From NCBI GenBank assembly GCA_030522375.1, contig CP130488.1, positions 442 to 64,441 of the forward strand: a stretch of DNA of 64,000 nucleotides, read 5' to 3'. Source of the stretch: Methanosuratincola petrocarbonis. Its GTDB lineage: Archaea; Thermoproteota; Methanomethylicia; Methanomethylicales; Methanomethylicaceae. The notes below the pieces were generated by a model. That model was not told where the DNA came from and did no database searches. It saw only the letters and a program-made list of their open reading frames with translations. Positions 1 through 64,000 of the stretch are shown in pieces. The translations under genes were made by a program, and so were the position numbers. The stretch's first letter is position 1, and the number at the start of each line of letters is the position of its first letter.

Positions 1-1946
1 CCCTTTGAGAGCGGAGGGGACGGGTAGTACAGCAGCGCATTGTAGCTCAGGTTGGCGAAGCCTTCCACAGCCACGCCGTCTATCAGGAGGCTGATCCGGT
101 CCAAGTCGACCCCGTAATTGTCCCCGAATCCGGCATAGACCGAGTCGTTGTAAGGCACTATCATCGCCCTCTCCGGGTGGAAGTAGGATATCGTGGGCGG
201 GGTGAGGTCGACCGTGAACGCCCACGTAAACGCGTATGCGTTGCCAACCCCGTCGAAGACCTCGATTGTGGCGTTGTAAGTGCCCTCTGTGAAGTTGAAC
301 GGGGGTGAGAAGTCTATCGTCTCGCCGGTGCTCGTCGTCGCATCCCATGAATTGATCGTCAGGGCAGCGTGGGAAACCCCGGAAAGGGCGTCCGTGAAGT
401 TGGCCGAGACCCTCGGCCTGGGATCCCCAACATATGAACCATTCAGTGGCAGGTAGCCTGCGACTTCCGGCGGCGTCGTGTCCACAGCGAGCCTCAGCGC
501 GACCACGGCAGTGTTGCCCAGCACATCGCTGACTGTAGCCGTGAATGTGTGCCACCCGTCGTCGAGCGCGCCCGCCGTCGCGTTCACCCAAAGCCCCCTA
601 GGGGACGCTGCCCCGAGCGCTGGGCTGGTCGCCGTGCCGTCGACCCTCAGGACGACGCCCGACTGTGACACCTCCGAGACTGCATCCCTCACGAGGATCC
701 CCACCGTCGGCGTCGGGTCGCCCGTGAATGCCCCTTCCCTCGGCTCGGAATAGGCTAAGTAGGGAGGGTCGCCGTCGGCGGTGTACTCCCCCATCCTGTC
801 GACCTCCAGAGCCAGGGTTCCCGATGTGGCATCCCAAGACAGGGATCTGACTGGTCCGCCCGAGCTCTGACCAGTCCTGACGGCTGGGCTCCCGTCGAAA
901 AGCACTCCGGGCTGGTTCTGGAAGATGAGCCCATACATGCTTATGTTGGCTGGGGCATCAAGCGCCGGGAGGGCCGAGACATTGACCCCTACCGTCCCCG
1001 CGCCGATCCGGATGTGCTCGTTCAACCCGAAAAGCGAATTCGCCGTTACCGGGTCGCAGAGGTTCAGGGCGCCGGCATATGCTATCCTCGCAACCGGATC
1101 GCTCCCACTGAAGAACTCGAGCACGATTCCTGAAGCGTTTGTGAAGTCCCTTATCCCCCTCCAGTCTGTGGTCGCGCCCCCGAGCCTGGCGTCATAGTCT
1201 GCCGGCTGGAAGTTGAGTACTGCCGTGAAGGACGTAGAGTTCAAGGTGATTGTCGGTCCAGCGGGGACTTTAATGTGTATGGGAGTCGAGAATATGCCCT
1301 TGGAGAGGAACCCTGATGGCACCGTGCGGTTCACCAAGAATGCGTACCAGCCCGATCCGTCGGGATTTGTCCCGTTCGCCCAAGTCCCGTTCCCAGCCGG
1401 CGAGAGGCTCAGCGTCCCGTACCCGAGCCAGCCAAGGTCGATCTCGGCGGACACGTGGTCGTTCGGCGCCGAGATGTTCACGATCATGCTCAAGACAGAG
1501 CCATTGAAGTAGTAGTAGGTGGGGACTTGGGTAGATAACTGCTCGCCGGTCTTTGAGACGGCGTAGCATGAGACCCTTCCGAACGGCTGGACCAGCCTGA
1601 AGGCTGCCTGGGCAGTGCCAGCCGTCCCATTCGCGGTGATGTTGTAGGATCCTGTGGGGAGCCCGACCGTGGAGACGTTGACAGTCAACGTCCCGGAAGA
1701 CCCGATGACGAGTGAGTCATTCCTGAACACCTCGCCTGAAGGTCCTGCGACCGCGACCGAGACGAACGATGGGGGCCCTGACACGCTTATGGAGACTGTC
1801 TCCCCCGCTGAGTAGAGGGAGGTGTCTGAATCGACCGTGATCGTCAGCCCGGCTGACAAGACCGAGGGAGAAGCGCAGAGTATGAGCGCGGTTAATAGGA
1901 GAGCTGCGGCAGCCCCCTTAAAAATTCTCAAAACTTTACACCACAA
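1..1946 (-). CDS. Large secreted cell-surface protein, 5'-partial in window (C-terminus lies beyond position 1). It has an N-terminal signal peptide and repeated Ig-like ~95-aa modules ending in VDxTPP. The start is probably a TTG at 1944-1946 or 1929-1931.
   Basis: Reverse-strand translation is open from ~1946 to position 1 with no stop. The N-terminus reads (M)WCKVLRIFKGAAAALLLTALILCASPSVLSAG, a signal-peptide-like sequence. The body contains repeated motifs AVDTTPPEV, TVDLTPPTI and 'DALSGVSH', as in the 51775-56877 protein, plus many N-x-S/T sequons. It is absent from the ORF track only because it runs off the window edge. Confidence 0.7.
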   Translation of the reverse strand, partial: MWCKVLRIFKGAAAALLLTALILCASPSVLSAGLTITVDSDTSLYSAGETVSISVSGPPSFVSVAVAGPSGEVFRNDSLVIGSSGTLTVNVSTVGLPTGSYNITANGTAGTAQAAFRLVQPFGRVSCYAVSKTGEQLSTQVPTYYYFNGSVLSMIVNISAPNDHVSAEIDLGWLGYGTLSLSPAGNGTWANGTNPDGSGWYAFLVNRTVPSGFLSKGIFSTPIHIKVPAGPTITLNSTSFTAVLNFQPADYDARLGGATTDWRGIRDFTNASGIVLEFFSGSDPVARIAYAGALNLCDPVTANSLFGLNEHIRIGAGTVGVNVSALPALDAPANISMYGLIFQNQPGVLFDGSPAVRTGQSSGGPVRSLSWDATSGTLALEVDRMGEYTADGDPPYLAYSEPREGAFTGDPTPTVGILVRDAVSEVSQSGVVLRVDGTATSPALGAASPRGLWVNATAGALDDGWHTFTATVSDVLGNTAVVALRLAVDTTPPEVAGYLPLNGSYVGDPRPRVSANFTDALSGVSHAALTINSWDATTSTGETIDFSPPFNFTEGTYNATIEVFDGVGNAYAFTWAFTVDLTPPTISYFHPERAMIVPYNDSVYAGFGDNYGVDLDRISLLIDGVAVEGFANLSYNALLYYPSPPLSK

Positions 1947-2057
1947 AATAACAATTTGGTATTAATCTCTTTATACTTATCTGAAATTAGCAAAACTTGG
2001 AGGTCCAGACCTATTAAAGATGGTTTATGCGGGACTGGTCGCATGAGGGGGATTTGG

Positions 2058-2882
2058 TCAGCCGCCCCTGGTGAGGAGTTCTTCCCTGTTGAAGTGCCTG
2101 ATCCCCAAGACCAGCACTACCGCATTAACCAGCGCGAACAACCCTATCATGAGGAGTATCATAAGCGGCCCGAAGACTATTGCGCCGCCGACCTCTGCGA
2201 AGACGAGCGCCAAGACTGGCGCGATCAGGATGGCGCTCATCTGCTGCGCCTCCCTGTAGCCCTTTACACGGAGCGAAATTATGACCGTGACCCCTATGCC
2301 CGCCAAGGCCACGAGCGGGGTGACTCCGAATATGAAGAGCATCCAGAGCGTATTGGGTAGCAGCAACTCCCCCCCGAAGTGGAGGACCGACGCAAGGTCC
2401 ACGACCAGGCAGTAGACCGCAAAGGAGGCGAAGGTAACGAGGATCGACGGTATGAACGAGACGAGAACCTTCCCCAGAAGCAGCTCCCCGTCCTTGAGCG
2501 GCGTAGCGAGCAGCGCCTCAAGGGTCTTCCTGTCCTTCTCGCCCGCAAAGCTGTCTGAGGCGAGGACGCTGGAGGCCATGATGGGTATTATGAGGAAGAA
2601 CGGGGCGAAGAAGTAGAGGGCGAATACGTAGACCATCGCCTCCTCCGCGCCCATCCCCGCTACCGCTGCCCTGACCTCCGGGGGGAGGTTCTCGAACATT
2701 GGTCCGATGAGCTGGAAAGCCGTGCCTGGCACCCCGACCACTGAGGGGACTAGGACTAGGATCAGCGGCAGCACGGTGGTGAAGACCAGGGGAACGAATA
2801 TGATCGGCGCCAGGACCTGGTAGTTCCTCCTGATCTCCTTCCAGTCCTTCCGGAATACCAGCATCGCGTTCCCGAAATTCAC
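2058..2882 (-). CDS. ABC-2 family transporter permease, a polytopic membrane protein.
   Basis: The 274-aa ORF is hydrophobic with multiple predicted TM helices. It is translationally coupled to the upstream ABC ATPase (start overlaps stop at 2879-2882). Confidence 0.7.
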   Translation of the reverse strand: MNFGNAMLVFRKDWKEIRRNYQVLAPIIFVPLVFTTVLPLILVLVPSVVGVPGTAFQLIGPMFENLPPEVRAAVAGMGAEEAMVYVFALYFFAPFFLIIPIMASSVLASDSFAGEKDRKTLEALLATPLKDGELLLGKVLVSFIPSILVTFASFAVYCLVVDLASVLHFGGELLLPNTLWMLFIFGVTPLVALAGIGVTVIISLRVKGYREAQQMSAILIAPVLALVFAEVGGAIVFGPLMILLMIGLFALVNAVVLVLGIRHFNREELLTRGG

Positions 2883-3818
2883 CCGCGCATCCCCTCAACT
2901 AACCTCAAGTAGGTCTCCTCGAGGGACGGCAGGAACGGCCTCACTGAGAGGACCTGGCCGCCCTCCTCGACGATCCTCCTGACAATGTCCGGGGTGATCA
3001 GCCCGGGATCCCCGGTACTGACGACCAGCTCCCCTCCATCCGCCTCGACCCCGGAGACGCCTGGGACGCCCTCGATCGAACCCACGAAGTCGGAGGCATC
3101 CCCCAGGACCCTGATCTCCACCTTTGCCTCCCCCGCAACCCTCCTCCTGAGCTCCTCAGGCGTGCCCGCGACCTTCAGCTCCCCCCTCAGTATTATCCCT
3201 ACCCTGTTGCAGATCCTCTCTGCATCCTCGAGCCGGTGGGTGGATATCATAATCGTCCTCCTCTCTATCCTGCTCAGCTTGAGTATGAGATCACGGATTA
3301 GCTTCGACGACTCGGGGTCCAGCCCTGACGTCGGCTCGTCCAGGAAGAGCACCGGAGGATCGTGAATGATCGCCCGGGCAATGGCGAGCTTTTGCTTCAT
3401 GCCCTTGGAGAAGACGGAGACCTTCTCCCCCCCTCCTCTCCCAAAGGTCGAAGAACTCGAGCAGCTCCCTTATCCTGGAGTGGATCCTTGCAGCGTTCCC
3501 CATCCCGTAAGCCTTGGCAAAGAACTCGAGGTTCTCCGACGCGGTCAGGCGCTCATAGAGGCTGGGGCTTTCGGTCTGTACGCCCACCAATGCCCTCACT
3601 GCCGAAGGGTCTCTGTTGATATCCTTCCCGAGGATCTCGGCCGTTCCCGAGGTGGGGGATATGATGCACGTGAGCATCCTGATCGTCGTGGTCTTGCCAG
3701 CGCCGTTCGGCCCGAGCAGTCCGAAGACCTCGCCCTCCTGAACCTCCAGGCTGAGCCCGTTCACTGCGGTGAAGGAGTTGAATTTCTTCGTTAGGCTCTG
3801 GGCAACGATCGCACTCAT
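2879..3818 (-). pseudogene. ABC transporter ATP-binding protein (ABC-2/NosF-like) split into two ORFs (3291-3818 and 2879-3400) by a +1 frameshift in a G7 homopolymer (C7 on + strand at 3427-3433).
   Basis: The upstream ORF has a Walker A motif GPNGAGKTT. The downstream ORF carries the ABC signature region (SKGMKQKLAIARAI) and Walker B (VLFLDEPTSGLD). Deleting one G from the run restores the continuous reading ...FDLWERRGEKVSVFSKGMKQKLAIARA..., matching ABC-2 ATPases. This is either a sequencing artefact or a genuine frameshift. Confidence 0.75.
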
Positions 3819-4045
3819 AACAGACCATTAAAAACGATATTACTCGTCAGAATTCTTAACTCTATTGGATTAAAACCCCGATGGTCTAGTTATATGATGT
3901 CGGATTGGGTTTACGCTGAAAGAACCAAAGCGCGCCTCGGCAGCTCGCGAAACCTAATGCCCGCCGTTACTGTGCCCATCAATCATGGCAAGCTTAAAAA
4001 GCAATATTCCTGTGCATACGGTTTTGTGAAGCGAAGTGGAGTGGT

Positions 4046-5362
4046 GTGGTCGGCGTGAGGTCTTGGGTTCTCTCCGAGTTGGCGATGGCGCTCCTCGCAG
4101 TGCTCTCGATACTCCTACTGCTGGTCGACTTTACCTTCCCCCTTGAGCCAGGATGGAGGCAACTCGTTTACCTCGCAGATCTACTGATATGCATCGTCTT
4201 CGCGGTCGACTTCGCCTTAGAGCTCAGGTCCGAAAAGGACAAGCTGGGGTACCTGAAGTGGCACTGGATCGACCTTCTGGCTATCGTGCCAGCCTATGCC
4301 TTTGTCTTTTTCGAGACCATCACGATCATAGGTGCCGGTCTGCGCTCCTTGCGGTTCATCAGGCTGGCTAGGTTCGTCGCAGTCGTGCTCAGGATGAGGA
4401 GGAGCAAAATGCTGTTGAGCGGGGAGAAGCCATCGAAGCGGAGCCTCCTGACTTACGCCTCAGCCGCAAGTCTCGTTTCGGTCTTATATTTGATATTCCT
4501 TCCAGAACTCGAGTCCCCACCCTACGGACAGTACTTAATCGAATCCATCCTCTCCATTCTAATCCTGCTGGTCGCCCTGGTACTCTCGGAGATAATCTAC
4601 GTCCTCCTGGTTTCAAAGATCGATGACCTCCATTCGAGGGTTTCCGTCGGGAGGCTTGTCAAGGTGTTATTCATCCTCCTGGCGATTGCCGCAATAATCT
4701 CCTTCATATTCAAAGAGCTGATCATCTTTGTGACCTCCTTTGGCATCATAGGTCTCATCCTCTCGTACTCGCTTGCCCCGGTGATATCGAACTTCTTCGC
4801 CTGGGTCTACATCAACGTCAGGAAGACCTATATGATCGGCGACAGCGTGAAGATAGGAGACGTCAGGGGGATAGTCACAGACATCGGATATCTCATGACT
4901 ACCCTGGTTGAGATAGGGGATGAGTCCTCCTTCTGGTCTGTGACCGGCAGGATGCTCATCATTCCCAACTCGACCGTCCTATCCGAAATAGTGGCAGTCT
5001 ACGGCAGCCGCCTCTCCCCTGTCAGAGTAGGCTCGGTGACCTTCAACCTCGCCTATGAGAGCGACCTCGGCGCGGTGAAGGAGATCTTAGTGAGGTGCGT
5101 CAGCGAGTACATCCGACCAGAGGTCGAAAGCATGCTAAAGGCGTGCGAGTCGAGCAACTGTGCTCCCATGTTCAGGAACCTCATCGAGGCGGGGCCACGG
5201 GTCATTTTCACGCCAGAGGCGAGCTGGATCAACGTTACGGTCCTCTACCCGTACCCTCCGTCGAAGCTGGTCAGGTCGATGAGCGATCTCACCGAGATCA
5301 TACTGAAGGAAATGAACAAGAACCCGGAGGTCGTGAAGTTCCCGATCGGCAGGAGCCGGTAA
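4046..5362 (+). CDS. MscS-family mechanosensitive channel with an N-terminal voltage-sensor-like (S1-S4 type) domain.
   Basis: The C-terminal half has the MscS beta-domain signature (IGDSVKIGDVRGIVTDIGYLMTTLVEIGDES...MLIIPNSTVLSEIV). The N-terminus has 4 TM segments, the last with regularly spaced basic residues LRSLRFIRLARFVAVVLRMRR, typical of an S4 helix. The true start may be the internal ATG near 4085. Confidence 0.65.
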   Translation: MVGVRSWVLSELAMALLAVLSILLLLVDFTFPLEPGWRQLVYLADLLICIVFAVDFALELRSEKDKLGYLKWHWIDLLAIVPAYAFVFFETITIIGAGLRSLRFIRLARFVAVVLRMRRSKMLLSGEKPSKRSLLTYASAASLVSVLYLIFLPELESPPYGQYLIESILSILILLVALVLSEIIYVLLVSKIDDLHSRVSVGRLVKVLFILLAIAAIISFIFKELIIFVTSFGIIGLILSYSLAPVISNFFAWVYINVRKTYMIGDSVKIGDVRGIVTDIGYLMTTLVEIGDESSFWSVTGRMLIIPNSTVLSEIVAVYGSRLSPVRVGSVTFNLAYESDLGAVKEILVRCVSEYIRPEVESMLKACESSNCAPMFRNLIEAGPRVIFTPEASWINVTVLYPYPPSKLVRSMSDLTEIILKEMNKNPEVVKFPIGRSR

Positions 5363-5449
5363 CCTCCCCTTCTTCCTCCCTCCAATCGCTCCCAAGCCGC
5401 GATAGAGTTAAAACTTCTCTCTCCACCACTACCTCTGTGGAATCCGCCT

Positions 5450-6523
5450 ATGAAGATCGCTGTGATCCTCGGAACCAGGCCCGAGATTATCAAGATGTCG
5501 CCGATCATAAGGGAGCTGGAGAAGAGGGAAATCGATCACTTTGTGCTACACACTGGGCAGCACTACTCGCATAACATGGACGGAGTCTTCTTCGAGGTTC
5601 TCAAGCTGAGCCCGCCGAAATACAACCTGGGAGTCGGATCCGGGACGCACGGCGAGGAGACTGGAAGGATGCTGATCGGTATCGAAAAAATCCTCGCTGA
5701 GGAGAAGCCCAGGTGCGTTCTAGTGGAGGGTGACACAAACACTGTACTCGCGGGAGCTTTGGCTGCCGCCAAGATGCATATCAAAGTCGGGCACGTCGAG
5801 GCGGGGCTGAGGAGCGGTGACATGTCGATGCCGGAGGAGGTGAACCGTATCGTGGCTGACCACATCTCTGACTATCTGTTCGCCCCGACCCAAGTCTCAG
5901 CGCAAAACCTGATCGGTGAAGGCATCGATATCAAGAAGATAGCAGTTACTGGGAACACCGTTGTGGATGCAGTGCAGCAGAGCCTCTTTCTGGTCGCGGG
6001 GAAGGATCCCAAGTCGATATTCGGATTGGACCGTTACTTGCTGGCGACCATCCACCGGCAGGAGAACGCCGACAACCCTATGAGACTGAGGAAGATCATA
6101 GAGGGGCTCAATCTCGTTTCCGAAGAACTCGGTCTGGAAGTGGTATACCCTGCCCACCCGCGTGCACGGAAAAGGCTTAACGATTTCGGGATACCTCTCG
6201 GGGGCAGGATAAGGGCGATCGACCCTGTGGACTACCTGGGATTCCTGGCTTTGGAAAAGGGCGCAGAGCTCATAATGACCGACTCTGGCGGCGTGCAGGA
6301 GGAGGCGTGCATCTTGGGTGTGCCTTGCGTCACCCTGAGGGACAACACTGAGCGCCCGGAGACTCTAGCGGTAGGCGCCAATATCCTTGCGGGTGCAGAC
6401 CCTTTGAGGATGCTCGAATGCGCGAGGGCAATGCTGCCCAGGAGGGGAGGCTGGGATAACCCCTACGGGGACGGGAGGTCAGCTGAGAGGATAGTCGGTA
6501 TTTTGGAAAATCAATACGCTTAG
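5450..6523 (+). CDS. wecB: UDP-N-acetylglucosamine 2-epimerase (non-hydrolysing).
   Basis: The sequence reads MKIAVILGTRPEIIKMSPI...HTGQHYSHNM...NLGVGSGTHGE...TNTVLAGALAAAKM, which are canonical WecB/MnaA motifs. Confidence 0.85.
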   Translation: MKIAVILGTRPEIIKMSPIIRELEKREIDHFVLHTGQHYSHNMDGVFFEVLKLSPPKYNLGVGSGTHGEETGRMLIGIEKILAEEKPRCVLVEGDTNTVLAGALAAAKMHIKVGHVEAGLRSGDMSMPEEVNRIVADHISDYLFAPTQVSAQNLIGEGIDIKKIAVTGNTVVDAVQQSLFLVAGKDPKSIFGLDRYLLATIHRQENADNPMRLRKIIEGLNLVSEELGLEVVYPAHPRARKRLNDFGIPLGGRIRAIDPVDYLGFLALEKGAELIMTDSGGVQEEACILGVPCVTLRDNTERPETLAVGANILAGADPLRMLECARAMLPRRGGWDNPYGDGRSAERIVGILENQYA

Positions 6524-6612
6524 CTTTGATGGGTTGAGGAAGCGAATAAACAGACTGGTGCCTAAACCCCTCAACCATAAGGTGAGGGTGTCAGTTGCAC
6601 TATTCGCCACAT

Positions 6613-7542
6613 TCATACCCTTGCCTTGTAGTACTCGATCGTCCTCCTTATCCCCTCGCGCAGCGGGACCCTGGCCCTGAAGCCCAGCCTTTCGGCTGCC
6701 TTGGTTGTGTCTGCGAGCGTGCGCCTGACATAGTTCCTGATCGGGTTCTCTACGTAGGTCGCCTTAATATCGACCCCCAGCTCCTCAGCGAGGATCTCGA
6801 CGACCCGGTTGAATGTGGTTTCCACCCCTGTCCCTACATTGAACACCTCCCCGCCCGCGCGGTCTGCATTTTCAATCGCCAGGAGGTTGGCTTCCACCAC
6901 ATCTTCCACGAATACAAAGTCCCTGGTCTGCGTCCCGTCGCCGTAGATGACTGGGCGCCTCCCCTTCATAATCTCCCAGGCGAACTGGGATATGTTGTTC
7001 GCGTACTTCCCCTTGAACTCTTCCCTCGGGCCGTAGACGCTGAAGTACCTAAGCCCGACTGCCCTTACCCCGTATAGCTCACGGTAGAGCCTAGCAGCCA
7101 TCTCCCTTGCCAGGAAAGAGTACTCGTAGAATGACCCTGGGACAACGTGCATATCCTCCCTGTGCGGGGGATCGCACCTGCTGTAAAGCGACGATGTCGA
7201 GGCGTACACGATGGGGAGGTCCCGCTTCCTGGCAGCCTCGAGGGCGTTAATGAACCCCATCACGTTGACCTCCACGCCTTCCCTCGGGTCCGGGTAGAAC
7301 ATCGGCGAGGAGCTCCTGGCGGCGTCGAAGAAGACCCCATCCGCCCTGCTGAACGCCCCCTCAAGGAGAGCCCTGTCCCTCACATCCCCTCTGATGAAAC
7401 TCATCCTCCCGCTCTCGGGCAGGTTATTCGGCTTCCCCAGGCTCGTGTCGTCGATGACCTCCACCTCGTCCCCTCTGGCGATGAGCCTCCAGACGATGTT
7501 CGAACCTATGAAGCCCGCCCCTCCAGTGACAAGAAACCTCAT
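6613..7542 (-). CDS. NAD-dependent nucleotide-sugar epimerase/dehydratase (short-chain dehydrogenase/reductase fold; UDP-hexose 4-epimerase-like).
   Basis: The N-terminus MRFLVTGGAGFIGSN is a Rossmann motif. A YxxxK catalytic pair lies in YASTSSLYS...; length is 309 aa. Confidence 0.75.
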   Translation of the reverse strand: MRFLVTGGAGFIGSNIVWRLIARGDEVEVIDDTSLGKPNNLPESGRMSFIRGDVRDRALLEGAFSRADGVFFDAARSSSPMFYPDPREGVEVNVMGFINALEAARKRDLPIVYASTSSLYSRCDPPHREDMHVVPGSFYEYSFLAREMAARLYRELYGVRAVGLRYFSVYGPREEFKGKYANNISQFAWEIMKGRRPVIYGDGTQTRDFVFVEDVVEANLLAIENADRAGGEVFNVGTGVETTFNRVVEILAEELGVDIKATYVENPIRNYVRRTLADTTKAAERLGFRARVPLREGIRRTIEYYKARV

Positions 7543-7582
7543 GGCTATACGCTAACATCTAAAAAAATAAAAATGCTTCTGT

Positions 7583-10093
7583 TCACTCCCTGAGAATCCT
7601 GGGCTCGATCAGTTTCCTCGCCTCGACCACCAGGAAGGCGAAAGCTGAGAACCCCGCGACGTACGCCCACTGCTCGAGCCCGAGCGGGACGGCACCGAAC
7701 ACCCCGGGCACCGCATAGATCGCGAAGAGCTGGAGGATCAGCCCGAGCCCAACCCCTGCGTATGCATACGGGTTGATCTGGAAGCTCCTCCTTACGTTCT
7801 TGAGGAACGGCTCCCTCTCCTTCTGTGCCTGTATCCCGTTGAACCACTGCGCTGCCGCCACGGCTGTGAATGTTACTGCGACCGCTGACTCGTACCCGTA
7901 CTCGTATGACAGGTACCTGAAGAGCACGAGGGCTGCCACCCCGCCGATGATTCCGAAGAACCCGATCCTGAAGACCTGGAACCTGTCGAAGAACTGGTCC
8001 TTGGGCTTCCGCGGCCTGCGACCCATCACGTCGCCCTCCTCCTTGGCGAACGGGAAGAACTTGTCCTGGACCCCGTCGGCCACTATGTTGATCCACAGGA
8101 TCTGTATCGGGAGCAGCGGGATTGGGTACCCTGCGAAGACGGCGAGCGCAAGGAGCACTATCTGCATCATGTTGGTCGAGAGGAGGTAGTAGATCACCTT
8201 CCTGATGTTGTCCGCGATCACCCTCCCTATCTTTATCGCGTCTACTATCACACTCAGGTTGCTGTCCAGGATGACCATCTTAGCGACGCTCTTGGCAGCC
8301 TCGCTCCCGGATCCCATCGCGATCCCCAGGTCCGCGACCTTGAGCGCAGGGACGTCGTTGACACCGTCGCCAGTCACGGCGACTATCTCGTTCCTTTCCT
8401 GCAGCGTCTTGACTATCCTGTACTTGGTCTCGGGCAGCGCCCTCGCCACCACGGTGGCACTCTTGAGGGCTTCGTACAGCGCGCCCCCGTCCATCGCGTC
8501 CACCTCCGCCCCGGTGAGGACCCTGTCCCCCTCGCGCCATATGCCGACCGCCCCGGCGATCGCCTTAGCCGTGAGCGGGTGATCCCCAGTGATCATCATC
8601 ACCCTGATCCCAGCCCTCTTGGCGGTAGCCACCGCATCCCTCACCCCTTCCTTCGGCGGGTCTAGGAACCCGACGAGGGCGACAACCCTGACCCTCCACT
8701 CCTCAGGGGAATTCGAGGTCCACTCCCCGGCGGCTATCGCGATTATCCTTAGCCCCCTCGAGGCCATCCCTTCCTCCTCCTTGGCGAGCCTCTCTGCCTC
8801 GCCTGCGTCAACCGAGATCTTCCTGATCTCCTCGAACGCCCCCTTGACGAATAGGACTTTGGTTCCCCGCACCTCGTTTGCGGTTGCCATCATCCTCCTC
8901 TTAGTGTCGAATGGGAATGCCCATAGCCTCCTGTGCTCCTCCCTCAGCCTGCAGTACCCCTCGCCGACCCACTTGCTCAGCGCAAGGTCTATCGGATCCC
9001 CTGTCTCCCCGTCGGAGTCGTTGCAGAGGGCTGCCCCGAGCCTGGCGAGCTCATCGTCCAGCACTACCGCCTCCTTGACCTCGAGCTTCCCCTCAGTAAT
9101 CGTCCCTGTCTTGTCAGAGGCTATGACCGTGGCGCTCCCGAGCGTCTCTACCGATGGCAGGTACTTGGTGAGCGTCTTCCTGCGGCTCAGGTTCAACGCC
9201 CCTACGACCATCACGATCGTGATCACGAGCGGCAGGCCCTCGGGCACGGCTGAGACCATCTGGGCTACGAGGAGGTACGCAAGGTTCCCGAGCTCGCGCC
9301 CCTGCGTGTAACCGACTATCCCGACGGCAACGAATACGGCGATGAGCAGGAAGACATACCTCTTGAAGAACTCCCTCACCGCGCATGTCAAGGGGCTGTC
9401 CGGAGAGCTCTCCTTCGCCCTCTCGGCGATCGATGCGAGGTACGTCGCCCTGCCTGTCCTGCAGACGTATCCAGTGCCCGACCCCCTCACCACCGCGGTC
9501 CCTGAGAAGAGCATGTTCGCCATGTCGTATGGCGGGGTGGAAGGATCAAGTACTGCCGTCTCGTCCTTGGAGGCGGGGACCGACTCCCCGGTTATCGTCG
9601 CCTCGTCCACCATGAGCCCCTCGCTCTCGAATAGCCTTATGTCGGCACTGACGACGTCCCCCTCACTGACGACCACCACGTCGCCCGGGACCAGCTCGGA
9701 GGACGGCACCACTGCCTCCTCGCCTCCCCTGACGACCGTCGCCCTGCTCTCTGCCATCTTCTTCAGCGCGCGGATCGATGCCTCAGCCTTCATCTCCTGC
9801 CAGAACCCGAGCACCCCGTTCAGCATCACGATCGATACTATGACGAAGAAGTCCTCAGTCTTGTCTAACACAAGGGCGATCACCGATGCGACGATCAGCA
9901 CGTAGATCAGTATGCTCTTGAACTGCCTTGCGAAGACCCTGAGCCTGGACGGCTTCTCCTCCTCAATCAGATTCTTGCCGTATGCCGCGAGCCTCCTGGC
10001 TGCCTCCTCCCGGGTCAGTCCTGCCCGAGACGTCCCAAGGATCCGCTCTATCTCCTCGATCGGCGCCGCGTGGGGGTGCTCCAGAAGTTCCAT
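7583..10093 (-). CDS. Cation-transporting P-type ATPase (type IIA/IIB-like, Ca2+/Mg2+ class).
   Basis: The 836-aa protein has a DKTGTIT phosphorylation motif, TGDHPLTA, and a GDGVNDVPALKVADLGIAMG hinge motif. An N-terminal cation-ATPase-N-like region and 10 TM segments are also present. Confidence 0.85.
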   Translation of the reverse strand: MELLEHPHAAPIEEIERILGTSRAGLTREEAARRLAAYGKNLIEEEKPSRLRVFARQFKSILIYVLIVASVIALVLDKTEDFFVIVSIVMLNGVLGFWQEMKAEASIRALKKMAESRATVVRGGEEAVVPSSELVPGDVVVVSEGDVVSADIRLFESEGLMVDEATITGESVPASKDETAVLDPSTPPYDMANMLFSGTAVVRGSGTGYVCRTGRATYLASIAERAKESSPDSPLTCAVREFFKRYVFLLIAVFVAVGIVGYTQGRELGNLAYLLVAQMVSAVPEGLPLVITIVMVVGALNLSRRKTLTKYLPSVETLGSATVIASDKTGTITEGKLEVKEAVVLDDELARLGAALCNDSDGETGDPIDLALSKWVGEGYCRLREEHRRLWAFPFDTKRRMMATANEVRGTKVLFVKGAFEEIRKISVDAGEAERLAKEEEGMASRGLRIIAIAAGEWTSNSPEEWRVRVVALVGFLDPPKEGVRDAVATAKRAGIRVMMITGDHPLTAKAIAGAVGIWREGDRVLTGAEVDAMDGGALYEALKSATVVARALPETKYRIVKTLQERNEIVAVTGDGVNDVPALKVADLGIAMGSGSEAAKSVAKMVILDSNLSVIVDAIKIGRVIADNIRKVIYYLLSTNMMQIVLLALAVFAGYPIPLLPIQILWINIVADGVQDKFFPFAKEEGDVMGRRPRKPKDQFFDRFQVFRIGFFGIIGGVAALVLFRYLSYEYGYESAVAVTFTAVAAAQWFNGIQAQKEREPFLKNVRRSFQINPYAYAGVGLGLILQLFAIYAVPGVFGAVPLGLEQWAYVAGFSAFAFLVVEARKLIEPRILRE

Positions 10094-10232
10094 GCTAAGT
10101 ATTCAGGATTGCGGAGAAATATCTTTTTCCGAATCAGTGCAAAATATTAATTGAGGGCTCCCGATCTCGAATAAGCCTTGAAAAGAGCCCAAAAAGTAGC
10201 CAGCAGCTGAAGGAAAAAAGGGTGCTGAAAGG

Positions 10233-11144
10233 GTGGCGGTGCCAAACTTGCCTGAAAGCCGGTACGAACACCTGGAGAGGGAACAGATCCTGCTCAGGGT
10301 GTCCGTTTTCCTCTTGCTTGGGATAGGCTCCGGCGAGGTGATCGCGGGGCTCTACTTCGGGAGCATCGCGCTCGTCGCCGACGGGGTCCATTCATTTGCG
10401 GACAGCGTAGTGTCGCTGCTAGTGCTCGCCGGGATAATGATCTCGAGGAGGCGCCCGGACAGGGCATTCAGCCACGGCTACGCGAGGGCTGAGAACCTCT
10501 TCGGGCTGCTCGCTGCAATGGTGATGATCGCCCTAGGCGGGGTGATGCTGTACGAGTCGTACCTCGCAGCCCTCGACCCTGCCCCGATCAGAAATGCCGC
10601 CCTGGCGATCGCAGTCGCAATCCTGGCAGGCACCACCTCCCTCGCGCTGGCAATTGCGAAGATAATGCTCGCCAAGAAATCTGGGTCGCTCGCCCTCAAG
10701 ATAGACGCCTACAACTCCACCAAGGACGGGCTCGCTTCCTTTGTCGTCGTCGGAGGGGTCGCCCTTTCTTCTTTGGGGCTGCTCTACTTCGACGCAGTAG
10801 CCGGCATAGCAATCTCGGCGATGATAATCGCGGTTGGCTTCGTCTCGATAAGGGAGTCCTCGGTAGTCCTGATGGACGGGTGCCTCTGCCCCGGACTGAT
10901 CGACCGGATATCTTCAATCGCCCTCGGCGTAGAGGGGGTCCAAGGGGTCAGGGACCTCCGCCTCAGGAAGGTCGGTCGGTCGATCGCGGGGCAGGCTAAA
11001 ATCCGCCTCGACGGAACGATTACTGTCGAGGAGGCGCACCGCATCGCAGAGGCCGTAAAGAAAAGAATCATTAATGAGTTCGGGGATATATCTGATATCA
11101 TGCTCGAGATCGAGCCCTCCAAAGGAACTCCATCCCGGGCTTGA
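10233..11144 (+). CDS. Cation diffusion facilitator (CDF) family metal efflux transporter.
   Basis: The protein has 6 TM segments with the HSFADSVVSLLVL motif and a C-terminal cytoplasmic domain. It is divergently arranged from the P-type ATPase. Confidence 0.8.
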   Translation: MAVPNLPESRYEHLEREQILLRVSVFLLLGIGSGEVIAGLYFGSIALVADGVHSFADSVVSLLVLAGIMISRRRPDRAFSHGYARAENLFGLLAAMVMIALGGVMLYESYLAALDPAPIRNAALAIAVAILAGTTSLALAIAKIMLAKKSGSLALKIDAYNSTKDGLASFVVVGGVALSSLGLLYFDAVAGIAISAMIIAVGFVSIRESSVVLMDGCLCPGLIDRISSIALGVEGVQGVRDLRLRKVGRSIAGQAKIRLDGTITVEEAHRIAEAVKKRIINEFGDISDIMLEIEPSKGTPSRA

Positions 11145-12167
11145 ATGCGATTTTGGGGGACATGTGTATTGGGGCTTAGCCGCGTCTACCTTGTCGACGC
11201 CTCCGGGAGCATGGGCGGGACCGTCGGCGTCGCCGATCTGGAAGTCCCGAAGATAGAGCTTGTGAAGGGGGAACTCAAGCAGCTTCTGGGCGAACCCTCG
11301 CACTTTGCCATGGACGACCGGGTGGCTTTGGTCGTCTTCAAGAACAGTAAGGGTAAGCCCCTGGTGAAGACCGTCCTCCCCTTCCAGTACGCGCGCGCGA
11401 TCGACGAGAACTATGCGCACCTTATCGGCGACATATCGACGATAAATGCTGAGGGCGGCACCCCGATCAGCGCGGGGATCAGGGAGGCGCTCTCACTCAC
11501 GGCCTCCGAGCACGGCGATCGCGAGATTCTACTCATCACCGATGCCGACTACAGCCTGGGGGAAGACCCGCGCATCCACATCTACGACGCGCTGATACAG
11601 CACGCCACGATAGATGTGATCTACCTCGGGACAAGCGAGAGGCTCGAGATGCTCGAGGAGCTCGTGCGCAAGACCGGGGGCTTATTGAGGATGGTGCGGC
11701 GGCCGGGGGACCTCCACAAGCACCTGTTCTACCCACCTGACCCGCCCCCTCTGGACCCAGCCACTGAGGAGCTCGTTTCGATGGCATCCTCAAAGATAAA
11801 GGAGTACGACTTGGCAATGTCTGGATTGGACAAGGGCGAGGGCGGCACAGGTGCAGCGCCTCCCCTGGAGCTCGCAAATGGACTCAAGGAGATGCGAACC
11901 AAGATCTTGAAGAGGTACGACAATCTCGGAAAGGAGCTGGCAGTCTTGACCTTGGACAGGCAGGAGCCTTTGCTCAAACTGACGGGGATCAGGCAGATGC
12001 TAGAGAGGCGGCAGATAAGCAAGAAAGAGTACCTTAAGCGGGCATCCGAGACCGAGGAGATCTTGGGCAACCTCGTGAGGGCTGCAAAATCGAAGAGGTA
12101 TGCCACACAGGTGCTTGAAGCCATAATCGCAGACTTGGACTCGAGGATCTGGAATGCAAAGAAGTAG
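11145..12167 (+). CDS. von Willebrand factor A (VWA) domain protein with a C-terminal coiled-coil region.
   Basis: A MIDAS motif LVDASGSMGG sits at the N-terminus. The start overlaps the CDF stop; the C-terminus is charged and helical. Confidence 0.7.
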   Translation: MRFWGTCVLGLSRVYLVDASGSMGGTVGVADLEVPKIELVKGELKQLLGEPSHFAMDDRVALVVFKNSKGKPLVKTVLPFQYARAIDENYAHLIGDISTINAEGGTPISAGIREALSLTASEHGDREILLITDADYSLGEDPRIHIYDALIQHATIDVIYLGTSERLEMLEELVRKTGGLLRMVRRPGDLHKHLFYPPDPPPLDPATEELVSMASSKIKEYDLAMSGLDKGEGGTGAAPPLELANGLKEMRTKILKRYDNLGKELAVLTLDRQEPLLKLTGIRQMLERRQISKKEYLKRASETEEILGNLVRAAKSKRYATQVLEAIIADLDSRIWNAKK

Positions 12168-12205
12168 CCTTTTAGTTTCTGAAACCAAACTTTTTACTTT
12201 ATAAA
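12168..12205. terminator. T-rich tract between convergent genes, a putative archaeal oligo-T terminator.
   Basis: The sequence ccttttagtttctgaaaccaaactttttactttat lies immediately after the VWA stop codon, in a 260-bp convergent intergenic region. Confidence 0.3.
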
Positions 12206-12434
12206 ATAAATCATGGGTGTGTTGGTCTCAGGGCGGATTCCGTAACAGCGCCGACAACCCTGTTAAAGGATGAGGCATGCGGAAGGTACGGCGTATTTGT
12301 GGCTGCCTACGCCCGCCTCTAGCCTCCTTCGCTGGGTTTGCGAACTGGGCGGCTGGAAGCTGAATGCGGATCTCGGAAAGATGAGAAAGAAAGAGAAAGG
12401 GAAAGAAGAAGGGGCAATTGCCCGCTCCTTCGGT

Positions 12435-13997
12435 TCAGACCTTCTTCGGGAATAACCTCGAGAGCCTCTCCTCCGGCACCGGCTTCGTCGCAAGGCTGAC
12501 CGCCACATAGACCGCTGCGCACCCGAGCATCAGCGTCAGCGCCCACACGCCCCAGTGCCCGAATGGCGGGACGAACTTGCCGTAGACGTTCGGGTGGAGC
12601 AGCGCGACCCCCATCCCGTACACTATGGTGGCGACTGCGCCCCACTTCGTAGCCCTCCTCCAGTACATCGAGACCGCCACGACGAAGAAGAATATGCCTG
12701 CCTGCGCGACGGCTGAACCGGACATGAACTCTGATAGCACCGGCGGGGGCGAGGTGTATGTCCACCAGAGCGGTATCAGCACGAACGGGATGACCAGCAG
12801 CCTCGAAAGCATGAGCTGGACCCTCGGGCTCACCTTCGGCGCCCCGTTCTGGATCAGGTCCCTGCTGACGTTCGTGGCCATGATCATGACCATCCCCGCG
12901 AGCGTCGAGACCGCTGCCGAGAAGACTGCCATCGAGAAGACCGCGGCCCCAGCCGAGCCGCCGATCGCCATGCTGACGAGCGATGCCGCTGCGTCGCCGT
13001 ATATCGGGCCCGAACCCATCAGGTCGGCGCCCCAGACCGCCCTCGCGGCGTAGCCCATCGCACCAACCATCAGCGGGGTGACGCAGTTGAGCGCGACAAT
13101 CAACATAATGACGCCGTACTCCTTCTTGGTCACCTTCCTCGTCCCGAGGAACCTTGCGATGTTCTGCGGGAACCCGGTCGCCATCAGCAGGAACATCACC
13201 ATCGCAGCCGTCACACCTAGCCAGTCGTAACCGGGGTAGGACGGGGCGATCGCCGCCGTGTAGCCGCCTATCGGCACCGGGGTTTCCACCCCGCCTGGCT
13301 TCACGAAGTTCGCGGCAGAGATCGCCTCAGCGACCTTCGCCGGTCCCCCTGCCCAGAATATCGAGGCTATCCCGAAAGCCCATCCGATCACCATGAATAT
13401 GCCGCCCTGCAGCGCAAGCGAGAACTGCGTGCCAGCGTACCCCCCGATCATTATGTAAGCCGCGCAGAGGATCGCCGTGATCAAGAGGCTCGCGAGCCAG
13501 TCAGTCCCCGTCGTGAGCTTCCAGACGGATGCCATCGCCTTGTACTGCCCCACGCTGTACACTATCAGCAGGATGACCATCGCCATGCCGGCCAGACCCT
13601 GGACCAGCCTGCTGTCGAACCTGAGCTTCGCCACCTCCGGGACCGTCCTCGCGCCCAGCGCCGCGTACCTCCTCATCCTGTAACCCAGGACGACGCAGAG
13701 CGAGAGCCCCATGAGGTTCATTGCGCCGATCAGCCAGGATCCGGACCAGCCGTAGGTGTAGCCGAGCCCAGCGTTCCCGAAGATCGCCCAGCCGCTGAGC
13801 CAGGTCGCCGTGAGCGCCAGCCCTGTAACCAGCGGACCGACGTCCCCGTGCCCTACTGCCCAGTCGTCGAAGCTCTTGCACCTCCTGTAGAAGTAGACCC
13901 CGATCCCTGCGCTGATCGCCAGCATTATCCCGACTGCAGCCGCCACTGCCACTGCGGACTCCGGCGTCGGGGTAGGTATTGGGACTGCTTCTGACAC
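12435..13997 (-). CDS. Sodium:solute symporter (SSS) family transporter.
   Basis: The 520-aa protein has ~13 TM segments with SSS-family organisation. It is translationally coupled to an upstream small membrane protein. Confidence 0.75.
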   Translation of the reverse strand: MSEAVPIPTPTPESAVAVAAAVGIMLAISAGIGVYFYRRCKSFDDWAVGHGDVGPLVTGLALTATWLSGWAIFGNAGLGYTYGWSGSWLIGAMNLMGLSLCVVLGYRMRRYAALGARTVPEVAKLRFDSRLVQGLAGMAMVILLIVYSVGQYKAMASVWKLTTGTDWLASLLITAILCAAYIMIGGYAGTQFSLALQGGIFMVIGWAFGIASIFWAGGPAKVAEAISAANFVKPGGVETPVPIGGYTAAIAPSYPGYDWLGVTAAMVMFLLMATGFPQNIARFLGTRKVTKKEYGVIMLIVALNCVTPLMVGAMGYAARAVWGADLMGSGPIYGDAAASLVSMAIGGSAGAAVFSMAVFSAAVSTLAGMVMIMATNVSRDLIQNGAPKVSPRVQLMLSRLLVIPFVLIPLWWTYTSPPPVLSEFMSGSAVAQAGIFFFVVAVSMYWRRATKWGAVATIVYGMGVALLHPNVYGKFVPPFGHWGVWALTLMLGCAAVYVAVSLATKPVPEERLSRLFPKKV

Positions 13998-13998
13998 C

Positions 13999-14325
13999 TC
14001 AGTCGCCCTCCCAGAACTCGGTTACCCGCAGCCAGAGCAGCACAGCCGCCCAGGCGCAGCTCAACAGTATGGCGCCCCAGTAGGCGTACCACCCGCCGAT
14101 GGTAGCCGCAATCAAGGGGACTGCAACGAAGCAGAGCGCCAGCGCAACTACCCCTGCCAGAAATTTCGCGGTCGGGCTCAAGCCTTCCCGACCTGCCTTC
14201 ATATTTGCATTGACGCCGCCGGGTCTTATGGAAGAACGAGGGCTAGAGCGCCATCGCCCAGCGGCTGAAAAAAGACTTCTTTCAAAGACGCCTGAAAAGG
14301 CACCCACCTTTGTAAAGACACTCAC
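13999..14325 (-). CDS. Small membrane protein partner of the SSS transporter (DUF4212/YjcH-like). The start may be the internal ATG at 14200-14202, giving MKAGREG...
   Basis: The C-terminal 67 aa form two TM helices (FLAGVVALALCFVAVPLIAATIGGWYAYWGAILLSCAWAAVLLWL). The gene ends 1 nt before the SSS start, a common small-subunit arrangement. Confidence 0.45.
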   Translation of the reverse strand: MSVFTKVGAFSGVFERSLFSAAGRWRSSPRSSIRPGGVNANMKAGREGLSPTAKFLAGVVALALCFVAVPLIAATIGGWYAYWGAILLSCAWAAVLLWLRVTEFWEGD

Positions 14326-14469
14326 CCATATGATAGACCTCCGATGAAAGAGAATGCTCTGGAATAAGCTTTAAGCATGCTGGGCAAGATCCATTGACCA
14401 GAAGCAAAGAACCCGCCGCATTGTGCTTGTTTCAGGAAATCTTAGAATCCATGCCGATCCGGACTAACT

Positions 14470-14516
14470 TTTTATAGTGAATGATCCTAATTTATAAGAA
14501 CTAAGGGGGGATCCTC
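14470..14516 (+). promoter_or_regulatory. Putative promoter and ribosome-binding site for the receiver gene: TATA-like ctaatttataag followed by a G-rich SD (aaggggggatcctc) ahead of the ATG at 14517.
   Basis: An AT-rich TATA-like element lies ~35 nt upstream of the ATG, with GGGGGG 7-12 nt upstream of the start. Confidence 0.35.
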
Positions 14517-14990
14517 ATGGGCGCCCAAGAATACAGCGTGCTTCTGGTTGACGACGATCTCGATCTGCTGGAAACGATGAAGGCAATCCTCGAAGGGAGG
14601 GGGTACCGAGTCGAAACGAGCCAGACTGGCGAGGACGCCCTCGAGAAGATAAAGGAGAAGTACTTCGATGTCATTGTACTGGACCTTGTGCTCCCCGGCA
14701 TATCCGGGATCGAGCTCCTGAGCCGTCTGGAGACGAACAGGATCCCACGGGTGAGGAAGATTATTCTGACTGGTCACTCCACACTCGAGAATGCAGTCCA
14801 AGCACTCAACCTGGGCGCGGACGCATACCTGATCAAGCCCGTCATGCCGGAGGATCTAGTGAAGGCGATCGCCGACCAGATCGATAAGCAGCAGCAGGAG
14901 ATCCTTCTGATCCAGGAGAAGATCAGGTATTTTGTTGAAAGGAATTCCGAAGAAAAGATAAGGCGCATTTCAGAGGAGAAATACCTTTAA
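14517..14990 (+). CDS. Single-domain response regulator (CheY-like receiver).
   Basis: The sequence LLVDDDLDLLETMKAILEGRGYRVETSQTGEDALEKIKEKYFDVIVLDLVLPGISGIELL carries the phospho-acceptor Asp and conserved receiver residues. Confidence 0.85.
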   Translation: MGAQEYSVLLVDDDLDLLETMKAILEGRGYRVETSQTGEDALEKIKEKYFDVIVLDLVLPGISGIELLSRLETNRIPRVRKIILTGHSTLENAVQALNLGADAYLIKPVMPEDLVKAIADQIDKQQQEILLIQEKIRYFVERNSEEKIRRISEEKYL

Positions 14991-15091
14991 ACCCCTCTGG
15001 AATTCCAGGTCTATTGGGTAAGTCCAGAAGCAAAATGTTATCTACTGGGCGCGAAAGATATTAAATATGCGCTGGGAGTTGGCGAGGTGCT

Positions 15092-17140
15092 TTGGGCATC
15101 TCCATGCCCCTTCAGCCCCCAAGTCCAAAACAGCCTCCTGCCAATCCCGTCGGCTGCAATCTCTATTCTGCCTTCCTGGAGGATCTTTACATGTGCACTA
15201 GCGACTGCGTGGAATTGAAATCCCTATTGGCAATCAGGGAGCGGCTGTTTGACATGCCAATCGATACATCGAAAGGGGAGCTCAACTTTTACGAAGAGCT
15301 CTGCAGGAAATTCTTGGGATCGGCAGAGACGGCAGTTTCTGTGTACCCGTCCGACCGTGGCGCAATCAAACCCCTCGCGTCTTCCGTGCCATTCGACCTG
15401 CTCGAGTACTTCGAAGAAACAGCCGCATCGGATCTGCTGCAAAGATCCTTGGATGGTGGACTAGTGAAGGCGACCGCCAGCCTCGCCAGCGCTCATTCCG
15501 GAAAGAGGGTCTTCGTGCTTTGCTGCATACGTGCCTTTAAGAAGCCTTCAGCCGTCCTCGTGCTATCCTCCCCATCCGATTTCGAGTACCTTGCCGAGTA
15601 CACAAAGTCGATCTCGCAGTATGCCTCGATCGCCATATCTCTGATAAGGACCGCCCATCTCGAGCAGACGCTGCTCGACACGATCCCCGCTTATGTCTAC
15701 ATTAAGGATCAATCCTTCAACCTCGTATACTACAACAGACACTTTTCGGAAACCTTCGGGTCCCCGGAGAACAAGAAGTGCTACCAAGCACTGAAGGGCG
15801 CCTCTAAGCAGTGCCCCTCGTGCCCGAGTCTCCAGGCGCTGAGCGGCGGAGAAACCGTGAGGAACGAATGGATTTCCCGCAGAGGGAAGGCATACTTGAG
15901 CATCCACCGGAAGATCCAGTTCCAGGGATCCGAGCATCTCCTCACCATCGGCATAGACGTTACGGATCTGAAGGTCCTAGAGGCGCAGCTGACCGACGCT
16001 CTTTCCGAACTCTCCGAGCTCGAGTTCATAATTAACAAGAGCCCTGCGGTGACCTTCCTCTGGAGAAATGAAGAGGGCTGGTCCGTCGAGTACGTTACGG
16101 AGAACACATCGGTCTTCGGATATTCCCCAAAGGACTTCATGCTTGGGGGGATCAAGTTCACTGAGATCGTCCACCCCGAGGACATTGCGAGGATCTCCTC
16201 GGAGGTTGCAGCACACTCGCTCAAGGGCGAGGACGCCTTCGAGCAGTCATACAGGATAATCACGAAGGACTGCAGGACGAGGTGGGTGAGGGACTACACC
16301 TGGGTGAGGCGTGACAACTCCGGCAAGATAACGCACTACCAGGGCATCTTACTCGACATAACCGATGAGGTGCTTGCGAAGGAGGTCCTGAAGGAGTACA
16401 CATTGAACCTGGAGAAGATCGTGCTCGAGCGGACGAAGGCGCTCCGGGAAGCTGAGAGGATGGCTGCGATCGGAGAGACCGCGCTGATGGTTGGGCACGA
16501 CCTCCGCAACCCGCTCCAGGTGATCGTGAACCTGGCTTACAGCATGCGCGAGAGTGTCCGCTCCTCAGGGATCGAGGAGGCTGAGCGCGCCAGGATCGAG
16601 AAGAGCCTCGACACCCTCGTGAACCAAACGGACTACATGAACAAGATAGTCTCGGACCTAACAGGCTACTCCCGCCCAGTGGAGCCGAAGGTCGAGAGGA
16701 TCGACCTGACCGACTTCCTAGAGAAGCTGGTCAGGGACGCGAAGATACCTCGGAGGATAAGGGTGTCCATCGCGGTCGAGGAGGGGGCTGGAGAGATCCG
16801 GTCCGACCCGTCGATGCTGAGGCGCGCGCTGACCAACCTCATCACGAACGCAGTCCAGGCGATGCCGGGCGAGGGGTGCCTGAGTATAGCTGCCCGCCCG
16901 ACACGGGAAGGGGGCACCGCGATCACCGTCTCGGACACCGGCACCGGGATCTCTCCCGAGATCATGGCGAGGATCTTCCAGCCCTTCGTGACCAGCAAGG
17001 CGAAGGGGATGGGACTCGGGCTTTCTGTGGTCAGCAGGTTCGTCGAGCTGCTCGGAGGCGAGGTCTCATGCGAGAGCGAGGTTGGGAGGGGGTCAAGCTT
17101 CACCGTCAGGCTGCCTCGCTCCGCACTTGGGGCGATTTAA
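15092..17140 (+). CDS. Cytoplasmic sensor histidine kinase with an N-terminal GAF-like region, two PAS domains, HisKA and HATPase_c domains.
   Basis: An H-box HDLRNPLQ is present. The C-terminus carries a G2 box GTGLGLSVVSRFVELLGGEV. No TM segments are predicted. The first PAS region contains the Cys cluster CYQALKGASKQCPSCPS. Start is TTG 15092 or ATG 15104. Confidence 0.8.
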   Translation: MGISMPLQPPSPKQPPANPVGCNLYSAFLEDLYMCTSDCVELKSLLAIRERLFDMPIDTSKGELNFYEELCRKFLGSAETAVSVYPSDRGAIKPLASSVPFDLLEYFEETAASDLLQRSLDGGLVKATASLASAHSGKRVFVLCCIRAFKKPSAVLVLSSPSDFEYLAEYTKSISQYASIAISLIRTAHLEQTLLDTIPAYVYIKDQSFNLVYYNRHFSETFGSPENKKCYQALKGASKQCPSCPSLQALSGGETVRNEWISRRGKAYLSIHRKIQFQGSEHLLTIGIDVTDLKVLEAQLTDALSELSELEFIINKSPAVTFLWRNEEGWSVEYVTENTSVFGYSPKDFMLGGIKFTEIVHPEDIARISSEVAAHSLKGEDAFEQSYRIITKDCRTRWVRDYTWVRRDNSGKITHYQGILLDITDEVLAKEVLKEYTLNLEKIVLERTKALREAERMAAIGETALMVGHDLRNPLQVIVNLAYSMRESVRSSGIEEAERARIEKSLDTLVNQTDYMNKIVSDLTGYSRPVEPKVERIDLTDFLEKLVRDAKIPRRIRVSIAVEEGAGEIRSDPSMLRRALTNLITNAVQAMPGEGCLSIAARPTREGGTAITVSDTGTGISPEIMARIFQPFVTSKAKGMGLGLSVVSRFVELLGGEVSCESEVGRGSSFTVRLPRSALGAI

Positions 17141-17239
17141 TCCGCTTTTTACTGCCGGAACGGCGGATTCCTCTACTTAAAGAGGTTTTTTTGCGGAAAA
17201 AATGCTTTGCATAAAAAAAAATGATGCATGATTGTACAA

Positions 17240-17296
17240 AAGGAAAACTTATAAACAGTTTCAAAACTAATATATCCGGTTGTTGGGGATATCGGA
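17240..17296 (+). promoter_or_regulatory. AT-rich promoter-like region with TATA-like elements (cttataaa at 17248-17255; ctaatatat at 17267-17275) directly upstream of the ATG at 17297. The transcript is probably leaderless.
   Basis: There is a sharp GC drop. The TATA-like box sits ~22-28 nt upstream of the start codon. Confidence 0.3.
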
Positions 17297-17677
17297 TTGC
17301 ATATGATCAAAACAATCGGCTACTCCGACTTGCTCTCGCTTTGGACGAGGGGCACCAGGAACGGTGCGCTGCGGCGGCTGGGCAGCCTAAAGAAGGGGCT
17401 ATTCAGGTGCGCGCTCGAGTACTGCAAAAGGCTCGGGCCAATCACCAATCCGAAGCTCATCGGCATGATCGAAGGGATAGCCGACCGGATAAGGAACACG
17501 ATCGGGCAAAGGATATGGAGGAGGGGGCTCGACCTCGCCCACCAGTGGATCAACGGCAAGGTATCCGCGATCTTCCCGAAGGTGAAGCAGTGGGTATGCG
17601 AGGACCCGTTCCTCTTCTGGCTCGGTACCGACGCCCTAGTGAACCACAGGTTCTGGATAATGGTCCAGCGGAAGTGA
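17297..17677 (+). CDS. Hypothetical small basic protein.
   Basis: The 126-aa ORF sits directly behind the promoter-like element. Its stop overlaps the next start (GTGA). Confidence 0.35.
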   Translation: MHMIKTIGYSDLLSLWTRGTRNGALRRLGSLKKGLFRCALEYCKRLGPITNPKLIGMIEGIADRIRNTIGQRIWRRGLDLAHQWINGKVSAIFPKVKQWVCEDPFLFWLGTDALVNHRFWIMVQRK

Positions 17678-18150
17678 CCGTGGATCGGCTCTCTCCCCTG
17701 CTCGGGCTCGCAATCGCAGCCCTCTTGGCGCTGTCCCCTTTCCTTATGGGTGCACTCTCACCAGCCGTCTCCTGCTCGCCTTCCTTAAGTGAGGATCAGG
17801 AGTCGCTGAAGGCTCGGATAGTGGAGGTCTTCCTCGCGCTCCAGTCAGCGGAGTCCAACGGCGCCAACATATCCGCCCCGCTCCGGATGCTGAACCAGGC
17901 GCTCGCACTCATCCAGGATGGCGACCCCGCGTCACTCGAGCAGGCGGGTTCGATCATCTCGGAAGTGAACGCCTCGATACCGCAGCTCGCCGCTGAGGGG
18001 GAGCAGATGCGCCTCGCCTCGTCAGCCTGGCTCTATTCCTCCTTGGTGATGCTTGCAGTGGTCGGCGTCCTTTCCTACCTGTACCTCCCGAGGCTGATAT
18101 GGCGTTCCTGGGTGAAGGCGAAGCGCAAGTGGGAGGTCGCCGCCAGCTGA
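17674..18150 (+). CDS. Hypothetical secreted or membrane-anchored protein with a signal-like N-terminus, a C-terminal TM helix and a basic tail.
   Basis: A GTG start overlaps the preceding stop. The N-terminus reads VTVDRLSPLLGLAIAALLALSPFLMGAL. The C-terminus reads WLYSSLVMLAVVGVLSYLYLPRLIWRSWVKAKRK. The upstream part of the track ORF (17221-) is low-complexity and overlaps 17297-17677. Confidence 0.35.
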   Translation: MTVDRLSPLLGLAIAALLALSPFLMGALSPAVSCSPSLSEDQESLKARIVEVFLALQSAESNGANISAPLRMLNQALALIQDGDPASLEQAGSIISEVNASIPQLAAEGEQMRLASSAWLYSSLVMLAVVGVLSYLYLPRLIWRSWVKAKRKWEVAAS

Positions 18151-18204
18151 CCGCTTCAGACGGCATACGCGCCAAGGGTTCGTGATAGAGGTGGAGGGGG
18201 AAAG

Positions 18205-18687
18205 ATGATAGACGAGGAGATAAGGGCGGTCGTCCTGGCGGTAATTGTGCTGGGAGCTGCCTTGGCGGTCTCGCAGGCGATCACCGCGGGCAGGGTCGCG
18301 GAGCCCTTCTCAGCCCTCGGCGTTCTCGGGCCGAACATGAAGATAGGCGACTACCCGAAGGAGGTCCTCGCGGGCGAGCCTTTCAGGCTCTACCTGTATG
18401 TCGAGAACCACGAGGGGAAGGCGATGTACTACCGCGTGCTCGAGAAGGTGGGTGACAACTCCACTGTGCTGAACGAGACCGTGCCGGCTGACCTGCCTGT
18501 TCTCGCTTCGTACGACGTCGTCCTGGCTCACGGCGAGAACGCGACAATCCCAGTTAACGTGACCCTTGCGACCCCCGCGCAGGGCGCCAAGCTGATATTC
18601 GAGCTCTGGGCGGTCGGGACGGGCGGCTCCCCATATTACACGGGCAGGTGGAACCACCTTTGGATCAACGTGACGTCGCCGCCGTGA
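18205..18687 (+). CDS. Membrane-anchored extracellular protein resembling the soluble domain of archaeal DUF1616 proteins.
   Basis: An N-terminal TM segment (VVLAVIVLGAALAVS) is followed by YPKEVLAGEPFRLYLYVENHEGKAMYYRVLEK and several N-x-T sequons. The family assignment is from motif recollection only. Confidence 0.4.
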   Translation: MIDEEIRAVVLAVIVLGAALAVSQAITAGRVAEPFSALGVLGPNMKIGDYPKEVLAGEPFRLYLYVENHEGKAMYYRVLEKVGDNSTVLNETVPADLPVLASYDVVLAHGENATIPVNVTLATPAQGAKLIFELWAVGTGGSPYYTGRWNHLWINVTSPP

Positions 18688-18724
18688 AAGAAAGAGTTAT
18701 TTTTGTAGACAAAGTATAATACTT

Positions 18725-20227
18725 ATGCAACAACTTTTTGTGGATCGGGAGGCGGAGCTCGGTTTCCTGGAGAGGAAGTACTCCGAGCAAGGGTCGCAGC
18801 TCATCGTGATATATGGGAGGAGGCGCGTAGGTAAGACTGCCCTCATAAAGAAGTTCCTCGAGGACAAACAGGGCGTCTACCTCATGTGCACCAAGGACAG
18901 CATGAGGGACAATGTGAACGAGCTGAAGAGGAGGTTGGCTGCGATGCTGGGGAAGGAATACCTCGCTTCGGTCGAGGCGAGATCCATCGGCGATGCCCTC
19001 AGCATCCTCGCGAAGGAGGCAGGCGGGCGGCGCCTCATCGTGGCGCTTGACGAGTTCCCTTACCTCATCGAGCTCGACCCTGGCGTCACCTCCAACCTCC
19101 AGCGGGCTTGGGACGAGGATCTCAGCAGGACTGGCATCCTCCTAATACTCTGCGGCTCGAGCGTCGGGATGATGGAGAGGGAGGTCCTGGGGGCACGGTC
19201 GCCCCTCTACGGGAGGCGCACCGGTGCCTGGGAGGTTACGCCGTTCCAGCCCGAGGACTTGCCGAAGATGTTCCCACGGGCAACAGCGGAGGATACAATC
19301 AAGATCTGGGCAGTCTTCGGGGGCACGCCCTTCTACCTCTCGCAGGTTGACCCAAGTGCGAGCTTGGAGGAGAGCATCCGCAGGAGGGTGCTCACCAAGG
19401 GCGAGGTCCTCTACGGGGAGCCCCTGATACTGCTCAGGGAGGAGTTCAGGGAGCCCGCGGTCTACCTCCAGGTGCTGAAGCACATCTCGCTCGGCTACGT
19501 TTCGCTGGGGGAGCTCAGCGGAGTCACTGGGCTCGACCGGGGGAACCTCTCCAAGTACCTCAGCGCCCTCGAGTCCACTAAGATCGTCAGGCACGTGCTC
19601 CCACTGGGGCAGCGCAAGCGCGGCCACTATATGATCGAAGATCCGTTCTTCTGCTTCTGGTTCAGGTTCGTCTACCCGAACATCAGCGACCTGGAGCTGG
19701 GGTTGGCTGACGAGGTGATGTGGAGGATAAGGTCGCGGCTGAGCCACCACTACGGCGAGATGTTCCACAGGGTGGTAATCCACCTGATCAGGAAGGGGGC
19801 AGTGCCGCTGCCATTCCGGCTCAGCGATGTGGGCGTTTGGTGGCACAAGGGCGTCGAGATAGACGTGGTTGGGAAGGGCGAGTCGGGGCAGCTCCTCTTC
19901 TGCGAATGCAAGTGGGAAGACGGGGTAGACCCGTGGAGGCTCGCAGGCTCGCTCCGCGAGAAGGCCGGCTACTTCTTGGGGGCGCGCAGGGTAGCCGTTT
20001 CCGCCTCAAATGCTGGGGCCGGGGAGAAGGACAAGCCCGGGGCAAGGGCAGGGGCTGGGGCTGGATCAGGGACAACGAAGGCTGACTCGCCCGAGGTGGT
20101 TTACTGCCTATTTGCCAAGAGCTTCAGGGATCGCCCGGCAAATGTCTCCACAGAGGGGCTGGGTGACGTGCTTCTTTTCGATCTGGTTGACCTTGGCAGG
20201 CTCGGGCTCGCCGCAGGGGCAGCTTAG
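18725..20227 (+). CDS. Archaeal ATPase family protein (PF01637-like AAA+ ATPase with a C-terminal DUF234-like domain).
   Basis: The N-terminus FVDREAELGFLERKY...LIVIYGRRRVGKTALIKKF carries a Walker A motif. A Walker B motif lies in LIVALDEFPYL. The 500-aa length matches the family. Confidence 0.75.
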   Translation: MQQLFVDREAELGFLERKYSEQGSQLIVIYGRRRVGKTALIKKFLEDKQGVYLMCTKDSMRDNVNELKRRLAAMLGKEYLASVEARSIGDALSILAKEAGGRRLIVALDEFPYLIELDPGVTSNLQRAWDEDLSRTGILLILCGSSVGMMEREVLGARSPLYGRRTGAWEVTPFQPEDLPKMFPRATAEDTIKIWAVFGGTPFYLSQVDPSASLEESIRRRVLTKGEVLYGEPLILLREEFREPAVYLQVLKHISLGYVSLGELSGVTGLDRGNLSKYLSALESTKIVRHVLPLGQRKRGHYMIEDPFFCFWFRFVYPNISDLELGLADEVMWRIRSRLSHHYGEMFHRVVIHLIRKGAVPLPFRLSDVGVWWHKGVEIDVVGKGESGQLLFCECKWEDGVDPWRLAGSLREKAGYFLGARRVAVSASNAGAGEKDKPGARAGAGAGSGTTKADSPEVVYCLFAKSFRDRPANVSTEGLGDVLLFDLVDLGRLGLAAGAA

Positions 20228-20417
20228 CTGGAGGGTCGCTTTGCCGCAGCCAAAGCCGAAAAATCCGAACCCTGCGCCGTCGAGGTGGCTGGAGAAGCTC
20301 AGCGGGAAGCCCAGCCCATCCGGGGGCGGGCGTGGGGAAGATGACGGCGAGCAGGAGGAGGGCGCCGACAGCGGGGATGCTTACGAGCCTGACGAGCTCG
20401 CCAAGAAGATCCTCAAC

Positions 20418-20999
20418 ATGATAAGGAACGGCGGGACGATGAATCTGGGGGAGGCAGTCCATGCGGCATCATCCGCCTTCGGCGCAAAGCCCGAGGAGGT
20501 CGCTAGGCGGATCTACGAGCTCAGCTCAGCCGGCTTGGTGGCGATCAGGGACCCCAACCCGCCGCGATCGCCACTTGGCTTCCTGAGGGATCCCGCCTAC
20601 TCCGCCTGGTACTGGGCGCTGATCGCGCTCGTCGCGGGCACGGTTGCCGTGGTCGCCGCTTCGCCGGGCGCCCCCCTGATCTACATCAGGTACGCACTCG
20701 GGTCGCTCTTCGTGCTCTACCTGCCGGGGGCCGCGCTCATCGAGCTCCTCTACCCGAGGAAGTCCGACCTCTCCCAGCTCGAGCGCCTTGCCCTCTCGCT
20801 GGGCCTCTCCCTGGCGCTGGTCCCGCTCATCGGGCTGGTCCTAAACTACACCCCGTGGGGGATAAGGCTCGAGCCGATCCTGGCTTCGGTCTCGCTGCTC
20901 ACCGTTGGTCTGGCCACCGGAGCACTCGTGAGGAAGCACTCTTATGTCAGGCTCCAAGCCGCCGCGCTCGGCTCATCCGCTGGGAGAGCCAATGCATAG
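20418..20999 (+). CDS. Membrane protein with an N-terminal winged-helix-like segment and a 4-TM region resembling the N-terminal membrane part of DUF1616 proteins. The start is uncertain; alternatives are TTG 20242 and ATG 20142.
   Basis: The track ORF starts at 20010 inside the preceding gene. The first in-frame ATG after that gene's stop gives MIRNGGTMNLGEAVHAA... The TM region reads LYLPGAALIELLYPRKSDLSQLERLALSLGLSLALVPLIGLVLNYTPWGIRL. Confidence 0.4.
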   Translation: MIRNGGTMNLGEAVHAASSAFGAKPEEVARRIYELSSAGLVAIRDPNPPRSPLGFLRDPAYSAWYWALIALVAGTVAVVAASPGAPLIYIRYALGSLFVLYLPGAALIELLYPRKSDLSQLERLALSLGLSLALVPLIGLVLNYTPWGIRLEPILASVSLLTVGLATGALVRKHSYVRLQAAALGSSAGRANA

Positions 21000-21762
21000 C
21001 ATGGCTGACCTGAACAGCGAGAGGGGCAACCCGTACGCAGCCGGGCTCGCCGCCTTCGGGGCGGGTCTCGCAGCCTTCTCCTGGTACCTCCTCCAGAGCA
21101 CGCCGATGACCGCGCTCGGGATAGGCGTTGCAGTCGTCGGTGCTTCGATCGCGATCACGCCGACCGCCCCGATCCCATCGAAAGCCGTGAGGAAGCTCCT
21201 CGAGGGATCCCTGGCGAACATTGAGGCCGTCCTCGAGGACACCGGGGCAGCGGGCAGGGGGTACTACGTCCCCGGGCCTGTAGGGGAGAGATCGGGAGAG
21301 GGCGGAGCCGACGCCAGCCCAGGGGCGGTCAGGGTCTTCGTGCCGATCGGCGGGGGCGGCGAAGCCGGATCCGGCAGCGGGGTTCCGCCTTCAAGGTGGG
21401 AGGCGAAGGGGCTCGTGTCCTCCCTGGACGGGAGGGATTACCTGGTCCTGTACCCGCCCGGGTCGTTCCTGGTCAGCAACGAGGGCATCTCGGGGGACCT
21501 CGAGTCGCTGCTGGGCGAGCTACTTGTCGAGGAGTCCGGCATCGTCGAGTCCGTGAAGGTTGTCGAGGACGGGCGATCCGTCGTCATAGAGCTCAAGCGC
21601 CCCAGGTCGGGGGCGGGCTACGGGAGGGTGAGGAGAGCGCTCGGGTCGCTCGAGGCTGGGACAGCCGCGGTCGTCGTTGCCGCCGCGAAGCGGAGGGTCG
21701 CAATGGTCGCCTCCGAGGAGGACCTAGGGGACAGGAAGAGGGTCGTGATCGACCTGATCTGA
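20992..21762 (+). CDS. Hypothetical membrane-anchored protein.
   Basis: The ATG overlaps the previous stop (ATGCATAG). Two N-terminal TM helices are followed by a Gly/Ser-rich linker and a soluble domain. Confidence 0.4.
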   Translation: MHSMADLNSERGNPYAAGLAAFGAGLAAFSWYLLQSTPMTALGIGVAVVGASIAITPTAPIPSKAVRKLLEGSLANIEAVLEDTGAAGRGYYVPGPVGERSGEGGADASPGAVRVFVPIGGGGEAGSGSGVPPSRWEAKGLVSSLDGRDYLVLYPPGSFLVSNEGISGDLESLLGELLVEESGIVESVKVVEDGRSVVIELKRPRSGAGYGRVRRALGSLEAGTAAVVVAAAKRRVAMVASEEDLGDRKRVVIDLI

Positions 21763-21850
21763 TTGGAGTTGGCTACGGGATCGCTGGTGATTGAAATGCG
21801 GCGCGAGGCATGCTGCATTGCGAACGCGCCCGGGATGGGCATCCGTTGAA

Positions 21851-22096
21851 ATGGACAGGAACGCGCTCTTCAATGCCACCCTCGCGTCCCTGGTCGCAGC
21901 CTCGGTTTGGGCGCTCTCCTCCCTGGGCGAGGCGAGGCTCGACGTCTACGTCAGCGTCCTCGCGCTCGTCTACTTCGTCTGCCTTGCGGTATTCAGGCCC
22001 TCGAGGGGCTTCTTCGACTTCCCGGCGGCTGCGCTGTTCCTGGCATTCGCCGCCATCGTCGCGATGAGGGTCATCAGCATACTCTACGGGGCGTGA
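21851..22096 (+). CDS. Small integral membrane protein (3 TM).
   Basis: The start is MDRNALFNATLASLVAASVWAL. Three hydrophobic segments follow, and the protein is 81 aa. Confidence 0.35.
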   Translation: MDRNALFNATLASLVAASVWALSSLGEARLDVYVSVLALVYFVCLAVFRPSRGFFDFPAAALFLAFAAIVAMRVISILYGA

Positions 22097-22181
22097 TTTA
22101 TTTGCTTAATCGCTTGTTTTCTTGCTCGATCTGCCTTCCAGATCCGCTTCAAATTGAGGACCCGCCCGTTCGTCGAAGAGG

Positions 22182-24158
22182 TTGAGGCGTGATCTTGCTG
22201 TCCTGATCGGCACGATGGCGTTGGTCGCAACGATACTCGGCGGGGCGTCCCTCCTCCCGGCTGCGGAGCGCGCGATGAGGCACTCGGACGCGAAGGCTGC
22301 GCAGCCCGAGCTCCCGTCCCCTGCAGCCCTCCTCTCGGGGTACTCGACTGTCTTCTCGGCAGTCCTCATGGGCGGGTACTCGGACGCATCCGAGCTGATC
22401 CCGTACCTGAACTCGTCGTACGTGCCGGAGAACATTAGGTACATATTCGGGAGGTTCAACTCGCTCCTCGCCTCGGCGGTCTCGGATCTCAACCAGACCG
22501 AGATCCTAGTCGGGGAGGCGCGGGCGGCGATCGGCGTAGGCATGGTCGCTGAGGCGCGGGCGCTCGCCGGCAACGCCTCGGTGAGCCTGTGGAGGGCTAA
22601 CTCCACCGCCTCCCAGCTCAGGGACTCCTCGGCGACCTTGGCTTCGCAGCTGAAGGTGCCCCAGCTCCGCGCGGGGGTGTCGTCGGTCGAGGCGCGGATC
22701 GCGCACCTTTCGCAGGAGCTCTCTGAGGTCCGGTCCGAGATAGCCAGGGTCGAGGCTGGCGAGCTGGCGGGGACGGAGATCACGATCGCGCTCGACAGGG
22801 CTGAGGCGTGGGTCGGGTCCCCTGTCACAGCCTCTGGCTTCCTGTCGGCAGAGGGAAGATCCCCGATCGCCGGCGTCGTGGTGAAGGTGGCGGTCGAGGG
22901 TTCCCCCGCGGAGTACTCTGCGGTGACCGGCGCGGACGGCAGCTACTCCGTGACCTTCCCGGCGCCGTCAACGTACGCAGAGTCCGCCGCTGTATACGCT
23001 TACTTCCCAGCCTCGGGCGGATACGCAGGCTCAAGGTCCTCCGAAGCCAGCCTCAGGCTCCTATGGCTTCAGCCCGTGCTCGGAGCCACGCTGAACGCGA
23101 CGAGTGCGAAGCCTGGCGACTGGATCCTCGTCTCCGGGAGCACCGGGCTCGGAGATGCGCGCGGCGGGACGGTACGGGTCTCAGCCTTCGGGAGAAGCTT
23201 CACGGTGGATCCGTCGGGCGGCGCCTTCTCGCTCGCGGTCCAGGTCCCAGCCAGCGCGCCCAGCGGGCGGAACGCGATCACTGTTAGTGTAGTGCCGTCC
23301 GGGGTCGTCGGTCCCGGCTCCGCGACAGCCTACCTGGAAGTGTACAGGCTGCCGACCGCGGTGACCCTCAGCCTCCCTCCAGCCTCGATATCCGGGACCA
23401 ATTTGACCGTCAACGGGAGGGTGGTCTCGCCCTCCGACGGGGAGCCGGTGCCGAACGCGGCCGTCTCGATCAGGGTGCCAGGCGGCGTGTATGCAGGCGT
23501 CTCGGGCGAGGACGGTTCGTTCCGGGTTGATGTGCCGGTTGGGCTGGCTGTCCCGACAGGCTGGTTCGAGGTGATCGCGACGGCATACCCAGCAGCGGCA
23601 GCCTACCAGCAGTCCTCCGCTTCTTCAGGGCTCTACGCCGTGAACCCGTCCATTGCGGCGATCCCGGTTGCTGCGCTCGCGATCGCGTACTCGGCTGCAG
23701 GCAGGCTCAGGGGTGCCAAGGGCGGGACCAACAAGCCCCAAGGATTGGCGGGGCTCGGCGTTGGGGCTGGATCGGATGGCAAGGCGAGGGCTGGGGCAAT
23801 GAGCGCGGTCGTCTCAGCCTACCACAGGGCAGCGGCTGCAATCGGGCGTCTCCTGGGATCTGCGATCGGGAGGGGCGAGACCCTCCGGGAGTTCCTCCGG
23901 CGGGTGCGCGTGAGGGCTGGCAAGGAGACCGCGGATCCCTTCGGGGAGCTGACTAGAATGGCTGAGGAGGAGCTCTACGCCGGGAGGGTGCACGAGGCAG
24001 CCAGGGCGGAGTCTCTCCTCCATAGGGTGATCTCATCCCTCTCCGCGCTCGGGGGGATCATCACGGGCGCCGCAGATCATGCGGGCGGGGAGGCTGATGG
24101 CTCCGCTGAGGGCGATGCGGGCGGAAAGGGAGCCGGGAATAGGGATGGCGGGGCATGA
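22182..24158 (+). CDS. Large membrane protein with an N-terminal TM, an extracytoplasmic coiled-coil and carboxypeptidase-regulatory/Ig-like domains, a second TM, and a C-terminal cytoplasmic DUF4129-like domain.
   Basis: The extracytoplasmic part contains VNGRVVSPSDGEPVPNAAVSIRVPGGVYAGVSGEDGSFRVDVP, a CarbopepD_reg-like motif. The second TM is AIPVAALAIAYSAAG. The C-terminal region ETLREFLRRV...FGELTRMAEEELYAGR matches the DUF4129 signature. This is the first gene of a 4-gene overlapping operon. Confidence 0.6.
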   Translation: MRRDLAVLIGTMALVATILGGASLLPAAERAMRHSDAKAAQPELPSPAALLSGYSTVFSAVLMGGYSDASELIPYLNSSYVPENIRYIFGRFNSLLASAVSDLNQTEILVGEARAAIGVGMVAEARALAGNASVSLWRANSTASQLRDSSATLASQLKVPQLRAGVSSVEARIAHLSQELSEVRSEIARVEAGELAGTEITIALDRAEAWVGSPVTASGFLSAEGRSPIAGVVVKVAVEGSPAEYSAVTGADGSYSVTFPAPSTYAESAAVYAYFPASGGYAGSRSSEASLRLLWLQPVLGATLNATSAKPGDWILVSGSTGLGDARGGTVRVSAFGRSFTVDPSGGAFSLAVQVPASAPSGRNAITVSVVPSGVVGPGSATAYLEVYRLPTAVTLSLPPASISGTNLTVNGRVVSPSDGEPVPNAAVSIRVPGGVYAGVSGEDGSFRVDVPVGLAVPTGWFEVIATAYPAAAAYQQSSASSGLYAVNPSIAAIPVAALAIAYSAAGRLRGAKGGTNKPQGLAGLGVGAGSDGKARAGAMSAVVSAYHRAAAAIGRLLGSAIGRGETLREFLRRVRVRAGKETADPFGELTRMAEEELYAGRVHEAARAESLLHRVISSLSALGGIITGAADHAGGEADGSAEGDAGGKGAGNRDGGA

Positions 24159-25273
24159 ACGCCAGGGGGGCAGCCGCGCTCGGGGCGTTCTTGGCGCTGA
24201 CATCAGCCGTGGGGATCATGTTGGCTGTGCCGTCCGTTGACGACTTCTCGCTGGATAACCCGTACTGGAACGGGATGTCCTCGGCTGCTGCGGGGCTCGG
24301 GATCTCGGCTCTCCCCCCGGGGGTCGAGCCCGATCCAGCTGGGGACGTGCTGCTGATCGCGGGGCCGGACATGCCGTTCTCCCAGGGAAGGGTCTCCGAG
24401 GTCGCGTCTTTCCTCGAGTCTGGCGGCGTGGTGGTGCTGATGGACGACTTCGGCGAGGGTAACTCGCTCCTGGAGGGGCTCGGCGCCCCGGTCAGGATAA
24501 ATGGGTCGCCCCTGCTCGACCCGCTGTTCATGGAGAAGTCGAGGCATTACCCGAGGGTCTCCGCGCCTGGAGGCTCGGACGCGGACGGCGGCGTGGAGGT
24601 AACGATGGACTATGCCTCCGCCCTCGAGATCGTGCCGGGGGCTGGGCAACACGGGGTTAGGGTGCTGCTCGAGTCGTCAGCCTTCAGCTACCTGGACGCA
24701 GACGGGGACGGCGAGCACGACGCGGGCGAGCCGCAAGGCCCGCTCCCTGTGGCTGCAGAGGTGCCCTACGGCAAGGGGAGGCTCGTCGTGGTCTCGGACT
24801 CGAGCATCCTGATCAACTCGGTCTGTGGCATCTCGGGAGGGAACGCCGAGTTCGTCAGGGCAATCGCCGGAGCCGGAAAGAGGGCTATCCTGATCGACTA
24901 CGGGAACAACGAGGCTTCGCCCTACGGCTCGCTGAGGTCCGGGCTGATCTCGGTTGTGGGCGCGGTCGGCGAGTACCCTGAGCTGAGGTACCTCCTGGCG
25001 GTCCTGGGGGCTTGGGCGATATTCGCGGCTGACCCCCTAAGGCTGCTCTCCAGGCGAGCCGCCGGGGGCTCGAGGGCTTTTGCGGGGGAGGGCGATGAGC
25101 TCATGAGGGTCGCCGAGGCGCACCCGGGGTGGGACTTATCCCTGCTCAGGAGGACGTGGGAGGAAAGGGCGAGATGCGGATCCGGCGCTTCGAGCCGGGC
25201 TGCGGGATCGGGCAGCAAGCATCCGGAGGCAGCCTCCAAATTCCAAGAGGGTGACGGAGGGCAAGCGAAATAA
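24155..25273 (+). CDS. DUF4350-like protein with an N-terminal TM and a C-terminal TM, flanking an extracytoplasmic domain.
   Basis: The start overlaps the previous stop. The segment GGVVVLMDDFGEGNSLLEGLGAPVRINGSPLLD...GKGRLVVVSDSSILIN resembles the DUF4350 core. The protein is in a conserved neighbourhood with MoxR/DUF58. Confidence 0.55.
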   Translation: MNARGAAALGAFLALTSAVGIMLAVPSVDDFSLDNPYWNGMSSAAAGLGISALPPGVEPDPAGDVLLIAGPDMPFSQGRVSEVASFLESGGVVVLMDDFGEGNSLLEGLGAPVRINGSPLLDPLFMEKSRHYPRVSAPGGSDADGGVEVTMDYASALEIVPGAGQHGVRVLLESSAFSYLDADGDGEHDAGEPQGPLPVAAEVPYGKGRLVVVSDSSILINSVCGISGGNAEFVRAIAGAGKRAILIDYGNNEASPYGSLRSGLISVVGAVGEYPELRYLLAVLGAWAIFAADPLRLLSRRAAGGSRAFAGEGDELMRVAEAHPGWDLSLLRRTWEERARCGSGASSRAAGSGSKHPEAASKFQEGDGGQAK

Positions 25274-25308
25274 GGGCTGCCTGGTGAGGATACGGGAGAT
25301 CTTATCTT

Positions 25309-26292
25309 ATGGTGATTGAGATGGAACCAACCAACTTGCTGAATACAAGAGACCCTTCCATGATCAAGGTTCCGCCGGTCTCGGACCTGGTTAAGGAAGT
25401 CAGGGCATACGTCGTCGGGATGGACGAGCAGCTGTGGCTCTCCTGCGTCGCGCTCCTCTCGGGCGGTCACCTGCTGATCGAGGGACCTCCCGGGGCTGGC
25501 AAGACGCTACTCGCGAAGAACTTCACGAGCGCGATCGGCGGCGAGTTCCGCAGGATACAGATGACCCCGGACCTCCTCCCCTCGGACATAGTCGGTGTCA
25601 ACACCTACAACATCGCGACGGGTGGCTGGAGCGTCAGGAAGGGGCCGATATTCGCGAACGTCGTGCTCCTGGACGAGATGAACAGGGCTACGCCGCGCAC
25701 GCAGTCCGCGCTACTCGAGGCGATGCAGGAGGGGCGGGCGACGATAGAGGGCGTCTCCTACGACCTGCCGAAGCCGTCTTTCTTCATCGCCACCCAGATG
25801 GGGGAGGGGTCCGAGGGGACCTACCCGCTGACCGACGTGCAGGTCGACAGGTTCGCCTACAGCACCCTTGTGGATAACCCTAACAGTGACGAAGAGATGG
25901 AAATACTCTCGAGGGTCGACCTGAACGAGGCCTCCCTGGCGAGGCAGGTCACGGACCCGAAGGAGATCGCGTCGCTGCTCGAGGCTGTGAGGAGGGTCCA
26001 CGTCTCCGACAGGGTCAAGGGTTACATCGTCTCGCTGGTGAACGCGGTCAGGGAGATGAGGGAGCTCAGGTGGTCGCCCGGGGTCAGGGCATCCGTAGCG
26101 CTCTACAAGGGCAGCAGGGCTGTGGCTTTCCTCGAGGGGCGTGACTACGTCATCCCTGACGACGTGAAGGCGGTAGCCCCGAGCGTGCTGAGGCACAGGA
26201 TGGTGTTGAGGATGGAGGCTCTCGCAGAGGGGATCACGCCGGAGTCGCTGATCGAGAGGGCGCTCTCGGAGACGCCCGTCCCGAAGGAATGA
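25309..26292 (+). CDS. MoxR-family AAA+ ATPase.
   Basis: A Walker A motif HLLIEGPPGAGKTLLAKNF is present. A Walker B and sensor region VVLLDEMNRATPRTQSALLEAMQEG follows. The 327-aa length is typical of MoxR (AAA_3). Confidence 0.85.
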   Translation: MVIEMEPTNLLNTRDPSMIKVPPVSDLVKEVRAYVVGMDEQLWLSCVALLSGGHLLIEGPPGAGKTLLAKNFTSAIGGEFRRIQMTPDLLPSDIVGVNTYNIATGGWSVRKGPIFANVVLLDEMNRATPRTQSALLEAMQEGRATIEGVSYDLPKPSFFIATQMGEGSEGTYPLTDVQVDRFAYSTLVDNPNSDEEMEILSRVDLNEASLARQVTDPKEIASLLEAVRRVHVSDRVKGYIVSLVNAVREMRELRWSPGVRASVALYKGSRAVAFLEGRDYVIPDDVKAVAPSVLRHRMVLRMEALAEGITPESLIERALSETPVPKE

Positions 26293-27968
26293 GCGGCGCA
26301 CCCGCCCGTCCAGGCTTTGGTCGTGCGGTCGTCGGCGATGCCAGCGTCAGCGCTGAAAGTGTATGGGGAGAACAAGATAGGGTAAGGATTGAGCGGGAAG
26401 ATGATGGGAGTATCCGCCTGAAGATGGTCCGCCTACGCCTGGCTGGGAAGAAGCCCTTCGCGACGAGGAGGGGAACCTCCGCAGCCTGCTCCGGCGCCTT
26501 CCTGGCTGCGCTCGCCGGCATCTCGGGGGACCCTATCCTGGCTGCGGCTGGGGCTTCTGTTCTCGCAGGGTCAGCCGCCGACCTCGCGATCATGCTCTCC
26601 AGGCTTGCGAAGAAGGAAAAAGGAGCGCGTGCAGGGGTCGGAACCGTAGGGTCGGGGGGCAAAGCAGGATTATCGCTGACCTCCATCGCAGGGGAGTCGG
26701 TCGATTTCTTGGTCGATATCGAGGCCCCGGGATTGGGCGAGGTGGAGTCGTTCGCAGCCGATCCGCCGTTCGAGGTGCTCGGGCACTCCAGGGTTGGGGG
26801 CGGGTACAGGGTGGAGCTGCGGGCAAAGCCGGAGCTCTACGGCGACTACGCCCTGGGCGGGATTGAGGCTGTGACCAGGTCGAGGGCGGGATTCTTTGGG
26901 GCGAGGGCAGCCCTTGTGCCCGCCAGGGAGGTTGGAGAGGTTGGCGGTGGGCTGGCTGAGGGGACGGCGCAGCCCGAGAGGGGCGTAGACGTGGGCACAA
27001 TCGAGGCGCGAAGCGAGGGCGGAGCCGGAGCCGGAAAAACGAGCAGAAAAGAAATCGAGACGGCGGTTGATGAGGGGGAGCAGGGTTCAAACGGAAGCTC
27101 AAGCGTGAACGCACCGTGGATCGCGAGGCTGAGGGTCTACCCGAGGTTCTACCCGCTCATGATCGAGGCGCTGTCGCTGCTGGGCGAAGGTCCGTTGGAG
27201 GGAGATGTGGCTGCGGCGGGGAAGAGAAGGATCAGCAGGGGGGCGGAGTACGCTTGGTCGAGGGAGTACGAGCCCTGGGACTCGCCCCGGTTCATAGACT
27301 GGAAGGCCACCGCGAGGAGGGGGAGGCTCTCGGTGAAGGAGTTCTTCGAGGACCAAGGCGGGAGGGGGGCGGTCGTCTTCTTCGACGGTAGGGCGCCCGG
27401 GAGGATCTCGGCGGACGAGATGGCGAGGGACCTGCTCTCGGCGCTCCTGGGGCTGGCTGGCGCCGGGCAGAGGGTCACGCTCTTCCTGAGCCGCGGGGGG
27501 GCGTGCAGGAGGGTTGAGGGCGGTGCGGAGGAGGCTCTGAGGGCAGCCCTCGCGGAGGTCTTCGAGGTGGTGGTGGGCGCGGACCCGGAGGTATTCGCGC
27601 TTATCCCGCCCGCGGTGAGGTCGTCGCTGCTCGGGATGATAAGAAGGGGGAGAGGTGGCGCCGGCAGCGGACTCCCGGAGGACGAGGCTGGCAGGGAAGT
27701 AGTAGCAATGTCGAGGTCGGGCAGGGTCGGCGACTTTGTCTACATCGGGTGCCCGCTCTACGGGGCTTCAGGGGCGCTGGGGATGATCTCCGAGGTCGCC
27801 TCGCACGGCGCCCGGGTCAGGGTACTCCTGCCAACGAGGCCGTGGCTCGACGCCCCGACCCTGGAGAAGGCTTACGAGGTGCGGGTGAGCTGGTGGAAAA
27901 TTTCCAATTTTTTAGCACAATCTAATGTCGCAGAAACGGCGAATCCTATTTTTTCTCTGTTGACTTAA
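26289..27968 (+). CDS. DUF58-domain protein (vWA-like MoxR partner) with an extended N-terminal membrane-associated region.
   Basis: The start overlaps the MoxR stop. The DUF58 signature is AEYAWSREYEPWDSPRFIDWKATARRGRLSVKEFFED. Confidence 0.7.
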   Translation: MSGAPARPGFGRAVVGDASVSAESVWGEQDRVRIEREDDGSIRLKMVRLRLAGKKPFATRRGTSAACSGAFLAALAGISGDPILAAAGASVLAGSAADLAIMLSRLAKKEKGARAGVGTVGSGGKAGLSLTSIAGESVDFLVDIEAPGLGEVESFAADPPFEVLGHSRVGGGYRVELRAKPELYGDYALGGIEAVTRSRAGFFGARAALVPAREVGEVGGGLAEGTAQPERGVDVGTIEARSEGGAGAGKTSRKEIETAVDEGEQGSNGSSSVNAPWIARLRVYPRFYPLMIEALSLLGEGPLEGDVAAAGKRRISRGAEYAWSREYEPWDSPRFIDWKATARRGRLSVKEFFEDQGGRGAVVFFDGRAPGRISADEMARDLLSALLGLAGAGQRVTLFLSRGGACRRVEGGAEEALRAALAEVFEVVVGADPEVFALIPPAVRSSLLGMIRRGRGGAGSGLPEDEAGREVVAMSRSGRVGDFVYIGCPLYGASGALGMISEVASHGARVRVLLPTRPWLDAPTLEKAYEVRVSWWKISNFLAQSNVAETANPIFSLLT

Positions 27969-27981
27969 AGGAGTGAGAAAT

Positions 27982-28953
27982 ATGGACGTTGGCGTAATTG
28001 GCGTAGGTGTGATGGGCAAAAACCATCTAAGAATATACTCTGAAATGAGAGGAGTTGGCGAAGTCTATGCTTACGATGTTGACAAGAATTCCTTGATGAA
28101 GGCTTGCAATGTAACTAATGCAACTCCATGCGACAGCCTGAAATCATTATTGAGGAAAGTTGATGCAGTAAGCATATGCGTCCCTACAAAATATCATTTC
28201 GAAACCGCGAAGAAAGTCTTTGAGTCCAACATCAATTTTCTGCTCGAAAAGCCAGTCACTATGACATTAAAAGAAGGTCTTGAGTTAGTGAAAATGGCAG
28301 AAAGGCTTAGCCATGTTGTTGTAGGGGTAGGGCACATAGAACGCTTTAATCCCATAGTGTCTGAAATAAAGAGCCTTATCGATCAGCCAAAATTAATTGA
28401 GATAAAGCGCCATAATCCGGCATCATCAAGAATAACCGATTCGGACATAACGTCCGATTTGATGATCCATGATATCGACATCATTTGGAATTACTTATTC
28501 GAGAAAAAACAAGAAAAACAACTCCATTCCGTTGGAAACCAGGACGTCAGGAAAGTTGTCGCAGAGTTTGACGACTGCATAGTATCTCTCTCCGCTAGCC
28601 GAATCTCTTGCAAAAAAATCAGAAACATAGTAGTCGAGTGCGACAAATTTACTATTGAGGGCGACTTTATGACTCAGGAGGTCTACCTTTATAAGAAGCC
28701 TGGCAAGTACCAGCAGGATACTACAAAATACACGCAGGAAAACATCATTGAAAAAGTGCTAATCAACAAAGTCGAACCTCTGAAAGAAGAGCTTAAGGTA
28801 TTTTTAGATTCCGTAAGAAATAGCAAAGCGTTCCCTGTGACATTGGAACAAGGCGTATCAAACATTTATTTGGCGAAGAAAATAGAGGGCGGTTCATCGT
28901 TCGCAAATGAAGTTATTCCAAGCCAAAGCCTCATAACAAAGTGCTTTGACTAA
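27982..28953 (+). CDS. Gfo/Idh/MocA-family NAD-dependent oxidoreductase, a WbpB-like UDP-sugar 3-dehydrogenase candidate.
   Basis: The N-terminus MDVGVIGVGVMGKNHLRIYSEM is a Rossmann motif, followed by the EKP motif (FLLEKPV). SD AGGAGTGA lies 8-14 nt upstream of the ATG. This is the first gene of the low-GC block, which starts abruptly at ~27970. Confidence 0.75.
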   Translation: MDVGVIGVGVMGKNHLRIYSEMRGVGEVYAYDVDKNSLMKACNVTNATPCDSLKSLLRKVDAVSICVPTKYHFETAKKVFESNINFLLEKPVTMTLKEGLELVKMAERLSHVVVGVGHIERFNPIVSEIKSLIDQPKLIEIKRHNPASSRITDSDITSDLMIHDIDIIWNYLFEKKQEKQLHSVGNQDVRKVVAEFDDCIVSLSASRISCKKIRNIVVECDKFTIEGDFMTQEVYLYKKPGKYQQDTTKYTQENIIEKVLINKVEPLKEELKVFLDSVRNSKAFPVTLEQGVSNIYLAKKIEGGSSFANEVIPSQSLITKCFD

Positions 28954-28987
28954 TAATTCTATGAGTATACAGAATGGGGAAATTCTA

Positions 28988-30169
28988 ATGGACATTTCAG
29001 TAATAGGCTTAGGAAAAGCAGGGCTGCCTCTTGCTGCAATAATTGCAGACAGTGGCTTTAATGTAACTGGAATAGACCTTGACAGCAAAAAGTGCGAGCT
29101 GATAAACTCTGGTGAAAATCCAATACCCGAAGAACCGGGTCTAGAATCTCTTATAAAAAAATATGGCGGCAAGTCGCTTCGTGCATTTACAGATTACTGT
29201 TCGGCGTCAAATTGTAAGGCATACATAATAATCGTTCCACTTTTCATCAATGAGTTTCGGGAGCCTGACTTCAGGACTCTGAAGGGTGCCGTGAAGAGCG
29301 TAGGAAAGATGCTGAAGAAAGGAGACTTGGTGGTTGTGGAAACCACAGTGCCTCCTCTGACCACAGAGGAACTTGTACTCCGCTGGCTGGAGGAGGAGAG
29401 TGGCATGCATTTAGGCGAATTCTATCTTGCTCACTCGCCAGAAAGAATTATGAGCGGCAATTGCATATCCCGCCTCCGCGAATTTCCGAAGGTTATTGGT
29501 GGCGTTGACAAGAAAAGCGGAATTGTGGCTTTCGAAATGTATAGGAAGTTCATACCAAATCTACATTTAGTCTCCTCGGCTAGGGTGGCTGAGTTCGTAA
29601 AAAATATCGAAGGTTGCTATAGAGATGTAAACATCGCGCTTGCAAATGAACTCTACAAAATAGCCGAAGAGCTGGGCATTGAATTCTACGAATCGCGGGA
29701 GCATGCTAACCACGAGTATTGCCACTTGCTTTTGCCGTCAACGGGCGTAGGGGGGCACTGCATCCCAGTTTATCCTTGGTTTCTGATAAAAGAGATGGAG
29801 CGAAAAGGAAAGGACGAGTTTGCCGACTTGCTCCGGAAATCAAGGGAAATAAACGATAAAATGATTGAATATTGGGCAAATAAAATCGTCATTGCGTGCT
29901 TAAAGATCGATAAACCGTTGAACAAAATCACGATATGCATAAAGGGAATTACTTACCGAAAAGGGGTCAAGGAGCTTTTCCACAGCCGGAACCTGGCACT
30001 CGCAAAACTTTTGGCAGACAAGGGTTTCAGGATCTCCATCTATGACGAAATGTTCACCAGAGAAGAAATTGAAAAGCTTGGCCTTGCATGGGGCGACCCA
30101 GATTTAGCCGACTTGACATTCGATCCATTTGATTTGAAGATTAAACTGAATGCGCAAAAAAATGTATAA
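28988..30169 (+). CDS. UDP-sugar 6-dehydrogenase family protein, a WbpA/WecC-like UDP-N-acetylhexosamine dehydrogenase candidate.
   Basis: The N-terminus MDISVIGLGKAGLPLAAIIADSGFNVTGIDLD is NAD-binding. The catalytic Cys region is STGVGGHCIPVYPWF. An alternative ATG lies at 28961. Confidence 0.75.
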   Translation: MDISVIGLGKAGLPLAAIIADSGFNVTGIDLDSKKCELINSGENPIPEEPGLESLIKKYGGKSLRAFTDYCSASNCKAYIIIVPLFINEFREPDFRTLKGAVKSVGKMLKKGDLVVVETTVPPLTTEELVLRWLEEESGMHLGEFYLAHSPERIMSGNCISRLREFPKVIGGVDKKSGIVAFEMYRKFIPNLHLVSSARVAEFVKNIEGCYRDVNIALANELYKIAEELGIEFYESREHANHEYCHLLLPSTGVGGHCIPVYPWFLIKEMERKGKDEFADLLRKSREINDKMIEYWANKIVIACLKIDKPLNKITICIKGITYRKGVKELFHSRNLALAKLLADKGFRISIYDEMFTREEIEKLGLAWGDPDLADLTFDPFDLKIKLNAQKNV

Positions 30170-30914
30170 AGGTTTCAGAATCGGGGTTTCGGTACCGGCT
30201 TATAACGAAGAAAATTTGATCTTGAAAACTCTCCAAGGGATCCCCAGTTTTGTAGACAAAATCTATGTCGTAGATGATGCCTCAACGGACAGAACCTCCG
30301 AAAAAGTAAAAAACTACGCCGATAGCCGAGTCGTTTTATTGAAACACAGCAGGAATAAGGGGGTAGGCGGTGCCATCGTCACTGCATGGAAGATGGGGTT
30401 GAACGAGGTTGACATTCTTGCAGTGATGGCAGGTGATAACCAGATGGATCCTGGCGATCTTCCTTCTCTCTTGGACCCAATCGTGGAAGGGAAAGTGGAC
30501 TTCACAAAGGGTAACCGGTTTATGAAAAAATATGATTTGAAAATGAGTGCTTGGAGGCGGTTTGGAACAGCGGTTTTGACGGTTTTGAATAAAATAGCGA
30601 CAGGCTATTGGAATATCGGTGACCCCCAAAATGGGTATGTTGCCATTTCTTCCTCCGCACTAAAGAAGATTGATTTAGACGAACTTTACAAGGGATATGC
30701 TTTTGAGAATGACCTGTTGTTGAAGGCTAAGATAGCAGGACTGAGGGTTGTAAGCGTTCCCGTTACGATAAGATACAAAATAGGGGAACAATCGAAAATT
30801 AAATATTCCAAATTCATAGCAAAAATATCTTGGTATATGCTGAGGTCATTCTTATGGCGCATCTATGTCCAGCATTTCAGGAATCTTAAAACTCGGGAAT
30901 ACGATATCATTTAA
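30150..30914 (+). CDS. Family 2 glycosyltransferase (Dpm1-like, polyprenyl-phosphate sugar transferase type).
   Basis: The N-terminus IGVSVPAYNEENLILKTL is followed by VVDDASTDRT (a DxD-type motif) and DAD-like residues. The protein is 254 aa. Confidence 0.75.
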   Translation: MRKKMYKGFRIGVSVPAYNEENLILKTLQGIPSFVDKIYVVDDASTDRTSEKVKNYADSRVVLLKHSRNKGVGGAIVTAWKMGLNEVDILAVMAGDNQMDPGDLPSLLDPIVEGKVDFTKGNRFMKKYDLKMSAWRRFGTAVLTVLNKIATGYWNIGDPQNGYVAISSSALKKIDLDELYKGYAFENDLLLKAKIAGLRVVSVPVTIRYKIGEQSKIKYSKFIAKISWYMLRSFLWRIYVQHFRNLKTREYDII

Positions 30915-30939
30915 AAAATAAAAGCATAATGATCGACCA

Positions 30940-32043
30940 ATGAAACGAATAGCAATCTTTGTGAACACCCCAGCACAGCTGCATTTCTATCGAAACATAG
31001 CCAAGAGGCTTGAGCAAAAAGGAAACCAAGTCAATATGCTGTTCAGGGATTACGGAGAGACTCTGCGATTAGCTCAAGAATTTGGTTTTAATCCACTAAT
31101 CTTCTCAAAACAGCGACCCACTTCGCTACAAAAAATGATTTTTTTCCCAGTCGACATTATGCGTTCGGTTAGGATTTTTCGCGGGCAAAATCCAGATGTC
31201 GTAACAGGATTCGGCATCGACAGCGTATATGCTTCCGCATTTGCTGGATCTAAAAGCATTGTCTTCAGTGATTCCGAGCCTAGATCGCATCGTCTACTGC
31301 ATTTTCAATACGATCTTTTCAAACCCTTAACGGATGTGATTATTACGCCTTCTTCATTCTTGGATGACCTGGGGAGCAAACATATCCGAGTGAACAGCTA
31401 TAAGGAACTCGCCTACTTGCACCCAAATTGCTTTCAACCAAGCAACGACATATTCGATCTCTTGGGCATTTCAAGAAACGAAGACTTCGCTATCCTTAGA
31501 TTCAATGCTTTCGATGCTGTGCACGATCTACAAATCTCAGGCTTCAATTCAGAGCAAAAAGTGAAGCTCGTTGAAACTCTTGACCGTCACGCCCATGTCT
31601 TCGTCTCTGCCGAAGGGAGCGTTCCAAAGCGAATCGAAAAGAACGTCCTCAAAATCCCCAAGAGAAGAATACATGACCTCCTATACTACGCCAAGCTTTT
31701 CGTTACCGATACGCAAACTATGGCTACAGAGGCAGCCATTCTTGGCACGCCCACAATCCGAAGCAACAATTTTGTAGACGAAAAAAGGGAAATGGGTAAC
31801 TTCCTTGAGCTAGAAAAAAAATACGGGCTTCTGTTTAGTATTTGCGATAGAAATAGAGCGATTTCCTTGGCAGAGGAATTGATAAAGTATGATGGTCTGA
31901 AAAAGGAATGGACAAGAAGGCGCGAGGTTTTATTGAAGGATAAAATTGACATTTCGTCGTTCATGACTTGGTTTATCGAAAACTATCCCGAAAGCTGCAA
32001 GGAAATCAAATCCGATTCGAAAATCCAGTTCAAATTCAGGTAA
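30940..32043 (+). CDS. DUF354-family protein, a predicted glycosyltransferase/epimerase-fold enzyme.
   Basis: The N-terminus MKRIAIFVNTPAQLHFYRNIAKRLEQKGNQVNMLFRDYGETLRLAQEFGF matches the DUF354 N-terminal pattern. The 367-aa length also fits. Confidence 0.55.
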   Translation: MKRIAIFVNTPAQLHFYRNIAKRLEQKGNQVNMLFRDYGETLRLAQEFGFNPLIFSKQRPTSLQKMIFFPVDIMRSVRIFRGQNPDVVTGFGIDSVYASAFAGSKSIVFSDSEPRSHRLLHFQYDLFKPLTDVIITPSSFLDDLGSKHIRVNSYKELAYLHPNCFQPSNDIFDLLGISRNEDFAILRFNAFDAVHDLQISGFNSEQKVKLVETLDRHAHVFVSAEGSVPKRIEKNVLKIPKRRIHDLLYYAKLFVTDTQTMATEAAILGTPTIRSNNFVDEKREMGNFLELEKKYGLLFSICDRNRAISLAEELIKYDGLKKEWTRRREVLLKDKIDISSFMTWFIENYPESCKEIKSDSKIQFKFR

Positions 32044-32044
32044 A

Positions 32045-33124
32045 ATGCGGGTTGCGACTGTGGTAGGGGCACGCCCTCAATTCATCAAGATGGCACCCTT
32101 GTCAAGGGAGCTCCGAAAATATTTCGAGGAGATCGTAATACACACAGGTCAGCACTACGATTACGAGATGGACCGCATATTCTTCGAACAGCTAAACATA
32201 CCTCCCCCAGATTACAACCTGGGCGTTGGGTCAGGCTTTCATGGCTACCAAACAGGTGAGATGCTCAAACGAATAGAGGATGTGTTGATAAAGGAAAGCC
32301 CAGATCTGGTCATTGTCTATGGCGACACCAACTCGACGCTGGCAGGTGCCCTTGCGGCCGCGAAGCTTCGAATAAGGGTAGCGCATGTAGAGGCTGGCTT
32401 GAGGTGTTTTGATAGAACGGTTCCTGAGGAAGTAAATAGGGTTCTTACAGATCATATTAGTGATTTGCTATTCGTTCCTACTGAGCGTGCCGTAAAAAAC
32501 CTCTACAACGAGGGAATAAAAAACGGTGTTTATCTGACAGGCGACGTCATGCTTGACGCTTTATTGCATAACATAACAATCGCTGAAAAAGAATCTAAAA
32601 TAATTCAAGAACTTGGCGTTGAGGCGAAATCTTATTTGCTTGTAACAGTTCATAGAGCAGAAAATACTGATAATAGAGCAAGACTTGAAAACATAATTGA
32701 ATGCTTGGTAAAGTGCAAAAGAAAAACAATCTTCCCGATCCATCCGAGGACTAAAGCATTTTTAGAAAAGTATAGCCTGCTTGATAAACTAAAAAACGCG
32801 GATCACATAATCTTGACGAAACCCCTAAGCTATTTTGACATGCTTGTTCTGGAAAAAAACGCAAGACAAATCATAACAGATTCAGGCGGCGTCCAAAAGG
32901 AGGCTTACTCTTTTAAAACGCCATGCATAACTCTTAGAAAAGTGACTGAGTGGCCAGAGACAGTTGAAGACGGGTTGAACATCTTAGTGGGTGATGATTA
33001 CGACCTCTTATTGGATATGATTTGGAAATTTGAGCCAGTCGGCGGGACTTACAGCTTCAGGTTTGGACATGGGGACGCAAGCTCAAGGGTTGTGCAAATT
33101 ATGAAAAATATTTTATGCGCTTGA
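32045..33124 (+). CDS. wecB: UDP-N-acetylglucosamine 2-epimerase, second copy and island paralog of 5450-6523.
   Basis: Motifs MRVATVVGARPQFIKMAPL...HTGQHYDYEMD...NLGVGSGFHG...TNSTLAGALAAAKL are present. SD AGGT lies upstream. Confidence 0.85.
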   Translation: MRVATVVGARPQFIKMAPLSRELRKYFEEIVIHTGQHYDYEMDRIFFEQLNIPPPDYNLGVGSGFHGYQTGEMLKRIEDVLIKESPDLVIVYGDTNSTLAGALAAAKLRIRVAHVEAGLRCFDRTVPEEVNRVLTDHISDLLFVPTERAVKNLYNEGIKNGVYLTGDVMLDALLHNITIAEKESKIIQELGVEAKSYLLVTVHRAENTDNRARLENIIECLVKCKRKTIFPIHPRTKAFLEKYSLLDKLKNADHIILTKPLSYFDMLVLEKNARQIITDSGGVQKEAYSFKTPCITLRKVTEWPETVEDGLNILVGDDYDLLLDMIWKFEPVGGTYSFRFGHGDASSRVVQIMKNILCA

Positions 33125-33305
33125 CTAAGCGTAATTTTATGCGCGCGCAATTGTATGCGATTTGCCAAGATGAAAAGGTTAAAGCTATTGAGTCTCAAAA
33201 TACTTCAGTACTCTATACTCTTTGTGTATAGATTGGTTTTCAAATAAAAATGTTTGATATAAAACTAAACTATGATTATAGTAATAAATAGTAAATAATT
33301 GGAAT

Positions 33306-34511
33306 ATGGGGTGTGTTTATAAAAGCAAAATTATTAAGAAATCTATTTATAATTTATATAATTATGTAAAAAAAGAAAATCATATTGGATTTGATCCTTA
33401 TGATGGCTTAAGCGGAAAAATGCAACGATATTATAATATAAAATATTTAAATATAATTTTATTACAATTTAATTTATATTCATTTGTAAATTTACGAAAA
33501 ATACTTGGCATAAAAAAGGGTTGTGCAAACAAGGCTTTAGCCATTTTTTCAAGATCCTACTTTTTACTATATCTAATTACAAAAGAAAAGGAATTTCTTG
33601 ATAATGCAATTAAATTGTTCGATATTTTAAAGGAAAGAAATCTTTTAAATAATAAAGATAATTATACGTGCTCAAGTCATTATTTTACATACCTTGCACC
33701 AGGCCATTATTTGACCACCTCTGTACCTGACATTATCTGTACCACGGAGTTTGTTAAATCTTCAGTTTTGGCATATGAAGTATTGGGAAAGTCTCAATAC
33801 CTTGAATATGCAGAAAAGGGAATTAATTACTTATTTTACAATTTATTGACTTCAAAAACTGGATATGGTTGTTACTTTAAGTACACTCCATATGAGGAAA
33901 CTAAAATTGTACTGAATGCGTCAGCTGTGGCGCTAGATGCTTTTTCTTATTTTTACAAGCATAGCCAAAATAAGAAATTTTTAGAGCTTGGGAAAAAAGT
34001 TGCAAGAACTCTTCTGCATTACCAGCGTGAAGATGGTGCATGGCCTTATTCTATTTACTTTAAAAATAATTTGCAATATTGGCAGGTCGACTTCCATCAA
34101 GGCTACATTATTGATGGGTTGATACATTTTTTTGATTGCGTGGCAGAATCAGATCTAACCTCAAAAATGAAGACAGCACTAGGAAAAGGAATTGATTTTT
34201 ACTGTCAAAAGCAATACCGAGGCAATGGGACTTTCTATTATAGGTATCCTATTAAGTACCCAATTGACATTCATAATCAAGCGCAAGGCATAATTACATT
34301 TGCCAATCTCTTTGACTTTACTGGAGATTATAAATACTTAGAACTCGCTGAAAGAGTTGCATTATATACTATTGAAAAAATGCAAGATGATGAAGGATAC
34401 TTCTACACGCACAAATATCCTTTATTTACGAATAAAATACCTTACATGCGTTGGGGACAGGCGTGGATGATGTTGGCTTTAACAAATCTTCTAATGGCAC
34501 TAAAAAAATGA
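33306..34511 (+). CDS. Hypothetical protein (401 aa) in the glycan island, possibly a glycan-modifying enzyme. It lies in the lowest-GC part of the island (~27 % GC).
   Basis: The ORF is long, uninterrupted and soluble. No motif could be assigned with confidence. Its context suggests a glycan-related function. Confidence 0.4.
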   Translation: MGCVYKSKIIKKSIYNLYNYVKKENHIGFDPYDGLSGKMQRYYNIKYLNIILLQFNLYSFVNLRKILGIKKGCANKALAIFSRSYFLLYLITKEKEFLDNAIKLFDILKERNLLNNKDNYTCSSHYFTYLAPGHYLTTSVPDIICTTEFVKSSVLAYEVLGKSQYLEYAEKGINYLFYNLLTSKTGYGCYFKYTPYEETKIVLNASAVALDAFSYFYKHSQNKKFLELGKKVARTLLHYQREDGAWPYSIYFKNNLQYWQVDFHQGYIIDGLIHFFDCVAESDLTSKMKTALGKGIDFYCQKQYRGNGTFYYRYPIKYPIDIHNQAQGIITFANLFDFTGDYKYLELAERVALYTIEKMQDDEGYFYTHKYPLFTNKIPYMRWGQAWMMLALTNLLMALKK

Positions 34512-35593
34512 AAGTCTTAATGATCGCACCAATTGGAAAAGCAGGTGGTGTTTCGACTCATTCTCAAGAATTGGTGAGAGAACTTCGGGGTTTAGGGATA
34601 ATGGTTGAAGTCTATAATGTAACGACTTCTATAAAACCAAGATTTATTGCTAATTTTATTAAATTTTATAAAAGAAGTTTCGGGGTCTTCATCAATATTT
34701 TCATTCGTAGGGGTTTTGATATAGTTCATGTACAAGCATCCGGTCCTATGGGTGGTTTCTTGCCTGCAATAAGTGCAGCAATTGTTAGAAAAATCGTAAA
34801 TTTTCCTTTAGTAGTGACTTTTCATTATTCTCGAACATCTGAATTTATTATAAAAAATAAATTTTTTAAATTTGTAATGGAATCATCAAAATTTTTTATT
34901 GTTGTATCTAAAAATCAGAAAAATATCATAATTAATGAAATAAATTATATAGAAAAAGTTAAAGTTATATCAAATGGTTTCAATCCAAAAAATCTTTTCC
35001 CAATTGACTGCATTTTTGCAAGGAAATATTTGAGTCTACCCTATAATAAAAAAGTAATTTTTCATGTTAGTAATCTTCTTCCTGTAAAAGGTCAAAAATA
35101 TTTAATTATAGGAATGAAGAAGATTTTAGAAAAACGCAAAGATGTGCTGCTTTTTATCGGTGGGAAAGGCCCATTAAAACACGAGCTTCAAAAACAAATT
35201 ATCGCACTGAAACTTGAAGATAACATTAAGCTTTTGGGTTTCATTCCAGATGATAAACTGGCACTATGGATGAATGCTGCCGATCTGTTTGTTTTACCTA
35301 GCCTGAGTGAGGGCAACCCCACAGTCATGTTCGAAAGCCTCGGTGTCGGCCTCCCCTTCGTGGGCACAAGGGTCGGCGGAGTGCCTGAGATAATAACCTC
35401 GGACGAATACGGCCTCCTGGCTGAGCCAGGCAACCCCGACGACCTGGCGGAGAAGATATTGGTCGCTCTTGAGAAGGAATGGGACCGTGAGAAGATTCGT
35501 GATTACGCCAGGCAGTTCACTTGGGAAAACATAGCCAAGCAGCTGATTAAAGTGTACGAGGAAGTCCTGAGCAAAAGTCCTTCTGGTGAGTAA
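34508..35593 (+). CDS. Family 4 (GT-B) glycosyltransferase. The last ~100 codons switch to host-like high GC.
   Basis: The ATG overlaps the previous stop (ATGA). A C-terminal EX7E-like region reads SLSEGNPTVMFESLGVGLPFVGTRVGGVPEII. A GC jump occurs near 35290. Confidence 0.75.
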   Translation: MKVLMIAPIGKAGGVSTHSQELVRELRGLGIMVEVYNVTTSIKPRFIANFIKFYKRSFGVFINIFIRRGFDIVHVQASGPMGGFLPAISAAIVRKIVNFPLVVTFHYSRTSEFIIKNKFFKFVMESSKFFIVVSKNQKNIIINEINYIEKVKVISNGFNPKNLFPIDCIFARKYLSLPYNKKVIFHVSNLLPVKGQKYLIIGMKKILEKRKDVLLFIGGKGPLKHELQKQIIALKLEDNIKLLGFIPDDKLALWMNAADLFVLPSLSEGNPTVMFESLGVGLPFVGTRVGGVPEIITSDEYGLLAEPGNPDDLAEKILVALEKEWDREKIRDYARQFTWENIAKQLIKVYEEVLSKSPSGE

Positions 35594-36290
35594 GATGCTC
35601 TTTATATCGAAAAAAGCAAAGGTGTCAGGGTCAATCGAGGGGGAAGCAGTGGTATTGGGCCCCTCCGAGGTGGGCGGTGGATCCGTGATAGGGAACAACG
35701 TGGTCATCGGCTATCCCATCCGTAGAAAGATCCTCCAGGTGCCCAATGCATCGTTTCTGGAGTACGACGCCGCAAGTTCTGGCGCAAAGGTAGGTCCCCG
35801 CTGCATAGTCAGATCCAACTCCACGATATACGAAGGCTCTTCGCTTGAGGAGGCGGTTGAGCTCGGGCACGGAGTCCTTGTGAGGGAAAAATGCGAGATC
35901 GGCGCAGGAGCTAGGATAGGGACTTTTGCTGTAGTCGACGGGAGCGTCTGCATTGGGAGCAGGTGCAGCATCCAGACTGGAGTCTACTTGCCGCCCGGTA
36001 CTGTGGTTGGCTCCGATGTGTTCATGGGTCCTTACGTGACCGTGACCAACGACCGATACCCTCCTTCGCCGAAGACCTCCGGAGTTGTGATCGAGAGCGG
36101 CGCCGTGATAGGGAGCCGTGCCGTCCTGATCGCCGGGATCCGTGTTGGCTCCGGAGCTGTTGTAGGGGCGGGCGCTGTGGTGACGAGGGATGTGCCCCCG
36201 GGCGACGTAGTTCTGGGCGTACCCGCGAGGAGGGTAATGGGAAGGGACGAATATGACAGGAAGCAAAAGGACTTCGTTTCCTTAAAGTAG
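35586..36290 (+). CDS. Left-handed beta-helix (hexapeptide-repeat) acyltransferase, a WbpD/PglD-like sugar N-acetyltransferase candidate.
   Basis: Repeated [LIV]G-x4 hexapeptides occur (VIGNNVVIG, RIGTFAVVDGSVCIGSRCSI, VIGSRAVLIAGIRVGSGAVVGAGAVV). The gene is high GC. Confidence 0.75.
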   Translation: MSKMLFISKKAKVSGSIEGEAVVLGPSEVGGGSVIGNNVVIGYPIRRKILQVPNASFLEYDAASSGAKVGPRCIVRSNSTIYEGSSLEEAVELGHGVLVREKCEIGAGARIGTFAVVDGSVCIGSRCSIQTGVYLPPGTVVGSDVFMGPYVTVTNDRYPPSPKTSGVVIESGAVIGSRAVLIAGIRVGSGAVVGAGAVVTRDVPPGDVVLGVPARRVMGRDEYDRKQKDFVSLK

Positions 36291-36305
36291 CAGGGTGGAA
36301 TTCGT

Positions 36306-37406
36306 ATGATACCGATAAACAAGCCGATTCTGGGGAAGGAAGAGATCGAGGCTGTCGCGAAGGTGATCGAGAGCGGCGCCCTCACCAACCCCGCCCCCGA
36401 GGGGGGGTCAGTCTGCAGGGCGTTCGAGCAGGAGCTTGCCTCTTACTGCAATGCGAAGCACGCTGTCGCATGCAACTCCGGTACCGCCGCGCTCCAGATG
36501 GCGCTTATGGCTGCTGGAGTCGGTCCAGGGGACGAGGTGATCGTCCCGTCCTTCACATTCGTGGCGACCGCAAGCTCCGTGCTCCTGGTTGGCGCCAGGC
36601 CGGTCTTTGTCGACATCGATCCGGATACATACAATATGGACCCAGAGCAATTCAGGAGGGCGATCACCCCGAGGACGAAGGCAGTGGTCCCCGTTGACCT
36701 GTACGGGCTGCCCGCTGCCATGGACGAGATAAAAGAGATCGCCCGCCAAAGTGGCATAATTGTCATAGAGGATGCCTGCCAGGCGCAAGGGGCTTCCTAC
36801 AAGGGCAAGATGGCGGGGACGCTTGGGGACATGGGGTGCTTCAGCTTCTACCCCGGGAAGGTAATGACTACGGGGGAGGGCGGGGCTGTGATCACGGACG
36901 ACGATGAGCTGGCAGAGCGCCTCCGCAGGATTAGGACCCACGGGCAGGTCAAGGGTTACGACTCCGTGATGCTCGGGGGAAACTTCAGGATGACCGAGAT
37001 GGCGGCTGCGATAGGCAGAGTCCAGCTAAAGCGCCTCCCGGGCTTCCTCTCTGTTAGGGAAAAGAACGCGGCGCAGCTTCTGGAGCTGCTTGATGGATCG
37101 AGCCTAAAACTGCCTGAGGTGCCTGGTAGATACAAGCACAACTGGTATTTGTTCACCGTAAAATGCAAAACAAATAAAGAAAGAGAATCCCTAAAATCCT
37201 CGCTGCTCGAGGCGGGTTTTGGAGTTGCCGTCTACTATCCAATTCCGTTGCACAAAATTCCTTTATTTAATGATTATTCGGATGATTTTATCAAAACTGC
37301 TGAACGCTGTTCTGAAGATGTTCTTTCGTTGCCAGTTAATCCTGCAGTTAGTTATGATGATATTATTAATATGGTTAATATAGTAAAATTTAAAGTAATA
37401 TTGTAA
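36306..37406 (+). CDS. DegT/DnrJ/EryC1/StrS-family PLP-dependent sugar aminotransferase (WbpE-like). The 3' ~250 nt revert to AT-rich composition.
   Basis: Family motifs are MIPINKPILGKEEIEAVAKVIESGAL and FSFYPGKVMTTGEGGAV. A PLP lysine context is present. SD GGGTGGA lies upstream. Confidence 0.8.
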   Translation: MIPINKPILGKEEIEAVAKVIESGALTNPAPEGGSVCRAFEQELASYCNAKHAVACNSGTAALQMALMAAGVGPGDEVIVPSFTFVATASSVLLVGARPVFVDIDPDTYNMDPEQFRRAITPRTKAVVPVDLYGLPAAMDEIKEIARQSGIIVIEDACQAQGASYKGKMAGTLGDMGCFSFYPGKVMTTGEGGAVITDDDELAERLRRIRTHGQVKGYDSVMLGGNFRMTEMAAAIGRVQLKRLPGFLSVREKNAAQLLELLDGSSLKLPEVPGRYKHNWYLFTVKCKTNKERESLKSSLLEAGFGVAVYYPIPLHKIPLFNDYSDDFIKTAERCSEDVLSLPVNPAVSYDDIINMVNIVKFKVIL

Positions 37407-37428
37407 TAAAAATTTTTAATTAATAAAT

Positions 37429-39163
37429 ATGAAAAATAGAATTTTATACTTATACATATTAATTAGTTGTACATTTATATTCTTCATTTATGAATCAACT
37501 TTTTTACCACAAAAGTTACCCACTCATGTCTTCTATTTAATTGCCATAATACTTTCATTATCTATTGTTTTATTTGCATTCTTTTCAAAAAATATAATTG
37601 GTTATGTGCTTACAATTTCTTTTATTTCTTTTTTAATAAAAGAAGCATTTTTATCTGTGGTCCCTCCATCAATTATTTCTTTATATTTAGATAATTATGT
37701 TATCTACCAAGTTGCAAATGGTATCGCTACTTATTCTCGTATCCCTCCTATAGATTATTACTCTAATGCTGCAATTTTTGTTGCAAAGCAACCTGTGGCC
37801 CCCGTATTCTCTGTTATTTTTTCAGGGATAACTGGCGTTCCATTAGAATTAAGTCTAAGACATTTAGGCTGCGTTATTGGAGGATTGATTATTCCTATTG
37901 TGATTTGTCTCCTTTATAACCCGCTGGAAAAACAATTTGGTTATCAGTCTTTCAAATTTAGTCACTTGTCTCTATTATTTTCTCCTTGGATAGTTTTCTT
38001 TTTGATATGGGGTCACTATTCAATTTATAGTATCACATATTTTGCAATTATGAGTTTTATAATATTAAGGTATCTCATTATAGAAAGAAGAATTGGTGTA
38101 GGATGCATAATTTTATGGTCAATAACCTCCATTGCGATTTCATTTGCGCATGTTTATTTATCTGTTATTGCATTAGCAATTTTTGGGTTGACGCTGTTTT
38201 GCTTTATTATATTATTGTATGGTGCGAATTACACGAGAAGATTTTTTAACCTTTTATGTATTTATTCGATCAACCTAATCATATATGTTTTGTTTTTTTT
38301 TTGAGGAAACTATAACTTCAATACTGTTTAGTTTAGCATTACTTTTTGAAGCAATAGTTATCGGAGACCCGTCTCGGGGAATCAACTTCTACTTTGCGGG
38401 TGGAGGAATTGAGGTGCCGTTTTATGTTAGGTTTTTGAGATGGGCTGGGGCAATTTCTTGGGCTTTATTGACAGCATTTTCTTTTATTTTGCTCTTAAGA
38501 AAATACCGAAATTCGAGAAAATTTTTAGCATACATAATGTATCTTAGTGTAGGCACGATAGGGTTTATTACTGCTCTACCCTATATTTTGGATCCAAAAT
38601 ATGGAACAGATCTGTTTAATCGATCTCTTTATTTCTTTGGTCTAATGTGTGCAGCCCCGTTTGTAGGTTTTATTTCCAAACATTTTTCAGGAAAATTGAA
38701 GAAAGTAATATATTTCATATTTTTAACTCTGATTATAAATTTTGGAATCACAATGACTCCTGTTGATTTCCAAAGCTGGAATTATCCCATAAGAGGTGGA
38801 GAAGACATTCGTCTTTATCCATCTGAGTGGGCGGCAGCAGGCACATTTACATTAAATTATGCTGATAGCTTGAGTTCGGCCTGCGGTCTTAGGCAAGGTT
38901 TGTCAACAATTGGTTATTTTAGTAGGATAAATTACTATGAAATACAACCGTCTGCCTCAAATCAACTTGTTTTTATTCCACCAGATGAATGGGATGAACT
39001 AAAAAATTATTGGACGGATTGTTGCTTTTTAAGAAAAAGTATTACAAAATACGAGGAAGTGCCGGGATATGTGGTTCAAAATTCTACATTTGATGAGCTG
39101 ATTAGTTCTGTCAAAATTGTTTATACTTGCACTGATGTGTTTATGATTTATTATAGAAATTAA
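37429..39163 (+). CDS. Polytopic membrane protein with ~9-11 TM segments and a C-terminal soluble domain, GT-C-like glycosyltransferase or polymerase candidate. It is split into ORFs 37429-38304 and 38285-39163 by a +1 frameshift in a T10 run (38293-38302).
   Basis: Removing one T fuses the frames to give ...YVLFFFEETITSILFSL.... Both halves are very AT-rich and hydrophobic. A GT-C-like architecture is inferred from the TM domain plus periplasmic-type C-terminal domain. Confidence 0.5.
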
Positions 39164-39164
39164 T

Positions 39165-40277
39165 ATGAAGATTCTTATTATTGGTAATAACATTTCTAAG
39201 CCTTACTTGGGTCCTTCAGCAGTTTTAAACAACACATTAAAAGGTTTTTATAAAATAGATAAAAAACTTGAAAAATATGGTATAAAACTAACTTTTATGT
39301 CAATAAATGAAAATGTTGACAAACTGCTTAGTGAAAATATTAAAATAGTGGGCGTGAAGAGATATCGCTATCCTTTTGTTACTGTCACATATGAAATTCA
39401 GTCTTTATTGTTTTCTCCAAAAGAAAAATTTAATGCCGTTCACTCGCATATATTGTATGAGATTTTTCCTTGGATAATTAAGTTTCCAACATTTTTTACA
39501 CTTCATGGAATTTTTTGGAAAGAAAAGAAATATATGAATAATAAATTTTTATCCGAATATTCAAATTTAGTAAACACTCTAAGACTTACTTTTTACTCTA
39601 GTCATATTGCTGCACTTGTAGCAGTTTCTCCATATGTTATTGAAGAGCTCGAAGCGATGGGATTTGATATCAAAAAGGCGGTAGTGATAGAAAATCCTGT
39701 TTCGGACGAGTTCTTCGAAATAGAGAAAGAACAAGACGATATGATCCTATATCCTGCAGCCCTAAATGCAAGAAAGAACCAACTTGGCTTCCTTAAGGCT
39801 TTCGCTTCAGTTAAGAATGAGCTTAAAGGGTACAAGTTAGTTTTTACAGGCTCCGGGGATTCCGGTTATTATGCAACGCTCAGGCATTTCGCGGAAAAGC
39901 ATGGCTTGAATGCAGCGTTCCTCGGTAAAGTCCCCTATAAAGAAATGGTGCGCCTTTACTCCAGAGCTTCCTTCGTGGCCTTAACTTCATTCCAGGAGAC
40001 GCTCCCAATGGCGGTTCTTGAATCCCTGGCATCCGGCACTCCCGTTCTCGCCTCGCGGGTCGGAGGCTTGCCCTACGTCATCGAAGATAACATTAACGGT
40101 CTTCTAGTGAATCCGTTCAACCATCTAGAAATAGCGGAGAAAATTATCGCTTTGACAGACAAGAGTCTTCGCGAAAAATTGGCTGCAAATGCTAAAAGAA
40201 CTGCCGAAAAATACAGAAGTGATGTGGTCGCAAAAAAGCTTCTTGAATTGTATCTAACTAGAGTAAATATGTATTAA
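39165..40277 (+). CDS. Family 4 glycosyltransferase. Its C-terminal 213 aa are identical to the next gene.
   Basis: The GT-B C-terminal domain reads ...FTGSGDSGYYATLRHFAEKHGLNAAFLGKVPY...ETLPMAVLESLASGTPVLASRVGGLPYVIEDNINGLLV. The N-terminal domain is diverged from that of 40280-41377. Confidence 0.75.
   Translation: MKILIIGNNISKPYLGPSAVLNNTLKGFYKIDKKLEKYGIKLTFMSINENVDKLLSENIKIVGVKRYRYPFVTVTYEIQSLLFSPKEKFNAVHSHILYEIFPWIIKFPTFFTLHGIFWKEKKYMNNKFLSEYSNLVNTLRLTFYSSHIAALVAVSPYVIEELEAMGFDIKKAVVIENPVSDEFFEIEKEQDDMILYPAALNARKNQLGFLKAFASVKNELKGYKLVFTGSGDSGYYATLRHFAEKHGLNAAFLGKVPYKEMVRLYSRASFVALTSFQETLPMAVLESLASGTPVLASRVGGLPYVIEDNINGLLVNPFNHLEIAEKIIALTDKSLREKLAANAKRTAEKYRSDVVAKKLLELYLTRVNMY
39615..40253 (+). 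repeat. Copy 1 of a perfect ~639-bp direct repeat (copy 2 at 40724-41362).
   Basis: Nucleotide-for-nucleotide identity was checked by eye across the whole segment. The antisense track ORFs 39602-39835 and 40705-40944 are near-identical over the shared segment. Confidence 0.9.
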
Positions 40278-40279
40278 AT

Positions 40280-41377
40280 ATGACGATTCTTATAATAGGG
40301 TCAAAAATTTCTAACCCTTATCTTGGTCCTTCAACAGTCCTTAGCAATACTTTGAAGGGATTTTTAAAAATCCAGAAAGAACTTGAGAAATATGGTGTTA
40401 AAATAACTTTTCTATCACTTAATGACAATATTAATAAAAAATTTTCAAAATATATCCGAGTAATCAGCTATAGAACTTACCCTCCAATTACCTTTACAGG
40501 GGAACTCCAAGCAGTGGTTAACAAATCTAAAGAGACGTTCGATATAGTACACGCTCACGGGATTTACGACCTTTTTCCATACATCTTTTCTAATACGCCA
40601 ACCATTTTTACCCTTCATGGAATCTTTTGGAAAGAGATCTTTTTCAAAAGCAAACTGTACTCAAAACTATACCTAAAGCTTGGGGAGTTGCGACTGAGGT
40701 TTTATTACCCAAAGATTACAAGGTTTGTAGCAGTTTCTCCATATGTTATTGAAGAGCTCGAAGCGATGGGATTTGATATCAAAAAGGCGGTAGTGATAGA
40801 AAATCCTGTTTCGGACGAGTTCTTCGAAATAGAGAAAGAACAAGACGATATGATCCTATATCCTGCAGCCCTAAATGCAAGAAAGAACCAACTTGGCTTC
40901 CTTAAGGCTTTCGCTTCAGTTAAGAATGAGCTTAAAGGGTACAAGTTAGTTTTTACAGGCTCCGGGGATTCCGGTTATTATGCAACGCTCAGGCATTTCG
41001 CGGAAAAGCATGGCTTGAATGCAGCGTTCCTCGGTAAAGTCCCCTATAAAGAAATGGTGCGCCTTTACTCCAGAGCTTCCTTCGTGGCCTTAACTTCATT
41101 CCAGGAGACGCTCCCAATGGCGGTTCTTGAATCCCTGGCATCCGGCACTCCCGTTCTCGCCTCGCGGGTCGGAGGCTTGCCCTACGTCATCGAAGATAAC
41201 ATTAACGGTCTTCTAGTGAATCCGTTCAACCATCTAGAAATAGCGGAGAAAATTATCGCTTTGACAGACAAGAGTCTTCGCGAAAAATTGGCTGCAAATG
41301 CTAAAAGAACTGCCGAAAAATACAGAAGTGATGTGGTCGCAAAAAAGCTTCTTGAATTGTATCTTTCCTGCGGTTGA
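40280..41377 (+). CDS. Family 4 glycosyltransferase, tandem paralog with an identical C-terminal half.
   Basis: The same C-terminal GT-B domain is present. The N-terminus MTILIIGSKISNPYLGPSTVLSNTLKGF is ~65-70 % identical to MKILIIGNNISKPYLGPSAVLNNTLKGF. Confidence 0.75.
   Translation: MTILIIGSKISNPYLGPSTVLSNTLKGFLKIQKELEKYGVKITFLSLNDNINKKFSKYIRVISYRTYPPITFTGELQAVVNKSKETFDIVHAHGIYDLFPYIFSNTPTIFTLHGIFWKEIFFKSKLYSKLYLKLGELRLRFYYPKITRFVAVSPYVIEELEAMGFDIKKAVVIENPVSDEFFEIEKEQDDMILYPAALNARKNQLGFLKAFASVKNELKGYKLVFTGSGDSGYYATLRHFAEKHGLNAAFLGKVPYKEMVRLYSRASFVALTSFQETLPMAVLESLASGTPVLASRVGGLPYVIEDNINGLLVNPFNHLEIAEKIIALTDKSLREKLAANAKRTAEKYRSDVVAKKLLELYLSCG
40724..41362 (+). repeat. Copy 2 of the perfect ~639-bp direct repeat.
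   Basis: Identical to 39615-40253; the offset is 1109 bp. Confidence 0.9.
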
Positions 41378-41893
41378 ATTTAGCCACTTCCGTTCCACTA
41401 GTCTATTTTCCTTTAAGTTAAAAATCCGAATTACATCAATATAGAATGCCTAGTTTTGGTGTGATTTGACATTTAATGTGACATAACATCTTCCTTGGAG
41501 AAAAGTTTTCAGCCGCAAAGACTAAGAAATCGTTCCCCCTCCTTTGAATCTGGAATTCCTTTTTATGTAAAGCTTGGATGAACCACTCAGTTTAGGCATT
41601 GGCTTTACTTGGGTATTAGATGCGCCCCCTTCGTCTAGCGAACTATTTTTCGGGATCGAAAGAACAGCTAGGAAAATCAATCAAAACGAAAGATAAGGTG
41701 CCAATGTATGAAATCATCTGCAGTTCGTGGATGCGGTGTTGAGAACTTGGCAACTATCTCGAAACGCACATTTCCACTCGGAACGAAATCAGGGGCATGG
41801 ACGGATCAAATCACATCTGTAGGATCGAATTTACTTTAGAGGCATCGGTTATAAAGCCCGGCCCACAAAACCTTCTGCAATCAGGTGCCCGCG

Positions 41894-42646
41894 AATGAAA
41901 CGCCTGGACCGGAGGGAGAGGAACCGCCTGAAGGGCGAGCGCTTCGAGGAGCTCGTCGAGCTTCTCTTCAGGTCGATGGGTACGCCACGAAGATGAAGAC
42001 CGGCGACAACTTCGTCCAGACAAAGGACTTCGACAAGTTGCAGATCGACATCATCGCCGAGAAGCCAGGCGACAGGGTGCTGGTCGAGTGCAAGAACTAC
42101 TCCCTTTACCCGATCTCGCAGAAGGAAATCCACTACTTCTACTCCGCCCTGGAGGCCGCCGGCAGCGGCTAGAGGGGCGTCTACGTCACGTGGAACGCCT
42201 ATGAGGATCCAGTAAAGAGGAACGCGCATGGCAAGCCGATCGATCTCTGGTACATGTCGACGCTGATGGAGCACGCGAAGCGCAACCCGGAGTTCTTCAA
42301 GGACCTTTTGTCACTCTCCGCCGACGGGCTGGTCGAGCGGTACCGCAACGACCATGCCTTCATCGACACGGTCCTGACACTCGCCGCTGGCAGGGACCCC
42401 CGCTTCGAGGCGCTGAGCCAGACCGAGGAGGAGCTGCCCGCCCCCGAGAACTTCAGCAAGGAGGGCTGGAGGAAGGCGGTCGAATTCGAGGCGTATTGCA
42501 GGGGCCTCTTCAGCAGGAAGTACTTCGAGATAGTGATGTACACGAAGGACCTCCAGGGCGAGGGTGCGGAGAGCGTGGACCGCCTCTACTACCCGGACTA
42601 CGTAATCGAGTATAAGCCGACCAGGGAGAGGTTCAGCGTCGAGTGA
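41894..42646 (+). pseudogene. Decayed Mrr-like (PD-(D/E)xK) restriction endonuclease-domain gene. It has a -1 frameshift near 41975 and an in-frame TAG at 42170-42172.
   Basis: Frame 1 reads MKRLDRRERNRLKGERFEELVELLFRSMG..., an Mrr_cat N-terminus. After the shift the sequence reads YATKMKTGDNFVQTKDFDKLQIDIIAEKPGDRVLVECKNYS, a PD-DxK core. After the TAG stop the same frame continues RGVYVTWNAYEDPV... into ORF 42254-42646. Confidence 0.55.
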
Positions 42647-42661
42647 AAATACCGATCGAAC

Positions 42662-42913
42662 ATGCCAGAAGACGATTCGTCCATCGAATGGACCAGCCAG
42701 AGGCGACTCGAGCAGTACCTGGAGTTCTCAGAGAAGGAGGATTTCCCGCTCTTCGTCGTGATCGGGGTCGGCGGGACGCCCTCTTCCCCGGAGCGGATGT
42801 TCTGCCTGCCCCTCGACGAGGCGGACTCGCCGACAATCGACGCCTGCGTCTACCTCAACAGGGAGCGCGACCCTGCAAAGATGTTCTATTGGAAAGACGG
42901 GTGCCTTGAGTGA
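42662..42913 (+). CDS. Hypothetical small protein, possibly a remnant of the same decayed locus.
   Basis: The ORF is 83 aa and its composition resembles the neighbouring degraded gene. No motif was recognised. Confidence 0.2.
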   Translation: MPEDDSSIEWTSQRRLEQYLEFSEKEDFPLFVVIGVGGTPSSPERMFCLPLDEADSPTIDACVYLNRERDPAKMFYWKDGCLE

Positions 42914-43125
42914 GGACGCCTCGAGGAGAGCAGTTACTGCTGGACTCTTGTGCCTAACAACGGTCTATGCCTGACCAAAAAAGGCTCATAAATCCATGTA
43001 ATACAAACCTCCCAAAGAATCAGCCAACTTCAGTGCTCAATCCTCCCTTGCATTTTCAATACCGCGCAAGGCGCCAACTTTCATATATACTCTAAACCAC
43101 TACTTTGATCCGAGGAGTGCCCCAA

Positions 43126-44184
43126 ATGAAAGCCCTCGTCCTCTCTGGCGGCAAAGGCACGCGCCTCCGCCCCCTGACCTTCACGATAGCGAAGCAGCTC
43201 ATCCCGGTGGCGAACCGCCCAATCCTCGGCTACGTCCTCGACCAGGTGGTCCAGGCGGGGATAAGGGAAGCCGGCATAATCATCGCCCCCGAGACCGGGC
43301 AGTACGTGAAGGAATACGTGAAGGATGGCTCCGAGTGGGGTCTCTCCGTGGAGTACATCCCCCAGGAGCCACTCGGCCTCGCCCACGCGGTGAAGACCGC
43401 CCAGCCGTTCCTCGGAGATTCGGACTTCGTGATGTGCCTCGGGGACAACCTGCAGGGGAAGGGCATCGCTGGGCTCGTCAGGCGCTTCCGCGACGAAAAA
43501 CTGGACTGCCTCATCCTCCTCAAGGAGGTCGCAGAGCCGCAGCGCTTCGGGATCGCAGCCCTATCACCGGACGGGCGCGTCATCAGGGTCGTCGAGAAGC
43601 CCAAGGACCCGCCGAGCAACCTCGCAGTAGTCGGCACCTATGTCTTCTCCCCCAGGGTCCACGAAGCCATAACGCGGATAAAGCCCTCCTGGCGCGGCGA
43701 GCTCGAGATCACGGACGCGATCCAGGCGATGATCGACATGGGTCTCCGGGTCGGCGCAGAGGTCCTTGACTCCTGGTGGCTCGACACGGGCAAGAAGGAC
43801 GACATCCTCACCGCGAACTCGATCGTCCTCGACGAGTACCTGGAGCGCCGGGTCGAGGGCGAAGTCATCGACAGCGTTGTGGAAGGCAGGGTGCGCATAG
43901 CGCCTGGCGCCAAGGTCATCGGCAGCAGGGTCAGGGGCCCGTCGGTGATAGGAAAGGGGGCGGTCGTGGAGCGGTCCTGCGTCGGTCCCTACTCGAGCAT
44001 CGGCGACGGGGCGAGGGTGGCGGACTCCTGCGTCGAGAATGTGGTTCTGATGGAGTGCTCCTCGGTCGAGGGCGTGGAGCGCCTGGAGGACAGCCTCGTC
44101 GGGAAGCACTCGAGGATCAGGAAGAACTGCCGGGGGAGGTCCGTGAAGGTCACGGTGGGGGACTACTCAGAGGTTGATGTTTAA
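43126..44184 (+). CDS. rmlA: Glucose-1-phosphate thymidylyltransferase, long archaeal form with a C-terminal hexapeptide-repeat domain.
   Basis: The N-terminus MKALVLSGGKGTRLRPLTFTIAKQLIPVANRPIL is a sugar nucleotidyltransferase motif. The C-terminus has LbH repeats. SD GGAGTG lies upstream. Downstream are rmlD, rmlC and rmlB. Confidence 0.85.
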   Translation: MKALVLSGGKGTRLRPLTFTIAKQLIPVANRPILGYVLDQVVQAGIREAGIIIAPETGQYVKEYVKDGSEWGLSVEYIPQEPLGLAHAVKTAQPFLGDSDFVMCLGDNLQGKGIAGLVRRFRDEKLDCLILLKEVAEPQRFGIAALSPDGRVIRVVEKPKDPPSNLAVVGTYVFSPRVHEAITRIKPSWRGELEITDAIQAMIDMGLRVGAEVLDSWWLDTGKKDDILTANSIVLDEYLERRVEGEVIDSVVEGRVRIAPGAKVIGSRVRGPSVIGKGAVVERSCVGPYSSIGDGARVADSCVENVVLMECSSVEGVERLEDSLVGKHSRIRKNCRGRSVKVTVGDYSEVDV

Positions 44185-44213
44185 TAATTTACTGTTGGCG
44201 GGCTGGTTCTCTG

Positions 44214-45152
44214 ATGAGGTTTCTGATCTCTGGCGCGGGCGGTCTGCTGGGCTCAAAGCTCGCCGAGGTCGCGATCGCCGCAGGTCATGTTGTCTTCGCC
44301 GGGTACTCCAGCGCCCCGCCTCCCTGCGGCACCCCGGTCCGCCTGGACCTGACCGACCCAGATTCAATCAAGAGCGCCCTGCGCGCATCCGCCCCCGACG
44401 TGGTCTTCCACTGCGCGGCTCTTACGGATGTGGACAGGTGCGAAGCTGAGAGGGAGCTCGCCCTGAGGATCAATGCGGAGGGGACCGAGCGGTTCGCGAA
44501 ATCCGCCTCCGAATTCGCCCCGCTCTTCGTCTACGTCTCCACCGATTACGTTTTCGACGGATCCCGCGGGATGTACTCCGAGTCTGACCAGGTCAGCCCT
44601 GTCAACTTCTACGGGTACACGAAGCTGCTGGGGGAGAGGCACGCCCTCTCCTGCTCGAAAAAAGCCCTGGTGGCGCGCACGAGCGTGATTTACGGCGCCT
44701 GCCCCTCGAGGGGGAAAGTGAACTTCGCCCTCTGGATAACCGAATCCCTCCTCCAATCGAGACCCGTCGCCCTGCTCACCGATCAGTGGGTCTCTCCGAC
44801 CCTGAACTCCAGCCTCGCCAGGATGCTCCTCGAAGCCGCTGAGCGCGGTCTGACTGGGGTCTATCACCTGGCAGGAGCCTCGCGCGTCTCCAGGTACGAA
44901 TTCGGCCTCTCCTTGGCCAGGGCGTTTGGCTTCAAGTTGGGACTAGGGGGGATCAACGGGGGAGGGGACTCGGCGCTTAAGCCGGCACTCATGTCTGACT
45001 TTGTCGGCAAGTGGGTCGCGAGGCGCCCCAGGGACTCTTCGCTGGACGTTTCGAAGGCTTCATCCACCCTCGACGAGAAGCCGCTCCCCTTGGGGCTGTC
45101 AATTGAAGAGTTTAAAAAGGAATACTTGCAGATAAAGCGTGGTGTTCCCTGA
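44214..45152 (+). CDS. rmlD: dTDP-4-dehydrorhamnose reductase.
   Basis: The N-terminus MRFLISGAGGLLGSKL is a Rossmann motif and YGYTK carries the catalytic Tyr/Lys. The gene is in the operon position. Confidence 0.75.
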   Translation: MRFLISGAGGLLGSKLAEVAIAAGHVVFAGYSSAPPPCGTPVRLDLTDPDSIKSALRASAPDVVFHCAALTDVDRCEAERELALRINAEGTERFAKSASEFAPLFVYVSTDYVFDGSRGMYSESDQVSPVNFYGYTKLLGERHALSCSKKALVARTSVIYGACPSRGKVNFALWITESLLQSRPVALLTDQWVSPTLNSSLARMLLEAAERGLTGVYHLAGASRVSRYEFGLSLARAFGFKLGLGGINGGGDSALKPALMSDFVGKWVARRPRDSSLDVSKASSTLDEKPLPLGLSIEEFKKEYLQIKRGVP

Positions 45153-45656
45153 ATGCTTCCTGGCATCGTTGTGAAGCCCCTCAGCCGGCATGTGGACGAG
45201 CGGGGAAACTTTACAGAGATCTTCCGATCGGACATGAAGGATATCTTGGGAGACGACACAATCGTCCAGTCGAACCTCTCCTATTCCTACCCGGGCGTGA
45301 AGAGGGCCTGGCACAGGCACGAGCGGGGTCAGGTCGACTACTTCGTCTGCATAGGTGGGGCAATAAAGATCTGCGCTTACGACGACGCGACCGCCGAGCT
45401 CGACGAGATCGTCTCCTCCGCAGCTTCCCTCCAGGTCGTGAGGATCCCGGGTCATTACTGGCACGGCTTCAAGGTGGTGGGGAGCGAGCCAGCCACGCTG
45501 GTCTACTTCACGACCAGGCTCTACGACTACAAGTCGCCTGACGAGCTGAGGCGCCCTTGGGATGACCCGACCGTTGTCCCGAAGTCGATAAACGGGAAGG
45601 TCAACGACCCCCGCGTCGGGAAGCCCTGGGACTGGGACTTCGTTCTGTACAAGTGA
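45153..45656 (+). CDS. rmlC: dTDP-4-dehydrorhamnose 3,5-epimerase (cupin).
   Basis: The protein is 167 aa. It carries the motif DERGNFTEIFR, a His-containing active-site region (WHRHE) and RIPGHYWHGF. Confidence 0.8.
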   Translation: MLPGIVVKPLSRHVDERGNFTEIFRSDMKDILGDDTIVQSNLSYSYPGVKRAWHRHERGQVDYFVCIGGAIKICAYDDATAELDEIVSSAASLQVVRIPGHYWHGFKVVGSEPATLVYFTTRLYDYKSPDELRRPWDDPTVVPKSINGKVNDPRVGKPWDWDFVLYK

Positions 45657-45670
45657 CGGGCGTGAGTCGC

Positions 45671-46672
45671 ATGCGGCTGCTGGTCACCGGGGGTCTTGGA
45701 TTCATAGGCAGCAACTTCATAAGGCTCTGCCTCCGGATCCCGGAGTGCGAAGTCATAAACCTCGACAACCTCTCATACGGGTCGAATGAGTCCAACCTGA
45801 GGGAGCTCGCCGGCGATCCCCGCTACACATTCGTGAGGGGAGACATCTGCGACCCAAACTCGATCCGCCGGGCTTTGGTCATGGGCGTTGAAGCGGTGGT
45901 CAACTTCGCCGCCGAGACCCATGTGGACAGGAGCATCTCCGACCCCCTTAGGTTCTACAGGACGAACGTGGGCGGGGTTCTGAACATCCTTGAGTGCATA
46001 AGGGAGTGCGGTCGCGACATCCGCTTTCTACAGGTAGGGACTGACGAGAGCTACGGCGACATCCTCGAAGGCTCCTTCTCAGAGGGCGATCGCCTGTCCC
46101 CATCCTCGCCATACTCTGCCTCGAAGGCTTCCGCGGACCTCTTTGTCCTCGCGTACCGACGCACCTATGGTTTGGATGCCCTGGTGACGAGGTGCACGAA
46201 CAACTTCGGCCCGTTCCAGTTCCCGGAGAAGCTTGTCCCCAAGACGATCATACGTGCGCTCAATGGGCTCAAGATACCTATTTACGGCTCCGGGAGGAAC
46301 GTGAGGGACTGGATCTTCGTCGAGGACCACTGCGAGGCGGTCATGGTTGCACTTTTGCGCGGGAAGCCCGGGGAGATCTATAATGTCTCTGCAGGGAACG
46401 AACTCGACAACCTCTCCCTGGTCAAGAAGATCCTCTGCATCCTTGGTCGTGGCGAATCGCTGATAGAGCATGTTGAGGACAGGCCCGGCCACGACCTACG
46501 TTACAGCCTTGACTCATCAAAGGCTAGAAGGGATCTGGGGTGGCATCCGCGCCACGGCTTCGATGAAGCCCTCAAAAAGACTGTGGAGTGGTATGTGAAT
46601 AACGAGTGGTGGTGGCGCCCGCTCGCTGACGAGAGGATGCTCAGCCCTGCGCCTTGGAAATTGAAATGGTGA
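45671..46672 (+). CDS. rmlB: dTDP-glucose 4,6-dehydratase.
   Basis: Motifs MRLLVTGGLGFIGSNFIR and YSASKASAD (YxxxK) are present. The TDE catalytic triad is represented by VGTDESYG. Confidence 0.85.
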   Translation: MRLLVTGGLGFIGSNFIRLCLRIPECEVINLDNLSYGSNESNLRELAGDPRYTFVRGDICDPNSIRRALVMGVEAVVNFAAETHVDRSISDPLRFYRTNVGGVLNILECIRECGRDIRFLQVGTDESYGDILEGSFSEGDRLSPSSPYSASKASADLFVLAYRRTYGLDALVTRCTNNFGPFQFPEKLVPKTIIRALNGLKIPIYGSGRNVRDWIFVEDHCEAVMVALLRGKPGEIYNVSAGNELDNLSLVKKILCILGRGESLIEHVEDRPGHDLRYSLDSSKARRDLGWHPRHGFDEALKKTVEWYVNNEWWWRPLADERMLSPAPWKLKW

Positions 46673-47092
46673 TTGCGAGTTACAAATGACTTTCTACAAT
46701 TGATGGTATGCTATCTTAAAGACGAGCGTTCTCGCAATTTTCATACCGATTGAAAAGCGCCGTTTGGTGCCTGTTGCGTCGCGTGCCGCTGCGAGTGCTC
46801 TTGGTTCGAGTTCGCTGTGCAATATTGAGATTTCTGGTCAAGAAATTTCTCCGAGTATCAGTCCTAGTCAACATATCCGACAAAGGCAAGGCGTCCCGCT
46901 TACTCGGCACTATCGAGCAACAAGCTGGGGAGATGGGGCATAGAGATGCCCCACTAGATGCCTCACTGGAGGGACGCCCTCCGCCGCTACCTGGAAGAGA
47001 AAGGGCACTTGAAGCCTCTTTCTGTCGCTTGATCCCTTCCGAAAGCCTCGGGCACCGTTCGTTTTTTAAGAGGGTCGCCCTCTACATTTTTT

Positions 47093-48130
47093 ATGGCGCA
47101 GCCCAAAGTCTCTGTACTGTGGGTCAACTACAACGGCATGCACATTCGGGACATCCTGCTGGAGTCCTTGCAAGCCATAGACAGTTTGAATTACGAAAAC
47201 TATGAGCTCATCGCAATCGACAACGGGTCCAATGACGGAAGCTACGTGCTTATACGCGACCAGTTCAAAAGGATGCGCTGCGAAAGGCGGTTGATCAGGC
47301 TCGACAGGAACCTAGGTTTCACGGGAGGGAACAATGTTGCCTACAGGGCACGATCGCCCGAAACAAAGTACGTCCTGCTCGTGAACAACGACGCCGTGGC
47401 TTACCCGGACAGCCTTCGCGAGATCGTAGAGAGGATGGACTTAGACAGCACGGTCGGAGCAGCCCAGGGCATCACGGTGGACTACTCCACAGGCGCCGTC
47501 GACACGGCGGGCGAGATGGTGGATGAGGTCTTGGAGGTCCATTCTCTTTTCAACGGCTGTCCGCCAGGATCCGTCAAGTCAGCTATCGAGATCACTTATA
47601 CCAATGGCGCCTTCGCAGTCTACCGCGTGTCGTCTGTACATGCGGCGCAGGGCGACCGACTATTCGACAATATCTTTGCATACTACGATGACAACCTCCT
47701 GGGGTTGAAACTATGGAACTGCGGCTTCAAGTCGGTCTCCTTCCCAGTCTTAGCCGCCAGGCACAGGAAGAGCTCCTCTTTCAGGAGATACAGCGAGGCA
47801 ATGATTTATTTGACGATAAGGAATTGCCTCTTTCTCAATGAGATAGCCAACAGCAGGTACCGCAAATTGAACCGGCTCTTCCCGCTGAAAATCATGCTGA
47901 AGCATATTGGTGGCAACCCTTCTGAGACTTTTTCCCTCTCTTTCAAGGCAGCAAGGGACGGCTTTTTAATGGGCAAGAAAACATTATCGGAGGAAGGCAT
48001 GGTGGACCTATACAAGGCGCCAATCGTGAGCCTTGAGCCCCCTCTGGCACTTTTGCGCCTCCTTCTTCCAGGAAGGTTCACAAGAGGGATCCTGGAAAGG
48101 AGAATAAAAGAAACAATCAATAGCTCATAA
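47093..48130 (+). CDS. Family 2 glycosyltransferase.
   Basis: The N-terminus VSVLWVNYNGMHIRDILLESL...LIAIDNGSNDGS matches the GT2 N-terminal fold, with a DxD-like YYDDN. Confidence 0.7.
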   Translation: MAQPKVSVLWVNYNGMHIRDILLESLQAIDSLNYENYELIAIDNGSNDGSYVLIRDQFKRMRCERRLIRLDRNLGFTGGNNVAYRARSPETKYVLLVNNDAVAYPDSLREIVERMDLDSTVGAAQGITVDYSTGAVDTAGEMVDEVLEVHSLFNGCPPGSVKSAIEITYTNGAFAVYRVSSVHAAQGDRLFDNIFAYYDDNLLGLKLWNCGFKSVSFPVLAARHRKSSSFRRYSEAMIYLTIRNCLFLNEIANSRYRKLNRLFPLKIMLKHIGGNPSETFSLSFKAARDGFLMGKKTLSEEGMVDLYKAPIVSLEPPLALLRLLLPGRFTRGILERRIKETINSS

Positions 48131-48191
48131 ATAACATGAATCCAAATTGTTTCAACCAAACTTAAAATATAAGTTTTACTAATTCTCTGCC

Positions 48192-50136
48192 ATGTTGAAT
48201 CCGCTTGCACGGTTTTTCCCTAGACTCTACGCTTACATCCCGATCTTTTCGAGCATAGGATTTTCAGGCGCAATTCTCTTATTGGCAAAAATCTCTCAGG
48301 CGGCCTCGATGGACTGGTACGCCCTTATCGCGATTGACTATCTTGTTTGGGTAACGGCTGCATTCTCTTTCATTTCAATATATCTTGACTACTCCCGTTT
48401 TTACAATGAATATGGATTCGGTTCGACGCTTTCTCTGAATGTAATCGCCCTTGCCTTGATAATTCTGGGCAGGTTTTCCTCAATCATCCACAGCATGATC
48501 TATACTGGTTTCAAAACCCCATTGATCGGCGGCTGCGCCGCAAGTGCCGAATCTGTTGCCCTGGCTTCCCCGGTCATTTTAGGTGGAATTCTAGCATTCG
48601 TGGTGACAATCGCCCATGCTCTGTTGAAGAAGCCTCTGGTGCTTGCTCACGGGCCAAGCTTTGGCTCGCTCCACGCCTCCATAAAGATTCTTTTTTCAAG
48701 AGCAATTGAATTTATTTCAAGTCATTACCTCGCATTCGCTTTTTTGACATGCTTCATCTTCAGGCTAATCCCAGAGTTGCGTTACCCAGATTTTCCAATC
48801 GGCTACGACACGGTTGAATACATAGCATACCTTCGGGACTATGCACTTTCGCTCAACCCATTCCAGACCTACAACGGAAGGAATGCCCCGCCACTCATGC
48901 CAATCCTCATGACGCCTTTCTTGGCGGCGACGGATCCATGGAACCTCATGAAGGCATGGGGCCCTCTGATGTGCGGTCTTTCTGGGCTTCTCTCGGCTCT
49001 GGTCGCCAGGCGGGTCTTCGGGTTGAGCCGGGGAGTTTCGCTTTTGGCTGGGCTCGTGGGGGGGTTGAACATTATTGCCATCGGCTCTACCCAACAATGG
49101 CACAGGCACATGCTCGGGGTGGTTTTCCTCCTCGCATACATCGCTTCAAATGCCGGCAGTTCGAACATATTCAGGCTTACAACGCTGTTTGGCATGGCGA
49201 TGGCTTACGAGCCCACTGCCGCCATATCGGTCGCCCTCTCGACCTATCATGCTGCCAAGTCCAAAAAAAGGCGTCCGGCTTGCATACATTGCCGTCCTAG
49301 CCCTCTCCTTAATCTTGCTGATCTGGTACATGCGTAGGCCAATCGTGACTAGCCCTATCACAGGCATAAGCGTTGCCGGGATCATTGATTCGGGCTTTCC
49401 CAACACAACAGTCGACCTGATGGTCTGGTGCTGTGTTTTCCTGCTCCCCCTCGCCCCTGCACTCCTGGTTCTCAAGCGAATGCCAGGCGGCTACAGGTTC
49501 TTGTTGCTCATACTCGCGTTGGCAGTAATCCAGCCAGCCCTGATGCCATACACATCGCTGCTCGAGCAGCACAGGTGGGCTTCGATGCTCGTATTCGCCC
49601 TAATCCCTGCCGCCACAGCTGGATACATCATGATCGATCGGAAGTTGCTGAGCGCCTTTTCGGTAGTCGCGCTGCTCATAGGCGCAGTCTATGTAGTCGT
49701 CCCGAATAGCAACTTTTACCTGTCGCCCCTCTCAGGAGCTTGGGAGTACCGATATCAGCAGGGATTTCCTTGGGAGCTAGAACCTGCCTTGAGCGCATAC
49801 GAATACCAGAACCTGAGGGAGATCTCTGCGAAGTTGCAGGAAATAGACGGACCAACTCTAATGTCGATCGGTGTTTACCCTTGGATTCACTTGGACATAC
49901 GCAATCCGAAAAACTTGTTCTGTTTGGGCTATGAGCCCTGCATAGACGATGTTGCAAGATATATGAATCGCAGCGGTGCCAGGAGTGTTTATGTAGTAAC
50001 CGGTGTTGACTTGGATAAAAACATGAAGAATATTCTTAGTCTGAACTTGACATATTCTGAGCTGATCGTGCAAATCAAGTTGGAAACCATTGTACACGGA
50101 TCTCGTGCTCTCTACCATGTATATCTGGAAGAGTGA
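48192..50136 (+). CDS. Large polytopic membrane protein with a C-terminal soluble domain, a GT-C-like glycosyltransferase candidate. It is split into ORFs 48192-49337 and 49075-50136 by a +1 frameshift in an A7 run (49263-49269).
   Basis: Removing one A gives the continuous reading ...STYHAAKSKKGVRLAYIAVLALSLILL.... It has more than 12 TM segments. No WWDYG oligosaccharyltransferase motif was found. Confidence 0.5.
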
Positions 50137-50775
50137 AAACATCAAATTTTTTAGCTATATTTTTAATTTTTCCATAAAAATTTTATACTTAAAAAAATTC
50201 ATTAAGTGCGCTGAATATAATCTTATGTCGATTAAGCAATTTCCCGTTATGTTACAGGTAGAATTTTCATCAAAAACATTCCATTAGCCATATTAATTCC
50301 AAGCTTGGCAGATCTTCAGGCTTATTCGAATCCCAATTTGTACTCCAAGACTCTGCGGCCATCTCGACTTTATCTTTAGCTCAGGCGCCGCAGGTTGCCC
50401 TTTTTTGTTCAGCCACTCTTTCTTGCTTGTGCTTCATTCTTTTCCAAACCAAGTTAAAATTATTAAATTAGTTAAATTTATTAACTAAATTATAATTAAA
50501 TATCCTGGCAGCGAGTTCCTTTCAGGAGGCTAGAAAATGGCTAATGGTCCAAATTTGCTGTTTGAGGGCAATTGCCTTCCTGAGGACGAGTGGTTCCCGC
50601 CCGAGTTGCTACATCGTTTCGGCTATCCTTTTTTGCCGATTCGCGAGTCGCAGTATGAGCCGTGGGGCTAGGGCCCGTGGGCTGAAGAGATCGATTACGA
50701 GTTGGGAGGGCTGATCGAGGATAGTGTTGACCGCAAAAGGGGCGATCCTCCGAAGACATCGACTATCGTGGGGCC

Positions 50776-51480
50776 GTGGAGGATCCGCTGGCCTACTATG
50801 TCCCATACCCGTCTGACGCCTCGAGCCGCAAAGGGTTTGGGATATATTTCAGGGTCAAAAAGATGCTCAGCGACTTCAAGCGGTTCCATTCCAAGCTCCC
50901 GAGGTTCATCCCGCCCGATTTCTCCTGGCGCGTCTATGTGACGACCGTGTTCTGGCACGAGATGGCGCACCATGTGGTCCAAGATGCCTGGCTGATCCAG
51001 GAAGGGAACAAGAGCCAGCGTTCCTCCTCCTCTCCTTCCTCTTCATCCCCTTCAGACTACTCCGGGTACACTCTCATGCCCCGCCAGGACGAGGAAGGGT
51101 TCTGCGAGTACATGGCGTTCACGGCGGTCGAGAGGAACTTGGGTCTGCCCCCGAAGGTAATTCGCAACATCCCGATGCGGCACATGCTTTACGCCAGGAT
51201 CTTCTACCCGCATCCAAGGCCGAAGATCCCCCTGCTCCCCGGGAGGTCGCCGATGAAGCCCGATTACTTCCGCATATACGCCCTCTGCGCCCTGTACGAT
51301 CACTGGGGGAGGGGCTCGGATCCCGTCTATCGCCCTTGCGTCACCAGGACCGCCTCGGGAGCCGTCGGCCCGCTGTGGAACCCGCTGTGGGAAGCCCACC
51401 AGCGCGGAGCCCCGGTTATAACATTGGGGCCGGGCGAAGGGGACCTCATCTGGGACAGGATCTTCGTGACAGAGCGTTGA
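50776..51480 (+). CDS. Hypothetical protein with an HExxH motif (WHEMAHH), a putative metallopeptidase-like protein. Upstream frames (50537-50775) look like decayed 5' sequence.
   Basis: The ORF is 234 aa and has a GTG start. The HEMAHH motif follows a hydrophobic stretch. The near-repeats EEIDYELGGLIED and EDIDYRGAVEDP occur in different frames upstream. Confidence 0.3.
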   Translation: MEDPLAYYVPYPSDASSRKGFGIYFRVKKMLSDFKRFHSKLPRFIPPDFSWRVYVTTVFWHEMAHHVVQDAWLIQEGNKSQRSSSSPSSSSPSDYSGYTLMPRQDEEGFCEYMAFTAVERNLGLPPKVIRNIPMRHMLYARIFYPHPRPKIPLLPGRSPMKPDYFRIYALCALYDHWGRGSDPVYRPCVTRTASGAVGPLWNPLWEAHQRGAPVITLGPGEGDLIWDRIFVTER

Positions 51481-51730
51481 TATCCCCCCATGGCCAGCGC
51501 CTCGCCCAGGCAAGGAGCGTCGAGGAGATCGTCTATATCGAGCCCGCTCATGATCCCATAAAGCGCATCTACCAAGTGATCAGGTCCCCCTCAGACATTC
51601 GACCACCTTGAGGGTGGGATGTTGGGGTCTATGGCGTGGTGGGGCAGAGAGGGGACGGTCTCGAGCCTGGGCGCGGCGTCCCGCATTCGAAGTTGGCTCA
51701 AATAAAAACTAATCAAATCCATATCATAAT

Positions 51731-51774
51731 TTTTAAAAACTGTGAATACTATATTTTTATTGCAGTTGATTGAT
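51731..51774 (+). promoter_or_regulatory. AT-rich promoter-like region (ttttaaaaa / tactatatttttattg) immediately upstream of the giant surface-protein gene.
   Basis: Local GC collapses here. The TATA-like element lies ~20-25 nt before the ATG at 51775, consistent with a leaderless archaeal mRNA. Confidence 0.3.
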
Positions 51775-54700
51775 ATGGATAATTTTTCTCGAAATCTTAG
51801 ACTTTTATGCATTGCTCTTCTTGTTATCGTCGCCTTGTCCGCTTCTTCCCCATCGCCTCTCAAGGCAGGCACCATAGTCGTGGAGGACTACGGGTATTGG
51901 GATGCGGATGGGGTCTACCATAGTTCCTCCACCCCGATCCAGTCCGCAATAAATTCGGCATCATCGGGGGATGTGATCCTGCTGGTGGGCGCCTCTTACA
52001 CAGAGAATGTTGAGGTCAACAAGACAGTCACCATCCGCGGGGCATCTTCCCATGTGATTAGCCCTGCCAACCCGAGCCTGCCCACCTTCAACATCTCTTC
52101 AGCCAACTCGATTCTGTACGATCTGTATGTGAATGGAGGTAGCGTCGCCTTCGCAGTGTGGGGCAACTCCATAACACTCACAAACAACACCGCCATAGGT
52201 GGCGACGTCGGCTTCTACGTGGCGCCTTTTAATACTGGCAACTGCACCCTCACCAACAACAGGGCTTTCAACTCCACCACTACGGGATACCAAGTGTGGA
52301 GCCCAAACAACACCCTCATAGGCAACAACGCCACCTGGTGCAACTACTCCTTCTCGGTCTACAACGACAACACCCTCATAGGCAACCTGGCTGATCAATG
52401 CGAGCACGGCTTCTTTATCTATCAAGGCAGCTCAACACTCACAAACAACACCGCCATAGGTGGCGACGTCGGCTTCTACGTGGCGCCTTTTAATACTGGC
52501 AACTGCACCCTCACCAACAACAGGGCTTTCAACTCCACCACTACGGGATACCAAGTGTGGAGCCCAAACAACACCCTCATAGGCAACAACGCCACCTGGT
52601 GCAACTACTCCTTCTCGGTCTACAACGACAACACCCTCATAGGCAACCTGGCTGATCAATGCGAGCACGGCTTCTTTATCTATCAAGGCAGCTCAACACT
52701 CACAAACAACACCGCCATAGGTGGCGACGTCGGCTTCTACGTGGCGCCTTTTAATACTGGCAACTGCACCCTCACCAACAACAGGGCTTTCAACTCCACA
52801 TACGCCGGCTACTATATCTCTAGCATAAACAACACCCTCAACTCAAATGAGGCTTCTTGGGGAGCGGGGGTCGGCTTCTTCCTGAACCAGTCGATTAACA
52901 ACACCGTCACTATGAATTATGCCTCAGGCAACTCGGGAGGAGGCGTCCGGCTGGAGAACTGCTCCGGCAACGCATTGACATGGAACGACTTTATAAATCC
53001 CCTCAACTCTTACGACGACTCCCTCAACCTGTGGGATTGGAACTACTTCAGCGACTACTCGGGCGTCGACAGGGACGGCGACGGGGCGGGCGACACCCCC
53101 TACAGCGTGCCTGGGGGCTCCAACCTTGATCTGCACCCGCGGATCCATGACAATGACCTCCCAACCGTCGACTCCGTCTTGCCTGCGAACGGGTCCTTCC
53201 ACCCTTACGTCAGCACGATCTCAGCCCAGTACTTTGATACGACCTCCAATGTCAACTTCTCGCTGTGCAGGCTCATCCTGGACAATGTGGATGTAACTCT
53301 GAACGCCTCGTTTGCCACCTACAGCATGTCATTCTCGGGCACCCTGGGTGAGGGCACCCACTCCGTAAGGATGTATCTCGAGGACTTTTATGGGAACGCG
53401 ATGTGGCACAACTGGTCATTTGGAGTCGACGCAACACCCCCCTCCATCCATCCCCTGTCCCCTACGAACGGCACTCTTGTCGCGGATAGCACCCCGGCAC
53501 TGTGTTTTTGCTACTCCGACAGCCTCTCAGGGATCTCCCCCCTGTCCGTAAGGCTGTTCCTCGACGGGGTCAATGTCACTTCTTCTGCGTCGATCAATGG
53601 CACCATCGCATGCTACCTGCCTTCATCCCCTCTAAGCGACGGGTCGCACAACGCCACGATCTCCGTTGCCGACGCCGTAGGCAATAACGCCTCCTCGATC
53701 GTCTTCTTCACCGTGGATGCCACTCCGCCTTCAATTTCCCTGATCTCGCCCACGAACTCCGCCTACCCATCAACCCCTCTCATCAACTCATCAGTTACGG
53801 ATGCCCTCTCCGGCGTCCACACGGTCCTCGCAGAGATCGACGGCTCCTACAACCTCACCCTCGCGCTAGCAGGGGGCTTCTACACCGCCCTTCTCGACCT
53901 GCCCGACGGCCACCACTACGTCCGCATCATAGCCAACGACACCGTAGGTAACACTGCGTCCAGCCCCTCGGTCCACTTCACCGTCGACACCACCCCGCCC
54001 TCGATTGCGATAGCCTACCCCCAGAACTTGACCTATGGTTGCTCGTCAATGAAAATAAATGCCTTGGTCTCGGACGCCTTAAGCCCAGTCCACACCGTCC
54101 TCGCAGAGATCGACGGCTCCTACAACCTCACCCTCGTCCTCGATGACGACTTTTATGTCTCTGCAGATGTCGAACTCGCTGACGGCGTGCACTGCGTCCG
54201 GGTGATCGCAAATGACACGCTTGGGAATGTCGACAGCACCACGCTGGTGTACTTCACTGTGGACACGACCCCTCCGTCAATTGATATCAATCACCCGATC
54301 CCCTCATCTCTGTACTATGGCTCAGCCGAAATGCTGATAAACGCCTCTGTCTCGGATGCCCTCTCCGGCGTCCACACGGTCCTCGCAGAGCTGAACGGGG
54401 CTCAGAATGTCACCCTGCTTCCGGAAGGCGCCTTCTTCGTCTCGAAAGTCACCCTCGCCGAGGGCAATTATACCCTGATGATCATAGCCAACGATACGGT
54501 GGGCAACACTGCCCAGGCTGATTATTGCGGCGTCTTCTACATAGACCTCACACCGCCTTCTATCGCTGTGGAGGCGCCTGCCAACGCCACCTACGCCTCA
54601 AATCAAATAACCATTAACGCCTCCGCATACGATCCTATCTCGGGCACCCATACCGTGATCGCCGAGGTCGACGGGTCGCATAACTACACGATGCTCGTGA

Positions 54701-56877
54701 GCAGCCCACACTACACCGCCCTTCTCGACCTGCCCGACGGCCACCACTACGTCCGCATCATAGCCAACGACACCGTAGGTAACACTGCGTCCAGCCCCTC
54801 GGTCCACTTCACCGTCGACACCACCCCGCCGTCTGTAACCATCAACGCCCCTTCAGACTCGGCTGTCTACGCAAGCAGCGAGGTGCTGATAAACGTCACA
54901 GCGACCGACAGCCTGTCCGCAATCCACGCCGTGGTCGCAGAGCTGAACGGTGATCAGAACGTCACCCTGCTTCCGGACGGTACTGCATTCGTAGGATCGT
55001 GCTCCCTTTCAGATGGAGCGCACGTCCTCCGCATTTACGCGAACGACACCGCCGGAAACACCGACTCCACCCAGTCCGTAAGCTTCGCAATAGACACTGC
55101 GCCACCCTCGGTCTCGATCATCTCTCCGGCAAGCGGCTCGTCCTACCCGTTCTTGCCAAAGATAGGTGTGGTGGCTGACGATGCCTTCTCCGGCGTCCAC
55201 ACCGTCCTCGCAGAGATCGACGGCTCCTACAACCTCACCCTCGCGCTAGCAGGGGGCTTCTACACCGGATCTATACCGCCTCCGCTCCCAGACGGCCACC
55301 ACTACGTCCGCGTGATAGCCAACGACACCGTAGGGAACACTGCTGTCGAGTCTTCTGCATTCTTGCTAGATGCCTCGCCACCAACGCTCACCGTCACTTC
55401 TCCCTCGCCCGCATCGTGCTCGGGGAATGGCTCAGTCACCATATCCGCAACATTCTCGGACGGGGTTTCTGCCGTGTCAGTTGCGAGCATCAGTCTGGAC
55501 GGGACCGAGCTGAGGCCCAGTGCGTCCGTCACGGCTACCGATCTATCAATAGAGGTCGCGCTGAGCGACGGCCAGCATGACCTGTCAATCACAGTCACGG
55601 ATGCGCTCGGGAACTCTGCGACCGCCTCTTTCCGATTCTGCGTCGACACCTGCCCTCCCGTCCTCGCGTCAACCTCGCTTGAAAACGGGACCTTCGTAAG
55701 AGACCAGAATGTCACCATCGACTTCGCGTTCCAGGACGCGGTCTCTGGGGTAGACGGATCGACCGCCTCCGCCTCGATCGACGGCTATCCGGCGGCTCTG
55801 GTCGTAGAGGGAACGCCAGGGGGCGCCAACCTCTCCTTGTCTGCCCTCCTCGATGAAGGCGAGCATCTGATCGAGGTTTCCGTCGCCGACGCTGCCGGGA
55901 ACCGCGCCACCGCCGCCCTAAGGATAACCGTCGACCTATCCCCGCCCCAAGTGGTCGCCCTACAGCCCGAAGCAGGGACGGTTGTCAGCGGGTTCTCTGT
56001 GATATCGGCTGAGTTCATTGATGACCATGGGGTTGACCCGCGCTCGGTGAGGGTTTTTGTAGATGGACTGGACTTGACGACCTTCTGTTTTGCATCCCCG
56101 TCTGGGTTCAGCCTCAACACGGTGCTTCCAGATGGGGAGCACCGTGTGCGAGTGGCGGCAGGCGACCTGGCTGGCAATATCGTATACGAAGAATGGTCCT
56201 TCACTATAGATGCCACGCCCCCCTACGTCTCCATTCTCTCCCCCTTGAACAACACTGCCACCAACAACACCCCCCTGATCTCCTTCTCATTCCACGACAG
56301 CGTTTCCGGAATCAACGCCTCATCTGCATCCCTCTTCCTCGACGGCGCTGATCTGACCCAATACGCCAACATCTCGAGCTCCGCGATCTCGTACGCGCCA
56401 TCCCTGCCACTCTCAGAAGGTATGCATCAAGTGCTCTTCGAGATCAGCGACCTCGCTGGAAACACCAAATCTGTCATGGTCGTTTTTGCAGTGGACACTA
56501 TCCCGCCAGCCCACCCCACCTCCGCCTTGTCAAACTACTCGGCTGTATCGGCTGGCCATTTCCAGTTCACTGCCTCGCTGCCAGGGGAGGCAACCCCGGT
56601 GAATCTCTCCCTGTATGTCGATGGCGTTGACTGCACGCCGAGCGCAGTAGTGGAAGGCGATCGGATCATCTGTACCATCGATCTGACCGAGGGTATCCAC
56701 AGTATTACGCTTGAAGTGGAGGACGCAGCTGGCAATGCCGCCTCCTCGACCTGGATCGTCAATGCAGTATCCCCGACATTCGGATCGGGTCTTGGTCAGC
56801 TCGCTATAGCCGCTGCTGTCGTGGTAGCTGCCGCAATGGGGGCGGTCGCATTGCTGCGGCTGAGGCACAAGAAATAG
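51775..56877 (+). CDS. Giant secreted surface (S-layer or adhesin-like) glycoprotein. It has a signal peptide, NosD-like parallel beta-helix repeats, ~14 Ig-like VDxTPPS modules and a C-terminal TM anchor with a basic tail.
   Basis: The N-terminus is MDNFSRNLRLLCIALLVIVALSASSPSPLKA. PbH1-type repeats read NNTAIGGDVGFYVAPFNTGNCTLTNN. Modules of ~95 aa are each bounded by F(T)VDTTPPS. The C-terminus is LAIAAAVVVAAAMGAVALLRLRHKK. N-x-S/T sequons occur at ~5 per 87-aa repeat. Confidence 0.8.
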   Translation: MDNFSRNLRLLCIALLVIVALSASSPSPLKAGTIVVEDYGYWDADGVYHSSSTPIQSAINSASSGDVILLVGASYTENVEVNKTVTIRGASSHVISPANPSLPTFNISSANSILYDLYVNGGSVAFAVWGNSITLTNNTAIGGDVGFYVAPFNTGNCTLTNNRAFNSTTTGYQVWSPNNTLIGNNATWCNYSFSVYNDNTLIGNLADQCEHGFFIYQGSSTLTNNTAIGGDVGFYVAPFNTGNCTLTNNRAFNSTTTGYQVWSPNNTLIGNNATWCNYSFSVYNDNTLIGNLADQCEHGFFIYQGSSTLTNNTAIGGDVGFYVAPFNTGNCTLTNNRAFNSTYAGYYISSINNTLNSNEASWGAGVGFFLNQSINNTVTMNYASGNSGGGVRLENCSGNALTWNDFINPLNSYDDSLNLWDWNYFSDYSGVDRDGDGAGDTPYSVPGGSNLDLHPRIHDNDLPTVDSVLPANGSFHPYVSTISAQYFDTTSNVNFSLCRLILDNVDVTLNASFATYSMSFSGTLGEGTHSVRMYLEDFYGNAMWHNWSFGVDATPPSIHPLSPTNGTLVADSTPALCFCYSDSLSGISPLSVRLFLDGVNVTSSASINGTIACYLPSSPLSDGSHNATISVADAVGNNASSIVFFTVDATPPSISLISPTNSAYPSTPLINSSVTDALSGVHTVLAEIDGSYNLTLALAGGFYTALLDLPDGHHYVRIIANDTVGNTASSPSVHFTVDTTPPSIAIAYPQNLTYGCSSMKINALVSDALSPVHTVLAEIDGSYNLTLVLDDDFYVSADVELADGVHCVRVIANDTLGNVDSTTLVYFTVDTTPPSIDINHPIPSSLYYGSAEMLINASVSDALSGVHTVLAELNGAQNVTLLPEGAFFVSKVTLAEGNYTLMIIANDTVGNTAQADYCGVFYIDLTPPSIAVEAPANATYASNQITINASAYDPISGTHTVIAEVDGSHNYTMLVSSPHYTALLDLPDGHHYVRIIANDTVGNTASSPSVHFTVDTTPPSVTINAPSDSAVYASSEVLINVTATDSLSAIHAVVAELNGDQNVTLLPDGTAFVGSCSLSDGAHVLRIYANDTAGNTDSTQSVSFAIDTAPPSVSIISPASGSSYPFLPKIGVVADDAFSGVHTVLAEIDGSYNLTLALAGGFYTGSIPPPLPDGHHYVRVIANDTVGNTAVESSAFLLDASPPTLTVTSPSPASCSGNGSVTISATFSDGVSAVSVASISLDGTELRPSASVTATDLSIEVALSDGQHDLSITVTDALGNSATASFRFCVDTCPPVLASTSLENGTFVRDQNVTIDFAFQDAVSGVDGSTASASIDGYPAALVVEGTPGGANLSLSALLDEGEHLIEVSVADAAGNRATAALRITVDLSPPQVVALQPEAGTVVSGFSVISAEFIDDHGVDPRSVRVFVDGLDLTTFCFASPSGFSLNTVLPDGEHRVRVAAGDLAGNIVYEEWSFTIDATPPYVSILSPLNNTATNNTPLISFSFHDSVSGINASSASLFLDGADLTQYANISSSAISYAPSLPLSEGMHQVLFEISDLAGNTKSVMVVFAVDTIPPAHPTSALSNYSAVSAGHFQFTASLPGEATPVNLSLYVDGVDCTPSAVVEGDRIICTIDLTEGIHSITLEVEDAAGNAASSTWIVNAVSPTFGSGLGQLAIAAAVVVAAAMGAVALLRLRHKK
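52180..52800 (+). repeat. Perfect tandem 261-bp (87-aa) repeat inside the surface-protein gene: two identical copies and a partial third.
   Basis: Segments 52180-52440 and 52441-52701 are identical by eye. The third copy begins at 52702 and diverges at ~52800. Antisense track ORFs 52099-52425 and 52432-52686 translate identically. Confidence 0.9.
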
Positions 56878-57168
56878 CCCCCCTTTTTTCCGTCCGGGAG
56901 CGAGCCCTCCGGCAAGAAGCCTGCTGGGGGCGCTCCCCATCGCCTTCCGGTTCCAGGTTGCCGTGCCGAGCGCTCACGCGCCTCCTTTTAAACTGCCTGG
57001 CGTCCCATTCATGCATCCTGTAAGTGTGCTTCGCCTCTCAGGCCCACCGGGGATAGGGTGCAAGGCTCCGCGATTTGCTTGAGCCCCCGCAAGGGATCCT
57101 CCCTCAATTCTGCCCTCCTCCTTCTGGACCGGCGCCTGCTTTAAGAGACCCTCTCGTTCATTGTCCTT

Positions 57169-57750
57169 ATGGGATTGGAACTGCTCGGAGGTCTGTCCTT
57201 GGGTAAGCGTGTATTCCTGATCACGGGCTCGCCTGGGATAGGCAAGACTACCGCCCTCAGGCGGGCTGTCGATCTCGTCAGGGGGCAGGGGTTCGCTGTC
57301 GGGGGGATGGTCACTCAGGAGGTCCGAGGAGCTGGCGGCGAGAGGGTGGGCTTTGAGATCCTTGACCTCTCCACGGGGATCCGGGGGTGGCTAGCCCGAG
57401 CCTGCCAGGGACCAGGTCCGAGGATTGGGAGGTACATCGTGGACATCGGGGCGCTGGAGCGAATAGGCGCAGCCAGCATCCTGGGCGCGGTCGCCAGCTC
57501 GGACGTGATCGCAATCGACGAGATCGGCCCTATGGAGCTCCTCTCCGAAGGGTTCAGGGCAGCCGTGCTGAGGGCAGTCGGCTGCGGGAAGCCCGTTGTA
57601 GCCACCGTCCACTTCAGGTCCAGCGACCCGCTCGTCGGATCCGTCAAGGCGAGGGAAGACTCGTCACTCTTCGTGCTGAGTGCTGAGAACCGTGGCTCGA
57701 TCCCGGGCGTGATCTTGGGGCAGGTCCTCTCCGCCCTAAGGGGCTTCTGA
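57169..57750 (+). CDS. THEP1/NTPase_1-family nucleoside-triphosphatase.
   Basis: A Walker A motif VFLITGSPGIGKTTALRR is present and a Walker B motif VIAIDEIGPMEL follows. The protein is ~190 aa. Confidence 0.7.
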   Translation: MGLELLGGLSLGKRVFLITGSPGIGKTTALRRAVDLVRGQGFAVGGMVTQEVRGAGGERVGFEILDLSTGIRGWLARACQGPGPRIGRYIVDIGALERIGAASILGAVASSDVIAIDEIGPMELLSEGFRAAVLRAVGCGKPVVATVHFRSSDPLVGSVKAREDSSLFVLSAENRGSIPGVILGQVLSALRGF

Positions 57751-57977
57751 TTCCCTCTTTTCCCGCTCATTAAGCCCTATCCTGACAACAAGGGCTCCGC
57801 AGTCCAACCTCTGGATGGTCATAAGCGGTTGGGCAACCCCTCGATGCTGCATTCGTCGAGTTCCAGAAATCGCCTCTATGCTTCAGGGGTTTTCTTAAAT
57901 GCTGAACGCCCGCATGGAGAGCTTCATTTTTACCCAAGATGGCGCAGAAAGCCCGCGCCCTTCAGCGGTGGGCTGTG

Positions 57978-58607
57978 TCACTGGCTGGTCGCCTCCTCGA
58001 GTTCCTTCTCAAACCGCTCTTTAAAGAGTTTGACTTTCCTGAGGTCGGTCATCCCAATGGACGCATACTCCGTACCCCCCCTCTGCACAATCCTCTCCAA
58101 GAAGTCAATATAGCTTTCAAGGGCGTGGCGCTTGCATAAGGAAACGAGCTCGCTGAGGCTCACTGCCCCAGTCGCCAGCAATGCCAATATGTCAATCCTG
58201 TCCTTCTCCCCTTTGACCGACAGCTCGCGGTCCATTGCCGCCCTTAGCTTCAGCACTAGTAGGAGCTCTGGGGCGAGCACCCTAAAGCCCTCGATGCTTC
58301 GGACATTCATGCTAATCAGGTTCGCTGGGATCCCAAAATCCGAATAGTGGAGCACGTATATGTCAACATCCGTAAATCCTTGCTTCAACTCGTATTTTTT
58401 TAAGCGGGGGTTTTTTGCGACCGGGTGCTCTCTCCTGAGCCGGGCGAGCTCCTCGAAGTCGACTATTATATCGATGTCCTTCGACTTGAGCGCCCTCGTG
58501 TAGAGCCAGACCGCCCACCCGCCGATCAGTATGAATGAGTGCTTTCTTCTCAGTTCCAGAAGCACTCTCCAACTTTCCTCTGTTATGTTTGGGTGGTAGA
58601 ATGCCAT
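57978..58607 (-). CDS. Minimal nucleotidyltransferase-fold protein (AbiEii/DUF1814-like).
   Basis: The motif FILIGGWAVWLYTRALKSKDIDIIV matches G[GS]x9-13DxD of the nucleotidyltransferase fold. The gene lies immediately downstream of, and abuts, an HTH gene (58608 vs 58607). Confidence 0.5.
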   Translation of the reverse strand: MAFYHPNITEESWRVLLELRRKHSFILIGGWAVWLYTRALKSKDIDIIVDFEELARLRREHPVAKNPRLKKYELKQGFTDVDIYVLHYSDFGIPANLISMNVRSIEGFRVLAPELLLVLKLRAAMDRELSVKGEKDRIDILALLATGAVSLSELVSLCKRHALESYIDFLERIVQRGGTEYASIGMTDLRKVKLFKERFEKELEEATSQ

Positions 58608-59183
58608 TTAGGTCATCCTGTCTAGCTCGTTGATGAACTCTTGCGCATACCAGGCTGGTATGTTCCAGAGGTCAACATATATCTGCGCTAGGGTTGCCCT
58701 GCCCAGCTTTTTCAGGTGCACGTCTGGCTCCATCACGATCAAGTTGCACCTTTCTTTTGGCGGAGAAGGCTCTCCGAACCTCGATATGAATTGCCCTGCG
58801 TCGCCGTAGACGTAGACTTCGCTATAGTCAGCCGGAACATATCCGAAGCGGAGCTTGAAGGCAGTGAAGGCAGTGAAGATAGCTTCGGGAGGGACCATAC
58901 CTTCTATCTCTTGGACTGGCATCTGAAGACTTTTCCGGTAAACCACTTGCGGTTCTAGCCGCCTGATGCTGCACCAGAAGAGAAGGATCTTTTTCGGGTT
59001 TTTTATATTGATCCCCTTGCGACTAATGTCTATCGCCCCCATCTCCTTAAGCGGCCTCAGGCTATGGCTGACGGTACTGGAAGGTACACCGGTCGCCTCG
59101 GAGAGCGATCTCACATTAAAATGGTAGGCCTTTTCCTCGAAGACCTTCTCCAGGATCTCCCTAAAGACGGGCTCTCCTTTCAT
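58608..59183 (-). CDS. Winged-HTH domain protein, a putative AbiEi-like partner or transcriptional regulator.
   Basis: The N-terminus FNVRSLSEATGVPSSTVSHSLRPLKEMGAI reads as an HTH. The protein is 191 aa and is translationally adjacent to the nucleotidyltransferase-fold gene. Confidence 0.45.
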   Translation of the reverse strand: MKGEPVFREILEKVFEEKAYHFNVRSLSEATGVPSSTVSHSLRPLKEMGAIDISRKGINIKNPKKILLFWCSIRRLEPQVVYRKSLQMPVQEIEGMVPPEAIFTAFTAFKLRFGYVPADYSEVYVYGDAGQFISRFGEPSPPKERCNLIVMEPDVHLKKLGRATLAQIYVDLWNIPAWYAQEFINELDRMT

Positions 59184-59584
59184 AAGTAACCAAAAAAATT
59201 GGACAATATATAAACCTATCTGTTATAAAATTGGACACATTTTTCGAACGTCACTCGTGCCGATGGGCTCTTTTGGACAACCCATATCTCAACCTCAGTT
59301 AGAGACAAAGCGGTCTGTTCTGGTGCAGCTCGTCAAAAGTGCGGCAATTCTTAATGTCCCATGCCCACTTTTTCCGATAACCGCCAATTCTTATTCCCAA
59401 CATAGTCTGGATGCCCTCCTTTCCTCTGGAGGAGAGTCAACTCTGAGCTTTTGGCAACATCTGTTTGCTCTAAGAGCTTTCAGGATCGATTGCGGTCTTC
59501 AGCTTGCTTAATGGGCGTGCATCCAGGCGTCCGTAGCCCTCTAGCATTTATTATAGCTCTTCGAATCAATATCGTGGATAGGCG

Positions 59585-60469
59585 ATGCCCAAATACCTGA
59601 TCTTCTACACATTCCACAGGCTGGACTCCCTCTCGATCAACCGATTGAGGCAGATCTCGGCGCTCAACCCTGGTGCAATAGTCGTCCCATGCTTCGGCGC
59701 AGGTGTGCGCCTGCCCCGCTCCCGGATGCCTCGAAGGATTGCTCTCGAGATCCTGATGCGGCTCCTCCAGTCGTCTGGCTTTGAGTCGGCAATTTCGGAA
59801 CGGAGCCGGAGAATGCTGGGGGATGAAGCCCTGAGGGTGCGGGGTGCGATCCGCGATCTGGGGCTCGAGCCTTACTTCGACTTCACCCCGATGGGCTACT
59901 ACAACCAGGACGAGGTTCTTGCCAATTGGTTCAGGACCGTGGGCAAGAACCAGGACTTTGACTACTTGGTGTACTTGGAGTACGACGTCTTCCTGACCAA
60001 GCCCGTAAACGAGATCTATTCTCCATACACGAACCGCGACGCCTCGTTTGTGAACTTCCGGGAGATCGATCCGTCGGTCTCTTACTGGAAGTGGATCCGT
60101 GCCCCGATAGGGGTCAAAAAGAATTTCGAGAAGTGGCTCCGGGTTAGGGGTTATGAGACCAGGCTATACCTCTGCTTCTTCCCGGGTCTGATCATCTCTA
60201 GATCTGCAATTGAGGCAATATCCTCGGTAAAGTTCCCATCAGCCTTCTGCGAACTCAGGCTGCCGACACTCGTCAAGGCAATGGGCTTCTCGTGCGGGAG
60301 GCTCGAATTCCCATATGTGCGCTTCGAGGGCATCCCGAGGAGCATGATAGTCGAAAATCCTTCGCACGGGATCTTCCACTCGGTCAGGTACGATCTCCCA
60401 CTGGAGGGGGTTCTCAGCTGCGCGCCCCACAGTCCTGGCGAGCCATCCCCAATGAATGCCGCGCCTTGA
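59585..60469 (+). CDS. Hypothetical protein (294 aa), possibly nucleotide-diphospho-sugar transferase-like.
   Basis: The ORF is long and clean. An acidic DYLVYLEYDVF segment is present. No firm assignment is possible. Confidence 0.3.
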   Translation: MPKYLIFYTFHRLDSLSINRLRQISALNPGAIVVPCFGAGVRLPRSRMPRRIALEILMRLLQSSGFESAISERSRRMLGDEALRVRGAIRDLGLEPYFDFTPMGYYNQDEVLANWFRTVGKNQDFDYLVYLEYDVFLTKPVNEIYSPYTNRDASFVNFREIDPSVSYWKWIRAPIGVKKNFEKWLRVRGYETRLYLCFFPGLIISRSAIEAISSVKFPSAFCELRLPTLVKAMGFSCGRLEFPYVRFEGIPRSMIVENPSHGIFHSVRYDLPLEGVLSCAPHSPGEPSPMNAAP

Positions 60470-60760
60470 TCTCGAATCCTGCCCGTCCCAAGAGCGCACT
60501 CCCCTGCCCTTCCCGACACGCCTGGTCCTGTTCTAGCCCCCTGCTTAGTCCTTGGCATTGAAATGCACGCCCTCCGTTATGGGCCCCATCGAAATTTCCC
60601 TTGTGGGTGATCCATCCCTTGAGGCTTGCCCGACCATTGAGGGATATATGGGCTTTGTTTTCGAAACGTGGTCCTGTCAGCCCCCTGGCATATGAATCCA
60701 TGCTGTGCGGCTCGCCGGCTCACACCGGATCGGCTACTGGTTCAAATCGGGCCTTTTCCG

Positions 60761-62101
60761 CTAGCCTCCCCTTCCGGTCCTCTGCCCTCGCACCAGGAGC
60801 CACTTCCACAGCGGCACGAGCCTGACTGTTCGCCCCCCGACGTCCTCCTCCCCCTCGTAGTCCCATGTGATCACGAGTAGGCTCTTGCAGGAGAGTTCCT
60901 CGGAAGCCCTGATCAGCGCCTCGATCTCCCTCCCCATGATCTCATCCCTCGCAGTGGCATATGTCACCTGGATAAGCTCCTCCACTCTTGTGCCTCGCCT
61001 CATAACGAAGTCGACCTCCCTCCCTGCATAGTCTCTCCAGTAGAAGGCCTCGCTTCCCCCGGAGAACTTCTCCCTGAATGTTTCGACAGCCACAGCGCAT
61101 TCCATCAAGACTCCCAAGTCCTCCGAGAACCTCGTGTATATCCCGTAGATGCCGGGGTCGATGGGGTAAACCTTCTTGGGCTGGAGCACCCTTTCCCTCG
61201 CCTTGTTGCCCATCTTCTCCACCGTGAAGAGGAAGAACGCCGACTCGAAGTACCTGAGGTACTCGCTCAGCGTCCTCTTGCTCTTCTTGATCCCCGCAGA
61301 CCTGAAGGACTTCTCCGCCTTGGAGATCGAGAACGCCTTGCCTAGGCTCTCGCCGAGCATCCTAGAGAATGCTTCCAGGGATGAGACATCCCTGACCCTG
61401 AACCTGTCCACCACGTCCCTGTAGAATATCGTGTCCCTGTAGACCCTCAGCAGCTCAGCCTTCCTGTCCTCCCCTGCCGCCTTCGCCACGTCAGGGAACC
61501 CTCCCCACCTCAAGTACTCCCTCAGGAGGCGCAGGATCCTGCCGCGCCCCTCTGGTGTTGATATTGCAGTGGGATCTGTGGGCTCCCCCTTGAGCCGGAG
61601 GAACTCTCTGAAGGAGAAGGGCAGGACCAGCCTGGGGATGTACCTCCCCCTGAGCTGCGTCGCTATCTCGGCAGTCGAGAGCCTCGAGGATGACCCTGTG
61701 ACCGCAATCCAGTACTTCCCGAAGTTGTGGAGCGTCCTGACCCATGACTCCCACCCCTCGACCCTCTGGATCTCGTCCAGCAGGAGCACGATCTTCCTAT
61801 CCCCCTCCTTCTCCTCCAAATGCTCGCTGATCGATTTGAGGAAAACCGAGAAGTGACTGGACCCAAGGCTGCCTAGCCTCACGTCCTCGAAGTCAATGTA
61901 AGCGAGGTTCCTCCTGTTGTACCCCTCCCTCAAAAGCCTCTTTGCCACCTGGTATAGGAGGCTGGTCTTGCCTGCGCGCCTCGGACCAACGAGCGCCACG
62001 ACTTGCCCTCCCTCGATTGGCACATCCATTTCGCGTTCGACCAGCTCCGGAAGGTCCTTGGCAAACCATTCCGAGAGAATCTCGCCAATTGCCTTCTCCA
62101 T
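60761..62101 (-). CDS. COG1373-type AAA+ ATPase (AAA_14 plus DUF4143 architecture).
   Basis: A Walker A motif VVALVGPRRAGKTSLLYQ is present and a Walker B motif VLLLDEIQRV follows. The protein is 446 aa. Confidence 0.7.
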   Translation of the reverse strand: MEKAIGEILSEWFAKDLPELVEREMDVPIEGGQVVALVGPRRAGKTSLLYQVAKRLLREGYNRRNLAYIDFEDVRLGSLGSSHFSVFLKSISEHLEEKEGDRKIVLLLDEIQRVEGWESWVRTLHNFGKYWIAVTGSSSRLSTAEIATQLRGRYIPRLVLPFSFREFLRLKGEPTDPTAISTPEGRGRILRLLREYLRWGGFPDVAKAAGEDRKAELLRVYRDTIFYRDVVDRFRVRDVSSLEAFSRMLGESLGKAFSISKAEKSFRSAGIKKSKRTLSEYLRYFESAFFLFTVEKMGNKARERVLQPKKVYPIDPGIYGIYTRFSEDLGVLMECAVAVETFREKFSGGSEAFYWRDYAGREVDFVMRRGTRVEELIQVTYATARDEIMGREIEALIRASEELSCKSLLVITWDYEGEEDVGGRTVRLVPLWKWLLVRGQRTGRGG

Positions 62102-62925
62102 ATGTATTATCCAGAAAACATTTTTGCTTAAATTTGTTTCCTATGTTATGTTTAGATCCCTATCCCAAAAGCGCAGAGCGTTACCTGTCCAACAAGAGGT
62201 GCAGCGAAGCGCCTGCCCTATAGTTCGCCTCCCCTCCATCCACCTGGAGAAACATCCCCGGCAGCCGCGCCGCCACTTGAGCGCGAGGGGATGTGCGGGC
62301 ACCTCGTAGATGAGGCGGTAAGCAAGCCCGCGTCGTTGAGACACATACGCGCCAAGATCTCAAAAAGCATTTGCCCTGTCCGGGCTCATTACATGTTGTC
62401 TGTAGGGCTTCTGTAGATGCCGAGGGAAGGCGTTTGGTCGCCTCGACTCCTGGCGACCTGCCTAATCCAACCCGTCGTCGTTGCCCCTGCTAGGGCAGTG
62501 GATGGATTGAAGGTAAGCAAGCCTGAAGGTTTACTCGAGAGCCTTCACAACTTTGAGCAGGAATCAGGCCGCCCTCCTTGTTCTCCTAGTCCTTGCAATC
62601 GGAGCGATCTTTGTGAGCTGTGCCGGATACGGCTCCTTCCTGAATGACCCGCTGACGCTTTAGCGCTGTCGACATGCCGCCTGGCTCGAGCACCTCCAAC
62701 TCATGCCGATCCTCTCAATAAGCCTTCCAGGGCGCCCACTGCGGTTGTTTATATAAGCCGAAAGCCCCTTTCACTTGCAAATGCTGCCCTATGTCAACGG
62801 CGTAGCGCGCCAAATTGACCTGGAACGAATTTTTTGGGAATCTATAAATACGAAAAAAAATTATTTTTTTTATAATCTATAGAGGTGCTTCCAAATTCCA
62901 GACTGTAAAAAATCTATTTTTGCCT

Positions 62926-64000
62926 GACTCTCGCGCTACTGATCGCCTTCCAGCTGCCGCCCGGCGCTGTTGCCGCCCCTGCTTCTCTCCAGTACCACAG
63001 CCCAATCGAGATCGTAGGCAACTCTGCCTTCACCTCAGCCAACGGCGTGGTCGGGGGCAGCGGGACAGCCAGCGATCCCTACATAATCGAAGGTTATGCT
63101 ATAAGCGCAAACCTAACCCCGGGGATCGCCATATCAAACACTAACGCCTACTTCGTGATCAGGAACTGCAACATACAGGGCACTTGGCTCTACTCAGGGA
63201 TAATGCTTCAGAACGCCACAAACGGGAGGGTGGAGAACAACACCATCACGGGGTGCCTCGACGGGATTATGATCTACTATTCCTCGAAGATTGACGTCCT
63301 GAACAACTCGGTCTCAGACAGCTCCTACGGCGTCCGGTCCGAGTATTCGGGGAACAACACGATCTCAGGGAACACTTTCACTGACAACGCAATAGGCATC
63401 TTCCTTTCGTCAACAAGCAGTGGTAGCAACGTCTCTTATAATGTGTTTACGAACAGCTCGCAGGGAGTCTACCTCTTCTCGTCAGGCAGCAACACCGTCT
63501 CAAACAACAGGTTGACCTACACTGACGAAGGGATCTCCCTCTTCTACTCGGACAACAACGCTGTCAAAAACAACCTGCTCGTCAGCACAACCGAGGGCAT
63601 CTCCCTCTTCTTCTCCTCCAACAACATAGTGACTGGGAACACCATAGTCGAGGGGCCGAAATCGATCAATGTTGATCCCCTATCGACCGGAAACACTATC
63701 AACAACAACACGTTCTTGGACGAGCTGGTCAAGCAGAACGCGTCCCTTTCACTGCAGTCATCCGCAGCCTCAACGGGCGTGGGGACCGCGGTGACGCTCA
63801 GCGGTTCGCTGGTTCCCGCCCAGGCTGGAACAGTCTCGATCTACTTCTCGATCAACGGATCCGCTGCGACCTTCCTAGCGAATGCGACGCTCTCCGGGGG
63901 TTCCTTCTCCAAAACATTAAACCTTAGCCAGGTAGGCACATACTCGTTTTATGCCTACTGGGCTGGCAACGATAACTACAACCCTGCGACCTCCCCGACG
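62926..64000 (+). CDS. Secreted parallel beta-helix (NosD/PbH1-repeat) surface protein, 3'-partial (continues beyond the window). The start codon is unclear: no in-frame ATG/GTG/TTG, and a TTG lies at 62920 in the +1 frame.
   Basis: The frame is open from 62914 to the window end. A signal-like region reads LTLALLIAFQLPPGAVAAPA. Repeated ...NNTI(T/S)GN... beta-helix turns occur with very many N-x-S/T sequons. An AT-rich TATA-like region lies at 62840-62900. Confidence 0.65.

Follow-up and report, generated by a model that had tools for sequence, protein, structure and literature searches.

What kind of protein is encoded by a Methanosuratincola petrocarbonis gene whose 1700-aa product is probably among the largest in a 1.54-Mb genome? 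The organism is a methanogen of the Thermoproteota, and its genus, Methanosuratincola, was among the first methanogens from outside the Euryarchaeota to be cultured. The gene was analyzed within a stretch of 64,000 nucleotides, the whole of which is called the window here. The reading favored in this study, with moderate confidence, is that the gene encodes a type I membrane-anchored head-on-stalk protein, most likely an adhesin-like fibril. The coding sequence and the features at its two ends are as follows:

51700-51774, + strand: AT-rich upstream region, a candidate promoter with boxes TTTTTAAAAA and ATATTTTTATT, conserved in orthologous loci
51775-56877, + strand: surface-protein coding sequence, 1700 aa plus stop, with an ATG start common to L001 and L002
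51775-51867, + strand: signal-peptide-like N-terminus, putative from sequence (MDNFSRNLR, hydrophobic LLCIALLVIVAL, then SASSPSPLKA before G)
56791-56856, + strand: C-terminal transmembrane (TM) helix LGQLAIAAAVVVAAAMGAVALL, an AlphaFold2 (AF2) helix conserved in orthologues
56857-56874, + strand: basic cytoplasmic tail RLRHKK, from sequence

The forward-strand frame can be read from GTG 51742 to 56877, and the database model P0127 begins at TTG 51760; however, ATG 51775 appears to be the best start, being kept in both L001 and L002. An earlier sequence-only reading had combined the start at 51775 with a length of 1711 aa, of which the start holds but the length does not, because 1711 aa requires GTG 51742. 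The upstream region is nearly identical among the window, L001, and L002, and stands out as AT-rich in a window of 55% G+C overall, making it a candidate promoter. A scan for sigma-70 promoters and intrinsic terminators gave background counts only, and these bacterial-type signals are not meaningful for an archaeon.

Both of the proposed ends of the protein, a signal peptide and a C-terminal TM anchor with a basic tail, were recovered. The (V/L/I)KAGT junction at the end of the signal peptide is also kept in P0002 and P0003, and in the AF2 model of the C-terminal segment the final Ig strand extends to residue 468, after which come a 9-residue low-confidence linker and a helix at residues 478-501. 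Together, the putative signal peptide, TM helix, and basic tail indicate a surface-anchored protein, the ectodomain of which is acidic (pI about 4.1). The tails of some orthologues finish in R or P rather than lysine. A PGF-CTERM/archaeosortase signal was considered and rejected, as no NCBIfam sorting-signal model matched at E <= 0.1, and the PTF of the window protein is absent as a conserved feature in P0002 and P0003.

Most of the ectodomain consists of a long array of immunoglobulin-like modules:

53158-56775, + strand: thirteen tandem Ig-like modules, M1-M13, of 89-96 aa (Pfam, NCBIfam, module alignment, AF2, and Foldseek), beginning at 53158, 53425, 53713, 53983, 54259, 54541, 54814, 55090, 55366, 55642, 55930, 56206, and 56494

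An Ig-like array had been proposed from the sequence, with about 14 modules bounded by VDxTPPS; the array itself stands, but the modules number 13 and the border motif is looser, with 11 of the 13 borders fitting [VIL]Dx[TSAC]PP, one reading VDTIPPA, and the first being degenerate. Modules M3-M8 form a younger subfamily. Pfam Big_13 scored 227.8 bits over 12 stretches, with Big_7 and Big_3_3 also above their gathering cut-offs, and NCBIfam Ca_tandemer (NF033510) reached 110 bits in four stretches against a cut-off of 50. A profile of the modules searched against the PDB matched the BIg domains of SiiE (2yn3, E 1.3e-12), making the SiiE-type Ig-like repeats of bacterial giant adhesins their nearest counterparts. 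Like giant adhesins of the SiiE, LapA, and MpIBP type, the protein has tandem modules of about 90 aa with an L-x-DG-x-(H/Y)...D-x-x-GN motif, near-identical repeats at the DNA level, and a stalk projecting a distal binding region. However, those adhesins are type I secretion substrates held in the outer membrane, whereas the archaeal protein has a putative Sec signal and a C-terminal TM helix, and its beta-helix head and dense N-glycosylation sequons have no counterpart in them. SiiE-type stalks are stiffened by Ca2+, and Asp residues are conserved in the module alignment; the same stiffening may apply here.

The N-terminal part of the ectodomain has a different fold, and carries a tandem array of its own:

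51868-53064, + strand: right-handed parallel beta-helix head, with an N-terminal cap and about 17 coils
52173-52799, + strand: perfect tandem array, 261 bp x 2.4 (Tandem Repeats Finder [TRF] and self-match; AF2 for the coils)
52174-52434 and 52435-52695, + strand: 87-aa array units, followed by a partial third at 52696-52800
53065-53157, + strand: junction VDRDGDGAGDTPYSVPGGSNLDLHPRIHDND, which with the preceding WDWNYFSDYSG forms a NosD-type beta-helix end

The Pfam models NosD and Beta_helix both exceeded their gathering cut-offs, and AF2 models of parts of the protein (pLDDT 86-89) gave a right-handed beta-helix for the head and Ig-like folds for the modules, in line with the NosD-like repeats claimed from sequence and with the structural check proposed for repeat unit and modules alike. 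Each 87-aa unit corresponds to four coils, with twelve strands per unit in the model. Two perfect 261-bp copies plus a partial third had been placed at 52180-52800, and TRF located them at 52173-52799 (period 261, 2.4 copies, 100% matches), with an exact self-match of 52173-52538 to 52434-52799. WDWNYFSDYSG and the junction VDRDGDGAGDTPYSVPGGSNLDLHPRIHDND are the best conserved stretch of the family, and AF2 confidence is low at the junction.

A beta-helix of this kind could be taken for the catalytic part of a carbohydrate-active enzyme displayed at the surface (a polysaccharide lyase, a hydrolase, or an epimerase) with the Ig modules serving as spacers, and the best structural neighbors of the head are capsule depolymerases, a GH87 glucanase, PL6 lyases, and the epimerases AlgE4 and AlgG. 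These matches, with identities of 9-17%, reflect a shared fold, and no CAZyme-type Pfam family scored beyond the generic Beta_helix and NosD. In addition, the head contains two units that match exactly, and orthologues differ in the number of units and, greatly, in helix length, while sharing a conserved junction and conserved end modules. The only invariant helix residues are the N/G positions of the coil consensus, and neither a conserved cluster of acidic residues nor irregular loops forming a groove were seen. The variable length and the retention of coil-consensus residues only argue against a catalytic site, and a displayed enzyme is therefore considered very unlikely. A NosD function was likewise rejected, with NosD_copper_fam scoring 63.8 bits against an NCBIfam cut-off of 300 and none of the examined window ORFs being a nos gene. 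NosD is the periplasmic beta-helix part of NosDFY in N2O reductase maturation, and the likeness to it is one of fold and repeat type rather than function; unlike NosD, the present protein has 13 Ig modules and a TM anchor, and lacks a nosZ, nosF, nosY, or nosL context. The head is regarded instead as a sugar-binding-type beta-helix, as the favored adhesin-like reading would have it.

Exact repeats are also found within the stalk:

53824-53887, + strand: exact 64-nt segment in M3, equal to 55204-55267 in M8
53880-53999, + strand: exact 120-nt segment across the M3-M4 border, equal to 54711-54830
54711-54830, + strand: second copy of the 120-nt segment, across the M6-M7 border (self-match)
55204-55267, + strand: second copy of the 64-nt segment, in M8 (self-match)

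Further exact repeats of 49, 40, and 38 nt occur in the gene, while the longest exact repeat in 100 codon-shuffled versions was 17 nt. The existence of shared exact stretches is thus in agreement with the sequence-only reading, although its literal pairs need adjustment: 53881-53998 and 54711-54828 are one base out of register and differ at 90 positions, and 53821-53887 differs from 55201-55267 at one position, the match being exact over the 64 nt listed above. The tails of M3 and M6 are 100% identical to each other in the window and in L001 and 99.2% identical in L002, yet the same segments are only 88-89% identical between the window and L002, so that paralogous segments resemble each other more within a genome than between genomes, as the proposed intragenic recombination implies. 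L001 has an additional M3-to-M8 conversion tract that the window lacks. Judged from these identities, concerted evolution by gene conversion keeps the internal repeats identical.

The tandem array in the head had been described as rapidly evolving in repeat number, a description that only partly survives comparison with relatives. The array comprises 2.4 units in the window and in L002, where the units lie at the same positions (aa 134, 221, and 313) and are 73% identical, and 2.6 units at 92% identity in L003; the MAG-derived species sequences P0001 (on two contigs), P0122, and P0124 have one unit fewer. With its corresponding units only 73% identical, L002 shows that the layout of 2.4 units is ancestral, and the perfect copies in the window were therefore homogenized rather than newly expanded; what is recent is the homogenization, and the layout itself is old. 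The dN/dS ratio of the gene is 0.33, compared to 0.04-0.17 for the rml genes. Positive selection was considered and rejected, as every region had a dN/dS of 0.2-0.57 and none exceeded 1.

The perfect copies might be questioned as an assembly artefact, the true gene having 1.4 units as in the MAG versions, given that the four independent MAG-derived sequences are one unit shorter and that only reads could verify a perfect match of 366 nt. However, L002 is an independent assembly with 2.4 units at equal positions, which are easy to assemble because they are only 73% identical, and together with the 2.6 units of L003 it implies that two or more full units are ancestral. Short-read assemblers collapse, rather than expand, perfect repeats longer than the k-mer, the gene is broken in many MAG copies, and the window copy lies within a 1,538,194-bp contig matching the complete LWZ-6 genome in size. 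An artefact is therefore improbable, and the shorter MAG versions could themselves be collapsed repeats. Because short-read MAGs break or collapse the gene, repeat numbers drawn from them are unreliable, a warning for genome work.

The protein contains 60 N-x-S/T sequons, compared to 25.9 +/- 4.4 in shuffles (maximum 43). This corresponds to 35.3 per 1000 aa, nine times the 3.9 per 1000 in 36 other window ORFs. In the tandem-repeat region the count is 1 per 14.7 residues, close to the extreme density of one per 15-20 residues reported for the repeats from sequence, and the ectodomain is probably densely N-glycosylated, as far as sequons can tell. In the beta-helix, some of the surplus falls on the NNT coil consensus, and the enrichment may thus have a partly structural origin. 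The glycan genes expected nearby are present upstream of the surface-protein gene, in a cluster that starts near 28.9 kb and ends as follows:

43105-48130, + strand: rmlA-, rmlD-, rmlC-, and rmlB-like genes and a GT2 glycosyltransferase, the end of the glycan cluster

The rml genes adjoin the gene in the window, L001, and L003. The glycan island immediately upstream is strain-variable, with 78-84% identity compared to 99% for the gene itself. No AglB was found in the 64-kb window, and a membrane protein and ORFs just upstream of the gene had no match in Pfam.

The gene also has relatives of the same build, including a second protein encoded 6 kb downstream:

62909-64000, + strand: smaller paralogue with beta-helix, Ig-like Big_3_5, TM helix, and KKRK, cut by the window end

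Two paralogues of this build occur in one related MAG (L006 and L009), and the relatives range from 560 to 1800 aa; paralogues and size range fit a repertoire of display proteins. Among GTDB representatives, only Methanomethylicia genomes contain the family defined by the junction and first Ig module. A profile of the last module and anchor found only Methanosuratincola-like sequences, all short fragments, and no proteins of Thermoproteales or Culexarchaeales.

An N-terminal beta-helix, Ig-like repeats, and a membrane anchor make up the most common build of methanogen adhesin-like proteins (ALPs) (PMC11532034), and the present protein was found to share their beta-helix, C-terminal Ig-like repeats, and single TM helix. 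As in the ALPs, the beta-helix is right-handed and N-terminal, the Ig-like ('archaeal big') repeats are in tandem and highly similar within one protein, and there are several paralogues per genome. The likeness is one of architecture, and adhesion is putative on both sides. There are also differences: the published ALPs come from pseudomurein-walled Methanobacteriales that carry 40 or more such proteins, rather than from a thermophilic Thermoproteota coccus; their Ig modules belong to Pfam PF16640, PF02369, or PF02368, rather than Big_13/Ca_tandemer; and their anchor is more often N-terminal (PMC11532034), whereas here it is C-terminal with a basic tail. An adhesin role is accordingly suggested here by analogy of architecture.

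The main competing explanation is that the protein is the Methanosuratincola S-layer (canopy), uniting anchor, Ig stalk, and distal lattice part in one polypeptide in the manner of the PySLP-type S-layers of Pyrobaculum, with the beta-helix head replacing the lattice-forming Ig domains. PySLPs come from the same phylum and are giant single polypeptides with an Ig-like stalk, a C-terminal TM helix, a lysine-ending basic tail, N-x-S/T sites near putative glycan densities, and an Ig-domain number that varies by lineage (bioRxiv 10.64898/2026.08.21.746120). The Ig array, TM helix, and lysine-ending tail described here match this anchoring plan, and PySLP homologues have been reported in another Methanomethylicia order (bioRxiv 10.64898/2026.08.21.746120). 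The great size, acidity, and sequon richness of the protein, the restriction of its family to Methanomethylicia, and its conserved AT-rich upstream region also agree with an S-layer, and Methanosuratincola cells, which are aggregate-forming cocci, lyse in 0.01% SDS, as expected of a protein-only envelope (PMC12244365). However, PySLPs are Ig-like throughout, with a lattice core and crown and a conserved beta-hairpin before the TM helix, whereas here the distal part is a beta-helix, no Ig-made lattice region was found, and the AF2 model runs through the 9-residue linker straight to the TM helix with no membrane-proximal beta-hairpin. By sequence, the protein matched none of the solved archaeal S-layer proteins; csg, SlaA/SlaB, and the Nitrosopumilus S-layer protein gave no match in PDB sequence and profile searches, and the Pfam S-layer models and DUF1608 none in the Pfam scan. 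Moreover, the profile of the last module and anchor did not reach beyond Methanosuratincola-like sequences, the widely differing stalk lengths of close relatives and the coexistence of paralogues are unusual if the lattice has a fixed geometry, and the two-domain build equals that of the ALPs (PMC11532034). An S-layer identity is thus possible but doubtful, and the role of lattice protein is considered less likely than the adhesin-like one. The fuller proposition, in which the main S-layer or canopy would be a beta-helix head borne by a stalk of some 13 Ig modules, reset by conversion and unit change and paired with the glycan island, is somewhat more doubtful still. A sheath protein, also put forward from the sequence, does not suit an organism that is a coccus (PMC12244365) and was rejected. 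A literature search found no account of a Methanosuratincola S-layer or cell envelope.

Under the favored adhesin-like reading, the protein would be exported by a Sec-type signal peptide and its chain anchored in the cytoplasmic membrane by the C-terminal TM helix and RLRHKK. The thirteen SiiE/Ca-tandemer-type modules, probably stiffened by Ca2+, would form an extended stalk of roughly 45-50 nm if fully extended, with the right-handed beta-helix of about 17 coils adding a distal tip of about 8 nm. Many N-glycans, made partly by the neighboring glycan genes, would cover the acidic ectodomain, and the beta-helix may bind glycans or other surfaces, a role that would suit the aggregates formed by this coccus. 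The repeats act as substrates for homologous recombination, gene conversion keeping parts of different modules and the whole four-coil units identical, and unequal exchange could add or remove entire units or modules with the fold intact.

The protein adds a well-documented case to a kind of archaeal surface protein that is already known, and represents no new class of system. The gene provides a clean natural case of concerted evolution inside one archaeal gene, and a natural example of a beta-helix able to change length in four-coil steps. If the S-layer reading were true, the height and surface of the layer would be reset within the species by gene conversion and by gain or loss of units, and surface diversity would arise mainly via glycans and the length of stalk and head, possibly under virus pressure. 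Whether as adhesin or S-layer, the gene is the obvious first candidate for the major exposed surface protein of Methanosuratincola, and thus gives studies of the envelope by proteomics, cryo-ET, and glycoproteomics a concrete target.

The open reading frame of the main surface protein and its preferred start are as follows:

51742-56877, + strand: main ORF, counted from a GTG, 1711 aa
51775, + strand: ATG start of the main CDS, common to the orthologous loci L001 and L002, 1700 aa

The protein is best taken as 1700 aa, since the ATG is shared with both loci and is preceded by an AT-rich stretch conserved in both; the start at 51775 given in the sequence-only reading thus holds, whereas the 1711 aa reported with it require the GTG. 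The database model of the same protein (P0127) begins at a TTG (51760), and the closest database proteins carry no annotation beyond 'Ig-like domain-containing protein' from Candidatus Methanosuratincola petrocarbonis. The signal peptide was assigned by eye. The N-terminal third of the protein matched NosD and Beta_helix, and the remainder Big_13 (12 stretches), Big_7 and Big_3_3 (Pfam, all above gathering cut-offs), while the NCBIfam models above cut-off were a parallel beta-helix repeat and the 'Ca_tandemer' adhesin repeat. A true NosD was rejected, as the NCBIfam subfamily model scored 63.8 against a cut-off of 300. The mature ectodomain has a computed mass of ~171 kDa without glycans and a pI of ~4.1 (151 Asp+Glu, 30 Lys+Arg).

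Both folds proposed from the sequence were recovered in AlphaFold2 models built on shallow alignments of 11-12 sequences. In the head model (aa 34-570 in GTG numbering, 12 homologues, mean pLDDT 86.4), the ~17 coils of a right-handed beta-helix lead into the first Ig-like module, and in the model of the last 503 aa (pLDDT 88.7) five consecutive Ig-like sandwiches are joined to a TM helix by a 9-residue linker. The best structural matches of the C-terminal model were extended Ig rods (titin, carcinoembryonic antigen, the GhpA neck, cadherins and SbsB). The modules share the consensus VDxTPPS...D..SGV...DG...L.DG.H......D..GN, of which the VDxTPPS border had been noticed, but number 13 (each 89-96 aa) rather than about 14. 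Modules M3-M8, a younger subfamily, are mutually 55-75% identical at the nucleotide level and the remaining modules ~50% among themselves. In a search of the sequences of solved structures, a profile of the 13 modules matched the BIg domains of the Salmonella giant adhesin SiiE (2yn3, E 1.3e-12) and no archaeal S-layer protein. The structural neighbours of the head scored as follows, and Foldseek agreed:

Capsule depolymerases: 36.5
AlgE4: 32.3
NosD: 31.5
PfbA (adhesin): 26.9

The head is unlikely to be an enzyme, given the exact copies within the helix, its variable length and the conservation of coil-consensus residues only. One 87-aa tandem unit forms exactly four coils (12 strands) of the head model, so that gain or loss of a unit would shift the length of the helix by ~2 nm and leave the fold intact.

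At the DNA level, the repeat structure of the gene is real and well beyond chance. The perfect 261-bp tandem copies with a partial third were confirmed by Tandem Repeats Finder as an array at 52173-52799 with 2.4 copies and 100% matches (52173-52538 is identical to 52434-52799). The minus-strand ORFs at 52099-52425 and 52432-52686 were rejected as genes; their identical peptides are mirror images of this array. Self-comparison of the gene also identified two longer dispersed repeats:

53880-53999 = 54711-54830, + strand: exact repeat, 120 nt
53824-53887 = 55204-55267, + strand: exact repeat, 64 nt

Both had been noticed as exact stretches, the first with its coordinates shifted by one base, the second with one mismatch. 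Other exact repeats within the gene measure 49, 40 and 38 nt; the longest in codon-shuffled versions (n=100) was 17 nt.

The history of these repeats was followed in three orthologous loci:

L001 (MAG, same species): 98.3% nt to the window gene, one 261-bp unit fewer
L002 (ERZ511474): 89.5% nt to the window gene, without the perfect tandem repeat
L003 (MAG): 54% aa to the window gene, its own 279-bp repeat (2.6 copies at 92%), one extra Ig module

Units in L002 begin at the same residues (134, 221 and 313) as in the window. The tandem-unit layout of the beta-helix is thus old, which also speaks for 2.4 genuine copies. The two full units of L002 are only 73% identical to each other, and both window units are nearer to the first of these (81%) than to the second (75%), so that the second window unit has either been converted to the sequence of the first or been deleted and duplicated anew. 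The perfect units thus reflect homogenisation and not novel expansion, and the rapid evolution of repeat number originally proposed was overstated. All 1.4-copy versions come from MAGs (P0001, P0122 and P0124) and may reflect either repeat collapse or a genuine deletion; many MAG copies of the gene are truncated at contig ends. Intragenic recombination, in turn, is well supported. The M3-tail and M6-tail segments are 100% identical within the window, 100% within L001 and 99.2% within L002, while 13-14 of the 120 nt differ between window and L002, a pattern of concerted evolution among Ig modules. In addition, M8 of L001 contains a 162-nt tract with 99.4% identity to M3 (89% in the window), which alters GSIPPPLPDG to ALLDLPDG; this is a conversion event separating strains only ~1-2% apart. 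Across orthologues, the junction, M1, M11-M13 and the anchor are conserved, and the length of the beta-helix and the number of middle modules vary. With a dN/dS of ~0.33 across the gene and no region above 1 (0.04-0.17 in the neighbouring rml genes, rmlA/D/C/B), the gene is under relaxed purifying selection, as is common in exposed proteins, and positive selection is not demonstrable from these values. L003 (GCA_039630845.1) bears the same NCBI species name but is probably a different species-level lineage (orthologue 54% and NTPase 64% identical, rml dS 0.85-1.7).

The extreme density of N-x-S/T sequons was borne out by counting: the protein contains 60, compared to 25.9 +/- 4.4 in residue shuffles, or 35.3 per 1000 aa compared to 3.9 in 36 other ORFs of the window, with enrichment in all four regions of the protein. 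This pattern points to N-glycosylation. The sequon asparagine of the coils adjoins the conserved ladder asparagine (TLTNNTA, GNNAT) and therefore probably faces outward; the coil consensus may itself account for some of the enrichment. The gene is preceded by a glycan cluster (~28.9-48.1 kb) encoding a UDP-sugar dehydrogenase, several GT4 and GT2 transferases, a DegT aminotransferase, an acetyltransferase, a 2-epimerase and rmlA/D/C/B; the rml genes adjoin the orthologue in L001 and L003 as well. No unannotated ORF of sufficient size for AglB was found in the 64-kb window. Compared to L001, the glycoprotein gene and everything downstream (51775-64000) are 98.9% identical; among the upstream glycan genes (43081-51700), rmlA/D/C/B are 83.6% identical (dS 0.4-0.7) and the other part 77.6%. 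A strain-variable glycan island thus ends right at the 5' side of the gene, and the two genomes carry the same protein with probably different sugars.

Several other features of this neighbourhood were observed. Between the GT2 gene and the main gene lie the overlapping ORFs 48192-49337 and 49075-50136, whose counterpart in L001 (6706-8334) is a single multi-TM protein of 542 aa; the frameshift near 49.24-49.28 kb is either a pseudogene lesion or a sequencing error. This protein had no Pfam family and may represent a membrane glycosyltransferase or polymerase not yet characterised. Just upstream of the main gene, ORFs 50776-51480 and 51336-51611 match a 347-aa L001 gene model in three different frames, and in both genomes this region seems to be decayed or wrongly modelled. 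The 1.7 kb between the last GT4 gene and rmlA (41400-43100) holds only small ORFs and may in part be a gene remnant (41622-41892 matches an epimerase/dehydratase gene fragment in L002). The window also contains two UDP-N-acetylglucosamine 2-epimerase paralogues (5450-6523 and 32045-33124) and, upstream of the glycan genes (20010-27968), a cluster encoding DUF1616, CarboxypepD_reg + DUF4129, DUF4350, DUF58 and MoxR-type AAA_3 ATPase proteins.

Across GTDB, with one genome scanned per species, the junction and first Ig module gave full-length family matches only in Methanomethylicia (Methanosuratincola, Methanomethylicus and two 'Nitrososphaerota' MAGs), plus one contig binned as bacterial; the beta-helix end motif alone also matched genuine proteobacterial NosD. 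The bacterial label of that 1.75-kb contig (L005, LVAA01000151.1, Syntrophobacterales bacterium, 47% over the query) is suspected to be a binning error. Family members range from ~560 to 1800 aa and all share a signal peptide, beta-helix, Ig modules, TM helix and basic tail. One MAG contains two paralogues, and the window itself holds a second:

62909-64000, + strand: smaller protein with this architecture, starting near 62.95 kb and truncated where the window ends, full copy at L001:20903-22339

In this paralogue a signal peptide is followed by NosD/Beta_helix, Big_3_5 Ig-like domains, a TM helix and a KKRK tail. The N-terminal cap is similar to those of the related proteins P0006 and P0007, which in their C-terminal halves are like the main protein (in P0006, the junction and C-terminal modules); this indicates that parts have been exchanged within the family.

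From this anatomy and established domain knowledge, the main protein would be exported by Sec and retained by its C-terminal TM helix, the basic tail facing the cytoplasm. Its 13 Ig-like modules would form a stalk of ~45-50 nm if extended, probably Ca2+-stiffened as in SiiE-type repeats, carrying the beta-helix as a distal tip of ~8 nm, and head and stalk would both bear an N-glycan coat. Glycan binding is typical of the beta-helix fold. The favoured reading, held with moderate confidence, is an adhesin-like surface fibril, because paralogues with this architecture occur together, close relatives differ widely in stalk length and, among solved sequences, those nearest to the Ig modules are bacterial adhesin repeats. 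The protein also shares its order of N-terminal beta-helix, Ig-like repeats and membrane anchor with the commonest build of 'adhesin-like proteins' in Methanobrevibacter and Methanosphaera (PMC11532034). The main alternative, an S-layer protein, is possible but rather doubtful. According to a 2026 preprint (bioRxiv 10.64898/2026.08.21.746120), the Pyrobaculum S-layer consists of one 292-kDa Ig-rich protein (PySLP) anchored by a TM helix and a lysine-ending basic tail, with reported homologues in another order of Methanomethylicia. Stalk, anchor and tail are common to both proteins. However, the main protein has neither a predicted membrane-proximal beta-hairpin nor the Ig-type lattice region of PySLP, and module and anchor profile searches found no sequence link, PySLP being compared by description. 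Strain LWZ-6 grows as non-motile, aggregate-forming cocci of 0.5-1.0 um that are lysed by 0.01% SDS (PMC12244365); the sheath role also suggested by the sequence-only reading does not fit a coccus and was rejected.

Apart from the overstated change in repeat number, that earlier interpretation was largely right. The literature searched gave no description of the cell envelope of Methanosuratincola petrocarbonis, and it is chiefly for this reason that the gene matters; the protein itself belongs to an already known kind of archaeal surface protein, of which it is a well-documented example.
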